In this document: piece after piece, positions 1 to 64,000 of the stretch
How the letters are laid out: the number at the start of each line of letters is the position of its first letter
Position numbering within the stretch: the first letter of the stretch is position 1
Assembly: GCF_000143415.4 (NCBI RefSeq)
Contig: NW_003314267.1
Location: 2,074,932 to 2,138,931 of the forward strand
DNA: 64,000 nucleotides
Reading direction: 5' to 3'
DNA from: Selaginella moellendorffii
Lineage: Eukaryota > Plantae > Lycopodiophyta
Translations under genes and position numbers: made by a program
The notes under the pieces: model-generated
What the model saw: the letters and a program-made list of their open reading frames with translations, nothing else
Told to the model about the DNA's origin: nothing
Databases searched by the model: none

Positions 1-1249
1 CTTTTATGATTGTTAGGCTATAATCATTGCTTTATTTGTATCACAAATGAAATAGCTGGCATGCATGTGAAATATACTTTGCAAGGTGGTCAATTTTACA
101 TATTATTCATTCAATGACAAATAGTTTTTTTTTGGGAGCTTGAGTGAGCCACATCATAAATTGTTGCTAGGAAAATTTGGATTTCAGCACACTCAAAGTG
201 TAATAATAGGGTTTTATAGTCCTCACCACTTTTCAATCGTTGCAGATGCATATTATTTACTTGTCTCTAGAATTTCTGACCCATGGACAAGAGGAAGTAC
301 TACCACCTTGGCTTAAGCAACAAAGATTGTAGTGTATGGATGTGGTAACAATTTGCTAGCATTCAATGACATCTCGTATAATGGGGACCAAAACTAATTT
401 ACTTTAATAGCTAATTATCAGTAGAGAAACAGTTGGCTAGTCTAACCTTTTCAGAGGAGAGGTCTTTTTCAGTCCAAGGTCCCAGAACACATCAATGCCT
501 CTTGGTATTATATTAAAAGAGGGATTAAGATAAATTATTAAAAGTAAGTCAAAAAAGATTATTGCTTTTATGATTGTTGGGTTATAATCATTATTTTATT
601 TATATCACAAATGAAGCAGTTGGCATGCATGTGAAATATACTTTGCAAGGTGGTCAGTCTTAGATATGTCTTACATATATACATGTACATTTATAATCAA
701 ATCAAATAAAAAATATTTAAGACAAAGTTACAAAACATAATATGTACTAAGAGTGATTGCTTTATTTATTTCCCCATCCACTCCACCATGGGAAATACAA
801 TTAAGGAGGTACAATAGTTCTATGTAACATTTTATGTTAGAAATAAGCTAACCCCATTTTCACTTTTTATATAAGATTGATATAAACAATGGTAAAGTAT
901 AGAAATGGCTTATTTAATTTTCAAGACACTTTTGGAAGACAACAATAATGATTTAACCCTATTAGTAGCAAACAATTATTATTGTGCAAATGGAAAGTTA
1001 AATTAATTATACATCTTTTCTATATTTATTTATGCATTCATGGTTATATGTAAAGCAAGGAGAATTGCAAATTATGTGAATTATTGGGGATAAAATACTA
1101 CACTTGGTTCATTTAAATTTTTTTGAATTTGTGTTATGTGATGTAGATCCATAAAACTTTGTCAACCACAAATTGGTAAATATATTTGATCCACAATATC
1201 TTTTCATAATATAAGTTGTGTATGAATTTAATTAGCAAATCTTGATTAG

Positions 1250-2340
1250 AACTTCATCTTTATCAACTACGAATTATTCTAAGAGAGAAATAAACAATTG
1301 GAAAGTAAAATAAAATGGATTAGAGATTCTTTGAATTGCATCAATATCTTTAATCAAATTTGAAAATGATTCATAATACACGAAGATTCCTATAAGCAAC
1401 TAAAGGGAATGACTCGAGAGACGGTCCATGGGGTTCAAATATAAAGGGAAAGGGCCCATGAATAAAAGTGCACCCTCTTTTCCAATCGGTTAAGGGTCTT
1501 GGGATAATTAGAGTTAAGCGTCTTTGGGTTTGAATATTATTGGGTTGGGTGACCTCCCTGGAAGTCCAAACTCAGGAGCTTACATTTGGTATCAGAAAGG
1601 TCTCGGGTCCGACTTTGTTGGTTGGCTAAGGGGTAGGGTGTCAAGAGAGCGGGGCTCTCAGCTTCTGTTCACGAGGGCGTGAACTTGCAAAGAAGCATGG
1701 TGGATTGTAAGCAACTAAAGGGAACGACTCAAGAGACGGTCCATGGGGTTCAAATATAAAAGGAAAGGGCCTATGAATAAAAGTGCACCCCCTTTTCCAA
1801 TCGGTTAATGGTCTTGGGATAGTTAGAGTTAAGCGTCTTTGGGTTTGAATAGTACTGGGTTGGGTGACCTCCCTGGAAGTCCAAACTCAGGAGCTTACAT
1901 TTGGTATCAGAGAGGTCTCGGGTCTGACTTTGTTGATTGGCTAAGGGGTAGGGTGTCAAGAGAGTGGGGCTCTCAAGAGAGCTGTGGCTCTCAGCTTCTG
2001 TTCACGAGGGCGTGAACTTGCAAGGAAGCATGGTGGATTGTAAGCAACTAAAGGGAACGACTCGAGAGACGGTCCATGGGGTTTAAATATAGAGGGAAAA
2101 GGCCTATGAATAAAAGTGCACCCCCTTTTCCAATCGGTTAAGGGTCTTGGGATAGTTAGAGTTAAATGTCCTTGGGTTTGAATAGTACTGGGTTGGGTGA
2201 CCTCCCTGGAAGTCCAAACTCAGGAGCTTACAATTCCCTTTTGTTTCTCTTGCAACAACACAATGTGTAGTTGGTAATTTTTCCTATATACTTGAGTAGT
2301 AAGTCATGAGAAAGCAAAAAGCTCTAAGGCACAGTATCGG
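1250..2340 (-). pseudogene. GH1 pseudogene fragment interrupted by Cassandra
   Basis: The flanks of the Cassandra join to give EKQKGIFVYYE.FSNLIKDIDAIQR and the upstream LLSH...VYRKNYQ exon. Confidence 0.7.
1391..2232 (+). mobile_element. Cassandra TRIM retrotransposon, tandem array (LTR-int-LTR-int-LTR)
   Basis: Three 194-bp LTRs (1391-1584, 1706-1899, 2039-2232; T(A/G)TAAGC...GCTTACA). Each contains a 5S-rRNA-like box A/IE/box C tract (e.g. 1827-1882 AGTTAAGCGT...AGTACT...TGGGTGACCTCC..GGAAGTCC). Met-tRNA PBS TGGTATCAGA follows LTR1 and LTR2, and a purine-rich tract precedes LTR2 and LTR3. 5-bp TSD ATTCC at 1386-1390 and 2233-2237. Empty sites are visible in paralogous repeats (~29990, ~32660). 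Confidence 0.93.
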
Positions 2341-3929
2341 GTTATTTCTTGACTTCATTCAACATGGCATTCCCTTGTTTATATGAATGATATATGAAAT
2401 TGCTTTCTATTTTACTCAAGAAAAAAAAGATAATGAAGAAGAAAAGGCAAAAAGTAAGGAATCAATGTACCTCCTATTTAAAGATGAGTTCCTAGCAAAC
2501 CAAATGGCTTCATGCTTAATAGTGTTGAGAAAATAACTATAGGTAAAACAAACAGTCTAAATGGCACTGAAACTAGTATGGGAGTCAAACACATGATAGA
2601 AGATTAGGAGAAACAACACAATTTACACTACTAATCTCATACTTTTTTTGAGCATTTGTAAACCACCCAAAGAAAATTGAGAGCGTAGAGCAAGTGGGAG
2701 TCTAGAGGAGCCTAAAAGGAGAGAGCAAGAGTAATCTAAACCAATTTTGCAAAAGTTTGTTTATACTTCTTGATAGATAGCTAGACTATTAAAACAAAAT
2801 AAACAAAATATGAAAAATGTTTGGTGCTTTAGTTAGCCCAATTACATAAGTAGTAAACAACAAATGAATCCATATTAGCAAAAGCTTTATTTAGCTAGGT
2901 CTTGTTCCAAATAAACTTTTTTAAAAAATGCATTCAATTAAATTAAAGAAATATATAAAAGGAAAAGAGAATCTAAAGGAAATTTAACAATTTAATAACC
3001 ATATATGTTGGGATTGTGAATAACATAGTTAAATTTAATGATGTTAAGTAAATTATTATATGTTTGTTGTTGATTTTCAATTTGCTACTTAAACTCACAC
3101 ACAATATATATTGTGAATGAATATTGTGAATCAAATATATTCACTAGCTCATGGTTGCCAAAATTTTTTGGATCTACATCACATAATACAAGAACATGAT
3201 CATAGTGATGCTCAAATGCTAATGATTGATGATCACCAAAGTTTGTTGTCGAGATGGGAGTATTAGCCACTTCTCCTTGGCAAAATACAAGTCGATTGTT
3301 ATTTGGACGATATTATCAGATAGATTTTAAAATATAACTCTGTGGCATGCACATAAATTCAAATGAACCAAGTGTATTATTTTATTCCTAATAGTCATAT
3401 AATTTGCAATTCTCCTTGTTCTACACAACCATGAATATAAATAAATATAGAGAAGATGTATAATTAATTTAACCTCCCATTTGCACAAAAACAATTATTT
3501 GCTACTAATGGGGTTGGATCATTATTGTTGTCTTCCAAAAATGTCTTAAAATTAAATGAGCCATTTCTATACTTTACCATTATTTGTGTCAATCTTTATA
3601 TAAAAAATGAAAATAAAGTTAGTTTATTTTTTACATAAAATGTTATATTTAACTGTCATACTTCCTTAGTTGTATTTCCATGATGGAGTGGATGGGGAAA
3701 TAAATAAATCAACTCTTAGTGCATATTATGCTTTGTAACTTTGTCTTGAATGTTTTTTTAATTGATTTGATTATTATTAAGATAAATGTACATGTATATA
3801 TGTAAGACATATGTAAGACTGATTACCTTGCAAAATATATTTCACATGCATGCCAACTATTTCATTTGTGATACAAATAAAGCAATGATTATAGCCTAGC
3901 AATCATAAAAACAATAATCTCTTTTGACT

Positions 3930-5030
3930 TATTTTTAATAATTTATTTTAATCCCTCTTTTAATAATTTGAAGTCAATGTAGATGAGACTAAATTATGCC
4001 TTGAAAGCCATTCAAAGTATCTATGAATGTTAGCCCATCCTTGAAAGATTTCAAGAGAAAAATGTTTGATTATAAATTTTCAATCTAGAATTGATATGAG
4101 TTGTATTATGCAATAATTAAGATAGTGTAAGATTTGCAAGATCATCCATTCTTTAAAAAATACCACTAGCATGACAAAAACAATGGTTGGATAAAAAATT
4201 ATAAAACTCTTATAGCACAACCTTTAGATTTCCATAATGTCTGACAACACTTTGTATATTCCCTAGGGAATAATACATAGCCATGTGGAGTATGCTTACA
4301 AATCAAAAATAAGATAAAAATACCTTAAAGAAATCTTGTATTCGTGGCTCAATTGAAACTCCAGCTTTGTCATCTAGATCGTTCAAAGAGAGAAATAAAA
4401 AATTGAAAAGAAAAACAAAATGGATTGAAAATTCTTTAAACTGCATTAATCAAGTTTGAAAATGGCTCATAATACACAAAGATTCATTCCTTGTAACAAC
4501 ACAATGTGTAGTAAATAACTTATAAATTCAAGAAGAGAAAGTACAAACATGGTAACTTTTCCTATATACTTTAACAGTAGAGCCATGAGGAAACAAGAGG
4601 TTGTGAGCCATGGTGTAAGCCGAGTTGCCTTCTGCACAATTTCCATAAGGCGCTGTCACCCAGGTGCAAATTGGCCTAGCTGAGTAACACCTTGTGGCTA
4701 GTTAAAGGTTGTCTAGTACTTCACACAGTCACCAAAAGTCTTGAAGCAAAATTCCGGCAAAATTTGTAAAGTCTTTCCTGAAAAGAAAAGAAAACTAGCT
4801 TATCCTATTTATTCATAAGATACGGCATACACCTCGATTGCCTGTGGCAAGTCATAGTGATTGAGATTGGAATAAGGCTGGATCCCTTTTAGGAGCACGT
4901 AATCGATAACGCTACTCTGTAACGTTCGCGAGCAAGGATCCCTATCAGCACTGAGCGAGATTAATGAGGTGATCAAGAACACAAATCCCCCATCCAAATC
5001 CCATTCGGCCGCACACTCCAATTGCAAACA
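3930..5030 (-). pseudogene. Decayed glycoside hydrolase family 1 (beta-glucosidase/beta-mannosidase-like) gene
   Basis: Minus-strand translation gives GH1 motifs in order, with stops and deletions: IDYVLLKGIQPYSNLNHYDLPQAIE; KDFTNFA..FKTFGDCVKY*TTFN*P; GNCAEGNS..YTMAHNLL.PHGSTVKVYR; YYEPFSNL; AYSTWLCIIP*GIYKVL; MDDLANLTL; DGANIH.YFEW; LIYIDFKLLKR. Confidence 0.85.
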
Positions 5031-5063
5031 CTATAATTTCCTCTCTTTAGTTAGCTAGTGTCT

Positions 5064-5200
5064 CAATACAGTGACGTTGAAGATTGGAATGGCTATCTGG
5101 ATTGTCGATCCCATTGGCTTCAGTGTTGCTGATTCTTGAGCTGTTGAGATTCATATTTACCCTCTGTTCAAGCTGAACCATCCCACAGGACCCATGTTTT
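5064..5200 (-). pseudogene. 5' fragment of the DJ-1/PfpI (InhA-like) gene
   Basis: Matches 9707-9850 (first codons plus 5' UTR) with small deletions. Confidence 0.75.
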
Positions 5201-5259
5201 GCACTTCTGTGATCTCAATTGCAAGAAACTATTATTGTTCCAAAAAGTTTGCAACATGA

Positions 5260-7070
5260 GTATGAGAGCTTTCTAGGTTTTTCGGGGCTGCGTGGGATTG
5301 TGTTCTTTCTCTAGGGAACCAGCTGCCAAGGTTTGTTGTGTCTAGTTTTCTCTACAAGCTCTTGTTTTTTTCTCTTTTTCTTTAGGGAATCCTAGCTGGC
5401 GGGATTGCCATCCAAGCTGCTTCTTTCTAGGTTTGTTATGTATTCCCCTGTCCAACTGTGCAAGCTTATTATTTTCTCTAGGTGAACCAGGGCGCTCTGT
5501 CTTTACTGAGTTTGCAAGGCTGTCTTTTACGTCTTTTCTCTTGCGGTGCAGGTTTGTTGTTGAGTTTTGTCTCTTAGCTCCGCTGTGAACGCTTTTTCCA
5601 GTGATGAAAACCAGATCATCTCCAGGAATTCTCTTAGGTGTGCAGTGTTTTAAACTGGATTGATTTGATCTTTTCCTGTTTTTCTTTGTTTAGGGGGTAT
5701 CAATTGAGTGAAGACTACATATCCATATGTAGCAGTTAAAAAAGTAGACAGAGAGCATGGAGGATAACCAACGGACAGGTTTTGCTATGAAAGTAATGTA
5801 AGCTTTATATTTGTCTCGAGCTTTGTAATATTGTTTTTCTTTGTGTAATTTCTAGGGACGAAGGGCCTACTTTCCTCGGCCTGAGGATATGCCCGTGGAG
5901 GTAACTTTTCCCCCTTACCTAAAGGGCAACACTTGGAGGAGGCATATCAACGAAAGAAACAAATATCTAGTTTTACAAATGATGCTAAAGCAGAATTTAG
6001 TAAACCAACCAAAGGCATGTTTTAGGTCACTGAGTTTTCCTTTTGTTTCTCTTCTTTAGTTTTAGTCTTTTCTTTTTCAGGAATTCTACCTTGATAGCAT
6101 TCTAATTGTAATCAACCATTTACTCTTTTTTCACTGCCTTCCAGACGAATTTGATGATGGGATTAGTTTATCACAAGGTATTATTTCTTGTGTTTACATG
6201 TAAAGTAATATTTTCTTGCTTTTGTTGTAGTAAACATGAAGCCTTTCTTGTACAAATTGTGGATATTATAAGTTTAGGATAGTAGAGAGAGACTTTTTTA
6301 TAAATAATATATAGGAGTCTTAACCTACATTGCCTTTTTCCCAATGGCTATCACCTCAGCTTTGCCTCGTCTTGCTAAAGTTAGCACTGGCTCTGGGAAC
6401 ATGAACCACCATGGAACTCCCAAGATGGAATTGAGGAGCTCGTCACTCACGTTCTTCTATTTCACAGCCTCTGCCATATGAAGCACTGGACAACCTTTAA
6501 CTCAGCTTAGGTATAACAATGGCGCACCATAGAAACTCGTCTTGAATTGAAACTCAAAAGTTCCTTAAGACTAAAGGCAAACGATTGCTGGATCTCATGC
6601 CTAGGATTGCCTTGGTAAACTTGGTTTTGAGAAAAAATTAATGCTTTCTGAGATCAAGTCATAGTTTAAGCATTAACATCAATGCTTTATTAAAGTTAAC
6701 TTGCTAGAGTTTGTTTTTTTGCAAGAGGTAAAATGAAAGTCTTCAAAAACTGTGTTGGACTTCCGTTGACTTCCGTTGGCTTTGAGCTCTCAGGTCAGCT
6801 GGTGCATGTTCCCAAGTTTTCTTTTTTTTTTTTTTGTGAGACTCCTTTGATTTTGCTGCAGTGGTAAAAAACTGTCAGGTAGTGTGGTAGGCCATAATTG
6901 TTTATGTTTGAGGGATTTGCAAAAGCTTCCCACGATATTTGTTTCTCAAGGATATTATCTATCTATCGTTTATAATCTTGTGGTGCCCAACCTGGAAGCA
7001 CGTGACAAATAAATGAAAGTGTTTGTGAAATTTGCTAATACGAAAGAACGAGGATTTACTTTGGCATTGA
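5260..7070. repeat. Dispersed composite module (unidentified spliced-gene remnants plus GH1 VKHWTTFN scrap)
   Basis: Near-collinear copies at ~12830-14665 and ~43230-45060. Inverted copy at ~21920-23140; partial copies at ~33945-34670 and ~39900-40270. Confidence 0.8.
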
Positions 7071-7307
7071 TCAAATTTGCGAGAATAGTTCTTGGATGCT
7101 GCCCTTCTAGATGTCACCCGCGCATATCTGTGAGAAAGAGCTTCCACTGTTCTAAGAGAATCGTTGTCTGGTCAGCAAGACATTTACCTCCACAATTTTC
7201 TCTGAGGCTTCTGGGACCAGGATCGCTTCCACGAAAACTTCTGCGACCTGATCCACGAGCCACAAGACCTTTTAGATGCATGCTTTCCTGCTAGAGTTTC
7301 TTACCTT
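7071..7307 (-). pseudogene. 3' fragment (last exons) of NAD(P)-binding Rossmann-fold gene
   Basis: Matches 14666-14900 and carries a CAG>TAG nonsense change. Confidence 0.8.
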
Positions 7308-7931
7308 ATTTTGACAATTATGGTTAATCACTAGGACTTATACTTACTTTCTCTTATTTTCAATCTAGAGGCATATCTCTTATTAAATGGATATCTAAAG
7401 TCTCACAAGAAAGTATTTCATTTATTCAATCATCAAGGTTAAAACCATAAGTTCCCATGATGACCCAACATCAAAAAGCATGTAAAATGTTTAGTTAGTA
7501 AGACAATAAATTTTACTTTAGTAGAGAAAATAATTCAAAGTAGTAGTTAATGCCGTCCGCAGGCAAGGATCCTTATCGGCACTGGGCAAGATTAGCTCAA
7601 ATTTGTTGTCATCCCAGACAATATGAGGCGATCAAGAACACGAATCCCTCTAAACGCCCCATCCAAATCGCACTAGAAAATTCGGCCCAGCTCTCTAATT
7701 GCAAGTAGCTGGATAAAGAACGATATAATTTCCTCTCTTTAGTTAGCTAGTGTCTCTCTTGGTGAAAAGCTTAAAAGCCAAATGCCAAGGTTGACCAAGC
7801 CACGATAAGTCGAACACTTGGACTTTCTTAAGTCACTAGGAAAGACAATAGCACGTCAGAAACGCCCTCCTTATCACATTTGATCCATTCTTCTCCTGAA
7901 ACGACCTCCTTATCACATCCAGAACCCTGAG

Positions 7932-8796
7932 AAAAGGCTGAACAGGAAGTGACTTCAGCGTCAGATGACGGCTGGTGACCGCAACTTCTTCCAGCTCCCG
8001 TTCTTCGTCGTTGATTTTAACAAAGAGAAGTTTCACGTCACGACCATCCAACACCAATGGCGGGCTTTCACCTGCATGGCTTCTGGTTAATGACTACCAA
8101 GATAGCGAACGAAACAACGAAAATGAAAAAGAAAATACTTGAGTTTCTCGGCAAAACCCGGATCTTAAACACCACGGTTGTCTTTTTCTCAAACAGAACA
8201 AATTTCAGCTCGACCTGGATAGAAGGTGGACAAAACGAAATCAGCATCCAATTAGTACGGTGCGATACCGTGTCAAAGTGATAGCCAGTGGGCTTGTAAT
8301 ATTTCAAAAAGCTCTCCTTGGGAGCCTCTTTGACAGCCATCTCTTCAGCTACAGGCGAAGCTCCAACACTCACTGTGGAGAATCGGCTAGACCCTGCAAA
8401 AGCATGCTACAGTTCGACATGCCTTAGTCACGAAAATGGAAAAAAACAAAAAAAACGTACCGGCAATTTCAATCGGCTTCCGCGCACGCAACCAAGTTCC
8501 TACATTTTTTGTTCGAAGATGAGAACCAAAAACAATGCTTGAAACGAATTTCGAAGACAAGGCAAACGTGGAACTGGGTTTACAGTACCGAATGAAGCTC
8601 CTTGCGTGCAAACGAGAGTAGCAAATTCAGAGGAAGTAAATTGACATGAAAAGGAAGAACCGAGAGAGAACAAACAAATCTGAAGCAAGAAGAAATAAAG
8701 CACCGGGAAAGCTCTGGTGGCTAATGACAGTCGCGAGGAGACGGCCAAGACGAAACTAAGCCCTGGTCTCTGGCAAGGCGCCATGACGGTGGCCAT
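7932..8796 (-). pseudogene. 5'-only fragment of M1 aminopeptidase gene
   Basis: Matches 20509-21374. Truncated after ...LKSLPVQPF, and the exon-2 donor site is deleted. Confidence 0.85.
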
Positions 8797-9044
8797 TTCT
8801 CCTCTAAACCCCTAAAATCCAAAGACACAACACAGGCAGCTTCATTCTTTTAGAATCTTTACTGCTCGAGATCATCAAAGCACGAATGCGCTGCGCACAA
8901 AATTGCGAAAAACCTCTCGAGCAAATATTATCGCCCACTGAGGTATCTAAGGATTAAAAGTTACTAAGGACAGAGAAGTTACTAAGGATTTAAAATTTAT
9001 TACTAATCATTGATAAGACGATTTGCATTCAAGAAGAGATGGGA

Positions 9045-9768
9045 TTATTTGGGATTATCGATCCACAGCTCATGGGCAAGCTTGACAATCTCCTCCCCGG
9101 CGTTGCAAGGAGAACCAGCATCGTATGGCGGCTGCGGATCATACTCGATCATCAGCTGCACCGCTTTGGCAATCTTCTCATTCGTGATGATCGAGGCCAA
9201 GTAGATGGCCATGTCGATCCCTGAAGAAACTCCTGCAGCGGTCACGATCTTTCCCTGCTTGATGTACCTCTGGCTCGTCACCTTGGCACCATATTCCTTA
9301 AGCTGCGGATACGCGGCCCAGTGCGTCGTGGCTTTCACGCCCTTGAGCAATCCCGCCGCGCCGAGGATCAGAGCTCCAGTGCACACTGAAGTGGTGAATG
9401 TTGTGCATTCGTGAGCCTGGAAGATCGACACAAGAACAAGCAGGGCTGGATCGATCGAAATGGATGAAGAAACGAGCAATTACCTTGCGGATGTAGTCGA
9501 GGAGTGGCTTGTGATCTAACGGCAGGAGCTTGGGAGTGCCTCCTGGAACTAGCAGAATGTCAGGATTGGGCAGATCTTCAAAGCTGGCGCTTGCTTCAAT
9601 CTTGAATCTGCCTTCGTCTGCAACAACGAGGCCCGGCTTGTCGCTCACGAAGGTAACGCTCACTCCCGGGAGGCGATGGAGCGCTTCATACGGCCCAATT
9701 GCATCCAACACAGTGATGTTGTTGAAGATTGGAATGGCTACCTGGATTTTCGATCCCATTGGCTTCAT
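9045..9768 (-). CDS. DJ-1/PfpI family protein, isonitrile (isocyanide) hydratase InhA-like, 218 aa
   Basis: Two exons (9484-9768, 9045-9416) with a 67-bp GT-AG intron in phase 0. Motifs LDAIGPYE, LLVPGG, SVCTGALILGAAGLLKG.KATTHW, GVSSGIDMA, EYDPQPPYDAGSP. Confidence 0.9.
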
Positions 9769-9880
9769 GCTCAGTGTTGCTGATTCTTGAGCTGCTGAGA
9801 TGGGTATTTATCCACTGCTCAAGCTGAACCAGGGGCCCATGTGTTGCACGTGTTTTCGTTCATAAACAAGGTGTAAGTAT

Positions 9881-11970
9881 AAAACATGGGGAGAAGGGCC
9901 CCAAATGTCACTATGAACAAGTTCTAGTATTTCAGAGCCACGTCGTGCTCCTCGCTTTGGAAAAGGAAGCTTGTGTTGTTTCCCAAGCTGGCAACCATCG
10001 CAAAAGGAAAGTTTTGCAGTGGTTGTGAACTGGGAATCAAGGCCTTCGACAAGTCTGTCCGTCGTGAGCTGAGCAATGCGCCGTGTGCTCGCATGTCCGA
10101 AACGGCGATGCCACAGCTCAAGCTCGTCCAGGGTAGGAGCCATGAACGTGAGGAACTGATGAGGGCGTTCAACCACTTCAGCAGCTCGTATTGGCTCCAT
10201 ACAAAGCTTGTATAGACCTTTCAAATGCCAACAAATCCTAAGTCACCCGCGGGAGTGAGCAAAATGCATCCAGATTTGCCGAAACGAATGTCAAATCCAG
10301 ATTCAGTGAGTTGGCCGACAGAGAGCAAGTTCGCACTTAAGTGTTGGAACAAGGTATACATCATGAATTGTGGTGCTAAAACCACTCTCAAGTTTGAGCA
10401 AGATGGTACCTCGACCAGTGACTTGGATCCATCCCCTACTGCAACTGTGGCTGGTGGATCAACATCTTGGAGCGTCTTGAACCACTGAGCGTCGTGCGTC
10501 AAGTGATCCGTCGCTCCTGAATCAAAGAAAGACGTTTCTTGATTTTTAGATGCGATATAGAGTGAACGTACTGAGCCAAAAGCTGTTGCATCAGCTTGAT
10601 GAACCATCAATGCCTTAGCCTTCGTCTTCAGTCATTTCTCTGGGTATTTGAACCAACAGTTGTGTTCAGCATGATTCGTTTTCTTGCAATGTGGGCAGGG
10701 GTTGAATTTTCTGGTTGTGCTGGAAGAACTCCCCTGGAACATGACAGTTTCTTCTTGCTTGGCCGAGCTGTGGTATTGTAGGAAGAAGTCTCACTCTTTT
10801 CCATCGTTTTTCGTCGCAAGGCAGTGTTGTGTAACGCTGTCATGACTTCTCCCAGGAAATTTGACCACCGGGGACTGTGGGTTGAAGCGACTGGATGGTT
10901 GTATCGAAGGTGGAGGGGAGCAAGCTGAGGAGATGCTCATATTCCTCAGCTTCATCCATCTGTGCGCCCACAGCAACTAGTCGTCCAAGATTTGTTTGAT
11001 GACAGCAACATGGTCATTGGCGGACATTGCCATGGAGTAGAGCTTCTGGCGAAGATGCATGCGATTAGCAGGTGTCTGCTGTTCATGAATTGCTGTAAGG
11101 GTTGCCCACACCTCACATGCTTTTGTGCAATGTGATACTACTCAAAAGTCTCGTGTGTGTAAGGCTTGGAAAACCTTGCCAAGGGCTTTGCAATTAATCA
11201 CAGCCCATTTGTCCTGTCCTGCTCATCTTGGGAGCTGTTCAAGGTCTTTTGTGGGGCATGGTCACACCCCACAGCCTTTGTTCATCCAAATAACATTTGA
11301 TGTGAATGTGTTTAAAATGTATAGTAGAGATGGTGGGTAAGTTGGGTATAATTAACTATCTTAAGGCATAGTTTAGCTCTTGCCTGTCCTTATTATGTGG
11401 TTTAAGTTTAATTTCTATACCATGCTAGCTTGTGGGGTATTGATATGTTATATAGGCCATTAATATACATAAATAATGCCAAATTTTATTTGATTCCATT
11501 TTACATGTTAATTATAGCATTAGGATGTTAAAAGCTTTAGAACTGTTTAATGTCATTCTGTGTTCTTATCCCTTTTCTCCTTAAGATGAACACTCAAGAA
11601 AATCTTTGTGTTCTAGTTCCTTTGTTCTTTAGCTATAAATTTAGTTGTTAAGCTTTATTCCTTTATTCAATGGCCTAAAGCTCTAAAACTCAAGTTTTAC
11701 TCTACTATCATTAGACATATACACCATTACTTTCACTTCCAAATTCTTTGGAACCATTTATTGTTAAGACTGGAAAAATCAGTAACTGTAATAGGAGAGA
11801 GATGAGAAGGGAGGGAGGAGGAGAATTCATCACCTTTAAAGGCTACCTAACCAAGCAATCAATCTCCTTGCCCTAATTCACCTTATCTTGCTGCTGTGTG
11901 AGCATGCTGATGCATTCTATGCTACTCTCTTTATCTCCTCGTCATTCTAGATCGTACTCCTCTGATACCA
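9881..11970 (-). mobile_element. Ty1/Copia remnant (PBS, gag, protease, GAG-pre-integrase, start of integrase)
   Basis: FDSGATDHLT (protease), LWHRRFGHAS...CDGCQLGKQHKLPF...LELVHSDIWGP. PBS reverse complement tctgatacca at 11961-11970. Frameshifted. Confidence 0.9.
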
Positions 11971-12020
11971 TGTTATGATGTTCAATTGAGATTGAATTGT
12001 TGAGCTTGAAATTCACAACA

Positions 12021-12610
12021 TGGTATCAGAGGAGTATGATCTAAGATGACAAGGAGACCGGAGAGAGTAGCTTAGGATGCATCAGCATGCTCATGCAACA
12101 CTCACAAGATGAATTAGGGCAAGGAGATTGATCACCATGTTTGTGCACAATCATGCCAAGGTCTCTGTCTGGGACAGGCTTGGGCCACACCAAGAGGGTG
12201 CAGCCCGTGCAGCCAAAAATCGGAAGCGTAATGGGCAAAATGCCAAGAAAAAGAAGGACAAAAAGCACAAGGATAATAGCTTGTGTAATATTTGCAAGAA
12301 ACCACACTTGTAGTCATCTTTGTATTTTTGGCTGTGTTGCTTATGCTTTTGTCACCAAGAAGCATGGCACCAAACTTGAAGATTGCAGCGTGAAGGCTAT
12401 TCTCATTGGCTATGGTGACTAGAAATGAAGGCTTACAAGCTCTACAGCCTTTCCAGTTCAAAGATCTTTCACAGTCATGATGTGATCTTTGACAAGTCTC
12501 AGACTTTATGCTACTTACAATCTTCCCACAGCAATCGAGCCCCCAGTCAAGTGTCAATAGTTTGTGACAATTGACAGTGATGGAGAAGAAGACACCTCTA
12601 CTTCTAGGTT
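12021..12610 (+). mobile_element. Internally deleted Copia remnant in opposite orientation
   Basis: PBS TGGTATCAGAG at 12021; CNICKKPH zinc-knuckle remnant; HLCIFGCVAYA...KL..KAILIGY..AYKLY..DVIFD post-integrase motif. Confidence 0.8.
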
Positions 12611-14665
12611 CTTGTTTATTTCTTCACAGCTACCATCGTCTCCTCTGTAGACGGAGCCGATCGGCTTTCAGTTTTCATGAAGGAAAACTGGATGAAGAAC
12701 CGCTGCGAGCTGCCGTCAGTAAGAGACCCCCCACAATGATCAGGTCCACAGCATGCCAGCATCACTGCCGGAGTACTGTGGACCTGATCATCGTTTGAGC
12801 CAAATGAGCGCGATCCATGCCCAGTGTTATGGGAGATTTCTAGGTTTTTCCGGGGATCTAGGGAACCCGGCGGCCGTTCTCCCGGTTTGTTGTGTCTAGT
12901 TTTCTCTACAAGCTCTCGTTTTTCTCTCTTTTTCTTTAGGGAATCCTCACGGATTGTCCATCCAAGCTGCTGCTTTCTAGGTTTGTTGTGTTTCGGGAGG
13001 TCGAGAAGGCCGAATCTCAAGGAGACGGCCAAAGATTCCCCTGTCTAACTGTGCAAGCTTGTTTTTTTTCTCTCGTCTTTACTGAGTTTGCTGGTGCAGG
13101 TTTGTTGTTGAGTTTCGTCTCTTAGCTCCGCTGTGAACGCTTTTTCCAGTGATGAAGACCAGATCATCTCCAGGAATTCTCTCAGGTGTGCAGTGTTTTA
13201 AACTGGATGGATTTGATCTTTTCCTGTTTTTCTTTGTTTAGGGGGTATCGATCGAGTGAAGACTACATATCCATATGTAGCAGTTAAAAAAGCAGACAGA
13301 GAGCATGGAGGATATCCAATGGACAGGTTTTGCTATGAAAGAAATGTAAGCTTTATATTTGTCTCGGGCTTTGTAATATTGTTTTTCTTTGTGTAATTTC
13401 TAGGGACGAAAGGCCTATTTTCCTCGGCCTGCATAGGTAATTTTTCCCCCTTACCTAAAGAGTGTGCGTTTGGAAGAGGCACAATAGGCATATCAACAAA
13501 AGAAACCAAATATGTAGTTTCTACTAAATGGTGCTAAAGCAAAATTCAGTAAAACAATTAAAGGTATGTTTTGGGTCACTATTGGACAGTAAGTTTTCCT
13601 TTTGTTTCTTTTCTTTAATTTTAGTTTTTTATTTTTCAGGAATTCTACTTTGGATAACATCTCAATTGGATTCAACCATTTACTTTTTTTTTATTGCCTT
13701 CCGGATGAGTTTGACAACGGGTTGGCAATAGACTAGTTTATCACAAAGTATTCTTTCTTGCGTTTACATGTAAAATAATATTTTCTTGCTTTTGTTGCAG
13801 TAAATGCGAAGCCTTTCTTGTACAAATTGCAGCTATTATAAGTTTAGAATAGTAGAGAGAGTTTTTTTGATAGATAATATATAAAAGTCTCGATGCTACA
13901 ATTGCTTTAATGATAGCTCACTTTGAGAGCTTGCATTGCCTTTTTTCCAATGGCTATCACCTCGGCTTCGCCTCGTCCTACTAAAGTTAGTGTTGGCTCC
14001 AGGAATGTGAACTGCCATGGAACTCCTGGGATGGAATTGAGGAGCTCATCACTCGTGTTCTTCTATTTCACAGCCTCCATCATGTGAAGCACTAGACAAC
14101 CTTTAACTCAGCTCAAGTATGACAATGGCACACCATGGAAACTCATCTTGAATTGAAACTCAAAAGTTCCTTAAGACTAAAGGCAAACAACTGCTGGATC
14201 TCAGGCCCAAGATTGCCGTGGGTAAACTTGGTTTTGAATAAAAATTAATGCTTTCTGAGATCAAGTCATAGTTTAAGCATTAACATCAATGCTTTATTAA
14301 GGTTAACTTGCTAGAGTTTGTTCTTTAGCAAGAGGTAAATGAAAGTCTTCAAAAACTGCATTGGACTTCCATTGACTGACGTTGACTTTGAGCTCTCAGG
14401 TCAGCTGGTGCATGTTCCCGAGTTTTCTTTTTTTCATTTTGCTGCAGTCGAAAGCATAGAAAATCGTGGTAGGCCATAGGAGGAACGATCTAGTTGTTTA
14501 TGTTTTGAGGGATTTGCAAAAGCTTCCCACAATATTTGTTGCTCAAGGATATTATCTATCCATCGTTTATAATCTTGTGGTACCCAACCTCGAAGCATGT
14601 GACAAATGACTGCAAGTGTTTGTGAAATTTGCTAACGAAAGAACGAGGATTTACTTTGGCATTGA

Positions 14666-16512
14666 TCAAATTCGCGAGAATAGTTCCTGGATGCTGCCCT
14701 TCTGGACGTCACCCGCGCATATCTGCGAGAAAGAGCTTCCACTGTTCTAAGAGAATCCTCGTCTGATCAGCAAGACATTTACCTCCACGATTTTCTCTGA
14801 GGCTTCCGGGACCACGATCGCTTCCACGCAAACTTCCGCGACCTGATCCACGAGCCGCAAGACCTTTTAGATGCATGCTTTCCTGCTAGAGTTTCTTACC
14901 TTTGATCGACTGATACCACCTATGAAGAGCGAGTCGGCTGGCCTCATGACGAGAGCCTCATCCTGGAACAAAAAGAAACGTTATCTCTAAGAAACTTAGG
15001 AGAGAATAGCAACGCTTACAGCGGGTGCGTTCTCTCGTAGACCAGCAGGCCTTACGATAGTGTACTCAAGCCCTGAGCGTTGCAATGCAAGCTCTGCCTG
15101 CCTTTTCCTGAGGAAGCATAAAACGAGTGAGACAACATTCTTGTGAAGTTGAAGCCTGTTTCGCTTACCACCACAGAATGGGGATTATCTGGAGGAATGA
15201 CGAGACTCCTATCGACGTAACCAGTATAAACCGCGAGCTAAATGTCAGTCTGGATAGACAATACTTTGCTTGCTACCTTTTTCACTTGTCCTTGGTTCTT
15301 GGCTGCCGAGATAAGGTTCACAACTCCTTCATACTCGATCTGCAAAAAATCACTCAGTGTCAAAGAGAATGTGATTAACAACTTAAGAACCTGGTAAGTC
15401 TTCATAATATCCAGCGGGAAAAACTTCGTCCCAATGGCACACACGACCGCATTACTGTAAAGCTTGCATTAGACTGGAAGATGAGAACGAGCCAAACGTA
15501 CCTATCACCCAGTGCTTGCTTGAGAGTTTCGTATTTACAAATGTCGCCACGGACAGCCTGCTTGTCCAGAAAGAAGACACGATACCAGACAACGCAGTGA
15601 CACCAGCAGCACAAATTTCAACTTACAGTCACGTTGCCCTGCTCGTTGAATCGATTGGCCTTATCACGACACAATGCTCGCACTTTAGCACCTCCTTTCG
15701 AGAGCTTTTCCATCACGAGCCTGAGTTTAGAGAATCAAAACTTGGTTACAAAGGCAAAAACGAAAAAAAAAGCAAGAACGGAAAAACGAACTCACGAACC
15801 TTCCAGTTCTTCCCCAGGCACCGGCCACGAAAACCTTGAGATCAGCAAACCGCCCTTGATCGTGCCGAGGTTGCTCCTTTGGTTCCGTGCCATCTTGATC
15901 TTGCTCCTTTGGTTCCGTGCCATCTTGATCGTGCCGGGGCTGCTCCTTTGATTTCTTGCCATCTTGATCGTGCCGGGGATGCTCCTTTGATTTTATGCCT
16001 TTAGACGAATCCACGGGAGCGCTGCCAGAAACTTCTTTCGAGACTGCCTCAGCCCCAGCTTCTACGTTCTCTTTCAAATCTCCTCCCAAAGAAGAGATGC
16101 CCTCGAGCCGATCTCTCTCTTCTGACTCTTCCACTCCATCGTCAGCTTCGTTCTCCTCTCTCAAATCACCTGGCAAAGAAGAGACGGCCTCGGGCTCTTC
16201 CGACTCCTCAACTCCATCCTCGCCATCATCCGACGCAGCATCCTCGTCGGAGATTTCTTCATCCAGCGCATTATCGAGCAAAGATTTCTCTTGCCGATCT
16301 TCCTCAGCCACGTTGGGAGTCGAGCTATCCAGGATGTGAGGCTGCCGGACGAGCTCTTCCTCCACCGGATCATACAGATTACGCTTATTCAGGAGCTTCA
16401 TATGCCCTGCACAGACCGATGCGATCAACAACAGCCAAGACGCAAGAACAAGAGAAGAAAATTTCCACTCACGAGCTCGCCGATGCTTCGTCCGCGCCAC
16501 AATCTTCTGCAT
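14666..16512 (-). CDS. NAD(P)-binding Rossmann-fold (NAD_binding_10 / atypical SDR, TIC62-like) protein with acidic N-terminal region; copy lacking the upstream transit-like peptide
   Basis: Multi-exon: KVFVAGAWGRTGR, AVRGDI, IEYEGVVNLISAAK, FILVTSIG, LWWKRQAELALQRSGLEYTIVRPAGL, ISRSKVAEVCVEA, ending ELFSRI*. Glycine motif S>W relative to the paralog, so functionality is uncertain. Confidence 0.7.
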
Positions 16513-16863
16513 ATCGCGCTTGGTGGTGGTGGTCTTGTTGATCAAAGGCCGGGAGTGCCGGTATGTGTTCGTCCCGGGATGGAGGACGGATATCTTGAGC
16601 CGGGCGGACGAGATGAGTGAAGCTTGCGAGGACGATGTCTAGACGAAGCGGTGGTGATTTCTCCGTTGGCGTGGCACCAGCGGCTTGTAGAAAGTGGAAG
16701 AATTGAGATGGCTTTTGAGGAGCTGAGTGGTGAAGCTGTATACAATCTTATGGCAAATGCTTGCTCGACCTGAAAAGGTGTGATTTTTCCCAAGCAAATA
16801 GCTTGTATATCTATCAAGAAGAATGCAACAACGAGCTTACGATTGCGAACTCCTTGATCTTTC

Positions 16864-19800
16864 TTACGCTGCCAGGCTCTTGGAGGCGATCTCAAACACA
16901 TTCTCTGACAGGCCATCGGTTTTAGCAATGCGTTCCAGTTGAGCCTACAAGGACAAAGTCACACACATTTGAGAAGAGAAGACCTGGAAAACAAACAGTG
17001 CTTAACCTTAGCCAGCGATTGTCTGCCTTCATCAAAGCGTTTCCACCTCGACAATGACGATATCATTCGCGATGCCACCTGTGAGGACGAAGTTAAGATA
17101 CGAAGAAACTGTGCTTGAGTTACCTGAGGATTCATTTTGTCCAACTGCAAAGTCACCTCTGCCAGAAACTCATAGCCAGAGCCATCTTTAGCGTGAAAGT
17201 TGACAGCGGTCCGACGAAAAGGACCGATCAGAGAATACACCTGTGTAGCAAGGGATGTTTTAGCTCCTGAGAAAGGTGATCTGAAACACGGAACCTTGTT
17301 TGGGTTCTTCATATCGAAGGACGGATGATCTAGCAATCGCCTCATGTTCTTAACATTTCCAGGGATATCAGACATAGATTGTAACACCAGCCATTCGTTC
17401 ACAACCTGCATGGTTTTGCTCAGTCTCCATGAAAAAAGAAGCAAAGGAAATTCTTACCAAAGTTTCGTCCTTCCACTGCTCGTAGAAGTTTGCCAAAGCT
17501 TCATCACGCACGTCCCCAGGATTCTGGCAAAGTGAAGAGAGGGCTGCAAATTGATCTGTCATGTTTGTTGCGCTTTTGTATTCCTTCAAAGCAAGCTCAG
17601 TAGTGTCCGCCTCGTCCAGAGAGCAGAGGTAGCCTGCAAATCACGCACTCAACTCTAAGAGACAACTATCAAGGAAGCGACTCACCGAGAGCGAGGTTTT
17701 TTAAGGATCTCCTGGCTTTGTTTTTGTGATCGAATGTGTAGTGCGGATCAGAACTTCGGTTTTCAGTCACCTGCATCAGAAAACGGATGTCATGGCAGAA
17801 ACAAACACGATAAGTCTATACTCACAGTTTTCAGGAAATCTTGCTTCAGTTTCGACGCAAGCTCTCTTATCACAAATTTTCGGACAGTATGTACTGCATC
17901 TGGATCTGCAACCTCCATCAAGTCCATCAGTTCGCTTTCTCCAGGAAGTGTTAGTGCCTTTGCCACAAATTCCTGTAATATGTCCGTCAGCTAGAGCCTA
18001 GAAGCATGAGAAAAACATGCCTTATCTAACGAGGAATCGTTGAGAATACTGCGCATGCCTTCCACAAATGCGGATGGAACCGCGAGCTGTTCGTTTCTTT
18101 GTGCTTTCGGAATAAGATCCAGCATAAGTTTTCTTCCCATCGTCTGTCCAGCCTCCCATCTGTTAAACTCGTCGGAGTCATGCGCGAGCAAAAAGAGCAA
18201 ATCGTCATCCGTCACAGTCGGCGTCACAAGGCGCACGGGAGCACTAAAGTTTCTTAGGAAAGATGGCACAGGTTTCTCAGGCAAATTGAGAAAAGTGAAC
18301 TCTTGCTCTTCCTGCAAAAGTACACTGGTTAGAACACCAAAACCAAACAAGATGCACCCTCACCTTATCAACAAGAAGTACTGCTGTCTTTGCAGGTCCC
18401 CCCGCTGTGTCTTTCAATGACTTGAGTGATCCTCCATCAAACAACTCGGTCAACACCATATCTTCGCCTTTTGAATTTAGCAGACCCACAGCCAATGGTA
18501 TTAACGTCGGCTCCTTCACAGGTTGCCCAGGTGTAGAAGGAATTTCTTGCCTAAGGAGAAAACGCAGGAGAAATAAAGAATAGAAAGGCCACCTCTTACT
18601 TGCACTTTACAGTATAGCTACGAGCTGCAGCATCATACGCTGTCGAAACAGTAAGAATGGGTGTTCCAGCTTGAGAATACCTGTAAGAACATGGTCAGGC
18701 AGGTGAACACTTGTGCATTAGCTTACCATCTCAAGAAAACTGAAAGATTGGCGGAATTAGCGTCTCGCATAGCAGCAAAGAAATCCTCGCAAGTTACAGC
18801 TTGTCCGTCGTGACGTTCAAAGTACAAGTCCATGCCCTGTGCAACACCGTCTGCAAAGATATAAGAATACTGAACACAAACCTTCCGAAACCCATCTTTC
18901 CCAAGCAATGTTTGGTACATGCGAACCACTTCCGCACCCTTTTTATACACCTGTAGACATAGACGTAGAATTAAGACGCCTAACAATATCGTTTTCGAAC
19001 TTCTTACCGTCACTACGTAAATAGTAAGGACAGATAACAAAATGTCAGTCGCGGCAAAACTACAATTCTAAAGCTCATACCCGTATAGAAGTTGTCCATC
19101 TGCAAATAAGCTCATTTTTAGTAAGAGTTTTTGCAAATGAGGAGTACCTTTATGTAAGAATGCGGACGGACAGGGTGCGCCATGGGACCAGCGTCCTATT
19201 GCGGACAACAAGGTCAGTGTGATTTGAGGAGAAAGAAGAAAAAAACCTTTGGTACCTCTGAGAATTGTGCTGTTCTGAGAAGAGCGACATCACCGATACG
19301 TTTGACAGGTCGAGAGCCCATGTCAGAAGAAAACTCCTGTAACTTGGCATTTCAGTACACAAAGAAACCAACGCAAAAACTATACGCACCTGATCCCTGA
19401 AAACTGTAAGACCCTCCTTCAGACTCAATTGAAACCAATCACGGCATGTCACCCTGTATTACATGACTATAGCTAAAGCAGTGACAATGCGACGACGTAC
19501 CTATTCCCAGTCCAATTGTGGAAGTACTGCAAAGCAAACGTAGAGGTTAGCGGTTGTAGAACCTCTAATTCAGACCAACCTCATGACCGATCACACCCAA
19601 AATTGTCGCGTAGTCAACATCTGTAGCAGTTTCAGCAGACGCCAGAACAAGTTTCGAGTTGAATATCTGATACGAATAGAAAAATTAAGTGAATACAACA
19701 GCAAAAAGGAGACTCACATTCAAGCTCTTGTTCTCCATAGCACCCCTACACCGTGCATCAGTTACCAAAAACGAACAAAAACAGCATCTTACATGTCGAA

Positions 19801-21374
19801 ATCGGGAACAGCGACAATGTTAAACAGGTCAAGATCATACTCCAACCCATACACCTGTGCGAAGTTGAGATAAAAGAGACAGAGAGAGAAAAAAGACTTC
19901 TACTTACATCCTCATCCCACTTCATTGAAAGCTTGAGAGCATGCATAGCATGCTCTGTCTTTGGGACGTCTTGTGCAGGAGTCCAAATCCTCAGTTGAAC
20001 ATCCCTTCCTGAACGCGTTTTAAAAGTATCGTCTCTGGACGTGAGTTGCCCCGCTACCAAGGCAAAGAGGTAGCAAGGCTTTTTGAAAGGATCCTCCCAC
20101 ACAGCATAATGAAATCCATTCTGACCACAGCACGTCAGGCTCTACATAATGCCAGTGAAGAAACAATGCCAACCTCGAGGTCGCCGGAGTCTATAAGGTT
20201 GCCATTCGACAAAAGAACGGGACACTGTGCTTTGTCCGCTTCTATCCTGGTAGTAAACTTTGCCATAACGTCTGGCCGATCCTGTAATAGCTCGCCAGAA
20301 TGTCAGCCAAACATTGTCACAAAAAAGACCTGGTAAAAGGTTATCTTTCTAAAACCTTCAGCTTCGCATTGTGTACAAAACATGCCGCTGGAAGACTTGT
20401 AGAGCCCCTGTTGGAGAAAAAAAAGTAACCATACTAAAAAAACTTGATCCCACTTACTTCGAGAGACAAGTTAGTCTCCGGGTGTATCTCAGAGCCAATC
20501 TCTAAATCAAAAGGCTGAACAGGAAGTGACTTCAACGTCAGATGACGGCTGGTCAGCTCAACTTCTTCCAGCTTCCGTTCTTCGCCGTTGATTTTAACAA
20601 AGAGAAGTTTCACGTCACGACCATCCAAAACCAATGGCGGGCTTTCACCTGCATGGCTTCTGGTTAATGACTACCAAGATAGCGAACGAAACAACGAAAG
20701 TGAAAAAGAAAATACTTGAGTTTCTCGGCAAAACCCGGATCTTAGACACCACGGTTGTCTTTTTCTCAGACAGAACAAATTTCAGCTCGACCTGGGTGGA
20801 AAAAACGAAATCAGCATCCAAGTAGTACGGTGCGTTACCGTGTCAAAGTGATAGCCAGTGGGCTTGTAATCCTTCAAAAAAATCTCCTTGGGAGCCTCCT
20901 TGACAGCCATCTCTTCAGCTACAGGAGAAGCTCCAACACTCACTGTGGAGAATTGGCTAGACCCTGCAAAAGCACGCTACAGTTCACGACATGTGTTAGT
21001 CCGTAAGATTCACGAAAATGAAAGAAAAAACAAGTACCGGCAATTTCAATCGGCTTCCGCGCACGCAACCAAGTTCCTTCATGATGAGAACCATAAACAA
21101 TGCTTGAAACATCTACCTTGAATTTCGAAGACAAGGCAAACGCGGAACTGGATTTACAGTACCGAGTGAAGCTCCTTACCTGCAAAAGCACGTAGCAAAT
21201 TAGAGGAAGTAAAATTGACATGAAAAGGAAGAACCGAGAGAGAACAAAAAGAAGAATCTGAAGCAAGAAGAAATAAAGCACCGGGAAAGCTCTGGTGGCT
21301 AATGACAGTCGCGAGGAGACGGCCAAGACGAAACTAAGCCCTGGTCTCTGGCAAGGCGCCATGACGGTGGCCAT
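16864..21374 (-). CDS. Puromycin-sensitive / alanyl aminopeptidase N, peptidase M1 (At1g63770/MPA1-like), apparently intact
   Basis: Many short-intron exons. [51 protein letters not shown]|[31 protein letters not shown]-terminus [16 protein letters not shown]. Confidence 0.93.
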
Positions 21375-23234
21375 TTCTCCTCTAAAACCCCTAAAATCCA
21401 AAGACACAACACAGGCAGCTCCACTCTTTGAGAATCTCTACTGCTGGAGATCATCAAAGCACGAATGCGCTGCGCACAAAATCGCGAAAAACCTCACCCG
21501 ATCGGCGCCCACGCCCAGCGCCTCGAGCAAATATTATCACTCAGCTCCTCTTTTAGGTCAACACGGCACTAAAAGTTAGCGAGGTATCTAAGGATTAAAA
21601 GTTACGAAGGACTAAAAGTTACTAAGAGAATTACCAAGGATTTAAAAGTCCTGCGACCAAGTTCTGAGGAGACTGATTTAATCTTCCTTTGCCTGACAGA
21701 AAGGATCGATCACCTCATTGATAAGACGATTTTCATTCAAGAACAGACTGAGCCTCGTCTCAAGGAACATTGTTTTGTTTTGCAGGAAAGACGAGCTTTT
21801 CTCCACTGGACAACCTTTAAATCTGCTATGGCCAGTTCGCACATAGCACCTTATGGAAATTGCTACTGAGCCTTACACCGCCCATCTCTATGCTTGTCCT
21901 GGCTCCAGTCGAACTGCTCTACTTGCAAAATAGAAGAACGTGAGTGATGAGCTCATCGATTCCATCCTGGGAGTTCCACGACAGTTCATGTTCCCAGAGC
22001 CAGTGCTAACTTTAGCAGGACGAGATGAAGCCGAGGTGATAGCCATTGGGCTGGCTCTCAAAGCAAGCTATCATCAGAGTGCTTATAACATTGGGATTCA
22101 TAGGCTCTCAAAGTGAGTTATCATTAAAGTGCTTATAGCATTGTATTATCTATAAAAAAGGCTCTCTTTATTACCTTAAATTCATAATAGCTATTGCTTG
22201 GCGTGATTTGTACAAGAAAAGTTTCACATTTACTGCAACAAAAGCATGAAAATATTACTTTACATGTAAACACAACAAGGAATACTTTGTGATAAACTAC
22301 TCCATCGTTGGCCCGTCATCAAATTCGTCCGGAAGGTAGTAAAAAAGAGGTGACAATTGATTGCAATTGAGATGTTATCTAAGGTAGCATTCCTAAAAAA
22401 GAAAAAACTGAAACTAAAGAAGAAAAACAAAAAGAAAACTTATCGTTTAAAAGTGACCTAAAACATGTCTTTGGTTGCGTTAATGAATTCTAGTTTGGCA
22501 CAATTTGGTAGAAACCAGATATTTGATTTCATAAATTGATATGCCTACTACACCTCCTCCAAGCATGTGCCCTTTAGATAAAGGGGAAAGGTTGATATGC
22601 CTCCTCGGGCATATCCTCAGGCGGAGGAAAGTAGGCTCTTCGTCCCTAGAAATTAACAATATTACAAAGCCTGAGACAAATATAAAGTTTACATTTCTTT
22701 CATAGCAAAACCTGTCCATTGGATATCCTCCATGCTCTCTGTTTGCCTTTCTAACTGTTATATATGGATATGTAGTCTTCACTCGATCGATACCCCCTAA
22801 ACACAGGAAAAGATCAAATCCATCCAGTCTAAATCACTGCACACCTGAGAGAATTCCTGGAGATGATCTGGTTTTCATCACTGGAAAAAGCGTTCACAGC
22901 GGAGCTAAGAGACGAAACTCAACATGCACTAGCAAACTCAGTAAAGACGAGAGAAAAAAAAAGCTTGCACAGTTAGACAGGGGAATGGCCGTCTCCTTGA
23001 GATTCAGCCTTCTCAACCTCCTGAAACACAACAAACCTAGAAAGAAGCAGCCTGGATGGACAATCACCAGCAAGGATTCTCTAAAGAAAAAGAGAAAAAA
23101 ATGAGAGCTTGTAGAGAAAACTAGACACAACAAACCCGGAAAGAACAGCCAGCGATGGCAGCTGGATCATTTGGCTCAAACGATCCAACGGTATGGATTG
23201 CAACTCCCCAATAACCTAAAACCTGCAAACATGC

Positions 23235-23440
23235 GACACCCCGAGAGACCCAAAGAGCAGTCAAGCCGGTTGTCCTCCTTGTCTTCGAAGAGGACATTTG
23301 GGAGAAACTCGTAAATGAGCATTTTGTTGTGTGGGCCGTGGAGCTGGACGAGGTTGTCATGACACAAGAAAGCAATCTATTACAGAAGTCCCCATCACTC
23401 TTGTTTATTTCTTCACAGCTCTGTAGACGGAGCCGATTGG
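23235..23440 (-). pseudogene. Receptor-like kinase domain fragment (subdomains I-V)
   Basis: GSVYR..AVKK..CHDNLVQLHG..MLIYEFLPN..LD. The GSVYRG/MVAVKK part recurs at ~12616-12665 and ~43018-43067. Confidence 0.65.
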
Positions 23441-24814
23441 CTTTCAGTTTTCATGAAGGAAAACTGGATGAAGAACCACTAAGAGCTGCCGTCAGTAAGA
23501 GACCCCCCACAATAATCAGGTCCAAGTGATGCTGGCAGCTGGAAGACCATCTTCGCCACTATTGGAAACTTGCGTAGAGTTACTGGAGACCCTGCTTTTG
23601 AGCTTTTGCACCTTTGATTCTCCAGAAGGAAGAGCTTACCGCCACCACCGCTTAGCTTGGAGGATCGCACAAACATATCTCTTCATCGAAAAAGCCACGA
23701 ACCTCCCAAATATCAATAGCTGCAATAACATTGAATCTAAAGACCAAGAGGCATTAATGTCTGCTACATTGAATGCTAGCGGACTGTTACCACATCCGTA
23801 CACTGCAGTCTTTGTTGCGTAAGCCGAGGTGGTAGCACTTCCTTTTGTCCATAGTTCAGAAATTCTGGATAAAAGTAAATGATACGCACCTGCAACGATT
23901 GAGAAGAAGTTGAGAGAGTAGTGAGGACCATGATTATGCTGAAATCCAAATTTTCTGCAACAAGCTATGATGCGGGTCACCTGAGCTCCCCAGAAAAACT
24001 ATTTGTCATTGGATATGTCTCTAGACAGTGCTAGTAGAGTCCGTGAGTGCCAATTCCAGAAAGAATGCATCCACAAGTACATAGCTACAATTCCCTCACC
24101 TTTATCTGTTTTGATTCCAGCAACCTCTGCAAGATGGCATAGTCCTATATTTGCTTTATAGAAGTAGAGCAGTGTAATTTTTTGTACTCCTGTTTACCAC
24201 CTTCCTATCCATCCTTGAGCATTCGCTATTGGCCATCCTTCCTAGTGGAAAGCGTTCGTCCCACACATGCGGTCTTTTAAAGTTTGTACTGAGGAGCAGA
24301 ACTTGAAGAATCTATGCCTTTGCATTTCTTAGGCACTGGAACTTTGGAGCATAGCCAAGACCTTCTCTAGAGGCTTGAGTGGCTCACCGAGAGACTAGAG
24401 AGACCACTCTTTCTTGGATTCTCGATTGACACTTTTTTAGTTTGCACTAATTTTAGTATGGATTATATCTAATTTCTGTAAGACTGGGAACTTCCTTCCT
24501 AGTAAGCATATCACTAGCCATTGCATGCAGAGTGAATCATATAGAAGACTTATGTGATGACTACCTACTGGCTGCCTTTCTGAAGTAACAAAGCTTGGAA
24601 GGGGATTGTGGGGAGTTCCACTAGGTAAACTTGACTAAAATGGGCTTATATGGCATAGTGTTAAGTTGTTTTCTGACTTCATTCAACATAATATTCCTCT
24701 AGTTGTGCAAATGATACATAAGATTGCTTTCTGTTTTGCTCAAGAAAAGAAAGATAACAAGGAAAAAAAGGAAAAAAAAAAAAGAATTTAATATACCTCT
24801 TGTTTGAAGATGAG

Positions 24815-27115
24815 TGTAGCGCACGTGGTTTTGACCCTTTATCCTATGGTGATTTACCATAGGTTAACACCACGAAGCGGAACCTAAACCCTCTTTGTGC
24901 CACGTGACAGATGCCATGTGTCACATGCCACGTGTCCATGCCATGTGTCCATAGGAACCCGAGGTTCAGAGCCTTGGGCCACTGAACGAACGAACGGTGC
25001 CAAACTCCCAAGCATGGAGCCAAGGAGTGATGGAACCGAACCACGGAGCAACTCCCGAGCATACAGCCCAAGGAGCGAAGGGACAGGGGCCCGGAGCGAC
25101 TTGGAACAGTCCTAGAGCAACCAGCATCTCAATGCCAGGACCAGCATGCAAAACGGAGCCAAACGGAGTCTGGCGCTATTTCAGCATACCGGTGGCCTAA
25201 CATGAGGATATGGGTACTCCACCAGCTAGCATGGAATGGAACTTGGGCTTAGACCCAAGCCGGACGCAAAACAAGGACAGGCACGCAAGCGGGAGCTAGA
25301 CTATGCCTCAGGTTGGTCGGCCATGCCCGACCTACCCACTATCCCTACTATACATTTGGAACCCCCCACAGCCCCCCCCCCCCCTCTTCAGGAACACACG
25401 CTTTGGGCTTTCACCCCAAGCCTCCCTTAGTATCAGGAGTTAGTCTCTAGGACAAACTCGAAACTTACTAAATATGGAATGTCCTTAGATTGTGAATTTG
25501 GACACGGGACGAACACCATTGTGTTCAGGCCGATCTCTACATTCCGTAGATATGCCAAATGAGCAAATCTGGACACTTTCCATAAATAGCATTTGGGACC
25601 GAAATGAGACTAACACAAAGGGCATGATAGCGAGGGTGTTTGGCAGACACGGTAAGCTATCATCCAGCGATATTGAGGGACCAATCTCAATATGCGAGGG
25701 TTCTTGTCAAGCCAGTGCAAGACAGAGCAAAAGAGAACTAAAAGCCAGGCCAAGTATGCTCAGCTAGAAACACATAGGAGTTCCTACCTTATGTCCATTT
25801 GGCTAAGTACAAGTGCTAAGCCCAGTTTACTGACACTTGAACAAGAGGGACTAATAAAGGGTCCAGCAATACCGACCTCCTGCCATCGTAAGGTAGTAAG
25901 GTAAGAGTGTCCGTAAGGACTAGTCGACAGGTAACTTTCGATACCCGAAGTCACATTCGCGACACTCTCCCCCCCTTGGGAAGATTGACGTCCTCATCGA
26001 TGCATACTCGAGTCTAGAATACCGCCAAGGAAACAACTCCAGAAAAAGTTCACGGTACTCACACTATGTGAGAAATGCACCAACTTAAATGAGTTAGGGA
26101 GCAACCTCTTTGTCGAACGCGGATGCGCTACCAGCTCAGACACCTTCCGGCCGTCGCCGACAAGGAAATGACCAACGGAATCAGCCACCCTTGCTGCTCT
26201 GGGAGTCACCCAACATACAAAAGTGTGATATGCCCCTGCCCGTAGGAACATAGAGAGAGAAGCCAGAGGCCCCAACCCTCCTAAGCAAAGAAACCAAACC
26301 CGTCGGTAAGGTTTAGATAGACTACTGTAAACAGGCAGTTTAAAGTTGTTTACACGGTCACGCCCTTTCACCGAAATAAGGAACATCGACAAAGAGGCGG
26401 GTTATGTGACCAGTCGACAGTAGCTACCCCATGACTAGAGATTTCACCATGCACACGAAGTGCCGAAGCTAGTCTGCCCATTACTGGCCCAAACTCAAAG
26501 ATCAATAGATGGACAATATCAAAGTCATAGACAATGATATCTTAGAGGCTTAATTATCAATGAATATATCTTAGATTAGAACACAAAAGTATTCCAAGTA
26601 AGTTATCATCCGATAAACTAGTATTATAGTGAATGAACCACCAAGATCAGCATAATTGGTAAACATAAGATTCACCATCAAACAAAATTCAATAGCAAAT
26701 ATATCATCAAGTAAACTCAATGATAAAGTTTAACTATTAAAGATTGCAGACAGAATGCTAAACAACTTACGAAAGATAACTCAAAGAACACAAAGTATCA
26801 TTGACTGACAAGCAAAATGCTCGCGAATGTATCACCCAAAGGAAATAACATCCAAATCTATCAAAACTAACTCGAACAACAATCAACAAAAGAGAACTAA
26901 AAGCCAGGCCGAGTATGCTCAGCTAGAAACACATAGGAGTTCCTACCTTATGTCCATCTGGCTAAGTACAGGTGCTAAGCCCAGTTTACTAACACTTGAA
27001 CAAGAGGGACTAATAAAGGGTCCAGCAATACCGACCTCCTGCCATCGTGGCAGTAAGGTAAGAGTGTCCGTAAGGACTAGTTGACAGGTAACTTTCGATA
27101 TCCGAAGTCACATTC
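24815..27115 (-). mobile_element. Non-autonomous LTR retrotransposon derivative (Gypsy-like)
   Basis: 1150-bp LTR 24815-25964 with inverted termini TGTAGCG/CGCGACA. Adjacent PPT (reverse complement of ctctccccccctt). A ~230-bp partial second LTR at 26886-27115. No recognisable coding domain. Confidence 0.75.
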
Positions 27116-27474
27116 CCCTAGTTGTGCAAATGATACATAAGATTGCTTTCTGTTTTGCTCAAGAAAAGAAAGATAACAAGGAAAAAAAGGAAAAAAAAAA
27201 AAGAATTTAATATACCTCTTGTTTGAAGATGAGCTTCTGGCAAAGCAAATGGCTTCATGCATAATAGAGCTGGGAAAAGAGCTAGAGGCAAAATAAATAG
27301 CCCAAACAACACTAAGGCTAGCACAGGAGATAAGCACACGATAAAAGATCAGGAGAAATAACATGATTTACACCCATTAATTTCTTGCTTTTTGTTAGGC
27401 ACTTATAAACCACTCAAATAGAAGAAAGTTGAGAGCATGAAGTAGGTAGGAGTGTGGAGGAACATAAAAGGAGG

Positions 27475-28070
27475 TGTAAGCTCCTGAATTTGGACTTCCC
27501 GGGAAGTCACCCAGCCCAGTACTATTCAAACCCAAGGACGTTTAACCCCAAGTATCCCAAAACCCTTAACCGATTGGAAAAGGGGGTGCACTCTTGTTCA
27601 TGGGCCCTTTCCCTCTATATTTAAACCCTATGGATCATCTTTCAAGTCATTCTCTTTAGTTGCTTACAATCTACCACGCTTCCCTGCAAGTTCACGCCCT
27701 CGTGAATGGAAGTTGAGAGCCGCAGCTCTCTCTCGAGCCTCGCTCTCTTGACACCCTACCCCTTGGGTCGAGCCTAGTGGGAGCAAATTGGACCAACCAG
27801 ATGTCAATCAATCAACATGTGGGGTGATTCCCTTAGCCAACCAATAGAGTCGAACCTGAGACCACTCTGATACCAAATGTAAGCTCCTAAATTTGAACTT
27901 CCAGGGAGGTCACCTAGCCCAGTACTATTCAAACCCAAGGACACTTAACCCTAAGTATTGTAAAACCCTTAACCGATTGGAAAAGGGGGTGCACTCTTGT
28001 TCATGGGCCCTTTCCCTTTATATTTGAACCCCAATGGATCATCTTTCAAGTTGTTTTCTTTGGTTGCTTA
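27475..28070 (-). mobile_element. Cassandra TRIM retrotransposon (second copy, runs into gap)
   Basis: Reverse complement of the same family: LTR 27475-27668, 209-bp internal region with PBS (ctctgatacca, ~27865-27875), second LTR 27878-28070 ending at the N-run. Confidence 0.9.
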
Positions 28071-28454
28071 NNNNNNNNNNNNNNNNNNNNNNNNNNNNNN
28101 NNNNNNNNNNNNNNNNNNNNNNNNNNNNNNNNNNNNNNNNNNNNNNNNNNNNNNNNNNNNNNNNNNNNNNNNNNNNNNNNNNNNNNNNNNNNNNNNNNNN
28201 NNNNNNNNNNNNNNNNNNNNNNNNNNNNNNNNNNNNNNNNNNNNNNNNNNNNNNNNNNNNNNNNNNNNNNNNNNNNNNNNNNNNNNNNNNNNNNNNNNNN
28301 NNNNNNNNNNNNNNNNNNNNNNNNNNNNNNNNNNNNNNNNNNNNNNNNNNNNNNNNNNNNNNNNNNNNNNNNNNNNNNNNNNNNNNNNNNNNNNNNNNNN
28401 NNNNNNNNNNNNNNNNNNNNNNNNNNNNNNNNNNNNNNNNNNNNNNNNNNNNNN
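28071..28454. other. Assembly gap (N run)
   Basis: 384 N. Confidence 1.
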
Positions 28455-29222
28455 TAATCATATGTGTTGAGATTGTGGATAACATAATTAGATTCGATGA
28501 TGTTGAGTAAGCTATTGTATGTTTGTCATTGATCTTCAATTTGCCAGTTAAACTCACACACAATATATATTATGAAATGATATTATGGATCAAACATATT
28601 CACAAGCTTGTGGTTGACATAGTTTTATGAATTTATATTGCATAACCCAAGAATGTAGTCATAATGATGCTCAAATACTCGTGATTGATGATTACTAAAG
28701 TTTGTTGTTGAGATAAGAGTGCTAAAAATATTAGCCACTTCTCCTTATGAAAATTTAAGTCGATTGTTATCTAGACAATATTATTGGAAAAACTTTAGAA
28801 CATAGCTTTGTGGTATATGCATAAGTTCAAATGAACCAAGTGTAATATTTTGTCCCCAATAGTTCACAAAATTTGCAATACTTCTTGCTCTACACACAAC
28901 CATAAATATATAAATAAATATAGAAAAGATGTATAATTATTTTGGCCTTCCATTTGCCCATAGATGATTATTTGTTGCACATAAGTTGAATTATTGCTGT
29001 TAACTTCCAAAAGTGTTTTAAAAATTAAAGGAGCCATTTCTATATCTTACTATTGTTTGTGTCAATCTTTATATTAAAAGTGAAAATAGGGTTAGTTTAT
29101 TTTTGAGATAAAATTTCATATGAAGTTAATATACCTCCCTGGTTGTATCTCCTTGGTGGAGTGGATGGGGAAATAAATAAAGCAATCACTTTTATTGCAT
29201 ATTATGTTTTATAACTCTGTCT

Positions 29223-29225
<3 letters not shown>

Positions 29226-29308
<83 letters not shown>
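29226..29308. repeat. (TA)n microsatellite
   Basis: About 40 perfect TA units, expanded from a short tatata in the paralogous units. Confidence 0.98.
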
Positions 29309-29313
<5 letters not shown>

Positions 29314-29439
29314 CATATGTAAGACTAACCACATTACAAAGTATATTTCAAATATATGCCAACTATTTCATTTGCGATACAATTAAAGTAATGATTATAG
29401 CCTAGTAGTCATAAAAGAAATAACCTCTATTGACTTACT

Positions 29440-30100
29440 TTTAGTATCTTATCTTAATCCCTCTTTTAACAATTTGAAGTCAATGTAAATGAGACTAAAT
29501 CATACCCTCAAAGTCATTCAAAGTATCTATGAATGTTAACTCAATCCCTAAAAGATTTTAAGAGAAGAATGTTTGATCATAAATTTTTAATTTAGAATTG
29601 ATGCGAGTTGTATTATGCAATAATTAAGATAGTGTAAGATTTGCAAGATCATCCATTTTTTTAAAAATACCACTAGCATGACAAGAACAATAGTTGGATA
29701 AAAAATTTTAAAACTTTGAAAGCACAACCTTTGGATTTCCATAGTGTTTAACAACATTTGGTACATTCCTCAGAAAACACCATGTGAAGTGTGCTTACAA
29801 ATAAAAAATAAAATTAAAGAACTTCAAAGAAATTTCTTACTCATAGCCTAATTAAAACTCTATCACTGTCATTTATAGATTGTTTGAGAAGAGAAACAAA
29901 CAATTGGAAAGAAGAACAAAATGGATTAGAAATTTTTTGAATTGCATCAATGTCTTTAATTGAGTTTGAAAATGGTTCGTAATACATAAAAATTCCCTTC
30001 TATTTCTTTTGCAACAATATAATGTGTAGTTAGTAATTTTTCTTTGTATACTTGAGTGGTAGAGATACGAGAAAACAAAAGGTTGTGAGGCACAGTGTTG
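29440..30100 (-). pseudogene. GH1 pseudogene 3' half (repeat copy)
   Basis: Paralogous to 3930-4615, same degenerate GH1 C-terminal exons. Confidence 0.7.
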
Positions 30101-32109
30101 GGCTGTTTCTTGACTTCACTTAATATGGTATTTTCCTATTTGTGATAATCATACACAAGATTTCTTTTTGTTTTGCTGAAAAAAAGAAAGATAACAATGA
30201 AGAAAAGGAAAAAAAATGAAGAATCAATATATCTCATATTTGAAAACGAGCTCTTAGCAAAACAAATGATTTAGAGTTAGGAAAAGAAGTAGAAGCAAAA
30301 CAAACAGCCTACGTGGCACCAAGGCTAGTATAAGAGATAAATATATAACATGAGATCAGGAGAAATAACATGATCTACACCCATTAATCTTCTGCTTTCT
30401 ATTAGGCACTTGTAAATCACCCAAATAGAAAAAAAAAATTAAGAGCCTGGAGTAGGCAAGAGCTTGAAAGAGCTTAAAAGGAGGGAGCAAGAGCAACCCA
30501 AACCTTCCTAATGAACAGTTAAATTACTAAAACAAAATAAACAAAATATGAAGAATGTTTGATGCTTTGGCTAGCCCAATTATGTAAATAGTTAATAACA
30601 AATGAATCCATACTAGCAAAATGTTCATTTAACTATGTGTTGTTCCAAATAAACTTCAAAAGAATTGTATTCAATTAAATCAAAGAAATATGTAAAAAAA
30701 AAAAAAAGGAAATAACAATCTAATAACTATATGTGTTGAGATTGTGGATAACATAGTTAAATTCAAAGATGTTGAGTAAGTTGTTGTATGCTTATCGTTG
30801 ATTTTTGATTTGCTAATTAAATCCATATACAACATATATTGTAAAAGGATATTATGGATTAAACATATTCACTAATTTGTGATTGACAAAATCTTATAGA
30901 TCTATATCATATAACACAAGAACGTGGTCATAGTGATGCTCAAATGCTCATGATTGATGATTATCAAAGTTTGCCATCAAGATGAGAGTAATAGCCACTT
31001 CTCCTTACCAAAATGCAAATTAGTTGTTATTTGGATGATATTATTGAAAAGATTTTAAAATATAGCTCCGTGGCATACACATAAATTCAAATGAACCAAG
31101 TGCAACATTTTATCCTCAATAGTTCACATAATTTGCAATTCTCCTTGCTCTACACACAACCATGAATATATAAATAAATATAAAGAAGATGTATAATTAC
31201 TTTAGCCTTCCATTTGCTCAAAGACAATTACTTACTCATTAGATTGTTAGATCATTATTGTTATCTTCTAAAAGTGTCTTGAAAATTAAATGAGCTATTT
31301 CTATACTTTATTATTGTTTGTGTTAATCTTTATATAAAAAGTGAAAATGGGATTAGTTTATTTTTGGCATAAAATGTTACATGGAATTGTTGTACCTCCC
31401 TAGTTGCATTTCCCTGGTGGAGTGAATGGGGAAATAAATAAAGCAATCACTCTTAATGTATATTATGCTTTGTAACTTTGTCTTAAATGTTTTTTTTATT
31501 TAATTATTATTAAGTAAGATGTACATATATATATGTAAGACATATATGGACTATACTCATTGCTTTATTTGTATTATAAATGAAACAACTGACATGCATG
31601 TGAAATATACTTTGCAAAGTGGTCAGTTTTACATATTATTAATCCAATGACAAATAGTTTTTTCTGGGGAGCTCAAGTGAGCCACATCATAGCTTGTTGC
31701 TAAGAAAACTTAGATTTCAGCACACTCAAAGTGTAATAATGGGGTTTTATGGTCCTTACCACTTCTTAATTGTTGCAAATGCATATCATTTACTTTTCTC
31801 CAGAATTTCTGACCCATGGACAAGAGGAGGTGCTGCCACTTCGGCTTAAGCAACAAAAACTGTAGTGTACAAATGTAATAACAATCCGCTAGTATTTAGT
31901 GACATCTCGTATAGTGGGGATAAAATTGGTCTACTTTAATAGCTAGTTATCAGTAGAGAAATAGTTGGTTGGTTTGACTTTTTCAAGGGAGAGGTCTTTT
32001 TCAATCTAGGGTCCCAGAACACATTAATGCCTTTTGGTGTTGTAAGTCTTTAGATTCAATGTTACTGTGGCTACTGATATTTGTTCTTGCCTCAATAATT
32101 TCTTTTGAC

Positions 32110-32765
32110 TTACTTTTAATAGCTTATCTTAATCCCACTTTTAATAATTTAAAGTCAATGTAGACAAGACTAAATCGTGCTTTGAAAACCATTCATAGTA
32201 TTCATGAATGTTAGCTCCATCCTTGAAAGATTTTGAGAGAAGAATATTTGATAATAAATTTTCAATTTAGAATTGATGCGAATTGCATTATGCAACAATT
32301 AAGATAATATAAAATTTGCAAGATTGTCAATTTCTTAAAAAATACCATTAGCATGATGAAAACAATGGTTGGAAAAAAATTTATTTAAAAGCACAACCTT
32401 TAGATTTCTATAATGTTTGACAATACTTTGTACATTCCCCAAGGAACACCATGTGGAGTGTGCTTATAAATCAAAAATAAAATTAAAGAACTTTAGAGAA
32501 ATCTTGTATTCATAACCTGATTAGAACTTCATCTCTATTATTTACAAATTATTCGGGGAGAGAAATAAACAATTGGAAAGAAAAATAAAATGGATTAGAG
32601 ATTCTCTAAATTGCATCAATGTCTTTAATCAAATTTGAAAATGACTCATAATAGACGAAGAGTCCCTTTCATTTTTCTTGCAACAACACAATGTGTAATT
32701 GGTAATTTTCCTGTATACTTGAGCAGTAGACCCATGAGAAAGCAAGAGGCTCTGAGGCATGATGT
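32110..32765 (-). pseudogene. GH1 pseudogene 3' half (repeat copy)
   Basis: Paralogous to 3930-4615. Confidence 0.7.
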
Positions 32766-34670
32766 TAAACTATTTCCTGACTTTACTCTATAGCATTCCC
32801 TTGTTTGTGTGAACAATATATAAGATTGTTTTCTATTTTGCTCAAGAAAAAAAGATAATGAGGAAGAAAGGGCAAAAAATAAAGAATCAATATAACTTCT
32901 ATTTAAAGATGAGCTCTTGGCAAAGAAAATGGCTTTATGCTCAATAGAACTGAGAAAATAGCTATAGGCAAAATAAATGGTCTAAGCGGCACCAAGACTA
33001 GTGTGGGAGACAAACACAAGGAGATCAAAAGAAACAACATAATCTACATTACTAGTCTTGTGCTTTCTGTTGGGCATATGTAAACCACCCAAAGAAAGTT
33101 GAGAGCATGGTGTAAGTAGGAGCTTGGAGGAGCCTAAAAGGAAAGAGTAATCTTGTAAAAGTTTTGCTTATACTTCCTAATAAATAGCTAAACTGCCAAA
33201 ACAAAATAAACAAGATATGAAAAATGTTTGGTGCTTTGGCTAGCCCAACTATATACAATAAATGAATTCATGCTAGCAAAAAGTTCATTTAGCCAAATGT
33301 TATTCCAAATAAACTTTCAAGAGAAATGTATTCAATTAAATCAAATAAATATGTAAAAGGAAAAGAGAATCTAAAGGAAATCCAACAATCTAATAATTAT
33401 ATGTGTTGGGATTGTGGATAACATAGTTAGATTCAATGATATTAAATAAGCTATTGAATGCTTGTTGTTGATTTTCAATTTGCTAGTTAAACTCACACGC
33501 AACATTTATTGTGAATCTAATATATTCACCAGCTTGTGGTTGACAAAGTTTTGTGCATCTACATCACATAACATAAGAATATGGTCATAATAATGCTCAA
33601 ATGCTCGTGTTATCAAAGTTTATCATCGAGATAGGAGTATTAGCTACTTCTCCTTGCCAAAATACAAATCAATTGTTATTTGGATAATATTATTCGAAAG
33701 ATTTTAGAATATAGCTCCGTGGCATACACATAAATTCAAATAAACCAAGTGCAATATTTTATCCTCAATAGTTCACATAATTTGCAATTTTCTTTGCTCT
33801 ACATACAACCATGAATATATAATTAAATATAAAGAAGATGTATAATTATTTTAGCCTTCCATTTGCATAAAGACAACTGCTTGCTGCTAATAGGGTTGGA
33901 TCGTTATTGTTGTCTTTTTAGCCTTTTTAATTGATAATATATCCCGATGCTATAATCAAGCTCACTTTGAGAGCCTACGTTGCCTTTTTCCCAATGGCTA
34001 TCACCTCAGCTTTGCCTCATCTTGCTAAAGTTAGCATTGGCTCTGGGAACATGGAACTCCCAGGATGGAATCAAGGAGCTCATCACTAACATTCTTCTAT
34101 TTCGCAGCCTCCACTGTGTGAAGCACTGGACAACCTTTAACTCAGCTCAGGTATGACAATGGCACACCATGGAAACTCATCTTGAATTGAAACTCAAAAG
34201 TTCCTTAAGACTAAATGCAAACGACTGCTGGATCTCAGGCTGGTAAACTTAGTTTTGAGAAAAAATTAACGCTTTCTAAGATCAAGTCATAGTTTAAGCA
34301 TTAACATCAATGCTTTATTAAAGTTAACTTGAGGTAAATGTCAAAAACTGCATTGGACTTCCATTGTCTGACGTTGACTTTGAGCTCTCAGGTCAGCTGG
34401 TGCATGTTCCCCGAGTTTTCTTTTTTTCATTTTGCTGCAGTGGAAAGCATAGAAAATCATCAGGTAGTGTGGTAGGCCATAGGAGGAACGATCTAGTTGT
34501 TTATGTTTTGAGGGATTTGCAAAAGCTTCCCACGATATTTGTTGCTCAAGGATATTATCTATCCATCGTTTATAATCTTGTGGTGCCCAACCTCGAAGCA
34601 TGTGACAAATGAATGCAAGTGTTTGTGAAATTTGCTAATATGAAAGACCGAGGATTTACTTTGGCAGTGA

Positions 34671-37270
34671 TCAAATTCGCGAGAATAGTCGTCACCCGCG
34701 CATATCTGCGAGAAAGAGCTTCCACTGTTCTAAGAGAATCCTCGTCTGATCAGCAAGACATTTACCTCCACGATTTTCTCTGAGGCTTCAGGATCGCTTC
34801 CACGCAAACTTCCGCGACCTGATCCACGAGCCACAAGACCTTTTAGATGCATGCTTTCCTGCTAGAGTTTCTTACCTTCAATCGACTGATACCACCTATG
34901 AAGAGCGAGTCGGCTGGCCTCATGACGAGAGCCTCATCCTGAAACAAAAAGAAACGTTATCTCTAAGAAACTTAGGAGAGAATAGCAACGCTTACAGCGG
35001 GTGCGTTCTCTCGTAGACCAGCAGGCCTTACGATAGTGTACTCAAGCCCTGAGCGTTGCAATGCAAGCTCTGCCTGCCTTTTCCTGAGGATGGGAAAAAC
35101 GAGTGAGACCACATTCTTGCGAAGTTAAACTTGTTTCGCTTACCACCACAGAATGGAGATTATCTGGAGGAATGACGAGACTCCTATCGACGTAACCAGT
35201 ATAAACTGCGAGTTAAATGTCAGTCTGGATAGACAATACTTTGCTTGCTACCTTTTTCACTTGTTCTTGGTTCTTGGCTGCCGAGATAAGGTTCACAACT
35301 CCTTCATACTCGATCTGGAAAAAATCACTCAGTGTCAAAGAGAATGTGATTAACAACTTAAGAACCTGGTATGTCACCCTGTATTACATGACTATATCAG
35401 CTAAAGCAGTGACAATGCGACGACGTACCTATTCCCAGTCCAATTGTGGAAGTACTGCAAAGCAAACGTAGAGGTTAGTGGTTGTAGAACCTCTAATTCA
35501 GACCAACCTCATGACCGATCACACCCAAAATTGCCGCGTAGTCAACATCTGTAGCAGTTTCAGCAGATGCCAGAACAAGTTTCGAGTTGAATATCTGATA
35601 CGAATAGAAAAATTAAGTGAATCCAACAGCAAAAAAGAGACTCACATTCAAGCTCTTGTTCTCCATAGCACCCCTACACCATGCATCAGTTACCAAAAAC
35701 GAACAAAAACAACGGCATCGTACATGTTGAAATCGGGAACAGCGACAATGTTAAACAGGTCAAGATCATACTCCAACACATACACCTGTGCGAAGTTGAG
35801 ATAAAAGAGACAGAGAGAGAAAAAAGACTTCTACTTACATCCTCATCCCACTTCATTGAAAGCTTGAGAGCATGCATAGCATGCTCTGTCTTTGGGACGT
35901 CTTGTGCAGGAGTCCAAATCCTCAGTTGAACATCCCTTCCTGAACGCGTTTCAAAAGTATCGTCTCTGGACGTGAGTTGCCCCGCTACCAAGGCAAAGAG
36001 GTAGCAAGGCTTTTTGAAAGGATCCTCCCACACAGCATAATGAAATCCATTCTGACCACAGCACGTCAGGCTCTACACAATGCCAGTGAAGAAACAATGC
36101 CAACCTCGAGGTCTCCGGAGTCTATAAGGTTGCCATTCGACAAAAGAACGGGATACTGTGCTTTGTCCGCTTCTATCCTGGTAGTGAACTTTGCCATAAC
36201 GTCTGGCCGATCCTGTAATAGCTCGCCAGAATGTCAGCCAAACATTGTCACAAAAAAAGACCTGGTAAAAGGTTATCTTTCTAAAACCTTCAGCTTCGCA
36301 TTGTGTACAAAACATGCCGCTGGAAGACTTGTAGAGCCCCTTTTGGAGAAAAAAAAGTAACTTGATCCCACTTACTTCGAGAGACAAGTTAGTCTCCGGG
36401 TGTATCTCAGAGCCAATCTCTAAATCAAAAGGCTGAACAGGAAGTGACTTCAACGTCAGATGACGGCTGGTCAAATCAACTTCTTCCAGCTTCTGTTCTT
36501 TGCCGTTGATTTTAACAAAGAGAAGTTCACGTCACGACCATCCAAAACCAATGGCGGGCTTTCACCTGCATGGCTTCTGGTTAATGACTACCAAGATAGC
36601 GAACGAAACAACGAAAGTGAAAAAGAAAATACTTGAGTTTCTCGGCAAAACCCGGATCTTAGACACCACGGTTGTCTTTTTCTCAGACAGAACAAATTTC
36701 AGCTCGACCTGGATAGAAGGTGGACAAAACGAAAGCAGCATCCACTTAGTAGTGTCAAAGTGATAGCCAGTGGGCTTGTAATCCTTCAAAAAGATCTCCT
36801 TGGGAGCCTCTTTGACAGCCATCTCTTCAGCTACAGGAGAAGCTCCAACACCCACTGTGGAGAATTGGCTAGACCCTGCAAAAGCACGCTACAGTTCGAC
36901 ATGCCTTAGTCCGTAATGGAAAAAAAAAACGTACCGGCAATTTCAATCGGCTTCCGCGCACGCAACCAAGTTCCTACATTTTTTGTTCGAAGATGAGAAC
37001 CAAAAACAATGCTTGAAACGAATTTCGAAGACAAGGCAAACGTGGAACTGGGTTTACAGTACCGAGTGAAGCTCCTTGTCTGCAAAAGAGAGTAGCAAAT
37101 TCAGAGGAAGTAAATTGACATGAAAAGGAAGAACCGAGAGAGAACAAAAAAATCTGAAGCAAGAAGAAATAAAGCGCCGGGAAAGCTCTGGTGGCTAATG
37201 ACAGTCGCGAGGAGACGGCCAAGACGAAACTAAGCCCTGGTCTCTGGCAAGGCGCCATGACGGTGGCCAT
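34671..37270 (-). pseudogene. Chimeric aminopeptidase-5' / Rossmann-fold-3' gene copy
   Basis: 35371-37270 matches APN 19446-21374; 34671-35371 matches Rossmann gene 14666-15396. Lesions: 1-bp deletion at ~36527, lost donor at ~36750, 22-bp deletion at ~34690. Confidence 0.85.
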
Positions 37271-37552
37271 TTCTCCTCTAAAACCCCTAACATCCAAAGA
37301 CACAACACAGGCAGCTCCATTCTTTTAGAATCTCTACTGCTGGAGATAATCAAAGCACGAATGCGCTGCGCACAAAATTGCGAAAAACCTCTCGAGCAAA
37401 TATTATCGCGCGCTCCTCTTCACGCGGTTATCTAAGGATTAAAAGTTACTAAGGACTAAAAGTTACTAAGAGAAGTTACTAAGGATTTAAAATTTACTAC
37501 TAAGGATCGATCACCCATTGATAAGACGATTTGCATTCAAGAAAAGATGGGA

Positions 37553-38276
37553 TTATTTGGGATTATCGATCCACAGCTCATGGGCAAGCTTGACAATCTC
37601 CTCCCCGGCCTTGCAAGGAGAGCCAGCATCGTACGGCGGCTGCGGATCATACTCGATCATCAGCTGCACCGCTTTGGCAATCTTCTCATTCGTGATGATC
37701 GAGGCCAAGTAGATGGCCATGTCGATCCCTGAAGAAACTCCTGCAGCGGTCACGATCTTTCCCTGCTTGATGTACCTCTGACTCGTCACCTTGGCACCGT
37801 ATTCCTTAAGCTGCGGATACGCGGCCCAGTGCGTCGTGGCTTTCACGCCCTTGAGCAATCCCGCCGCGCCGAGGATCAGAGCTCCAGTGCACACTGAAGT
37901 GGTGAATGTTGTGCATTCGTGAGCCTGGAAGATCGACACAAGAACAAGCAGGGCTGGATCGATCGAAATGGATGAAGAAACGAGCAATTACCTTGCGGAT
38001 GTAGTCGAGGAGTGGCTTGTGATCTAACGGCAGGAGCTTGGGAGTGCCTCCTGGAACTAGCAGAATGTCAGGATTGGGCAGATCTTCAAAGCTGGCGCTT
38101 GCTTCAATCTTGAATCTGCCTTCGTCTGCAACAACGAGGCCCGGCTTGTCGCTCACGAAGGTAACGCTCACTCCCGGGAGGCGATGGAGCGCTTCATACG
38201 GCCCAATTGCATCCAACACAGTGATGTTGTTGAAGATTGGAATGGCTACCTGGATTTTCGATCCCATTGGCTTCAT
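37553..38276 (-). CDS. DJ-1/PfpI family protein, InhA-like (second intact copy)
   Basis: Exons 37992-38276 and 37553-37924. The protein differs from the 9045-9768 copy only by N>K near the C-terminus. Confidence 0.9.
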
Positions 38277-38569
38277 GCTCAGTGTTGCTGATTCTTGAGC
38301 TGCTGAGATGGGTATTTATCCACTGCTCAAGCTGAACCAGGGGCCCATGTGTTGCACGTGTTTTCGTTCATAAACAAGTTGTAAGCAGCTGTTACAATTT
38401 CAATTGTCAACATGAAATAGTTATGTGCAAAATCAAAGTGGCAATTTGTATATTTCATAAAATGAAAATGAAAAAATCACAATGATTTTTAATCATATTT
38501 AGTTTGATAAGTAAAAGACAACATTAATATTAACTAATTTTAAACACTGACTAGTTTAGTCCTGACCAT

Positions 38570-38845
38570 GGCTCAAACAGAGGGGAAAGCTTACTACAGG
38601 CTCCTGAAATGCTAGCTATGACTTGCCAGAGTCAGGATGGCCGAGCCCGGTCTCCAAGGAACTTTGTTCTGTTTTGCAGGAAAGACCTTTACCGAGTTTC
38701 TTCAAGACTTTCAGTGACAGTGTGAAATACTGGACAACCTTTAACTCAGACAATGACCAGTTCGCACTGAGCACCTTATGGAAACTGCTACTGAGTCTTA
38801 CGTTTGTCCTGGCTCCAGTCGCGCTGCTCTACTTGCGGAGGCTGC
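38570..38845 (+). pseudogene. GH1 pseudogene fragment
   Basis: FFKTFSDSVKYWTTFN (cf. the GH1 motif FGDRVKYWTTFNEP), preceded by AYY..L/YDLP remnants and followed by ATE.Y remnants. A related fragment lies at ~21750-21925. Confidence 0.75.
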
Positions 38846-38981
38846 GGAACAAAAGAATGCGAGTGGAGTTCCCCAGCGGTCCACGTTCCAAGAGCCAGCA
38901 GTGGAGGCTGAATGCCAAAAGTTGCGATCAAGCGGCTCGAGAGTGGTGGAGACGAAGCTGACGTGATTGCCATTGGGATAG

Positions 38982-39781
38982 TGTTGAGATATACGCTCTC
39001 TATGACATGATCTTAGGTGGCAGGAGTGCTAAGCTAGATCCTTGTTTAGGCTAGAGGCGTGTCTTTTGATTATGTATATATAGCTATGATGTTATATTCA
39101 ACTATCCTTCGAGTCATCCTTGTCCATCATAGCTTCTGCATATCTCTTTCATGGTATTGGAGCCTTGAAGGCTCCAGATCCTGGGACAATGGCGCTGGCC
39201 GAGGAGGAGGTCAACAAGGATGATGATGAGCCACTGGACGTGGTTGAGAGGTGCCAAGATTTGGCACTGCACTGCACTAAGCGCCAAGATAACGGCACTA
39301 GCAAGCTGAGCAAGGCGCTAAGGCATGATTTAGAAGAGACTGGCCCGGAGGTGCTAACAAAGGCGCTGAGAGAGGGCTGGCATGGTACTGGAGCGCTAAG
39401 TGATGCATGCTAGGGCGTGAGATAGCGGCCCTGAGGGATAGCTGAGAGGAGGCACTGCACTAGGGCGCGAGAGAGCACTGGACACAGCGCAGAGCCGTTG
39501 AGAGAGGGCTGGTGCGGCAATAGGGTGTGGGAGAGCACTGGAGAAGGCCCTGAGGCGCTGGCAGAGGCGCTGAGAGAGTGGTGTGCACCGAGCAGAGAGA
39601 CTGGCCAGAGGCGCTGACAGAGGTGCTGGGCACTTGACATTGGCCAGGGGTGAATGCCATGAAAGAAGAAGAGCGGAAGTTACGATGACTTGGAATGATA
39701 ATCATATATTTAGCTATAATGTTATATTTTATTATCCTTCGAGTCATTTTTGTCCATCATAGCTTTTGCATATCTCTTTCA
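38982..39781 (+). mobile_element. 800-bp TRIM-like LTR element
   Basis: TG...CA ends, TSD GATAG (38977-38981 / 39782-39786), PBS-like TGGTATTGGAGC at 39152, purine tract ~39642-39654, terminal direct repeats of ~75 bp ending ctctttca. Confidence 0.75.
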
Positions 39782-40261
39782 GATAGAATAGGCAATGCAG
39801 GTTCTCAAAATAAGTTACATTGTCAGCTTATATATATTATTTATCACATACAAAAAGTAATACTTTGTAATAAATTAGTCCATTGCCAGCCTATTGTTAA
39901 ATTCGTTCAAAAAAAGAGTTGACACCTGAAAAAAAAAACACTAGACCTAAAAAAAAACAAAAAGAAAACTGAAAAAGAAAAAATTAAACCTAAAGAAGAA
40001 AAACAAAAAGAAAATTTGACCCAAAACATGCCTTTGGTTACTCTAATTTGGCACTATTTTATAAAAACTGAATATTTAATTTCATCTGTTAATATGGTGC
40101 TTATTAGGTAAAAGGGAAAAATTGCCTCCACAGGCATATCCTCACAGTAAAGACACAATGCAATGGCCTCATATGCCAACCTAGAGGAAAAAAATAAACT
40201 TGCAGAGTTCATCTCCTTGAGATTCTGCTTTCTCAACCTCCCGAAACACAACAAACCCGAA

Positions 40262-42395
40262 ATAACCTAGAAAGTCTCTTGACTTTTACCAGAGCTTGTG
40301 ATTTTGATGCCAGACAGAAAACAAAGGTTTTTCTGTTGTGATCATCAATGAAACTCATGAAAAACCATGAACCTCCATAGAAAACATGGGGAGAAGGGCC
40401 CCAAATGTCACTATGAACAAGTTCTAGTATTTCAGAGCCACGTCATGCTCCTCGCTTTGGAAAAGGAAGCTTGTGTTGTTTCCCAAGCTGGCAACCATCG
40501 GAAAAGGAAAGTTTTGCAGTGGTTGTGAATCAAGGCCTTCGACAAGTCTGTCCGTCGTGAGCTGAGCAATGCGCCATGTGCTCGCATGTCCGAAACGGCA
40601 ATGCCACAGCTCAAGCTCGTCCAGGGTAGAAGCCATGAACGTGAGGAACTGATGAGGGCGTTCAACCACTTCAGCAGCTCGTATTGGCTCCATACAAAGC
40701 TTGTATAGACCTTTCCCAGCTTGTCAAATGACAAATCCTAAGTCACCCGCGGGAGTGAGCAAAATGCATCCAGATTTGCTGAAACGAATGTCAAATCCAG
40801 ATTCAGTGAGTTGGCCGACAGAGAGCAAGTTCGCACTTAAGTGTTGGAACAAGGTATACATCATGAATTGTGGTGCTAAAACCACTCTCAAGTTTGAGCA
40901 AGATGGTACCTCGACCAGTGACTTGGAGCTGTCTTCCATCTCCTACTGCAACTGTGCTCAAACTGAGTTTAGGATCAACATCTTGGAGCGTCTTGAACCA
41001 CTGAGCGTCATGCGTCAAGTAATCCGTCGCTCCTGAATCAAAGAACGACGTTTCTTGATTTTTAGATGCGATATAGAGTGAACGTACTGAGCCAAAAGCT
41101 GTTGCATCAGCTTGATGAACCATCAATGCCTTAGCCTTCGTCTTCAGTCATTTCTCTGGGTATTTGAACCAACAGTTGTGTTCAGCATGATTCGTTTTCT
41201 TGCAATGTGGGCAGGGGTTGAATTTTCTGGTTGTGCTGGAAGAACTCCCCTGGAACATGACATTTTCTTCTTGCTTGGCCGAGCTGTGATATTGTAGGAA
41301 GAAGTCTCACTCTTTTCCATCGTTTTTCGTCGCAAGGCAGTGTTGTGTAACGCTGTCGTGACTTCTTGCCAGGAAATTTGACCACCGGGGACTGTGGGTT
41401 GAAGCGACTAGATGGTTGTATCGAAGGTGGAGGGGAGCAAGCTGAGGAGATGCTCATATTCCTCAGCTTCATCCATCTGTGCGCCCACAGCAACTAGGTC
41501 GTCCAAGATTTGTTTGATGACAGCAACATGGTCATCGGCGGACATTGCCATGGAGTAGAGCTTCTGGCGAAGATGCATGCGATTAGCAGGTGTCTGCTGC
41601 TCATGAATTGCTGTAAGGGTTGCCCACACCTCACATGCTTTTGTGCAATGTGATACTGCTCAAAAGTCTCGTGTGTGTAAGGCTTGGAACCTTGCCAAGG
41701 GCTTTGCAATTAATCACAGCCCATTTGTGCTGTCCTGCTCATCTTGGGGAGCTGTTCAAGGTCTCTGTGGGGCATGGTCACGCCCCACAGCCTTTGTTCA
41801 TCCAAGTAGCATTTGATGTGAATGTATTTAAAATGTATAGTAGGGATGGTAATCTTAAGGCATAATTTAGCTCTTGCTTCCTGTCCTTATTATGTGGTTT
41901 AAGTTTAATTTCCATACCATGGTGGGGTATTGATATTTTATATAGGCCATTAATATGTTGAAATAATGCCAAATTTCATTTAGTTCTATTTTACATGCTA
42001 ATTATAGCATTAAGATTAGAACTATTTAATGTCATTCCGTCCTTCTCTCCTTAAGCTGAACACTCAAAAAAAAATTTGTGCTTTAATTCCTTTATTCTTT
42101 AGCTGCAAATTTAGGAATTAAGCTTTATTCCTTCATTTAATGGCCTATAGCCCTAAAACTCAAGTTTCATTGGACACATGGCATATATTTCCAAATGGAA
42201 AAATCAGTAACTATAATGGGAGAGAGATGAGAAGGGAGGGAGGAGGAGAATTCATCACCTTTGAAGGCTACCTAACCAAGCAATCAATCTCCTTGCCCTA
42301 ATTCACCTTGTCTTGCTGTTGTGTGAGCATGCTGATGCATTCTATGCTACTCTCTCTATCTCCTCGTCATTCTAGATCGTACTCCTCTGATACCA
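40262..42395 (-). mobile_element. Ty1/Copia remnant (duplicate of 9881-11970, retains more integrase)
   Basis: VHSDIWGPSPHVFYGGSWFFMSFIDDHNRKTFVF; gag WATLTAIHEQQTPANRMHLRQKLY; PBS reverse complement ending at 42395. Confidence 0.9.
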
Positions 42396-42445
42396 TGTTA
42401 TGATGTTCAATTGAGATTGAATTGTTAAGCTTGGAATTCACAACA

Positions 42446-43015
42446 TGGTATCAGAGGAGTATGATCTAAAATGACAAGGAGACTGGAGAGCGTAGCTTAG
42501 GATGCATCAGCATGCTCATGCAACACTCACAAGATGAATTAGGGCAAGGAGATTGATCACCATGTTTGTGCACAATCATGCCAAGGTCTTTGTCTGGGAT
42601 AGGCTTGGAGGGTGCAGCCAAAAATCAGAAGCGCAATGGGCAAAATGCCAAGAAAAAAAAGGACAAGAAGTGCAAGGATAATAGCTTGTGTAATATTTGC
42701 AAGAAACCAGACTTGTAGTCATCTTTGTATTTTTGGTTGTGTTGCTTATGCTTTTGTCACCAAGAAGCATGGCACCAAACTTGAAGATTGCAGCGTGAAG
42801 GCTATTCTCATTGGCTATGGTGACTAGAAATGAAGGCTTACAAGCTCTACAGCCTTTCCAGTTCAAAGATCTTTCACAGTCATGATGTGATCTTTGACAA
42901 GTCTCAGACTTTATGCTACTCACAATCTTCCCACAGCAATCGAGCCCCCAGTCAAGTGTCAATAGTTTGTGGCAATTGACAGTGATGGAGAAGACACCTC
43001 TACTTCTAGGCTCTT
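42446..43015 (+). mobile_element. Internally deleted Copia remnant (duplicate of 12021-12610)
   Basis: Same PBS and motifs. Confidence 0.8.
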
Positions 43016-45061
43016 GTTTATTTCTTCACAGCTACCATCGTCTCCTCTGTAGACGGAGCCGATCGGCTTTCAGTTTTCATGAAGGAAAACTGGATGAAGA
43101 ACCGCTGAGAGCTGCCGTCAGTAAGAGACCCCCCACAATGATCAGGTCCACAGCATGCCAGCATCACTGCCGGAGTACTGTGGACCTGATCATCGTTTGA
43201 GCCAAATGAGCGCTATCCATGCCCAGTGTTATGGGAGATTTCTAGGTTTTTCCGGGGATCTAGGGAACCCGGCGGCCGTTCTCCCGGTTTGTTGTGTCTA
43301 GTTTTCTCTACAAGCTCTCGTTTTTCTCTCTTTTTCTTTAGGGAATCCTCGCGGATTGTCCATCCAAGCTGCTGCTTTCTAGGTTTGTTGTGTTTCGGGA
43401 GGTCGAGAAGGCCGAATCTCAAGGAGACGGCCAAAGATTCCCCTGTCTAACTGTGCAAGCTTGTTTTTTCTCTCTCGTCTTTACTGAGTTTGCTGGTGCA
43501 GGTTTGTTGTTGAGTTTCGTCTCTTAGCTCCGCTGTGAACGCTTTTTCCAGTGATGAAGACCAGATCATCTCCAGGAATTCTCTCAGGTGTGCAGTGTTT
43601 TAAACTGGATGGATTTGATCTTTTCCTGTTTTTCTTTGTTTAGGGGGTATCGATCGAGTGAAGACTACATATCCATATGTAGCAGTTAAAAAAGCAGACA
43701 GAGAGCATGGAGGATATCCAATGGACAGGTTTTGCTATGAAAGAAATGTAAGCTTTATATTTGTCTCAGGCTTTGTAATATTGTTTTTTTTTGTGTAATT
43801 TCTTTGGCCTGAGGATATGCTTGCAGAGGTAACTTTTCCCCCTTACCTAAAGGGTGTGCGTTTGGAAGAGGCACAGCAGGCATATCAACAGAAGAAACCA
43901 AATATCCGGTTTTTACCAAATGGTGCTAAAACAGAATTTAGTAAAGCAACTAAAGGCATGTTTTGGGTCACTGTTGGACGGTAAGTTCTCTTTTTGTTTC
44001 TCTTCTTTAATTTTAGTCTTTTCTTTTTCAGAAATTCTACTTTAGATAGCATCCCAGATGCAATCAACCATTTACTCTTTTTTTATTGCCTTCCGAATGA
44101 GTTTGACAATGGGCCAGTGATGGATTAGTTTATTACAAGATATTCCTTCTTGTGTTTACATGTAAAGTAATATTTCTTGTTTTTGTTGCAATAAATGTGA
44201 AGCCTTTTTTGTACAAATCGCAACTGTTATGAATTTAAGGTAGTAGAGAAAGCCTTTTTGATAAATAATATATAAGAGTTTTGATGCTATAGTCACTTTG
44301 AAGTTAGCTCGCTTTGAGAGCCTGCATTACCTTTTTCCGAATAGCTATCACCTCGGCTTTGCCTCGTCCTGCTAAAGTTAGCGTTGGCTCCAGGAATGTG
44401 AACTGCTGTGGAACTTCCGAGATGGAATCTAGGAGCTTGTCACTCACGTTCTTCTATTTTGCAGCCTCTGCCGTGTGAAGCACTGGACAACCTTTAACTC
44501 AGCTCAAAATGACAATGGCGCACCATGGAAACTTGTCTTGAATTGAAACTCAAAAGTTCCTTAAGGCTAAAGGCAAATGACTGCTGGATCTCAAGGATTG
44601 CCTTGGGTAAACTTGGTTTTGAATAAAAATTAATGCTTTCTGAGATCAAGTCATAGTTTAAGCATTAACATCAATGCTTTATTAAGGTTAACTTGCTAGA
44701 GTTTGTTCTTTTGCAAGAGGTAAATGAAAGTCTTCAAAAACTGCATTGGACTTCCATTGACTGACGTTGACTTTGAGCTCTCAGGTCAGCTAGTGCATGT
44801 TCCCCGAGTTTTCTTTTTTTCATTTTGCTGCAGTGGAAAGCATAGAAAATCATCAAGTAGTGTGGTAAGCCATAGGAGGAATGATCTAGTTGTTTATGTT
44901 TTGAGGGATTTGCAAAAGCTTCCCACAATATTTGTTGCTCAAGGATATTATCTATCCATCGTTTATAATCTTGTGGTACCCAACCTCGAAGCATGTGACA
45001 AATGACTGCAAGTGTTTGTGAAATTTGCTAACGAAAGAACGAGGATTTACTTTGGCATTGA

Positions 45062-47005
45062 TCAAATTCGCGAGAATAGTTCCTGGATGCTGCCCTTCTG
45101 GACGTCACCCGCGCATATCTGCGAGAAAGAGCTTCCACTGTTCTAAGAGAATCCTCGTCTGATCAGCAAGACATTTACCTCCACGATTTTCTCTGAGGCT
45201 TCCGGGACCACGATCGCTTCCACGCAAACTTCCGCGACCTGATCCACGAGCCGCAAGACCTTTTAGATGCATGCTTTCCTGCTAGAGTTTCTTACCTTTG
45301 ATCGACTGATACCACCTATGAAGAGCGAGTCGGCTGGCCTCATGACGAGAGCCTCATCCTGGAACAAAAAGAAACGTTATCTCTAAGAAACTTAGGAGAG
45401 AATAGCAACGCTTACAGCGGGTGCGTTCTCTCGTAGACCAGCAGGCCTTACGATAGTGTACTCAAGCCCTGAGCGTTGCAATGCAAGCTCTGCCTGCCTT
45501 TTCCTGAGGAAGGATAAAACGAGTGAGACAACATTCTTGCGAAGTTAAAGCTTGTTTCGCTTACCACCACAGAATGGGGATTATCTGGAGGAATGACGAA
45601 ACTCCTATCGACGTGACCAGTATAAACTGCGAGTTAAATGTCAGTCTGGATAGACAATACTTTGCTTGCTACCTTTTTCACTTGTCCTTGGTTCTTGGCT
45701 GCCGAGATAAGGTTCACAACTCCTTCATACTCGATCTGCAAAAAATCACTCAGTGTCAAAGAGAATGTGATTAACAACTTAAGAACCTGGTAAGTCTTCA
45801 TAATATCCAGCGGGAAAAACTTCGTCCCAATGGCACACACGACCGCATTACTGTAAAGCTTGCATTAGACTGGAAGATGAGAAAGAGCCAAACGTACCTA
45901 TCACCCAGTGCTTGCTTGAGAGTTTCGTATTTACAAATGTCGCCACGGACAGCCTGCTTGTCCAGAAAGAAGACACGTTACCAAACAACGCAGTGACACC
46001 AGCAGCACAAATTTCAACTCACAGTCACGTTGCCCTGCTCGTTGAATCGATTGGCCTTATCACGACACAATGCTCGCACTTTGGCACCTCCTTTCGAGAG
46101 CTTTTCCACCACGAGCCTGAGTTTAGAGAATCAAAACTTGGTTACAAAGGCAAAAACGAAAGAAAAAAGCAAGAACGGAAAAACGAACTCACGAACCTTC
46201 CAGTTCTTCCCGAGGCACCAGCCACGAAAACCTTGAGATCAGCAAACCGCCCTTGATCGTGCCGAGGTTGCTCCTTTGGTTCCGTGCCATCTTGATCGTG
46301 CCGGGGCTGCTCCTTTGATTTCTTGCCATCTTGATCGTGCCGGGGATGCTCCTTTGATTTTATGCCTTTAGACGAATCCACGGGAGCGCTGCCAGAAACT
46401 TCTTTCGAGACTGCCTCAGCCCCCCCAGCTTCTACGTTCTCTTTCAAATCTCCTCCCAAAGAAGAGATGCCCTCGAGCCGATCTCTCTCTTCTGAGTCTT
46501 CCAATCCATCGTCAGCTTCGTTCTCCTCTCTCAAATCACCTGGCAAAGAAGACACGGCCTCGGGCTCTTCCGACTCCTCAACTCCATCCTCGCCATCATC
46601 CGACGCAGCATCCTCGTCGGAGATTTCTTCATCCAGCGCATTATCGAGCAAAGATTTCTCTTGCCGATCTTCCTCATCCCCGTCGGGAGTCGAGCTATCC
46701 AGGATGTGAGGCTGCCGGACGAGCTCTTCCTCCACCGGATCATACAGATTACGCTTATTCAGGAGCTTCATATGCCCTGCACAGACCGATGCGATCAACA
46801 ACAGCCAAGACGCAAGAACAAGAGAAGAAAATTTCCACTCACGAGCTCGCCGATGCTTCGTCCGCGCCACAATCTTCTGCATATCGCGCTTGGATCCTCC
46901 CGACGCCGTCGAGCATCGCACCAATCCGCGAGCGCGCCTCGCCGGAGGAGCATCCGCATTGGACCGCCATTGCCATGCGGCATCGAACCCCAACGTTAAT
47001 TCCAT
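45062..47005 (-). CDS. NAD(P)-binding Rossmann-fold (NAD_binding_10, TIC62-like) protein with putative plastid targeting peptide
   Basis: ATG at 47005; MELTLG...RRARGLVRCS; hydrophobic segment; acidic domain; canonical GASGRTG; same exon chain as 14666-16512. Confidence 0.85.
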
Positions 47006-47299
47006 ACTCCCTTCTCTTTATTTTTAGGGTTTATGCCACTCGCTTGTTTTGTTCTTGCGCCAAGCGCGTTGCCGCCTTCCACGTCGCCGATCGATCGGGA
47101 GGTGGTCGCATAGGCAGCATCTTCTCGAGCGCTGGTCGATCGATCGCGAGGTTTTAGGGTTCTTATTTAAATCTGCGGGTGGTCGGGGAGAGGCAATTTG
47201 GGTATTTTCGCGTGGTTTTGTGCTTTCGTTCGTGTGTGGATTCGTTCGAAGATAGGTGCCTCTTGTAGTAGCGCGGCAGTCGCCACACAGCGCTGCAAT
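47006..47299. promoter_or_regulatory. Short bidirectional promoter/5' UTR region
   Basis: 294 bp between divergent ATGs; telo-box-like TAGGGTTT at 47025-47032 and TAGGGTT near 47155. Confidence 0.5.
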
Positions 47300-48520
47300 A
47301 TGAGGAAGAGTTCCAGGCGCACTGGCGTGATGCCCGCTCCAGCGGCGATGGCTCCACCCGGTAAGCCAGTTCTTTCACGCGAAAGCCTTACTCTTTCCTT
47401 CTTTTTTTCTCCATAGTGAAGAAAAAGAAAAGGACTGACACGAGTTTGAATCCAGCAAAGTCGAGCTCCAAGGAATTCGATAAGTGTGACACCTTGTTCA
47501 GTCGCTATGCTGAGAAGAATGACAAGTGCTTGATCGGGTGAGTGAGAGCTGGAAATTGTTTGATCGGCTGGTCGTATTGACAAACGTTGTTGCGAAAAAA
47601 AAAAGTCCGGAAGGAATAGAGGCGCTGTGCCGGGACTTGCAGATCGAACCCACGGATATGCGTATTCTTCTCCTGGCTTGGTGAGTATTTCCGAAAGCTA
47701 AGAGCTTTGAGCGAATCTTCCGGTTATATGTTCCAGGAAATTCGGAGCTGACAAGCAGGGATTCTTCACGCTGGTGAGTCTTGCTTTTGAAAGTTTTTTT
47801 CGCGCATTCAAGGATTGTTTGTTCTAGGAGGAGTGGCGAGCGGGCTTGAAGGCCTTGAAAGCGGATACACTGGATAAGTTGAAGAAGGCACTCGCAAATC
47901 TCCAGCAACAGGTGCGTGAGTGTATGATTCAAGCATCTTTTCGCTTATATAAGTTATCTTGCTTTCCAGGTTGCGGATGACGAAGAAGAATTCAAGTCCT
48001 TGTACAGCTTCTCCTTTCAGTATTGCTTGACAGGTAATCGCAAATCATCCATCCATCGCTGTCGCTGTAGAGATTGATGAACCTCCTTTCTCTTCCAGAA
48101 CCAAGGCAAAAGACGCTGGATCTCGATTCGGCGTGCCAAATGCTGGAGCTCATTCTCTCGGGACGACCGCATTTGGATTCCTTCACTCGTTTCCTCCAGG
48201 TACTTCGTTGCTCTTTCAGGTTTCTCCAGAGTTTTCGATCGATCTTCACTCTTGGTTGGGATACTTTCTTCTCAGGAGCAAAAGGAATACAAGGGGATCA
48301 ATCACGATCAGTGGATTGGATTTCTTCGCTTTTGTGACGAGGTATTCTAAAACTTTTTAAACGTTTTTTCGCGGGATCCCATCTTAACACTCGCTTTGGA
48401 TCAATCACGCAGGTGAGCACTGATATGAGTAACTACGATGAGACGCAAGCGTGGCCTCTGCTCCTGGACAACTACGTGGAGTGGTCAAAACAGGCCGGTG
48501 GCTCCAAAGAGCCCATGTAA
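47300..48520 (+). CDS. DCN1-like protein (cullin neddylation, PONY domain; DCUN1D4/5-like)
   Basis: 9 exons: [88 protein letters not shown]. Confidence 0.9.
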
Positions 48521-48905
48521 GAGAGAGGTGGAATATGCGATTGGAAATTCTTTTTTGCCCTCCCGCGTGGCATGGTGCGCTGGCACAGCTAGACAAGTGT
48601 TAGCCAATGTAGGCCCAGTATTCGAATGACGTGTCTCGTGACGTGGTGCATTGTTACTACAATTTGGGGGAAGACGATGGATCTTTAGATCTTTCTCCTC
48701 GCTCGCGCTGTAGCAACGACGAAAGGAGCCTCAATCGGTGATGCGCGTTGGCTTTTCAGTGGCCGTGCTGCGATGTCGGCGCTTGCGGTCTTAGGTCTAG
48801 GATTTGTGGCTGTAGGTCGGGATTTCTAGGGGAGCTCCGCTCCACAACAGGGAGGAAGAGGATTTCGCTGCTAATGCTGCTCGATCGATCGAGGCAGCTC
48901 ACGAG

Positions 48906-50662
48906 ATGGTGAAAGATACGGAGTATTACGACGTTCTAGGATTGACGCCGGATGCGAGCGCGGCCGATGTAAAGAAGGCGTATTATGTTAAGGTAATTGT
49001 CTCGTCTCGCTTGGCAAGCTCTCGATCGAGAGTGATCTTTTCTCTTCCGGACAGGCTAAGAAGGTACACCCAGACAAGAATCCCAATGATCCACAGGCCG
49101 CAAGGAATTTTCAAGTAAGTGAGCTAGCTCCTTTCCAATCTTCCAAGCGATTCTTACAAGGGATTCCATAAACTCTCTAGCTTCTCGGGGAGGCGTATCA
49201 AACGCTGAGCGATCCTGCGAAAAAAGAAGCCTATGACAAATTCGGCAAAGCTGGAGTGTCAACGTAAGTGTCTTTGCTACGAAGGTTCCATGTGTTCTCA
49301 TCGAGGCTTTTTTGTTCTTGTGATGTTTCTTTCTTTGCAGAGACCAAATGCTCGACCCCGCTGCGGTGTTTGGCATGCTCTTCGGAAGTGAGATGTTTGA
49401 AGATTACGTTGGGCAGCTTGCAATGGCATCTATGGCGTCCATAGATACTTCAAGTGGTGATAACCAAGCCATGGATCTGAGGCAAGTACAAGAGAAGCTC
49501 AAGGTGAGTAGCTAGCGCTTTTGTTTTCTGTCTAGTTGCTTGCTCTTTAGTTTTCCGTCCGTTAACTCGGCCTTGTCTTCGCTCTTCACAGGTTTTGCAA
49601 CAAGAGAGGGAAGATAAGCTTACCAAGTGCTTAATCGCTCGTCTACAGCGTTATGTTGACGGCGACAAAGACGGGTTCAGTGAATGGGCGAAAAACGAGG
49701 CTCAGCATCTTTCGAATGCGGGTATTATATAATCTTGGTGCTGAGCTTTGATCCGTGTTTTTTAACCCCGAAGTGCTTTCTATAATTTTGCCCTGTAGCT
49801 TTTGGAGAGCCGATGCTGCACACGATTGGGTACATATATGCTCGACAGGCTGCAAAGGAGCTTGGTAAAAAAATGTTGTTCATGGGAGTTCCTTTCTTGG
49901 CGGAATGGGTTCGTGACAAGGGACACTTTATCAAGTCACAAGTGACCGCCGCGGCTGGTTTGTAGAGTTTTACTCAGCTCCGCTTTTGCCATTATTCTAA
50001 CAAGCAACTGTTGTCTCAGGTGCGATCGCCTTGATGCAAATGCAAGAGGATATGAAGAGGCAGCTCGCCGCCGGGGGTGATATGAGCGAAAGTGCCATCG
50101 AAAAGTATCTTGAATCCAAGCAACAAGTGATGATCGACTCTCTGTGGAAGCTCAACGTCGCGGACATCGAGGTCACTTTATCGCATATCTGCCAGAACGT
50201 AAGCAAGAGATATCACAACACTCTGATATACTCTGATATACAACAAACGTGATATACTTTCCAGGTTTTGCACGATGCTACCGCTGGAAGAGAAGTTCAG
50301 AGGCAGCGCGCAAAGGCTCTGAAAAAGCTGGGGAATATTTTCCAGGTTTGTTTGCATTCTCCATTCTCTTATCCTTTGTTCCGACAGGGCTTACAGGGAG
50401 CCAAAGTTCCGTATAGAAGAGAGAAAAGCCTTCGTCACGACGCGAAGCTGGGTCAAGACAGCTCGAGCTCCACACCGACGCCTCAACCGAGTAATTCATC
50501 TCAGACCTTCCAGGTTTTTATCACTTAAAGTTGTTTCCAAGCTCAAATCTTCCATGAACTTTTCTTTTGTTTGATTTGTTCTTCCAGAACCCAGCGGATG
50601 GTGGTTTTGCTAATCAGCCCACGTCAATGCCATCTCCAGCTGCTCCTCCGGGCATGGCATGA
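48906..50662 (+). CDS. DnaJ protein (J-domain + DnaJ-X domain; chaperone protein dnaJ 10-like)
   Basis: [26 protein letters not shown]; [23 protein letters not shown]; [14 protein letters not shown]; [13 protein letters not shown]. Confidence 0.92.
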
Positions 50663-50899
50663 AAAAAATGGGAGAGATTGTGAAGAAAAGATCGATACTC
50701 CATTCTTTCATTGCGTGTATTGTGTGCCTATGTGATCTGACGGGTATAATTGAGACACGTGTCTAGTGGGCATTTGAATGATTCTAGGACGAGAGACAGC
50801 AAGGAAAGCGTCCTCCCGTAGAGTTTCTTGGCATTTGCAAGGCGTGATTAGGGCTTGTGGGAGCTCCGCTAGGGCTCTTCGATCCCGATCCTCGCCGCA

Positions 50900-52526
50900 A
50901 TGTCGGACGCAATGGTAAATGGATTGGCAGGCGCTGGAGGCGGCCTCGTCGCGCAGCTCCTCACTTACCCGCTCCAGACGGTATTGTTAGCTTCGATCGA
51001 TCGAACCGAGCGTGATTCTGTGATGCATTCTCAGGTAAATACTAGACAGCAGACGGAGAGGAGATCAAAGAAGCCGTCTTCCTCCTCGTCGGATGGTTCG
51101 CAAGCGACAATTCGGAAGAGTGGCACAATTTTGGAGATCTACAGGGTATGTTTTGGATCTTGGGGCGTTGACGGAATTATTTTGGTGTCATAGGTGATAG
51201 CGGAGGAAGGATGGGGTGGATTATATAGAGGTTTGACACCCTCACTTCTGGGAACAGTAGCGTCTCAGGTTTGTATGCGTGCTAAAGTCGTGATGAACTT
51301 ATAGTTTTATTTGTTTGGTTTGTGCAGAGTGTGTACTACTATTTCTATCAGCTGTTTAGAAATGCGGCCGAGTCTAATGCTAGACGGAGGAGAAAGAATG
51401 GCATTGGAGATGGTACTGTTGGTATGTCCGACTCACTACTTGTAGCAGCATTGGCAGGGTAATTGGTCTTGATGCTTGTCTCTGACTTTGGAGTTCCTTT
51501 TTGCCTATTGCAGAAGCTTGAACGTACTCCTGACGAATCCTATCTGGGTCGTGGTGACTAGAATGCAGGCATGTTGTGCTAGCTCGTTTTCGTTGCTTCA
51601 TATTACCGATGTTTCAGACACAAACGCAAGCGGAAATGAAATCAAGCGCTCTTCAAAGTGAGATTGAGAAACCTCCTGCATCCCGTGAAGCATTGCCAGC
51701 GGATGTTGAAAGTCAAGAAAAACAAATAAATATTGTCTCTCCTGCCACCAATCATGGTGCCGCCTACACTGTAAGTTAATGTTACCTTTTTTTTTATGTT
51801 AGTCTTGATGATGATTGCTTGTTAGGTTCAAGACCTCTACCGCGAAGCCGGTTTAATAGGCTTTTGGAAAGGAGTTCTTCCCACTCTTATAATGGTAACC
51901 ACCAAACTTTGCATCCGAAACTCTCACGTTCATGTATCGAACAGGTTAGCAATCCCGCTATTCAATTTATGATTTATGAGACCCTATTAAAGGAACTCAC
52001 CAAAAAGAGAAAGATAAACAAGCATGGGATGAAAGATGTTTCCCCTTTAGAGGTAAATGCGATTGCTTCCAACATTCCTCGGTTGACAGTTAACTGCCAG
52101 ATTTTTGTAATTGGTTCTATTGGCAAGCTCGGTGCCACAATTGCCACATACCCGCTGCTCGTAGTAAAGGTACTGAAGTTGATGTTATGGTTGTCCCTTT
52201 CGCTAAAAGATGTCCTTGGGTTACCAGTCGCGCCTCCAAGCGAAGCAAGCAATCGGTAGGGATAAATCAACGCAGTACACAGGTTGAGTATCGATATTGT
52301 TTCGTGTCGTTGAGTTGACGTATGTGACCTTTGAACAACAGGAACTTTAGATGCAATCTTCAAGATGATCAGGTACGAAGGTTTGACCGGGTTCTACAAG
52401 GGGATGAGTACAAAGATCGTACAGAGCGTGGCAGCTGCGGCCTTGCTCCTTATGATTAAGGAAGAGCTGGTCAAGGTGGCTAGAAAGCTATTACTGAGGC
52501 GGCAAAAGAAACTTGCATCTCGTTAG
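50900..52526 (+). CDS. PXN: Peroxisomal NAD+ carrier (SLC25A17/PMP38 family)
   Basis: MSDAMVNGLAGAGGGLVAQLLTYPLQTVNTRQQTER; three mitochondrial-carrier repeats (TNPIWVVVTRMQ, TYPLLVVKSRLQ, EGLTGFYKGM). Confidence 0.92.
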
Positions 52527-52589
52527 CTGCTAAGAGGTAAACTCTTCTTCTTTGTGCTGGTGTAAGGTAACCTTCGATTTGTTTTTCCA

Positions 52590-55030
52590 GGCGATTTGAA
52601 ATAATTTCTGACTTGACTTCCCAAGGCGTGAAGGATGTTCCATTCTTGGCTCGTTTGAAAGCTGCCACCCGAAAGATTTAAAGATATGGATCGGTTGGAA
52701 TCCACACGGGTGTGGCCAAGCACTTTGTATTGGTAGTCACAAGGGGCCACTCTTTCCTTTGTCGCATTACAAGCCGGAGCAGAGCTGGAGAACATGCAGG
52801 TGGATTGGACTAGGATCAGAGATCAAGAGAGAGGGTCCGGGATCTTCTTTCCAGCAAGTTGGAGCAGTCGTGAATTGCGTGGATGCTTGGTGGAAAGAGC
52901 TGTCACCAGGTTGCTGGGGCTTGTCAGGGACAAAGTCTTTGGCAAACACACTCTACTAGTATGAAGACCGATTGTCTTGTCAGTACTCTCTCTCGAATTG
53001 AGACTCCGCGTCAATGCGGAGAGATGTTGCTCAAATGATCCTGCGCTAAGCCGACCGTCGCTCGCAGCAAACACCCGAGCTTATTAACCTTGACCTCTGA
53101 CAGTGACTTTGTGGCTGCAGCAGCAAATAGATTGGTGGGACGTTCCCATTCAGCACAACGAGTAAACAAAGAACGAGAGGTATGAGTTGTGCTGCTTTGG
53201 TGCGAGCTGAATATTATACTAACACCTTGGACGTTTGACTGTGTATCCAGAAGGAGCCAAATTGGCGTGTTTACAAAAGCTCGAGCATTTGCGGTCCCAC
53301 TCGTTAAGTAGCTACCCTCGTGGAGGAGAGAAAAAAAGAAAGAGGAGAAAAACTGCAAGAGGAAGAAGAAAAGGTTTGCTATTTTATGCTACAGTTCTCA
53401 TGTTCTTGCTTGTATAGCCGCACATTTGGGACTACGAGCAGCCCGAATGAGACTCGCAACAGCGAGCTCTCAACTACCAGCGTAGCTTCCTATATGATTG
53501 TGGCTCGAGAGATGGTACTCGTTCTTTCGATTTACCGGCCACTGCTCCTTGGAATTTCTCTCGGCTTTACAACAAAACTTTTAGCGTGTGCAGTGGTGCT
53601 AGATCTACCGCAGCCTGGCACTCTGCAATCAAGGATCGTGCTGTCGGTACGCTTTGACTTCCTGTAGCCGCAGCCGACGTCCTCGCGTTGGCTACGGCTT
53701 GCTTTGTTTCCTTCCTTTTTCGCGTCCTCTGTGTATGATACTAATCAACTCTTTCTTCTGTAGGATAAAGCAGGAACACGCACAGAGGCCGTGTGCATAT
53801 ACCGGCAAACAGATTACGAAAGAAGTGATTATATGTGCACCGGAGAGGGAGGTAGGTGCATGTAAACATCAATCATACGCCTTCTGGAGTTGAGATTCCC
53901 AGAAGAAAATAAAACTCGAATAGACAGGCTCTCTCCGTGCGACACAATGCTCTGCAATTAATGGGGGAATGGAAAATCCCTCTAGAATGGTGAGCCGTCT
54001 CCGTGGTTGCTTTTGTTTTTACTGGATTGTCTCTCTTTTTTTTTTTTTTTTACAGGGTGGAGGAAAGTGGACTTGGAGCCATGAGTTACAACTGTCCGAT
54101 GGTTCCCGGAGGAACTACAAAAGCTGGTAACTTCACACCGACAAAACTGTTTCAGGATCTATCTCCCAGTGAAAATGTGGCGACCTCGGTGTGCACAGGA
54201 TACCAGGGGTGCTGTCCGACACCACGGCGTGAGATATTCCATTGCTGTGAGATCTTCTAATCCAGGTTCGCCAGCATCGTAGCTTAGCTCACTCTTATTT
54301 CCTTGCTTGCACAAGATATTGACTTAGTGGAAGGTTTATCGCCTTGCGCACAACCTAACGACCGTGCTCTCGTTTTTAAAACATTTGCTCCAGGGAACAC
54401 GAAGAAATACACATGGCCTTATATTCGACTTTGGCTTGGCTCGCCGTGCTACGTGATTTTCCGCAAACTGGCCAAAGAACTACTAATATCAACCAACTAA
54501 TCTCACCGTCATTTGACGTCAGCCTACATTGCTGCCGAGCTCATGGTGATGAAGGCAAGCCATATTTTCTGTTCTCTTGTTTTGGTTTCTCTTTTCTTTC
54601 GCTCGGTTCTTTTTTTCCCTCATGCTTTGTTCTCTTCCTCGCGCAGGGTGTGTTGCAACTTGGACAGCGATGGCGGTTTCCTGATTGATTTAAACGGGGG
54701 CCGTGTCTCATTCCCAGCCCGTTTTGTTTGCGTGAAGCTTCTTCTCAAAGCGCGTAAGGTTCGTTCTACTGTGCTTGCTTAGAATCGATTTTTATAACCA
54801 TGGAGATTCTTAAACGTTTCCAAGGAAATCCAAGCTTCGTTTTTTATTTCCAGGAACGAAAGAGCGGTTGTTGGCCAGCGGCGTGGGTGTTCTAAACACC
54901 ACGAAAAACGCGAATTCTTCCGGATGAGCTCATCGTTTTGCCCTTTTTCCCTTACGATATCCGGGTCTACTGGTAGACATAGATTTCGTTTGTCATATTA
55001 CATGAGCTCATCATTGTTACAGGTTAGTTT
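52590..55030 (+). other. Unidentified exon/intron-like region (lineage-specific gene, pseudogene or decayed TE gene)
   Basis: Several short GT...AG intron-like segments alternate with coding-like blocks. No recognised domain and no clean ORF chain assembled. Confidence 0.3.
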
Positions 55031-56451
55031 ATGTGTCGTTACAGACCTTCATTTAAACAGCCGAGAAATTTGGCCGCGTTTGTGATGCAAGCAAAGCCAG
55101 CCAACAAGCAAGCCTCCACCATCGCCGGGTAAAAACATTTGTTTTTCCACTTCTCACTCACTCCAGTTTTTAACCGAGGGGAGGAAGAATGTCGACAAGG
55201 ATGGATTGTCCTTGAAAGTGAAGGGAATCGAACCCTGTCAACCCGGAAAATTAATCCCGCGGCCGTGGGGCCGCCGGGGTTTTGTCGGAGATGCAACGAC
55301 ATGGGACCCGAAATCATATCGGACGCTGATGCCCGAGCCACTGAGGCGCGCACACGTGGCAGTCCACAGGGGCCGCAGTTAATGCTTGGGTCCCGCCACG
55401 TGCGCGCTAGATGCTGGGTTCCAGAAGGCTGACGTGGCCAAACGGTTTTTTTGCCCTGGAGGTCCCAGGCTCGAATCGCAAGCGCGTCGGAAGGGATCTC
55501 GCCAAAGTTTAAAATAATCGCAACTCGCAACGTTTCGCTTGTTGACAAGAATTTTTTTTATAATCTTGTCAATGCAACTTGATCGTATTTTTTGTGGAGA
55601 CCGGATAATGTCGGTGAAGACCCAATCCACAGCGTCCGATTCTTCTGATATTTGTTGTCGTCCGTCCGTTCCGTCCGTCCTTGTGTATGTTTGATACGCT
55701 TGGACCATCCAGTCTCTATACACGCTGTTTCAAGAAGACACGGGATGACCGCTTCCACAAGCACACAAGAATTGTATATCGTACATGAGAATGCGACCGT
55801 CAACTTTATGAAAAAGCTCGCGGGGAAAAAAAAAAAAACAAGAAAATTTGATGCGAGATGGAAAAACTACCCTCTGGTCGTTTGCTTGAACTGCAAAGTC
55901 ACGTCTTATCGAGCTTTATATTCCTTGGAGACATATCAATGGGGGCCATACCACCTTTCCAAAGTCCGTAAGTCTGTTAAGCAAAGATTTGCTACGCACA
56001 AATTATATTAATATTAGTTACACCTTACCAACCACGAATCAGGGAGCCCTAACCAGGGAGGATATTCGGTGATCCATGGCAAGAATATGTGATGATTGAT
56101 GTGGTGGTGGTAGCAACCTAGTATTGCGCGCGTTTAAAATCTCCGGGGGTGGGAACAAGGGTTTCTCTGCAGCTCAAGTGTCACAATTCCATCCGGTCTC
56201 TGTCACATCCCTCTCGCTTTCGATCGATCGCTCCTCCCTCTCTCTCTCCCTCTCCCTCTCTCCCTTCTTTCTCTCTCGATCAATCGATCGAGGCATTCCT
56301 CCGCTCGCTCTCTGGCGCTCGCGCGCACTTTCAAAAGAAATACACCATACAATGCGATTGATCGATCGATCCAGCAAAGCGGCCGGGGATGATCCATCGT
56401 TCGTGCTCGTTTCCCCCGCATTAGGTTAATTTGGGGGGAAAAGAGTAGAGT

Positions 56452-58486
56452 ATGGGGAGGCATTCGTGCTGCCAGAAGCAAAAGCTCAAGAAAGGGCTAT
56501 GGTCGCCAGAGGAGGACGAGAAGCTGGTGCGCTACATCACCAAGTATGGCCACAGCTGCTGGAGCACGGTGCCGGAGCAAGCCGGTCAGTAGCAATCGAT
56601 CGCTCGAATGTGAGCTGCAAGATCACTCATCCATGGCGCTCGAATTATTTGCAGGATTGCAGCGATGCGGCAAGAGCTGCCGGCTCCGGTGGATCAATTA
56701 CCTCCGCCCGGACCTCAAGCGTGGGAATTTCACGTCGCACGAGGAGAAGCTCATCATCGATCTCCACGCGGCGCTTGGCAACCGGTAAAGAGAGATTCTC
56801 GTTTGGTTTCGTTGTGAGAATTCCTCTCATTTGATCGGGGATTCTTCTTCCAGATGGTCGCAGATCGCGGCGAGGCTGCCCGGGCGCACGGACAACGAGA
56901 TCAAGAATTTCTGGAATTCTTGCATCAAGAAGAAGCTCAAGCAAATGGGGATTGATCCCAACACCCACAAGCCTCTGCTCGTGGCCACCTCCGCCGCCGC
57001 CGCCGCCGCCGCCACTAGCCCCAGCGGCGCCGCCGCCGCCACCGCCACCACCACCCCGGACGCCAAATCACCCATCATCGAGCAGCAATTCCTGGACAAA
57101 TCCAGCGCCAGCGCCGCCATGGTGATCACGCGACAACCCCCCAAACTGTTCGCCTGCCCCGAGGAGGACGACGATGGCGACGACAACGACGCCATGGGCG
57201 GAGAGGACGCCGCCATGAATTTCAAGAATGCCGGTCGATCCGACCAGCACGACCCCCGGAAGTTCTCGTTTCTCGCGAGAACCAAGCCACCCCAGTTCTT
57301 CAGCTGCGGCAGCGATCGCGACGAGGACAACAACGCCATGACACCGCTCACACCGCCATCGTCTTCTTCGAATTCTTCCAGCTATGGATCACAGCAGCTC
57401 TATCGTCCAGCATTTGGGTTCTTCCCCCAGCAGCAGCAGCAGCAGCAGCAGCAAGATCATCCTGGTTTCCTGCCACCAGGGATCAACAACTGGAACCAGC
57501 ATTGGATCACGCAGCACGTCCCGCCCATGGCCGCGCCATTCTTCCACCCCGATCACGTCCACCATCCAATGCAGCAGCCAGCGCAAGCTTTTGGTGCCGG
57601 TACTAGTGCCTCCCTTTTCAATTCACCCAGCACGCTCAACAATGTGGCTCCAGTTCACGTTGGATCCTTGGTGTGGTATTTGCAGCAGCAGCAGCAACCG
57701 AGCATGATCGAGCAAAATCACCACCACCACCACCAGCGGAGTTCTTCTGGTAGCCAAGCGGAAGAGCCCAGCTTTGGACACCAGGAGATCAAAGGCGACG
57801 TAGACGACGACTTTAGCGCCAAGTACTGCGAGAATTTCCTCAAATTCGGTGACTTTGGCACTGGCGGGGATCCGGAGCGAGAATTCAGCAGCAGCCCCAG
57901 CGGCGGCGGCGACGATGGCGAGCAAGGATCGCCCGGCTGCTGCTCCAACGATCACGCCGCGTCGAGCTTTATGATCAAGCCACCGGTGGTGACGTCGAGG
58001 TGCTCCATCCCGGACGATGGTGGTGGCAAGGAATCGCCGTCCATGGACACCAGCTGTAGCAATGCAAGTGGCGGCGACGGGGGATTCCAGTTCTGGGACA
58101 CTTGCACGACCACGAGTAACAGTAGCGGCGGCGACGGTGGCGGTGGTGGTGGTGGTGGTGGTGGCGACGCCAAATTCAGCCTCCCGTTCCTCCGCGCCGC
58201 CTCCTCCTCCGCCAATTCCTCCGACGACGCCGCCTCCGACAGCTTCTCCAACTCGTCCATCCGGTGGAGCGAGCTCCTCCCCAGCCCCGCCATCGCGCCG
58301 CCGGTCTGCCATGGTGGCGCCGCCATGGCAAAGCCGCGACAGCACAGCGATCAGTTTGGAGATTCATCGCCCTCCACGATTATGATCAAGTCGAGTGGTA
58401 CGTCATGGTACGATCGTCGGGAGGAGGAGGAGGAGTTCTCGCCGGAGCTCCAGCGGATTGCGGCAGCATTGGACCAAATCATTTAA
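56452..58486 (+). CDS. R2R3-MYB transcription factor, MYB61/86/50/55-like (631 aa)
   Basis: Exons 56452-56584 (133 bp), 56655-56784 (130 bp), 56854-58486. [25 protein letters not shown]; [11 protein letters not shown]; C-terminal IRWSELL and ELQRIAAAL motifs. Confidence 0.95.
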
Positions 58487-59700
58487 GATCTTTAATGGCT
58501 TTCTATACATTGCTACACTCGATCGACCGATGTTGGCGCGCATTATACGCTTACTATATAACCATTGATACGTTATACGTATTATATGGATCCATGCATT
58601 TGCTCGGATTTGGATCATATGAGATGTTCTTCGTTCCTTCGTTCTTTGTAACATTGATTTGATAGACGAATTGGTTGTTTAAAGAAGGCTTTTGTTGTAT
58701 GCAACGAAGGTGTCTTTAGAAGGCTTTTCAGAGAGCTTGGTGAAAGTTGGCGATTGATTGATCAATCTTCCAATGTCGCCTGTTTGTTTGCTCGTTTTTG
58801 TTTGTTTCGTTTGGATGGTGGCGGTGATTGACATCGATTATAATTGAGTCCTTGGAACAACAGCAACACAACGCTCCAGAAGATCGTCCATGATTTCCAC
58901 TTAGTTTTCTCAATCTTCTTGGAGAGATTTGACAAGACGAGGTGTTCTTTGTACTCTAGCCCTTTGAGAGATCGAGTGAATCGGAAAGGATTAAAATAAT
59001 GCGCTTACTTTAGCGTTGATAAAGCCGTGCGCTAAACAATCACCGTCGCCCAGAGGGTACAGATCACTGTTTGCCTTTATTGACCTCGCTCGATCCTTAC
59101 TTTCTTCTTTTCACTCTGTCTCCACATCCAGCCAACTTCATCGAGTGAAGAGACTCCAATCCTGTACATCATTCGCATCCAAGAATCGCTGATCTTCCCA
59201 AGAACCAATAGTCTAGACTTTGTTTGAATGTCGGTGGCGGTGCCACGAATTCGAGAGAATCAATCTAGAGAGAACAAAGCGAGCCCGCGATTCATTTCAA
59301 TCTCCTCCTTTGACGCATACCACAAAGCAAGGAAGAAATCGCCCATGGACTTTGTCTTTGACGCAGCCTTTGTACAAAGAAACTATCTCCTTTTTTGCTC
59401 TCCTTTCTTCTACTTTCTCCCCTTTTCTTCCTCGACCCAGAAGCTTCTGAAAAAAGACCAATATCAAACCTTTTTCTTTCGAGTGAATGAATGAACGCTG
59501 CCGAGTGAGAACCCTAGAAAATGTTTGTCATAAATGCTCTGCCACCTTTTCGTTGTTTCGTTCTTTTCTTTGCATCAAATTGCTTTTCTTCTTTTGCTCT
59601 GCCATGCCCGCAACTACCATCTTATTCGCGGTACTTTGGATTGAATTCTCGTCCAGAGATCTTTAGGTGATCTTGGAGAACGCCATCGCTAGCCCTCTTC

Positions 59701-60923
59701 ATGGGTGGGAAGCAATCCTCTTCTTCTACTTCCTGCTATAACGAGAAGAGGAAGCTCCGCAAAGGATTGTGGTCGCCCGAGGAAGACGAGAAGCTGGTGC
59801 AATGCATCACAAAGTTTGGGCATGGCTCATGGAGCAATGTTCCCAGACAAGCTGGTGATTCTCATTTCTACATCTTTCTTCTATCAATCCCTCCACGATT
59901 TCTTCTCTTCGTGCTCCAAGTTCATTGCTTCGTGTTGTGCGCATAAATTGTCGAATCTCTCTCTTATCGTTTCTTTCGCTTTTAATTTCCTTCATGAACT
60001 TGGTCGAGACAGGTTACATTTTCTTCTTTCTAATCTTTGATTGATCGATCGATCGGCACAGGATTGGATCGCTGCGGCAAGAGCTGCCGGCTTCGATGGA
60101 TAAACTACCTTCGCCCTGACTTGAAACGAGGTGGTTTTGGCGAGCACGAAGAGCAACTCATCATCGATCTCCATGCCATCGTTGGTAACAGGTCGATTCA
60201 ATCTCAAAATCAATGTCTTTCGACTTGACTTTCGCTTGAATTTGTTCTGGCAGATGGTCACACATTGCCCGGCAACTGCCCGGAAGAACAGACAACGAGA
60301 TAAAAAACTTCTGGAACTCGGTGATCAAGAAGAAACTACGGAAGATGGGCATCGACCCAAAAACGCACGCGCAGATCACGTCACCCTCGACGACCTCGCC
60401 ACAATTCAGCAGCAGTGAGCTCATTATCACCGATGATCATCAGCAGAGTTTCGACGACCCCTCGGGTGTCATAAGCAGCTTCATGAATCACGCTCCATTC
60501 TCATTCCAACAAGATCATCAAGATCCTTCCACTTGTGCCACCAGCAATCTTGTCGTGCTGCATGGCTCCTCGTCCGGATCCCGCGATCAAGAGCTTGCTG
60601 GAACCTCGAGCTCGGCTCTAGTCGATCATCGATTTTACGACCCAGCAGAAGCAATGGATTACAACTGCGCGGATTTCAACCAGGGTGGTGATGAACGCCA
60701 TGTCAATCAAGATTCGTCTTTGCCCGCCATGTCATGCACTGTACAAAGTTTAGCATACACCGGAGATTTTCCAGGCGAGGCTTTGCTCTCACCGCCTCTC
60801 CTGGATTGCTTCCATCGCGAAGAGCAGCACGAAGACGAGCAACCATTTGTTCTTCCCGCAAATGCCATTAGCTACAACGCAGGGGAGTATTATCCCCTTG
60901 GCTTTCATCAGGCATTCATGTGA
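59701..60923 (+). CDS. R2R3-MYB transcription factor (317 aa)
   Basis: Exons 59701-59854, 60062-60191, 60254-60923. [15 protein letters not shown]; [20 protein letters not shown]; MGIDPKTH. Confidence 0.93.
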
Positions 60924-61283
60924 TTACAAGTTGATACAAAATCTATAAACTCGGCTCAGATTTAAGCTTGTAAATTCACGAGAATACATAAAGAAAAACT
61001 AGTTTGTCACGCAGTATAAATCTCTATCACTCCAGTGCCTAGCCTTTTCCGTTTGCGTTGGACTGTTTTGTGTAGTGGCAAAGTACCCAAAACGTTCACA
61101 GCCAAGAACTTGTGATCGGCTTAGAGTCTAGAGCTCCAATAACTTCTATTACAGACAACATGGAGAAATAAAATTGTAGTCACATGGTTTTATTTGTCGA
61201 GCTCGATCGAGTGAATGAATGGGATGGTATACATGTATGTGTGCCTGTGTAAGTAAAATTTATATACATTTTCTTTTCATCAC

Positions 61284-62886
61284 TCACATGTGTTGTAGCG
61301 CGGCCGCCAACGATGACTGCCAATCGGAAGCCGCCAGCTCGGACTTGATGCCGGAATCAAAACTTGGAATCTTTGACGCGGTGGTGGCGCCGCCACCTCC
61401 TCCGCCGAACGTAAAACCCATGGCACCGTCAAACTGCGTTGACCTGTTCTGACCGTCGCTCGTCAGCGCAAAGTCAACGGCCGCCAGATCGTAAGGCTGT
61501 TGCTGGTGCTGCTGATACTGCGGGTGATGGTGGTGGTGGTGATCAAAGGAAGCCACCGCTGGCGGCGATGCATCGCAGATTTGATACATGAAATTGGATC
61601 CGGTGTGAGTAGCGAAAGCGTTGTTGTAATTCAAATGCACGATGCCCGGAAGAACAGCGCCAGTGGTGCTCCCGGGGAATTGCTGCCTCATCTCATCCCC
61701 CTGGTGCTCCTCCCCTGCCGGATTCCCATCGAAAGTACTAGTACTTGAGCGATGATCAAAGTCTGGATTGTAGCTGCCGCGGCCTGATGGAGTACTAGTC
61801 CAGTGATTATCCGATCTCATGCTTTGCAGTGGGCTCGAGAAGATCGCTTCGCTAGCACTGTGACTGGCTGCTGGAACTAGAGGTGAGTGATCTTCCACGC
61901 CTGGCCTGGTGATCATCCACTCGTTGTAAATCCTGGAATCCCTCGATACGTTGCTCAAATCGGAGAAGTTCCTCAACAGAATTCTCGCAGTTCCTCCTCC
62001 TCCTTCTGAATTCACCACTCCAGGCGATGCAAGTGGATTGACGACGCTCCTGGAGTTGGAGCTCTCGTGGTGATTGATTTGCAGCTCGCTAACCAGTGCT
62101 GGATTGCGGAGGAGTTTGGTGTCGGAGAAGCTGCGGCCCAAGCGAGGATGGGCTTCGAGATTGATGTTGTAGGGGTAGAGCTTGGAGGATTTGAGGTCGC
62201 TGTGGTCGCCCGGTTGGGACTGCGAGGACTCGGACTCGGCGGAGCCGGATTTGAAGGAAGAGATGTCGTCACAGGGAGGGAACTGTGGCAAATTCTTGCC
62301 GATGCTCGAGCCCGCCGCGTCGTTCATTATGGGCTTGTGAGTCTTTGGGTCTATCCCCAGGCGCTTGAGTTTCTTCTTGATGCACGAGTTCCAAAAGTTT
62401 TTTATCTCATTGTCGGTGCGGCCGGGGAGCTGTGTAGCGATTTGCGACCACCTTGAAACAAGAAGGAAACTTTAGCAAGCTTTTCCAAAAGAAGTTGTTT
62501 TGAAACTTGGAAGAGTTTCATGGTGTCTTGGAATATTAACCTGTTGCCAACGATCGCATGGAGATCGATGATGAGTTTCTCCTCTTGAAGCGAGAAAGCA
62601 CCGCGCTTGAGATCGGGGCGGAGGTAATTCTTCCATCTCAATCTGCAGCTTTTCCCGCATCTCTCCAGTCCTGTTGGATCGGAATTGGGCCAGGAAAACG
62701 CAAAGAAAATATCCATCTTGGCTTTAGAGAATGGAAGCTTTTCATTTCCTTACCAGCAAGCCGAGGTACATTGCTCCAGCAGCCATGGCCGTAAGTGGTG
62801 ATGCACTTGACAAGCTTCTCGTCTTCCTCGGGCGACCACAAACCTTTGCGAAGCTTTTGTTTCTGGCAACACGAGTGTCGCCCCAT
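61284..62886 (-). CDS. R2R3-MYB transcription factor, MYB61/86-like (476 aa)
   Basis: Exons 62754-62886, 62541-62670, 61284-62451. [22 protein letters not shown]; [10 protein letters not shown]. Confidence 0.95.
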
Positions 62887-63129
62887 GCGACGGGGGAAAC
62901 TGGTTACGAGAAAATACAAAAAGTGAAGAAAAAGAAGAAAAAAAACAGATTTTTGCAGAAGAAGGAACAACTTCGCGAAGAGAAGAAATAAAGTATAAAA
63001 AAGGAAAGCTCGGTGCAAGCAAAGGACCAAAGGACTGAAGGACACAGACTATAAGTTTTACTTGCTTGCTTCACTCCTAAAGGCTGGAAGAGAATGAGAG
63101 AATGTGTGCATGCATCAACTGGAGACTGG

Positions 63130-63229
63130 NNNNNNNNNNNNNNNNNNNNNNNNNNNNNNNNNNNNNNNNNNNNNNNNNNNNNNNNNNNNNNNNNNNNNNN
63201 NNNNNNNNNNNNNNNNNNNNNNNNNNNNN
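63130..63229. other. Assembly gap (100 N)
   Basis: N run with TGGAGACTGG on both sides. Confidence 1.
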
Positions 63230-64000
63230 TGGAGACTGGAGCGCAGCAGCTCCAACAAACGAAATCGGAGATCTTTCCAGAGACAATTCCAGTTGCTCAG
63301 TGCAGCAGCAGTAGCAGCAGTGGGCAGCGCTGCACAGAATTTATAAGCGCAAGCTTTCACTAGGCATTTCTCCTGGGAAGTCTGCGCTGCGAGAGGAAGG
63401 GGAAGAGGAGGAAAAAGAGGAAAAAGAAGAGTGAAAATGGAGCAATTTCTCGTTGAGCACTGGCCACTTTCACCAGATCGACGACTGCTATCGTCATAAG
63501 CAGCGAGATCCAGGAGGCGCTGGAGGAGACTTCCGTGCAGGACTTACAGAGCTTAGGCGAGAATTTGGAGGAGTGATGGCGTTGGAGAAGCTTGTTTGCA
63601 TCATTGTCAGGATGCCTTTCGTCGGCGCTGGCAGCGCCGGTGAGCACTGGCGATCGAAGCGCACATCCAAATCGCAGACTTGAATTGCAGCGTAAGGACA
63701 AAGATTGCATGCACATGCTGCTGCTGGCGGAATGGAGAAATCAAAAACAAACGCGGGCGCAATTAAACCCTAACCCCAAGAGCCCTAATTTACAGCGCGG
63801 GAATGTGGGGACCATGCACACGTGGATCACTTAAACCACACATGGGCCACGTACGGCAGTGGTGGCCCATTTCTTTGTGTACCGCCACCTTTTTCCTATT
63901 TCTGTAGCGTGTGTAATTGAGAGCCTCACAGCTAGACCCAAAGAATTTATATGCTTTGATACAAAATATCCGAGAGTTTCCTTCGTAGAGATATGTACTT

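Follow-up and report, generated by a model that had tools for sequence, protein, structure and literature searches.

The window analysed here, a stretch of 64,000 nucleotides of the Selaginella moellendorffii genome, carries an intron-bearing gene of the DJ-1/PfpI superfamily whose product resembles a bacterial isocyanide hydratase rather than the canonical DJ-1 proteins of plants, which raises the questions of what this protein is likely to do, where its gene came from, and when it entered the plant lineage. The original prediction regarded it as a microbially derived gene domesticated in this lineage. As developed below, the gene is bacterial in type, yet its transfer appears to be neither recent nor lineage-specific.

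The first copy of the gene has the following structure:

9484..9768, minus strand: copy 1, exon 1; ATG at 9768, 95 codons, including Asp22.
9417..9483, minus strand: copy 1, intron; 67 nt, GT..AG, phase 0, between Lys95 and Ala96, corresponding to intron 1 of the family.
9045..9416, minus strand: copy 1, exon 2; 123 codons plus stop, with Cys107, Thr108, Ala155-Ala156-Gly157-Val158 and the C-terminal EYDPQPPYDAGSP arm.
8979..9834, minus strand: copy 1 transcript, approximate; 3' UTR to about 8979-9014 and 5' UTR to about 9781-9834, as delimited by contig pieces.

The product of copy 1 has 218 aa and a single DJ-1/PfpI domain, and is identical, letter for letter, to XP_024526314.1 (LOC112344927), of which exon 1 encodes residues 1-95; the protein of the second copy is exactly XP_024526288.1 (LOC112344922), and both loci are located on a 3.97-Mb S. 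moellendorffii scaffold. A word search gave S. moellendorffii protein matches of 99-100% identity. The intact single-domain gene with one 67-nt intron, present in two copies, is thereby confirmed as predicted, and both copies are already annotated in RefSeq, but merely as "uncharacterized". Protein searches were run exon by exon, and for full-length work a database protein (P0121) equal to both exons exactly was used. Three long models from an older JGI annotation, spanning 353-673 aa, were considered as possible fusions and discarded: P0124 is a chimaera in which adjacent peptidase M1 and NAD-binding genes have been joined, and in P0128 and P0129 no Pfam domain besides DJ-1_PfpI is present.

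The splicing expected from the gene model was found in assembled contigs from four runs belonging to four different studies, in all of which exactly the 67-nt intron is removed; the RNA nature of these runs is our presumption, spliced and gene-confined contigs being typical of transcriptome assemblies. Within the region examined (8700-10000), the contigs of the four runs cover approximately positions 8979-9834 alone, with no flank. They display the letters of copy 2 at positions 9102 and 9114, so that transcription is not attributable to a single one among the near-identical copies.

With regard to protein family, both exons exceed the gathering cut-off (26.6 bits) of the Pfam model DJ-1_PfpI (PF01965), with 28.8 bits for exon 1 and 47.6 bits for exon 2, and the identical full-length database protein carries a precomputed PF01965 assignment. 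Canonical plant DJ-1 proteins generally carry Glu at the acidic active-site position. Among solved structures, the window protein is closest in sequence to the isocyanide hydratase of Pseudomonas fluorescens (PfICH), both through exon 2 (E 3e-28) and through exon 1 (PfICH residues 3-87, E 5e-10), and in these gap-free alignments Asp22, Cys107 and Thr108 are equivalent to Asp17, Cys101 and Thr102 of PfICH. Asp22 lies in the motif LDAIGP, Cys107-Thr108 in TSVCTG, and the C-terminal EYDPQPPYDAGSP stretch aligns to a matching stretch of PfICH, so the three hallmarks originally proposed (Asp22, Cys107 and the C-terminal arm) are all present and face their PfICH counterparts. Across the family alignment, the Asp was found in 150 of 152 rows and the Cys elbow in 148 of 152, that is, wherever the motif was located. 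Catalysis by PfICH proceeds through a thioimidate between Cys101 and the isocyanide carbon, with Asp17 serving first as the general acid and afterwards, in the hydrolysis, as the general base (PMC12570138).

The predicted structure agrees with these alignments. An AF2 model built from a 60-sequence alignment reached a pLDDT of 95, and in Foldseek searches its best 17 matches were all PfICH entries (TM 0.91/0.87, rmsd 1.6 A, 38-39% identity), with superposition of the model on 3NON and 3NOQ covering 208 of 218 columns, the C-terminal arm included; ordinary DJ-1/PfpI structures gave a TM of about 0.7 and 18-23% identity. Fold, residues and PfICH matches together support the earlier assignment to the bacterial isocyanide-hydratase type as opposed to canonical plant DJ-1. 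In NCBIfam, which offered no model specific for isocyanide hydratases, every match was far under its cut-off: the score was 46.3 against 131 for TIGR01383 (glyoxalase III), and, for PfpI/YhbO membership, 42.3 against 139 for TIGR01382 and 30.8 against 330 for NF040823. A GlxA/FtrA-type regulator model, whose cut-off is 425, gave 72 bits over profile positions 55-191 of 327, and no AraC HTH domain was found, the protein ending at residue 218. The glyoxalase III, PfpI and regulator equivalogs were excluded on the basis of these scores.

One feature departs from PfICH. In the latter, Gly149-Gly150, placed before Ile152, constitutes a "highly conserved diglycyl motif" (10.1101/524751), which is absent from the window protein, where the sequence reads Ala155-Ala156-Gly157-Val158. 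Ala occupies the position of PfICH Gly150 in every plant and ingroup bacterial row in which the motif was located (151 of 152), and the outgroup rows read GAGV, GGGV or AGGV at this site. The lack of this motif and the 39% identity speak against full equivalence to PfICH.

An alternative has to be considered in which the history of the gene is the one proposed below and its chemistry is different, the protein acting on another electrophile, or as a glyoxalase, deglycase or amidase, or serving as a GlxA/FtrA-like ligand-sensing module. The functions of DJ-1 superfamily proteins change easily; identity to the sole characterized isocyanide hydratase is 38-39%; Ala-Ala takes the place of the diglycyl motif, which in PfICH is tied to helix motion, and Val that of Ile152; and the best NCBIfam matches were regulator domains (FtrA, GbdR), though far under cut-off. 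Against it, the protein retains the Cys-Asp-Thr set specific for isocyanide hydratases, its Asp occupying the position of Glu in DJ-1; the modelled fold superposes on PfICH as a whole, C-terminal arm included, at 1.6 A; the glyoxalase III and PfpI equivalog scores amount to a third of their cut-offs; the protein lacks an HTH domain; and PfICH carrying G150A retains activity, its kcat being about 6-fold lower (10.1101/524751). We consider a different chemistry to be a serious minority prospect. Isocyanide hydratase activity is predicted from homology, fold and catalytic residues, and under this prediction the window protein would probably be a homodimeric, cysteine hydrolase-like enzyme in which a thioimidate would result from attack by Cys107 on an electrophilic carbon, which the analogy with PfICH suggests to be that of an isocyanide, with Asp22 as the general acid/base for protonation and hydrolysis, yielding an N-formamide.

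The second copy, a pseudogene scrap and the duplicated blocks of the window are as follows:

37992..38276, minus strand: copy 2, exon 1; identical to copy 1.
37925..37991, minus strand: copy 2, intron; identical to copy 1.
37553..37924, minus strand: copy 2, exon 2; 5 nt differences from copy 1, 4 of them synonymous and 1 causing Asn199Lys.
5064..5204, minus strand: pseudogene scrap; 5' UTR/promoter and the first 21 codons, with a frame-breaking gap (tblastn, blastn).
7932..16523, strand not applicable: duplicated block A; copy 1 and the adjoining copia-like retroelement (self-blastn).
36427..46893, strand not applicable: duplicated block B; copy 2, split by an insertion of about 2 kb at 38386-40377 (self-blastn).

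Copy 2 (38276..37553) has the same structure as copy 1, from which it is offset by 28,508 nt, and the two differ at 5 of 724 nt, every one of them in exon 2. The insertion that splits block B sits directly upstream of the 5' UTR of copy 2, and block A is 8.6 kb in size. The scrap reported at around 5064-5200 is real and a little longer (5064-5204), matching positions 9706-9849 with 81% identity over 150 nt (blastn, E 8e-37). When divergence between the blocks is resolved by segment, the flanks differ by about 4%, exon 2 by 5 of 372 nt, and exon 1, intron and 5' UTR together by 1 of 461 nt. Since the coding part shows no greater uniformity than the intron and 5' UTR, gene conversion fits at least as well as constraint, and the higher coding identity of the copies does not prove purifying selection; the caution with which the original prediction treated the two open copies, as a weak sign of selection, is borne out by these values. 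The window lineage would have been duplicated along with the neighbouring retroelement and then partly homogenized by gene conversion.

Two more close copies, LOC9631597 and LOC9631145, are found on a 3.09-Mb scaffold, which may represent the other haplotype. LOC9631597 differs from the window copies by 14-15 nt, 12 of them in exon 1, corresponding to 9-10 non-synonymous versus 4-6 synonymous codons; these were counted on the two exons concatenated, which equals an exon-by-exon count because the intron is in phase 0. To judge from these codons, LOC9631597 does not look like a gene under strong recent constraint.

The bacterial type of the protein, and nothing more, would suggest contamination or an assembly artefact, with bacterial DNA mis-assembled into a plant scaffold. 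This explanation can be regarded as refuted: a spliceosomal intron is removed in transcripts, plant retroelements flank the gene within the 8.6-kb duplicated block, another scaffold carries allelic or paralogous copies amid ordinary plant genes, and the family is present, with introns, as seven other plant genes that were mapped.

The origin of the gene was addressed through its distribution, intron positions and phylogeny. Profile searches using plant sequences retrieved family members from liverworts (Calypogeia, Riccia, Marchantia polymorpha and M. paleacea), mosses (Sphagnum, and five genes in Ceratodon), lycophytes (Diphasiastrum, and two more distant Selaginella paralogues) and ferns (Ceratopteris and Adiantum), with homologues flanked by ordinary plant genes (NEMP, MIF4G, Band_7, RPN7, PPR, peptidase M1). 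The M. polymorpha member bears the NCBI name "cyclohexyl-isocyanide hydratase". No seed plant, hornwort or alga was among the best 120 matches, ranked among named proteins, of the plant-profile search against 5.8 billion proteins. Seed-plant proteomes dominate the named plant entries, yet none of these 120 came from a seed plant. A HMMER search of 1.84 billion proteins (50%-identity representatives) returned 1,241 at E <= 1e-30; the best 10 of these include no named seed plant or alga, those with names carrying bacterial-type names and the others being nameless, and one of the 10 (P0311) groups with Sphagnum in the tree.

Outside plants, the nearest relatives of the family are bacterial. A scan of species-representative genomes retrieved genes 48-56% identical, mostly from Acidimicrobiia, other Actinomycetota and Myxococcota, and look-alike clusters in the Atlas were 97-100% bacterial, with Actinomycetota the commonest. 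The proposal that the nearest relatives outside plants are bacterial is thus upheld by searches as well as by the trees described below. Several sequences were examined as candidate members from other eukaryotes or as fused plant genes, and set aside. P0232, with a plant-like profile score, was a candidate algal or eukaryotic member and lies on a gene-dense bacterial metagenome contig; P0258, considered for the same reason, is an intron-less Logan contig of 947 nt that branches with Solirubrobacteraceae-like rows. The top representatives P0310 and P0312-P0317, in which the match falls in two stretches of a long protein, are bacterial two-domain or YHS-fused proteins on basal long branches, not fused plant genes.

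Intron positions were mapped in eight plant genes, namely the window gene, those of Calypogeia, Marchantia, Sphagnum, Ceratodon and Diphasiastrum, and two from other Selaginella lineages. Intron 1 is in phase 0 and interrupts the same codon boundary (K, then A/V-H) in 8 of 8. A second phase-0 intron, between Q/E and G-K, is common to seven of the eight and absent from the window gene, in which the lost site follows Gln149 (AAGCAG/GGAAAG), and the middle exon delimited by introns 1 and 2 measures 162 nt in 7 of 7; the Sphagnum gene gained a third intron. Both sites are classical MAG/R proto-splice sites, of which the window CDS contains 17, so chance coincidence at a single site is not negligible; for two introns to have arisen in parallel by chance across all lineages is, in our opinion, very unlikely. 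The conserved introns would date the residence of the family in plants.

Three tree runs were carried out, in all of which the plant sequences were recovered as one clade nested several nodes deep among bacteria, in accordance with the bacterial affinity that had been anticipated. In a FastTree analysis of 152 rows, rooted on seven plasmid homologues from proteobacteria and cyanobacteria, this clade comprised all 25 plant rows that bear names together with 15 unnamed transcript-like ones (SH 96), with inner groups that match liverworts, mosses, ferns and Selaginella; upon addition of 20 representatives the clade was still whole (SH 97). A more careful IQ-TREE analysis (LG+C20+F+G4 PMSF, 85 rows) recovered it with UFBoot 87 / SH-aLRT 94, in 86% of bootstrap trees, and placed the three Selaginella lineages in one clade (100/98). 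The sister of the plants was a clade of 29 rows (79/82), consisting mostly of Acidimicrobiia, accompanied by Myxococcia and a few other bacteria, and seven further bacterial nodes separated the plant-plus-sister pair from the outgroup. Support at the deep nodes ranged from 41 to 96, and the single sampled cyanobacterial homologue fell in the distant outgroup. The sister relationship is no more than moderately supported.

These results bear directly on the timing of the transfer. Recent acquisition of a bacterial gene by the Selaginella lineage, with domestication and intron gain taking place there, is the reading favoured by the original prediction, and two observations lean towards it: after Selaginella itself, the best matches of exon 2 are soil-metagenome and actinobacterial proteins at 65-68% identity, above the 60% of the liverwort Calypogeia fissa protein; and an AU test intended to reject a grouping of Selaginella with the sister bacterial clade failed to do so (delta lnL 9.7, p 0.31). 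Because a protein tree of 220 columns is weak by itself, as this p value indicates, the claim of a single origin relies on introns and tree together. The intron of the window gene matches intron 1 of the liverwort, moss and Diphasiastrum genes in boundary and phase; two other Selaginella lineages share both introns and the 162-nt middle exon with those plants; and all plants form one clade in the maximum-likelihood trees. Parallel intron gain is unlikely but possible, and a recent, Selaginella-specific acquisition appears highly improbable. From the single clade and the shared intron positions it follows that the residence of the gene in plant genomes predates the bryophyte/vascular plant split. 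Of the original proposal, a microbial derivation stands, a bacterial origin being the best reading of the trees; the domestication "in this lineage" does not, in view of the homologues in liverworts, mosses, Diphasiastrum and ferns, which form one clade and share two intron positions.

Conversely, the gene might not have been transferred horizontally, and might be an old eukaryotic, archaeplastid or endosymbiotic gene kept solely in non-seed land plants, its bacterial look being due to poor sampling of algae. Orthologues running vertically through algae and land plants, which the original prediction had named as evidence against transfer, were found in land plants, and none from algae appeared among the best-ranked matches. 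Gene families are often lost patchily, the searched databases cover algal and hornwort proteomes thinly, absence was read from ranked lists, and the deep nodes, at 41-96, are moderately supported. On the other side, the plant clade lies inside bacterial diversity in all three tree runs, the one cyanobacterial homologue sampled is distant, and the top matches among 5.8 and 1.84 billion proteins include no other eukaryote, with many algal, fungal and seed-plant proteomes present in NCBI and UniRef. We consider descent without transfer to be improbable.

The reading that we prefer, with a probability of roughly 0.7, is an ancient single acquisition, from bacteria, of a gene encoding an enzyme of the isocyanide-hydratase type, after which the gene descended vertically, apparently disappeared from seed plants and was recently duplicated in Selaginella; the direction and date of the transfer, the loss in seed plants and the substrate are what we infer. 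The gene would have passed into plants a single time, ahead of the divergence of bryophytes and vascular plants, from a bacterial relative of the present-day soil Actinomycetota or Myxococcota, and would have gained its two phase-0 introns in the plant lineage. Vertical inheritance would then have carried it into liverworts, mosses, lycophytes and ferns, and seed plants would apparently have lost it. In Selaginella, the family would have split into three lineages, and that of the window would have lost the second intron before it was duplicated.

In the literature searched, no report linking isocyanide hydratases to plants was found, and likewise no paper on the actinobacterial members. The list of 57 transferred gene families in moss compiled by Yue et al. 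(2012; PMC3493653) contains no such family, a prior report elsewhere being possible, and a survey of glyoxalase III proteins mentions single-domain DJ-1 proteins in moss and does not treat the isocyanide hydratase-like clade (PMC8170915). The plant family seems, then, to be unstudied so far. If the preferred reading is right, it provides a clean case of an ancient bacterial gene fixed before the radiation of land plants and lost in seed plants, together with a testable hypothesis on how spore-bearing plants cope with microbial isonitriles, for which Marchantia and mosses are tractable. More speculatively, land plants may have obtained an isocyanide-detoxifying enzyme from soil Actinobacteria at about the time of terrestrialization, and bryophytes, lycophytes and ferns may have retained it for more than 400 million years to defend themselves against isonitrile antibiotics or metallophores of microbes, seed plants having discarded it; we hold this scenario to be unlikely as it stands, and, if true, it would disclose an unstudied layer of chemical defence specific to spore-bearing plants and duplicated in Selaginella.

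Among known systems, PfICH (ICH/InhA, EC 4.2.1.103; PDB 3NON and about 40 entries) is like the window protein in its single-domain DJ-1 fold of about 220-230 aa, in the Cys followed by Thr, in the Asp of the acidic site, and in the C-terminal EY.P.PP..GSP arm. It differs in sequence (38-39% identity), its Gly149-Gly150 being Ala-Ala and its Ile152 Val in the window protein, and the window gene, likened to it through sequence and model, differs in being eukaryotic and intron-bearing. Proteobacterial homologues fall outside the subfamily formed by plants and Actinobacteria, as its outgroup, in a tree that does not include PfICH itself. Closer in sequence are uncharacterized DJ-1/PfpI proteins from soil Actinomycetota (Acidimicrobiia, Solirubrobacteraceae, Streptomyces, Catenulisporales) and Myxococcota, which are 48-60% identical over their full length, have the same length and the AAGV, TSVCTG and EYDPQPPF motifs in common with the window protein, and surround the plant clade; in contrast to the window gene, theirs are intron-less, and some encode two-domain or YHS-fused proteins. 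Canonical plant DJ-1/glyoxalase III proteins, such as Arabidopsis DJ-1D (PDB 4OFW), share the superfamily fold and the nucleophile elbow; they are tandem two-domain proteins, unlike the single-domain window protein, which DJ-1D matches with an E of 1e-5 over about 55 residues. The other land-plant members of the family, finally, are 50-60% identical to the window protein, belong to the same clade and carry the same intron 1, from which the window gene is set apart by the lack of intron 2, a shorter C-terminal tail, and its condition of young, Selaginella-specific duplicate.

The insertion and retroelement features accompanying the two copies of the isocyanide hydratase (ICH)-like gene in the window, together with the family members compared with them, are as follows:

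Window 9808-10610, on to about 16500, minus strand: copia-like retroelement ORFs with gag / pre-integrase-type motifs
Window 38386-40377: insertion of about 2 kb in block B, absent from the block A copy
Window 40378-46893: second set of copia-like retroelement ORFs
S. moellendorffii GL377575.1, L098:10001-10724: close paralogue LOC9631597
Marchantia polymorpha KZ772807.1, L090:179-1350 and 3001-4085: two tandem family members

The insertion is found only in the duplicated block that carries copy 2, about 110 nt upstream of the start codon of this copy, and the distal promoters of the two copies therefore differ. The copia-like ORFs lie directly upstream of the ICH-like gene, and the duplication took in both. 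Elsewhere in the window, positions 28001-34000 are markedly AT-rich (GC 0.22-0.31 vs 0.42-0.51 in the surroundings), and this stretch has repeats in common with positions 2235-4485.

Regarding the origin of the transcripts, the contigs from all four runs carried the copy-2 letters at window positions 9102 and 9114, and those from three of the four runs lacked the copy-2 letters at the other variant sites of copy 2 reported in the alignment; this mixture of letters thus points to another near-identical copy as the source, or to chimaeric assemblies. As for LOC9631597, on a second Selaginella scaffold, 12 of its 14-15 changes relative to the window copies fall in exon 1, and non-synonymous codon changes (9-10) outnumber synonymous ones (4-6), an excess that fits a relaxed or changed constraint on this paralogue.

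Bacterial relatives with two domains (P0310 and P0312-P0317; metagenome and Euzebyales proteins of 430-523 aa), at least one of them named as a fusion with a YHS (metal-binding) domain, reached plant-profile scores equal to those of the plant proteins, yet their position in the tree is basal.

Among the plant genes, that of Sphagnum (L091:3001-4620) is interrupted after residue 70 by an additional phase-0 intron, which the other seven mapped genes lack. In the Diphasiastrum complanatum gene model O6H91_15G023900 (P0154), 12 inserted residues coincide precisely with the conserved intron-1 site, probably because the splice site was set wrongly or because an alternative donor is used. In the moss Ceratodon purpureus, residues 1-35 of the paralogue M758_7G146300 (P0194) form a hydrophobic, signal-peptide-like N-terminal extension, hinting at a secreted or membrane-anchored isoform. 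The family comprises five genes in Ceratodon and at least three each in Diphasiastrum and Selaginella, and, since a tandem pair occurs in Marchantia too, local duplication of the ICH-like gene is recurrent across several plant lineages.
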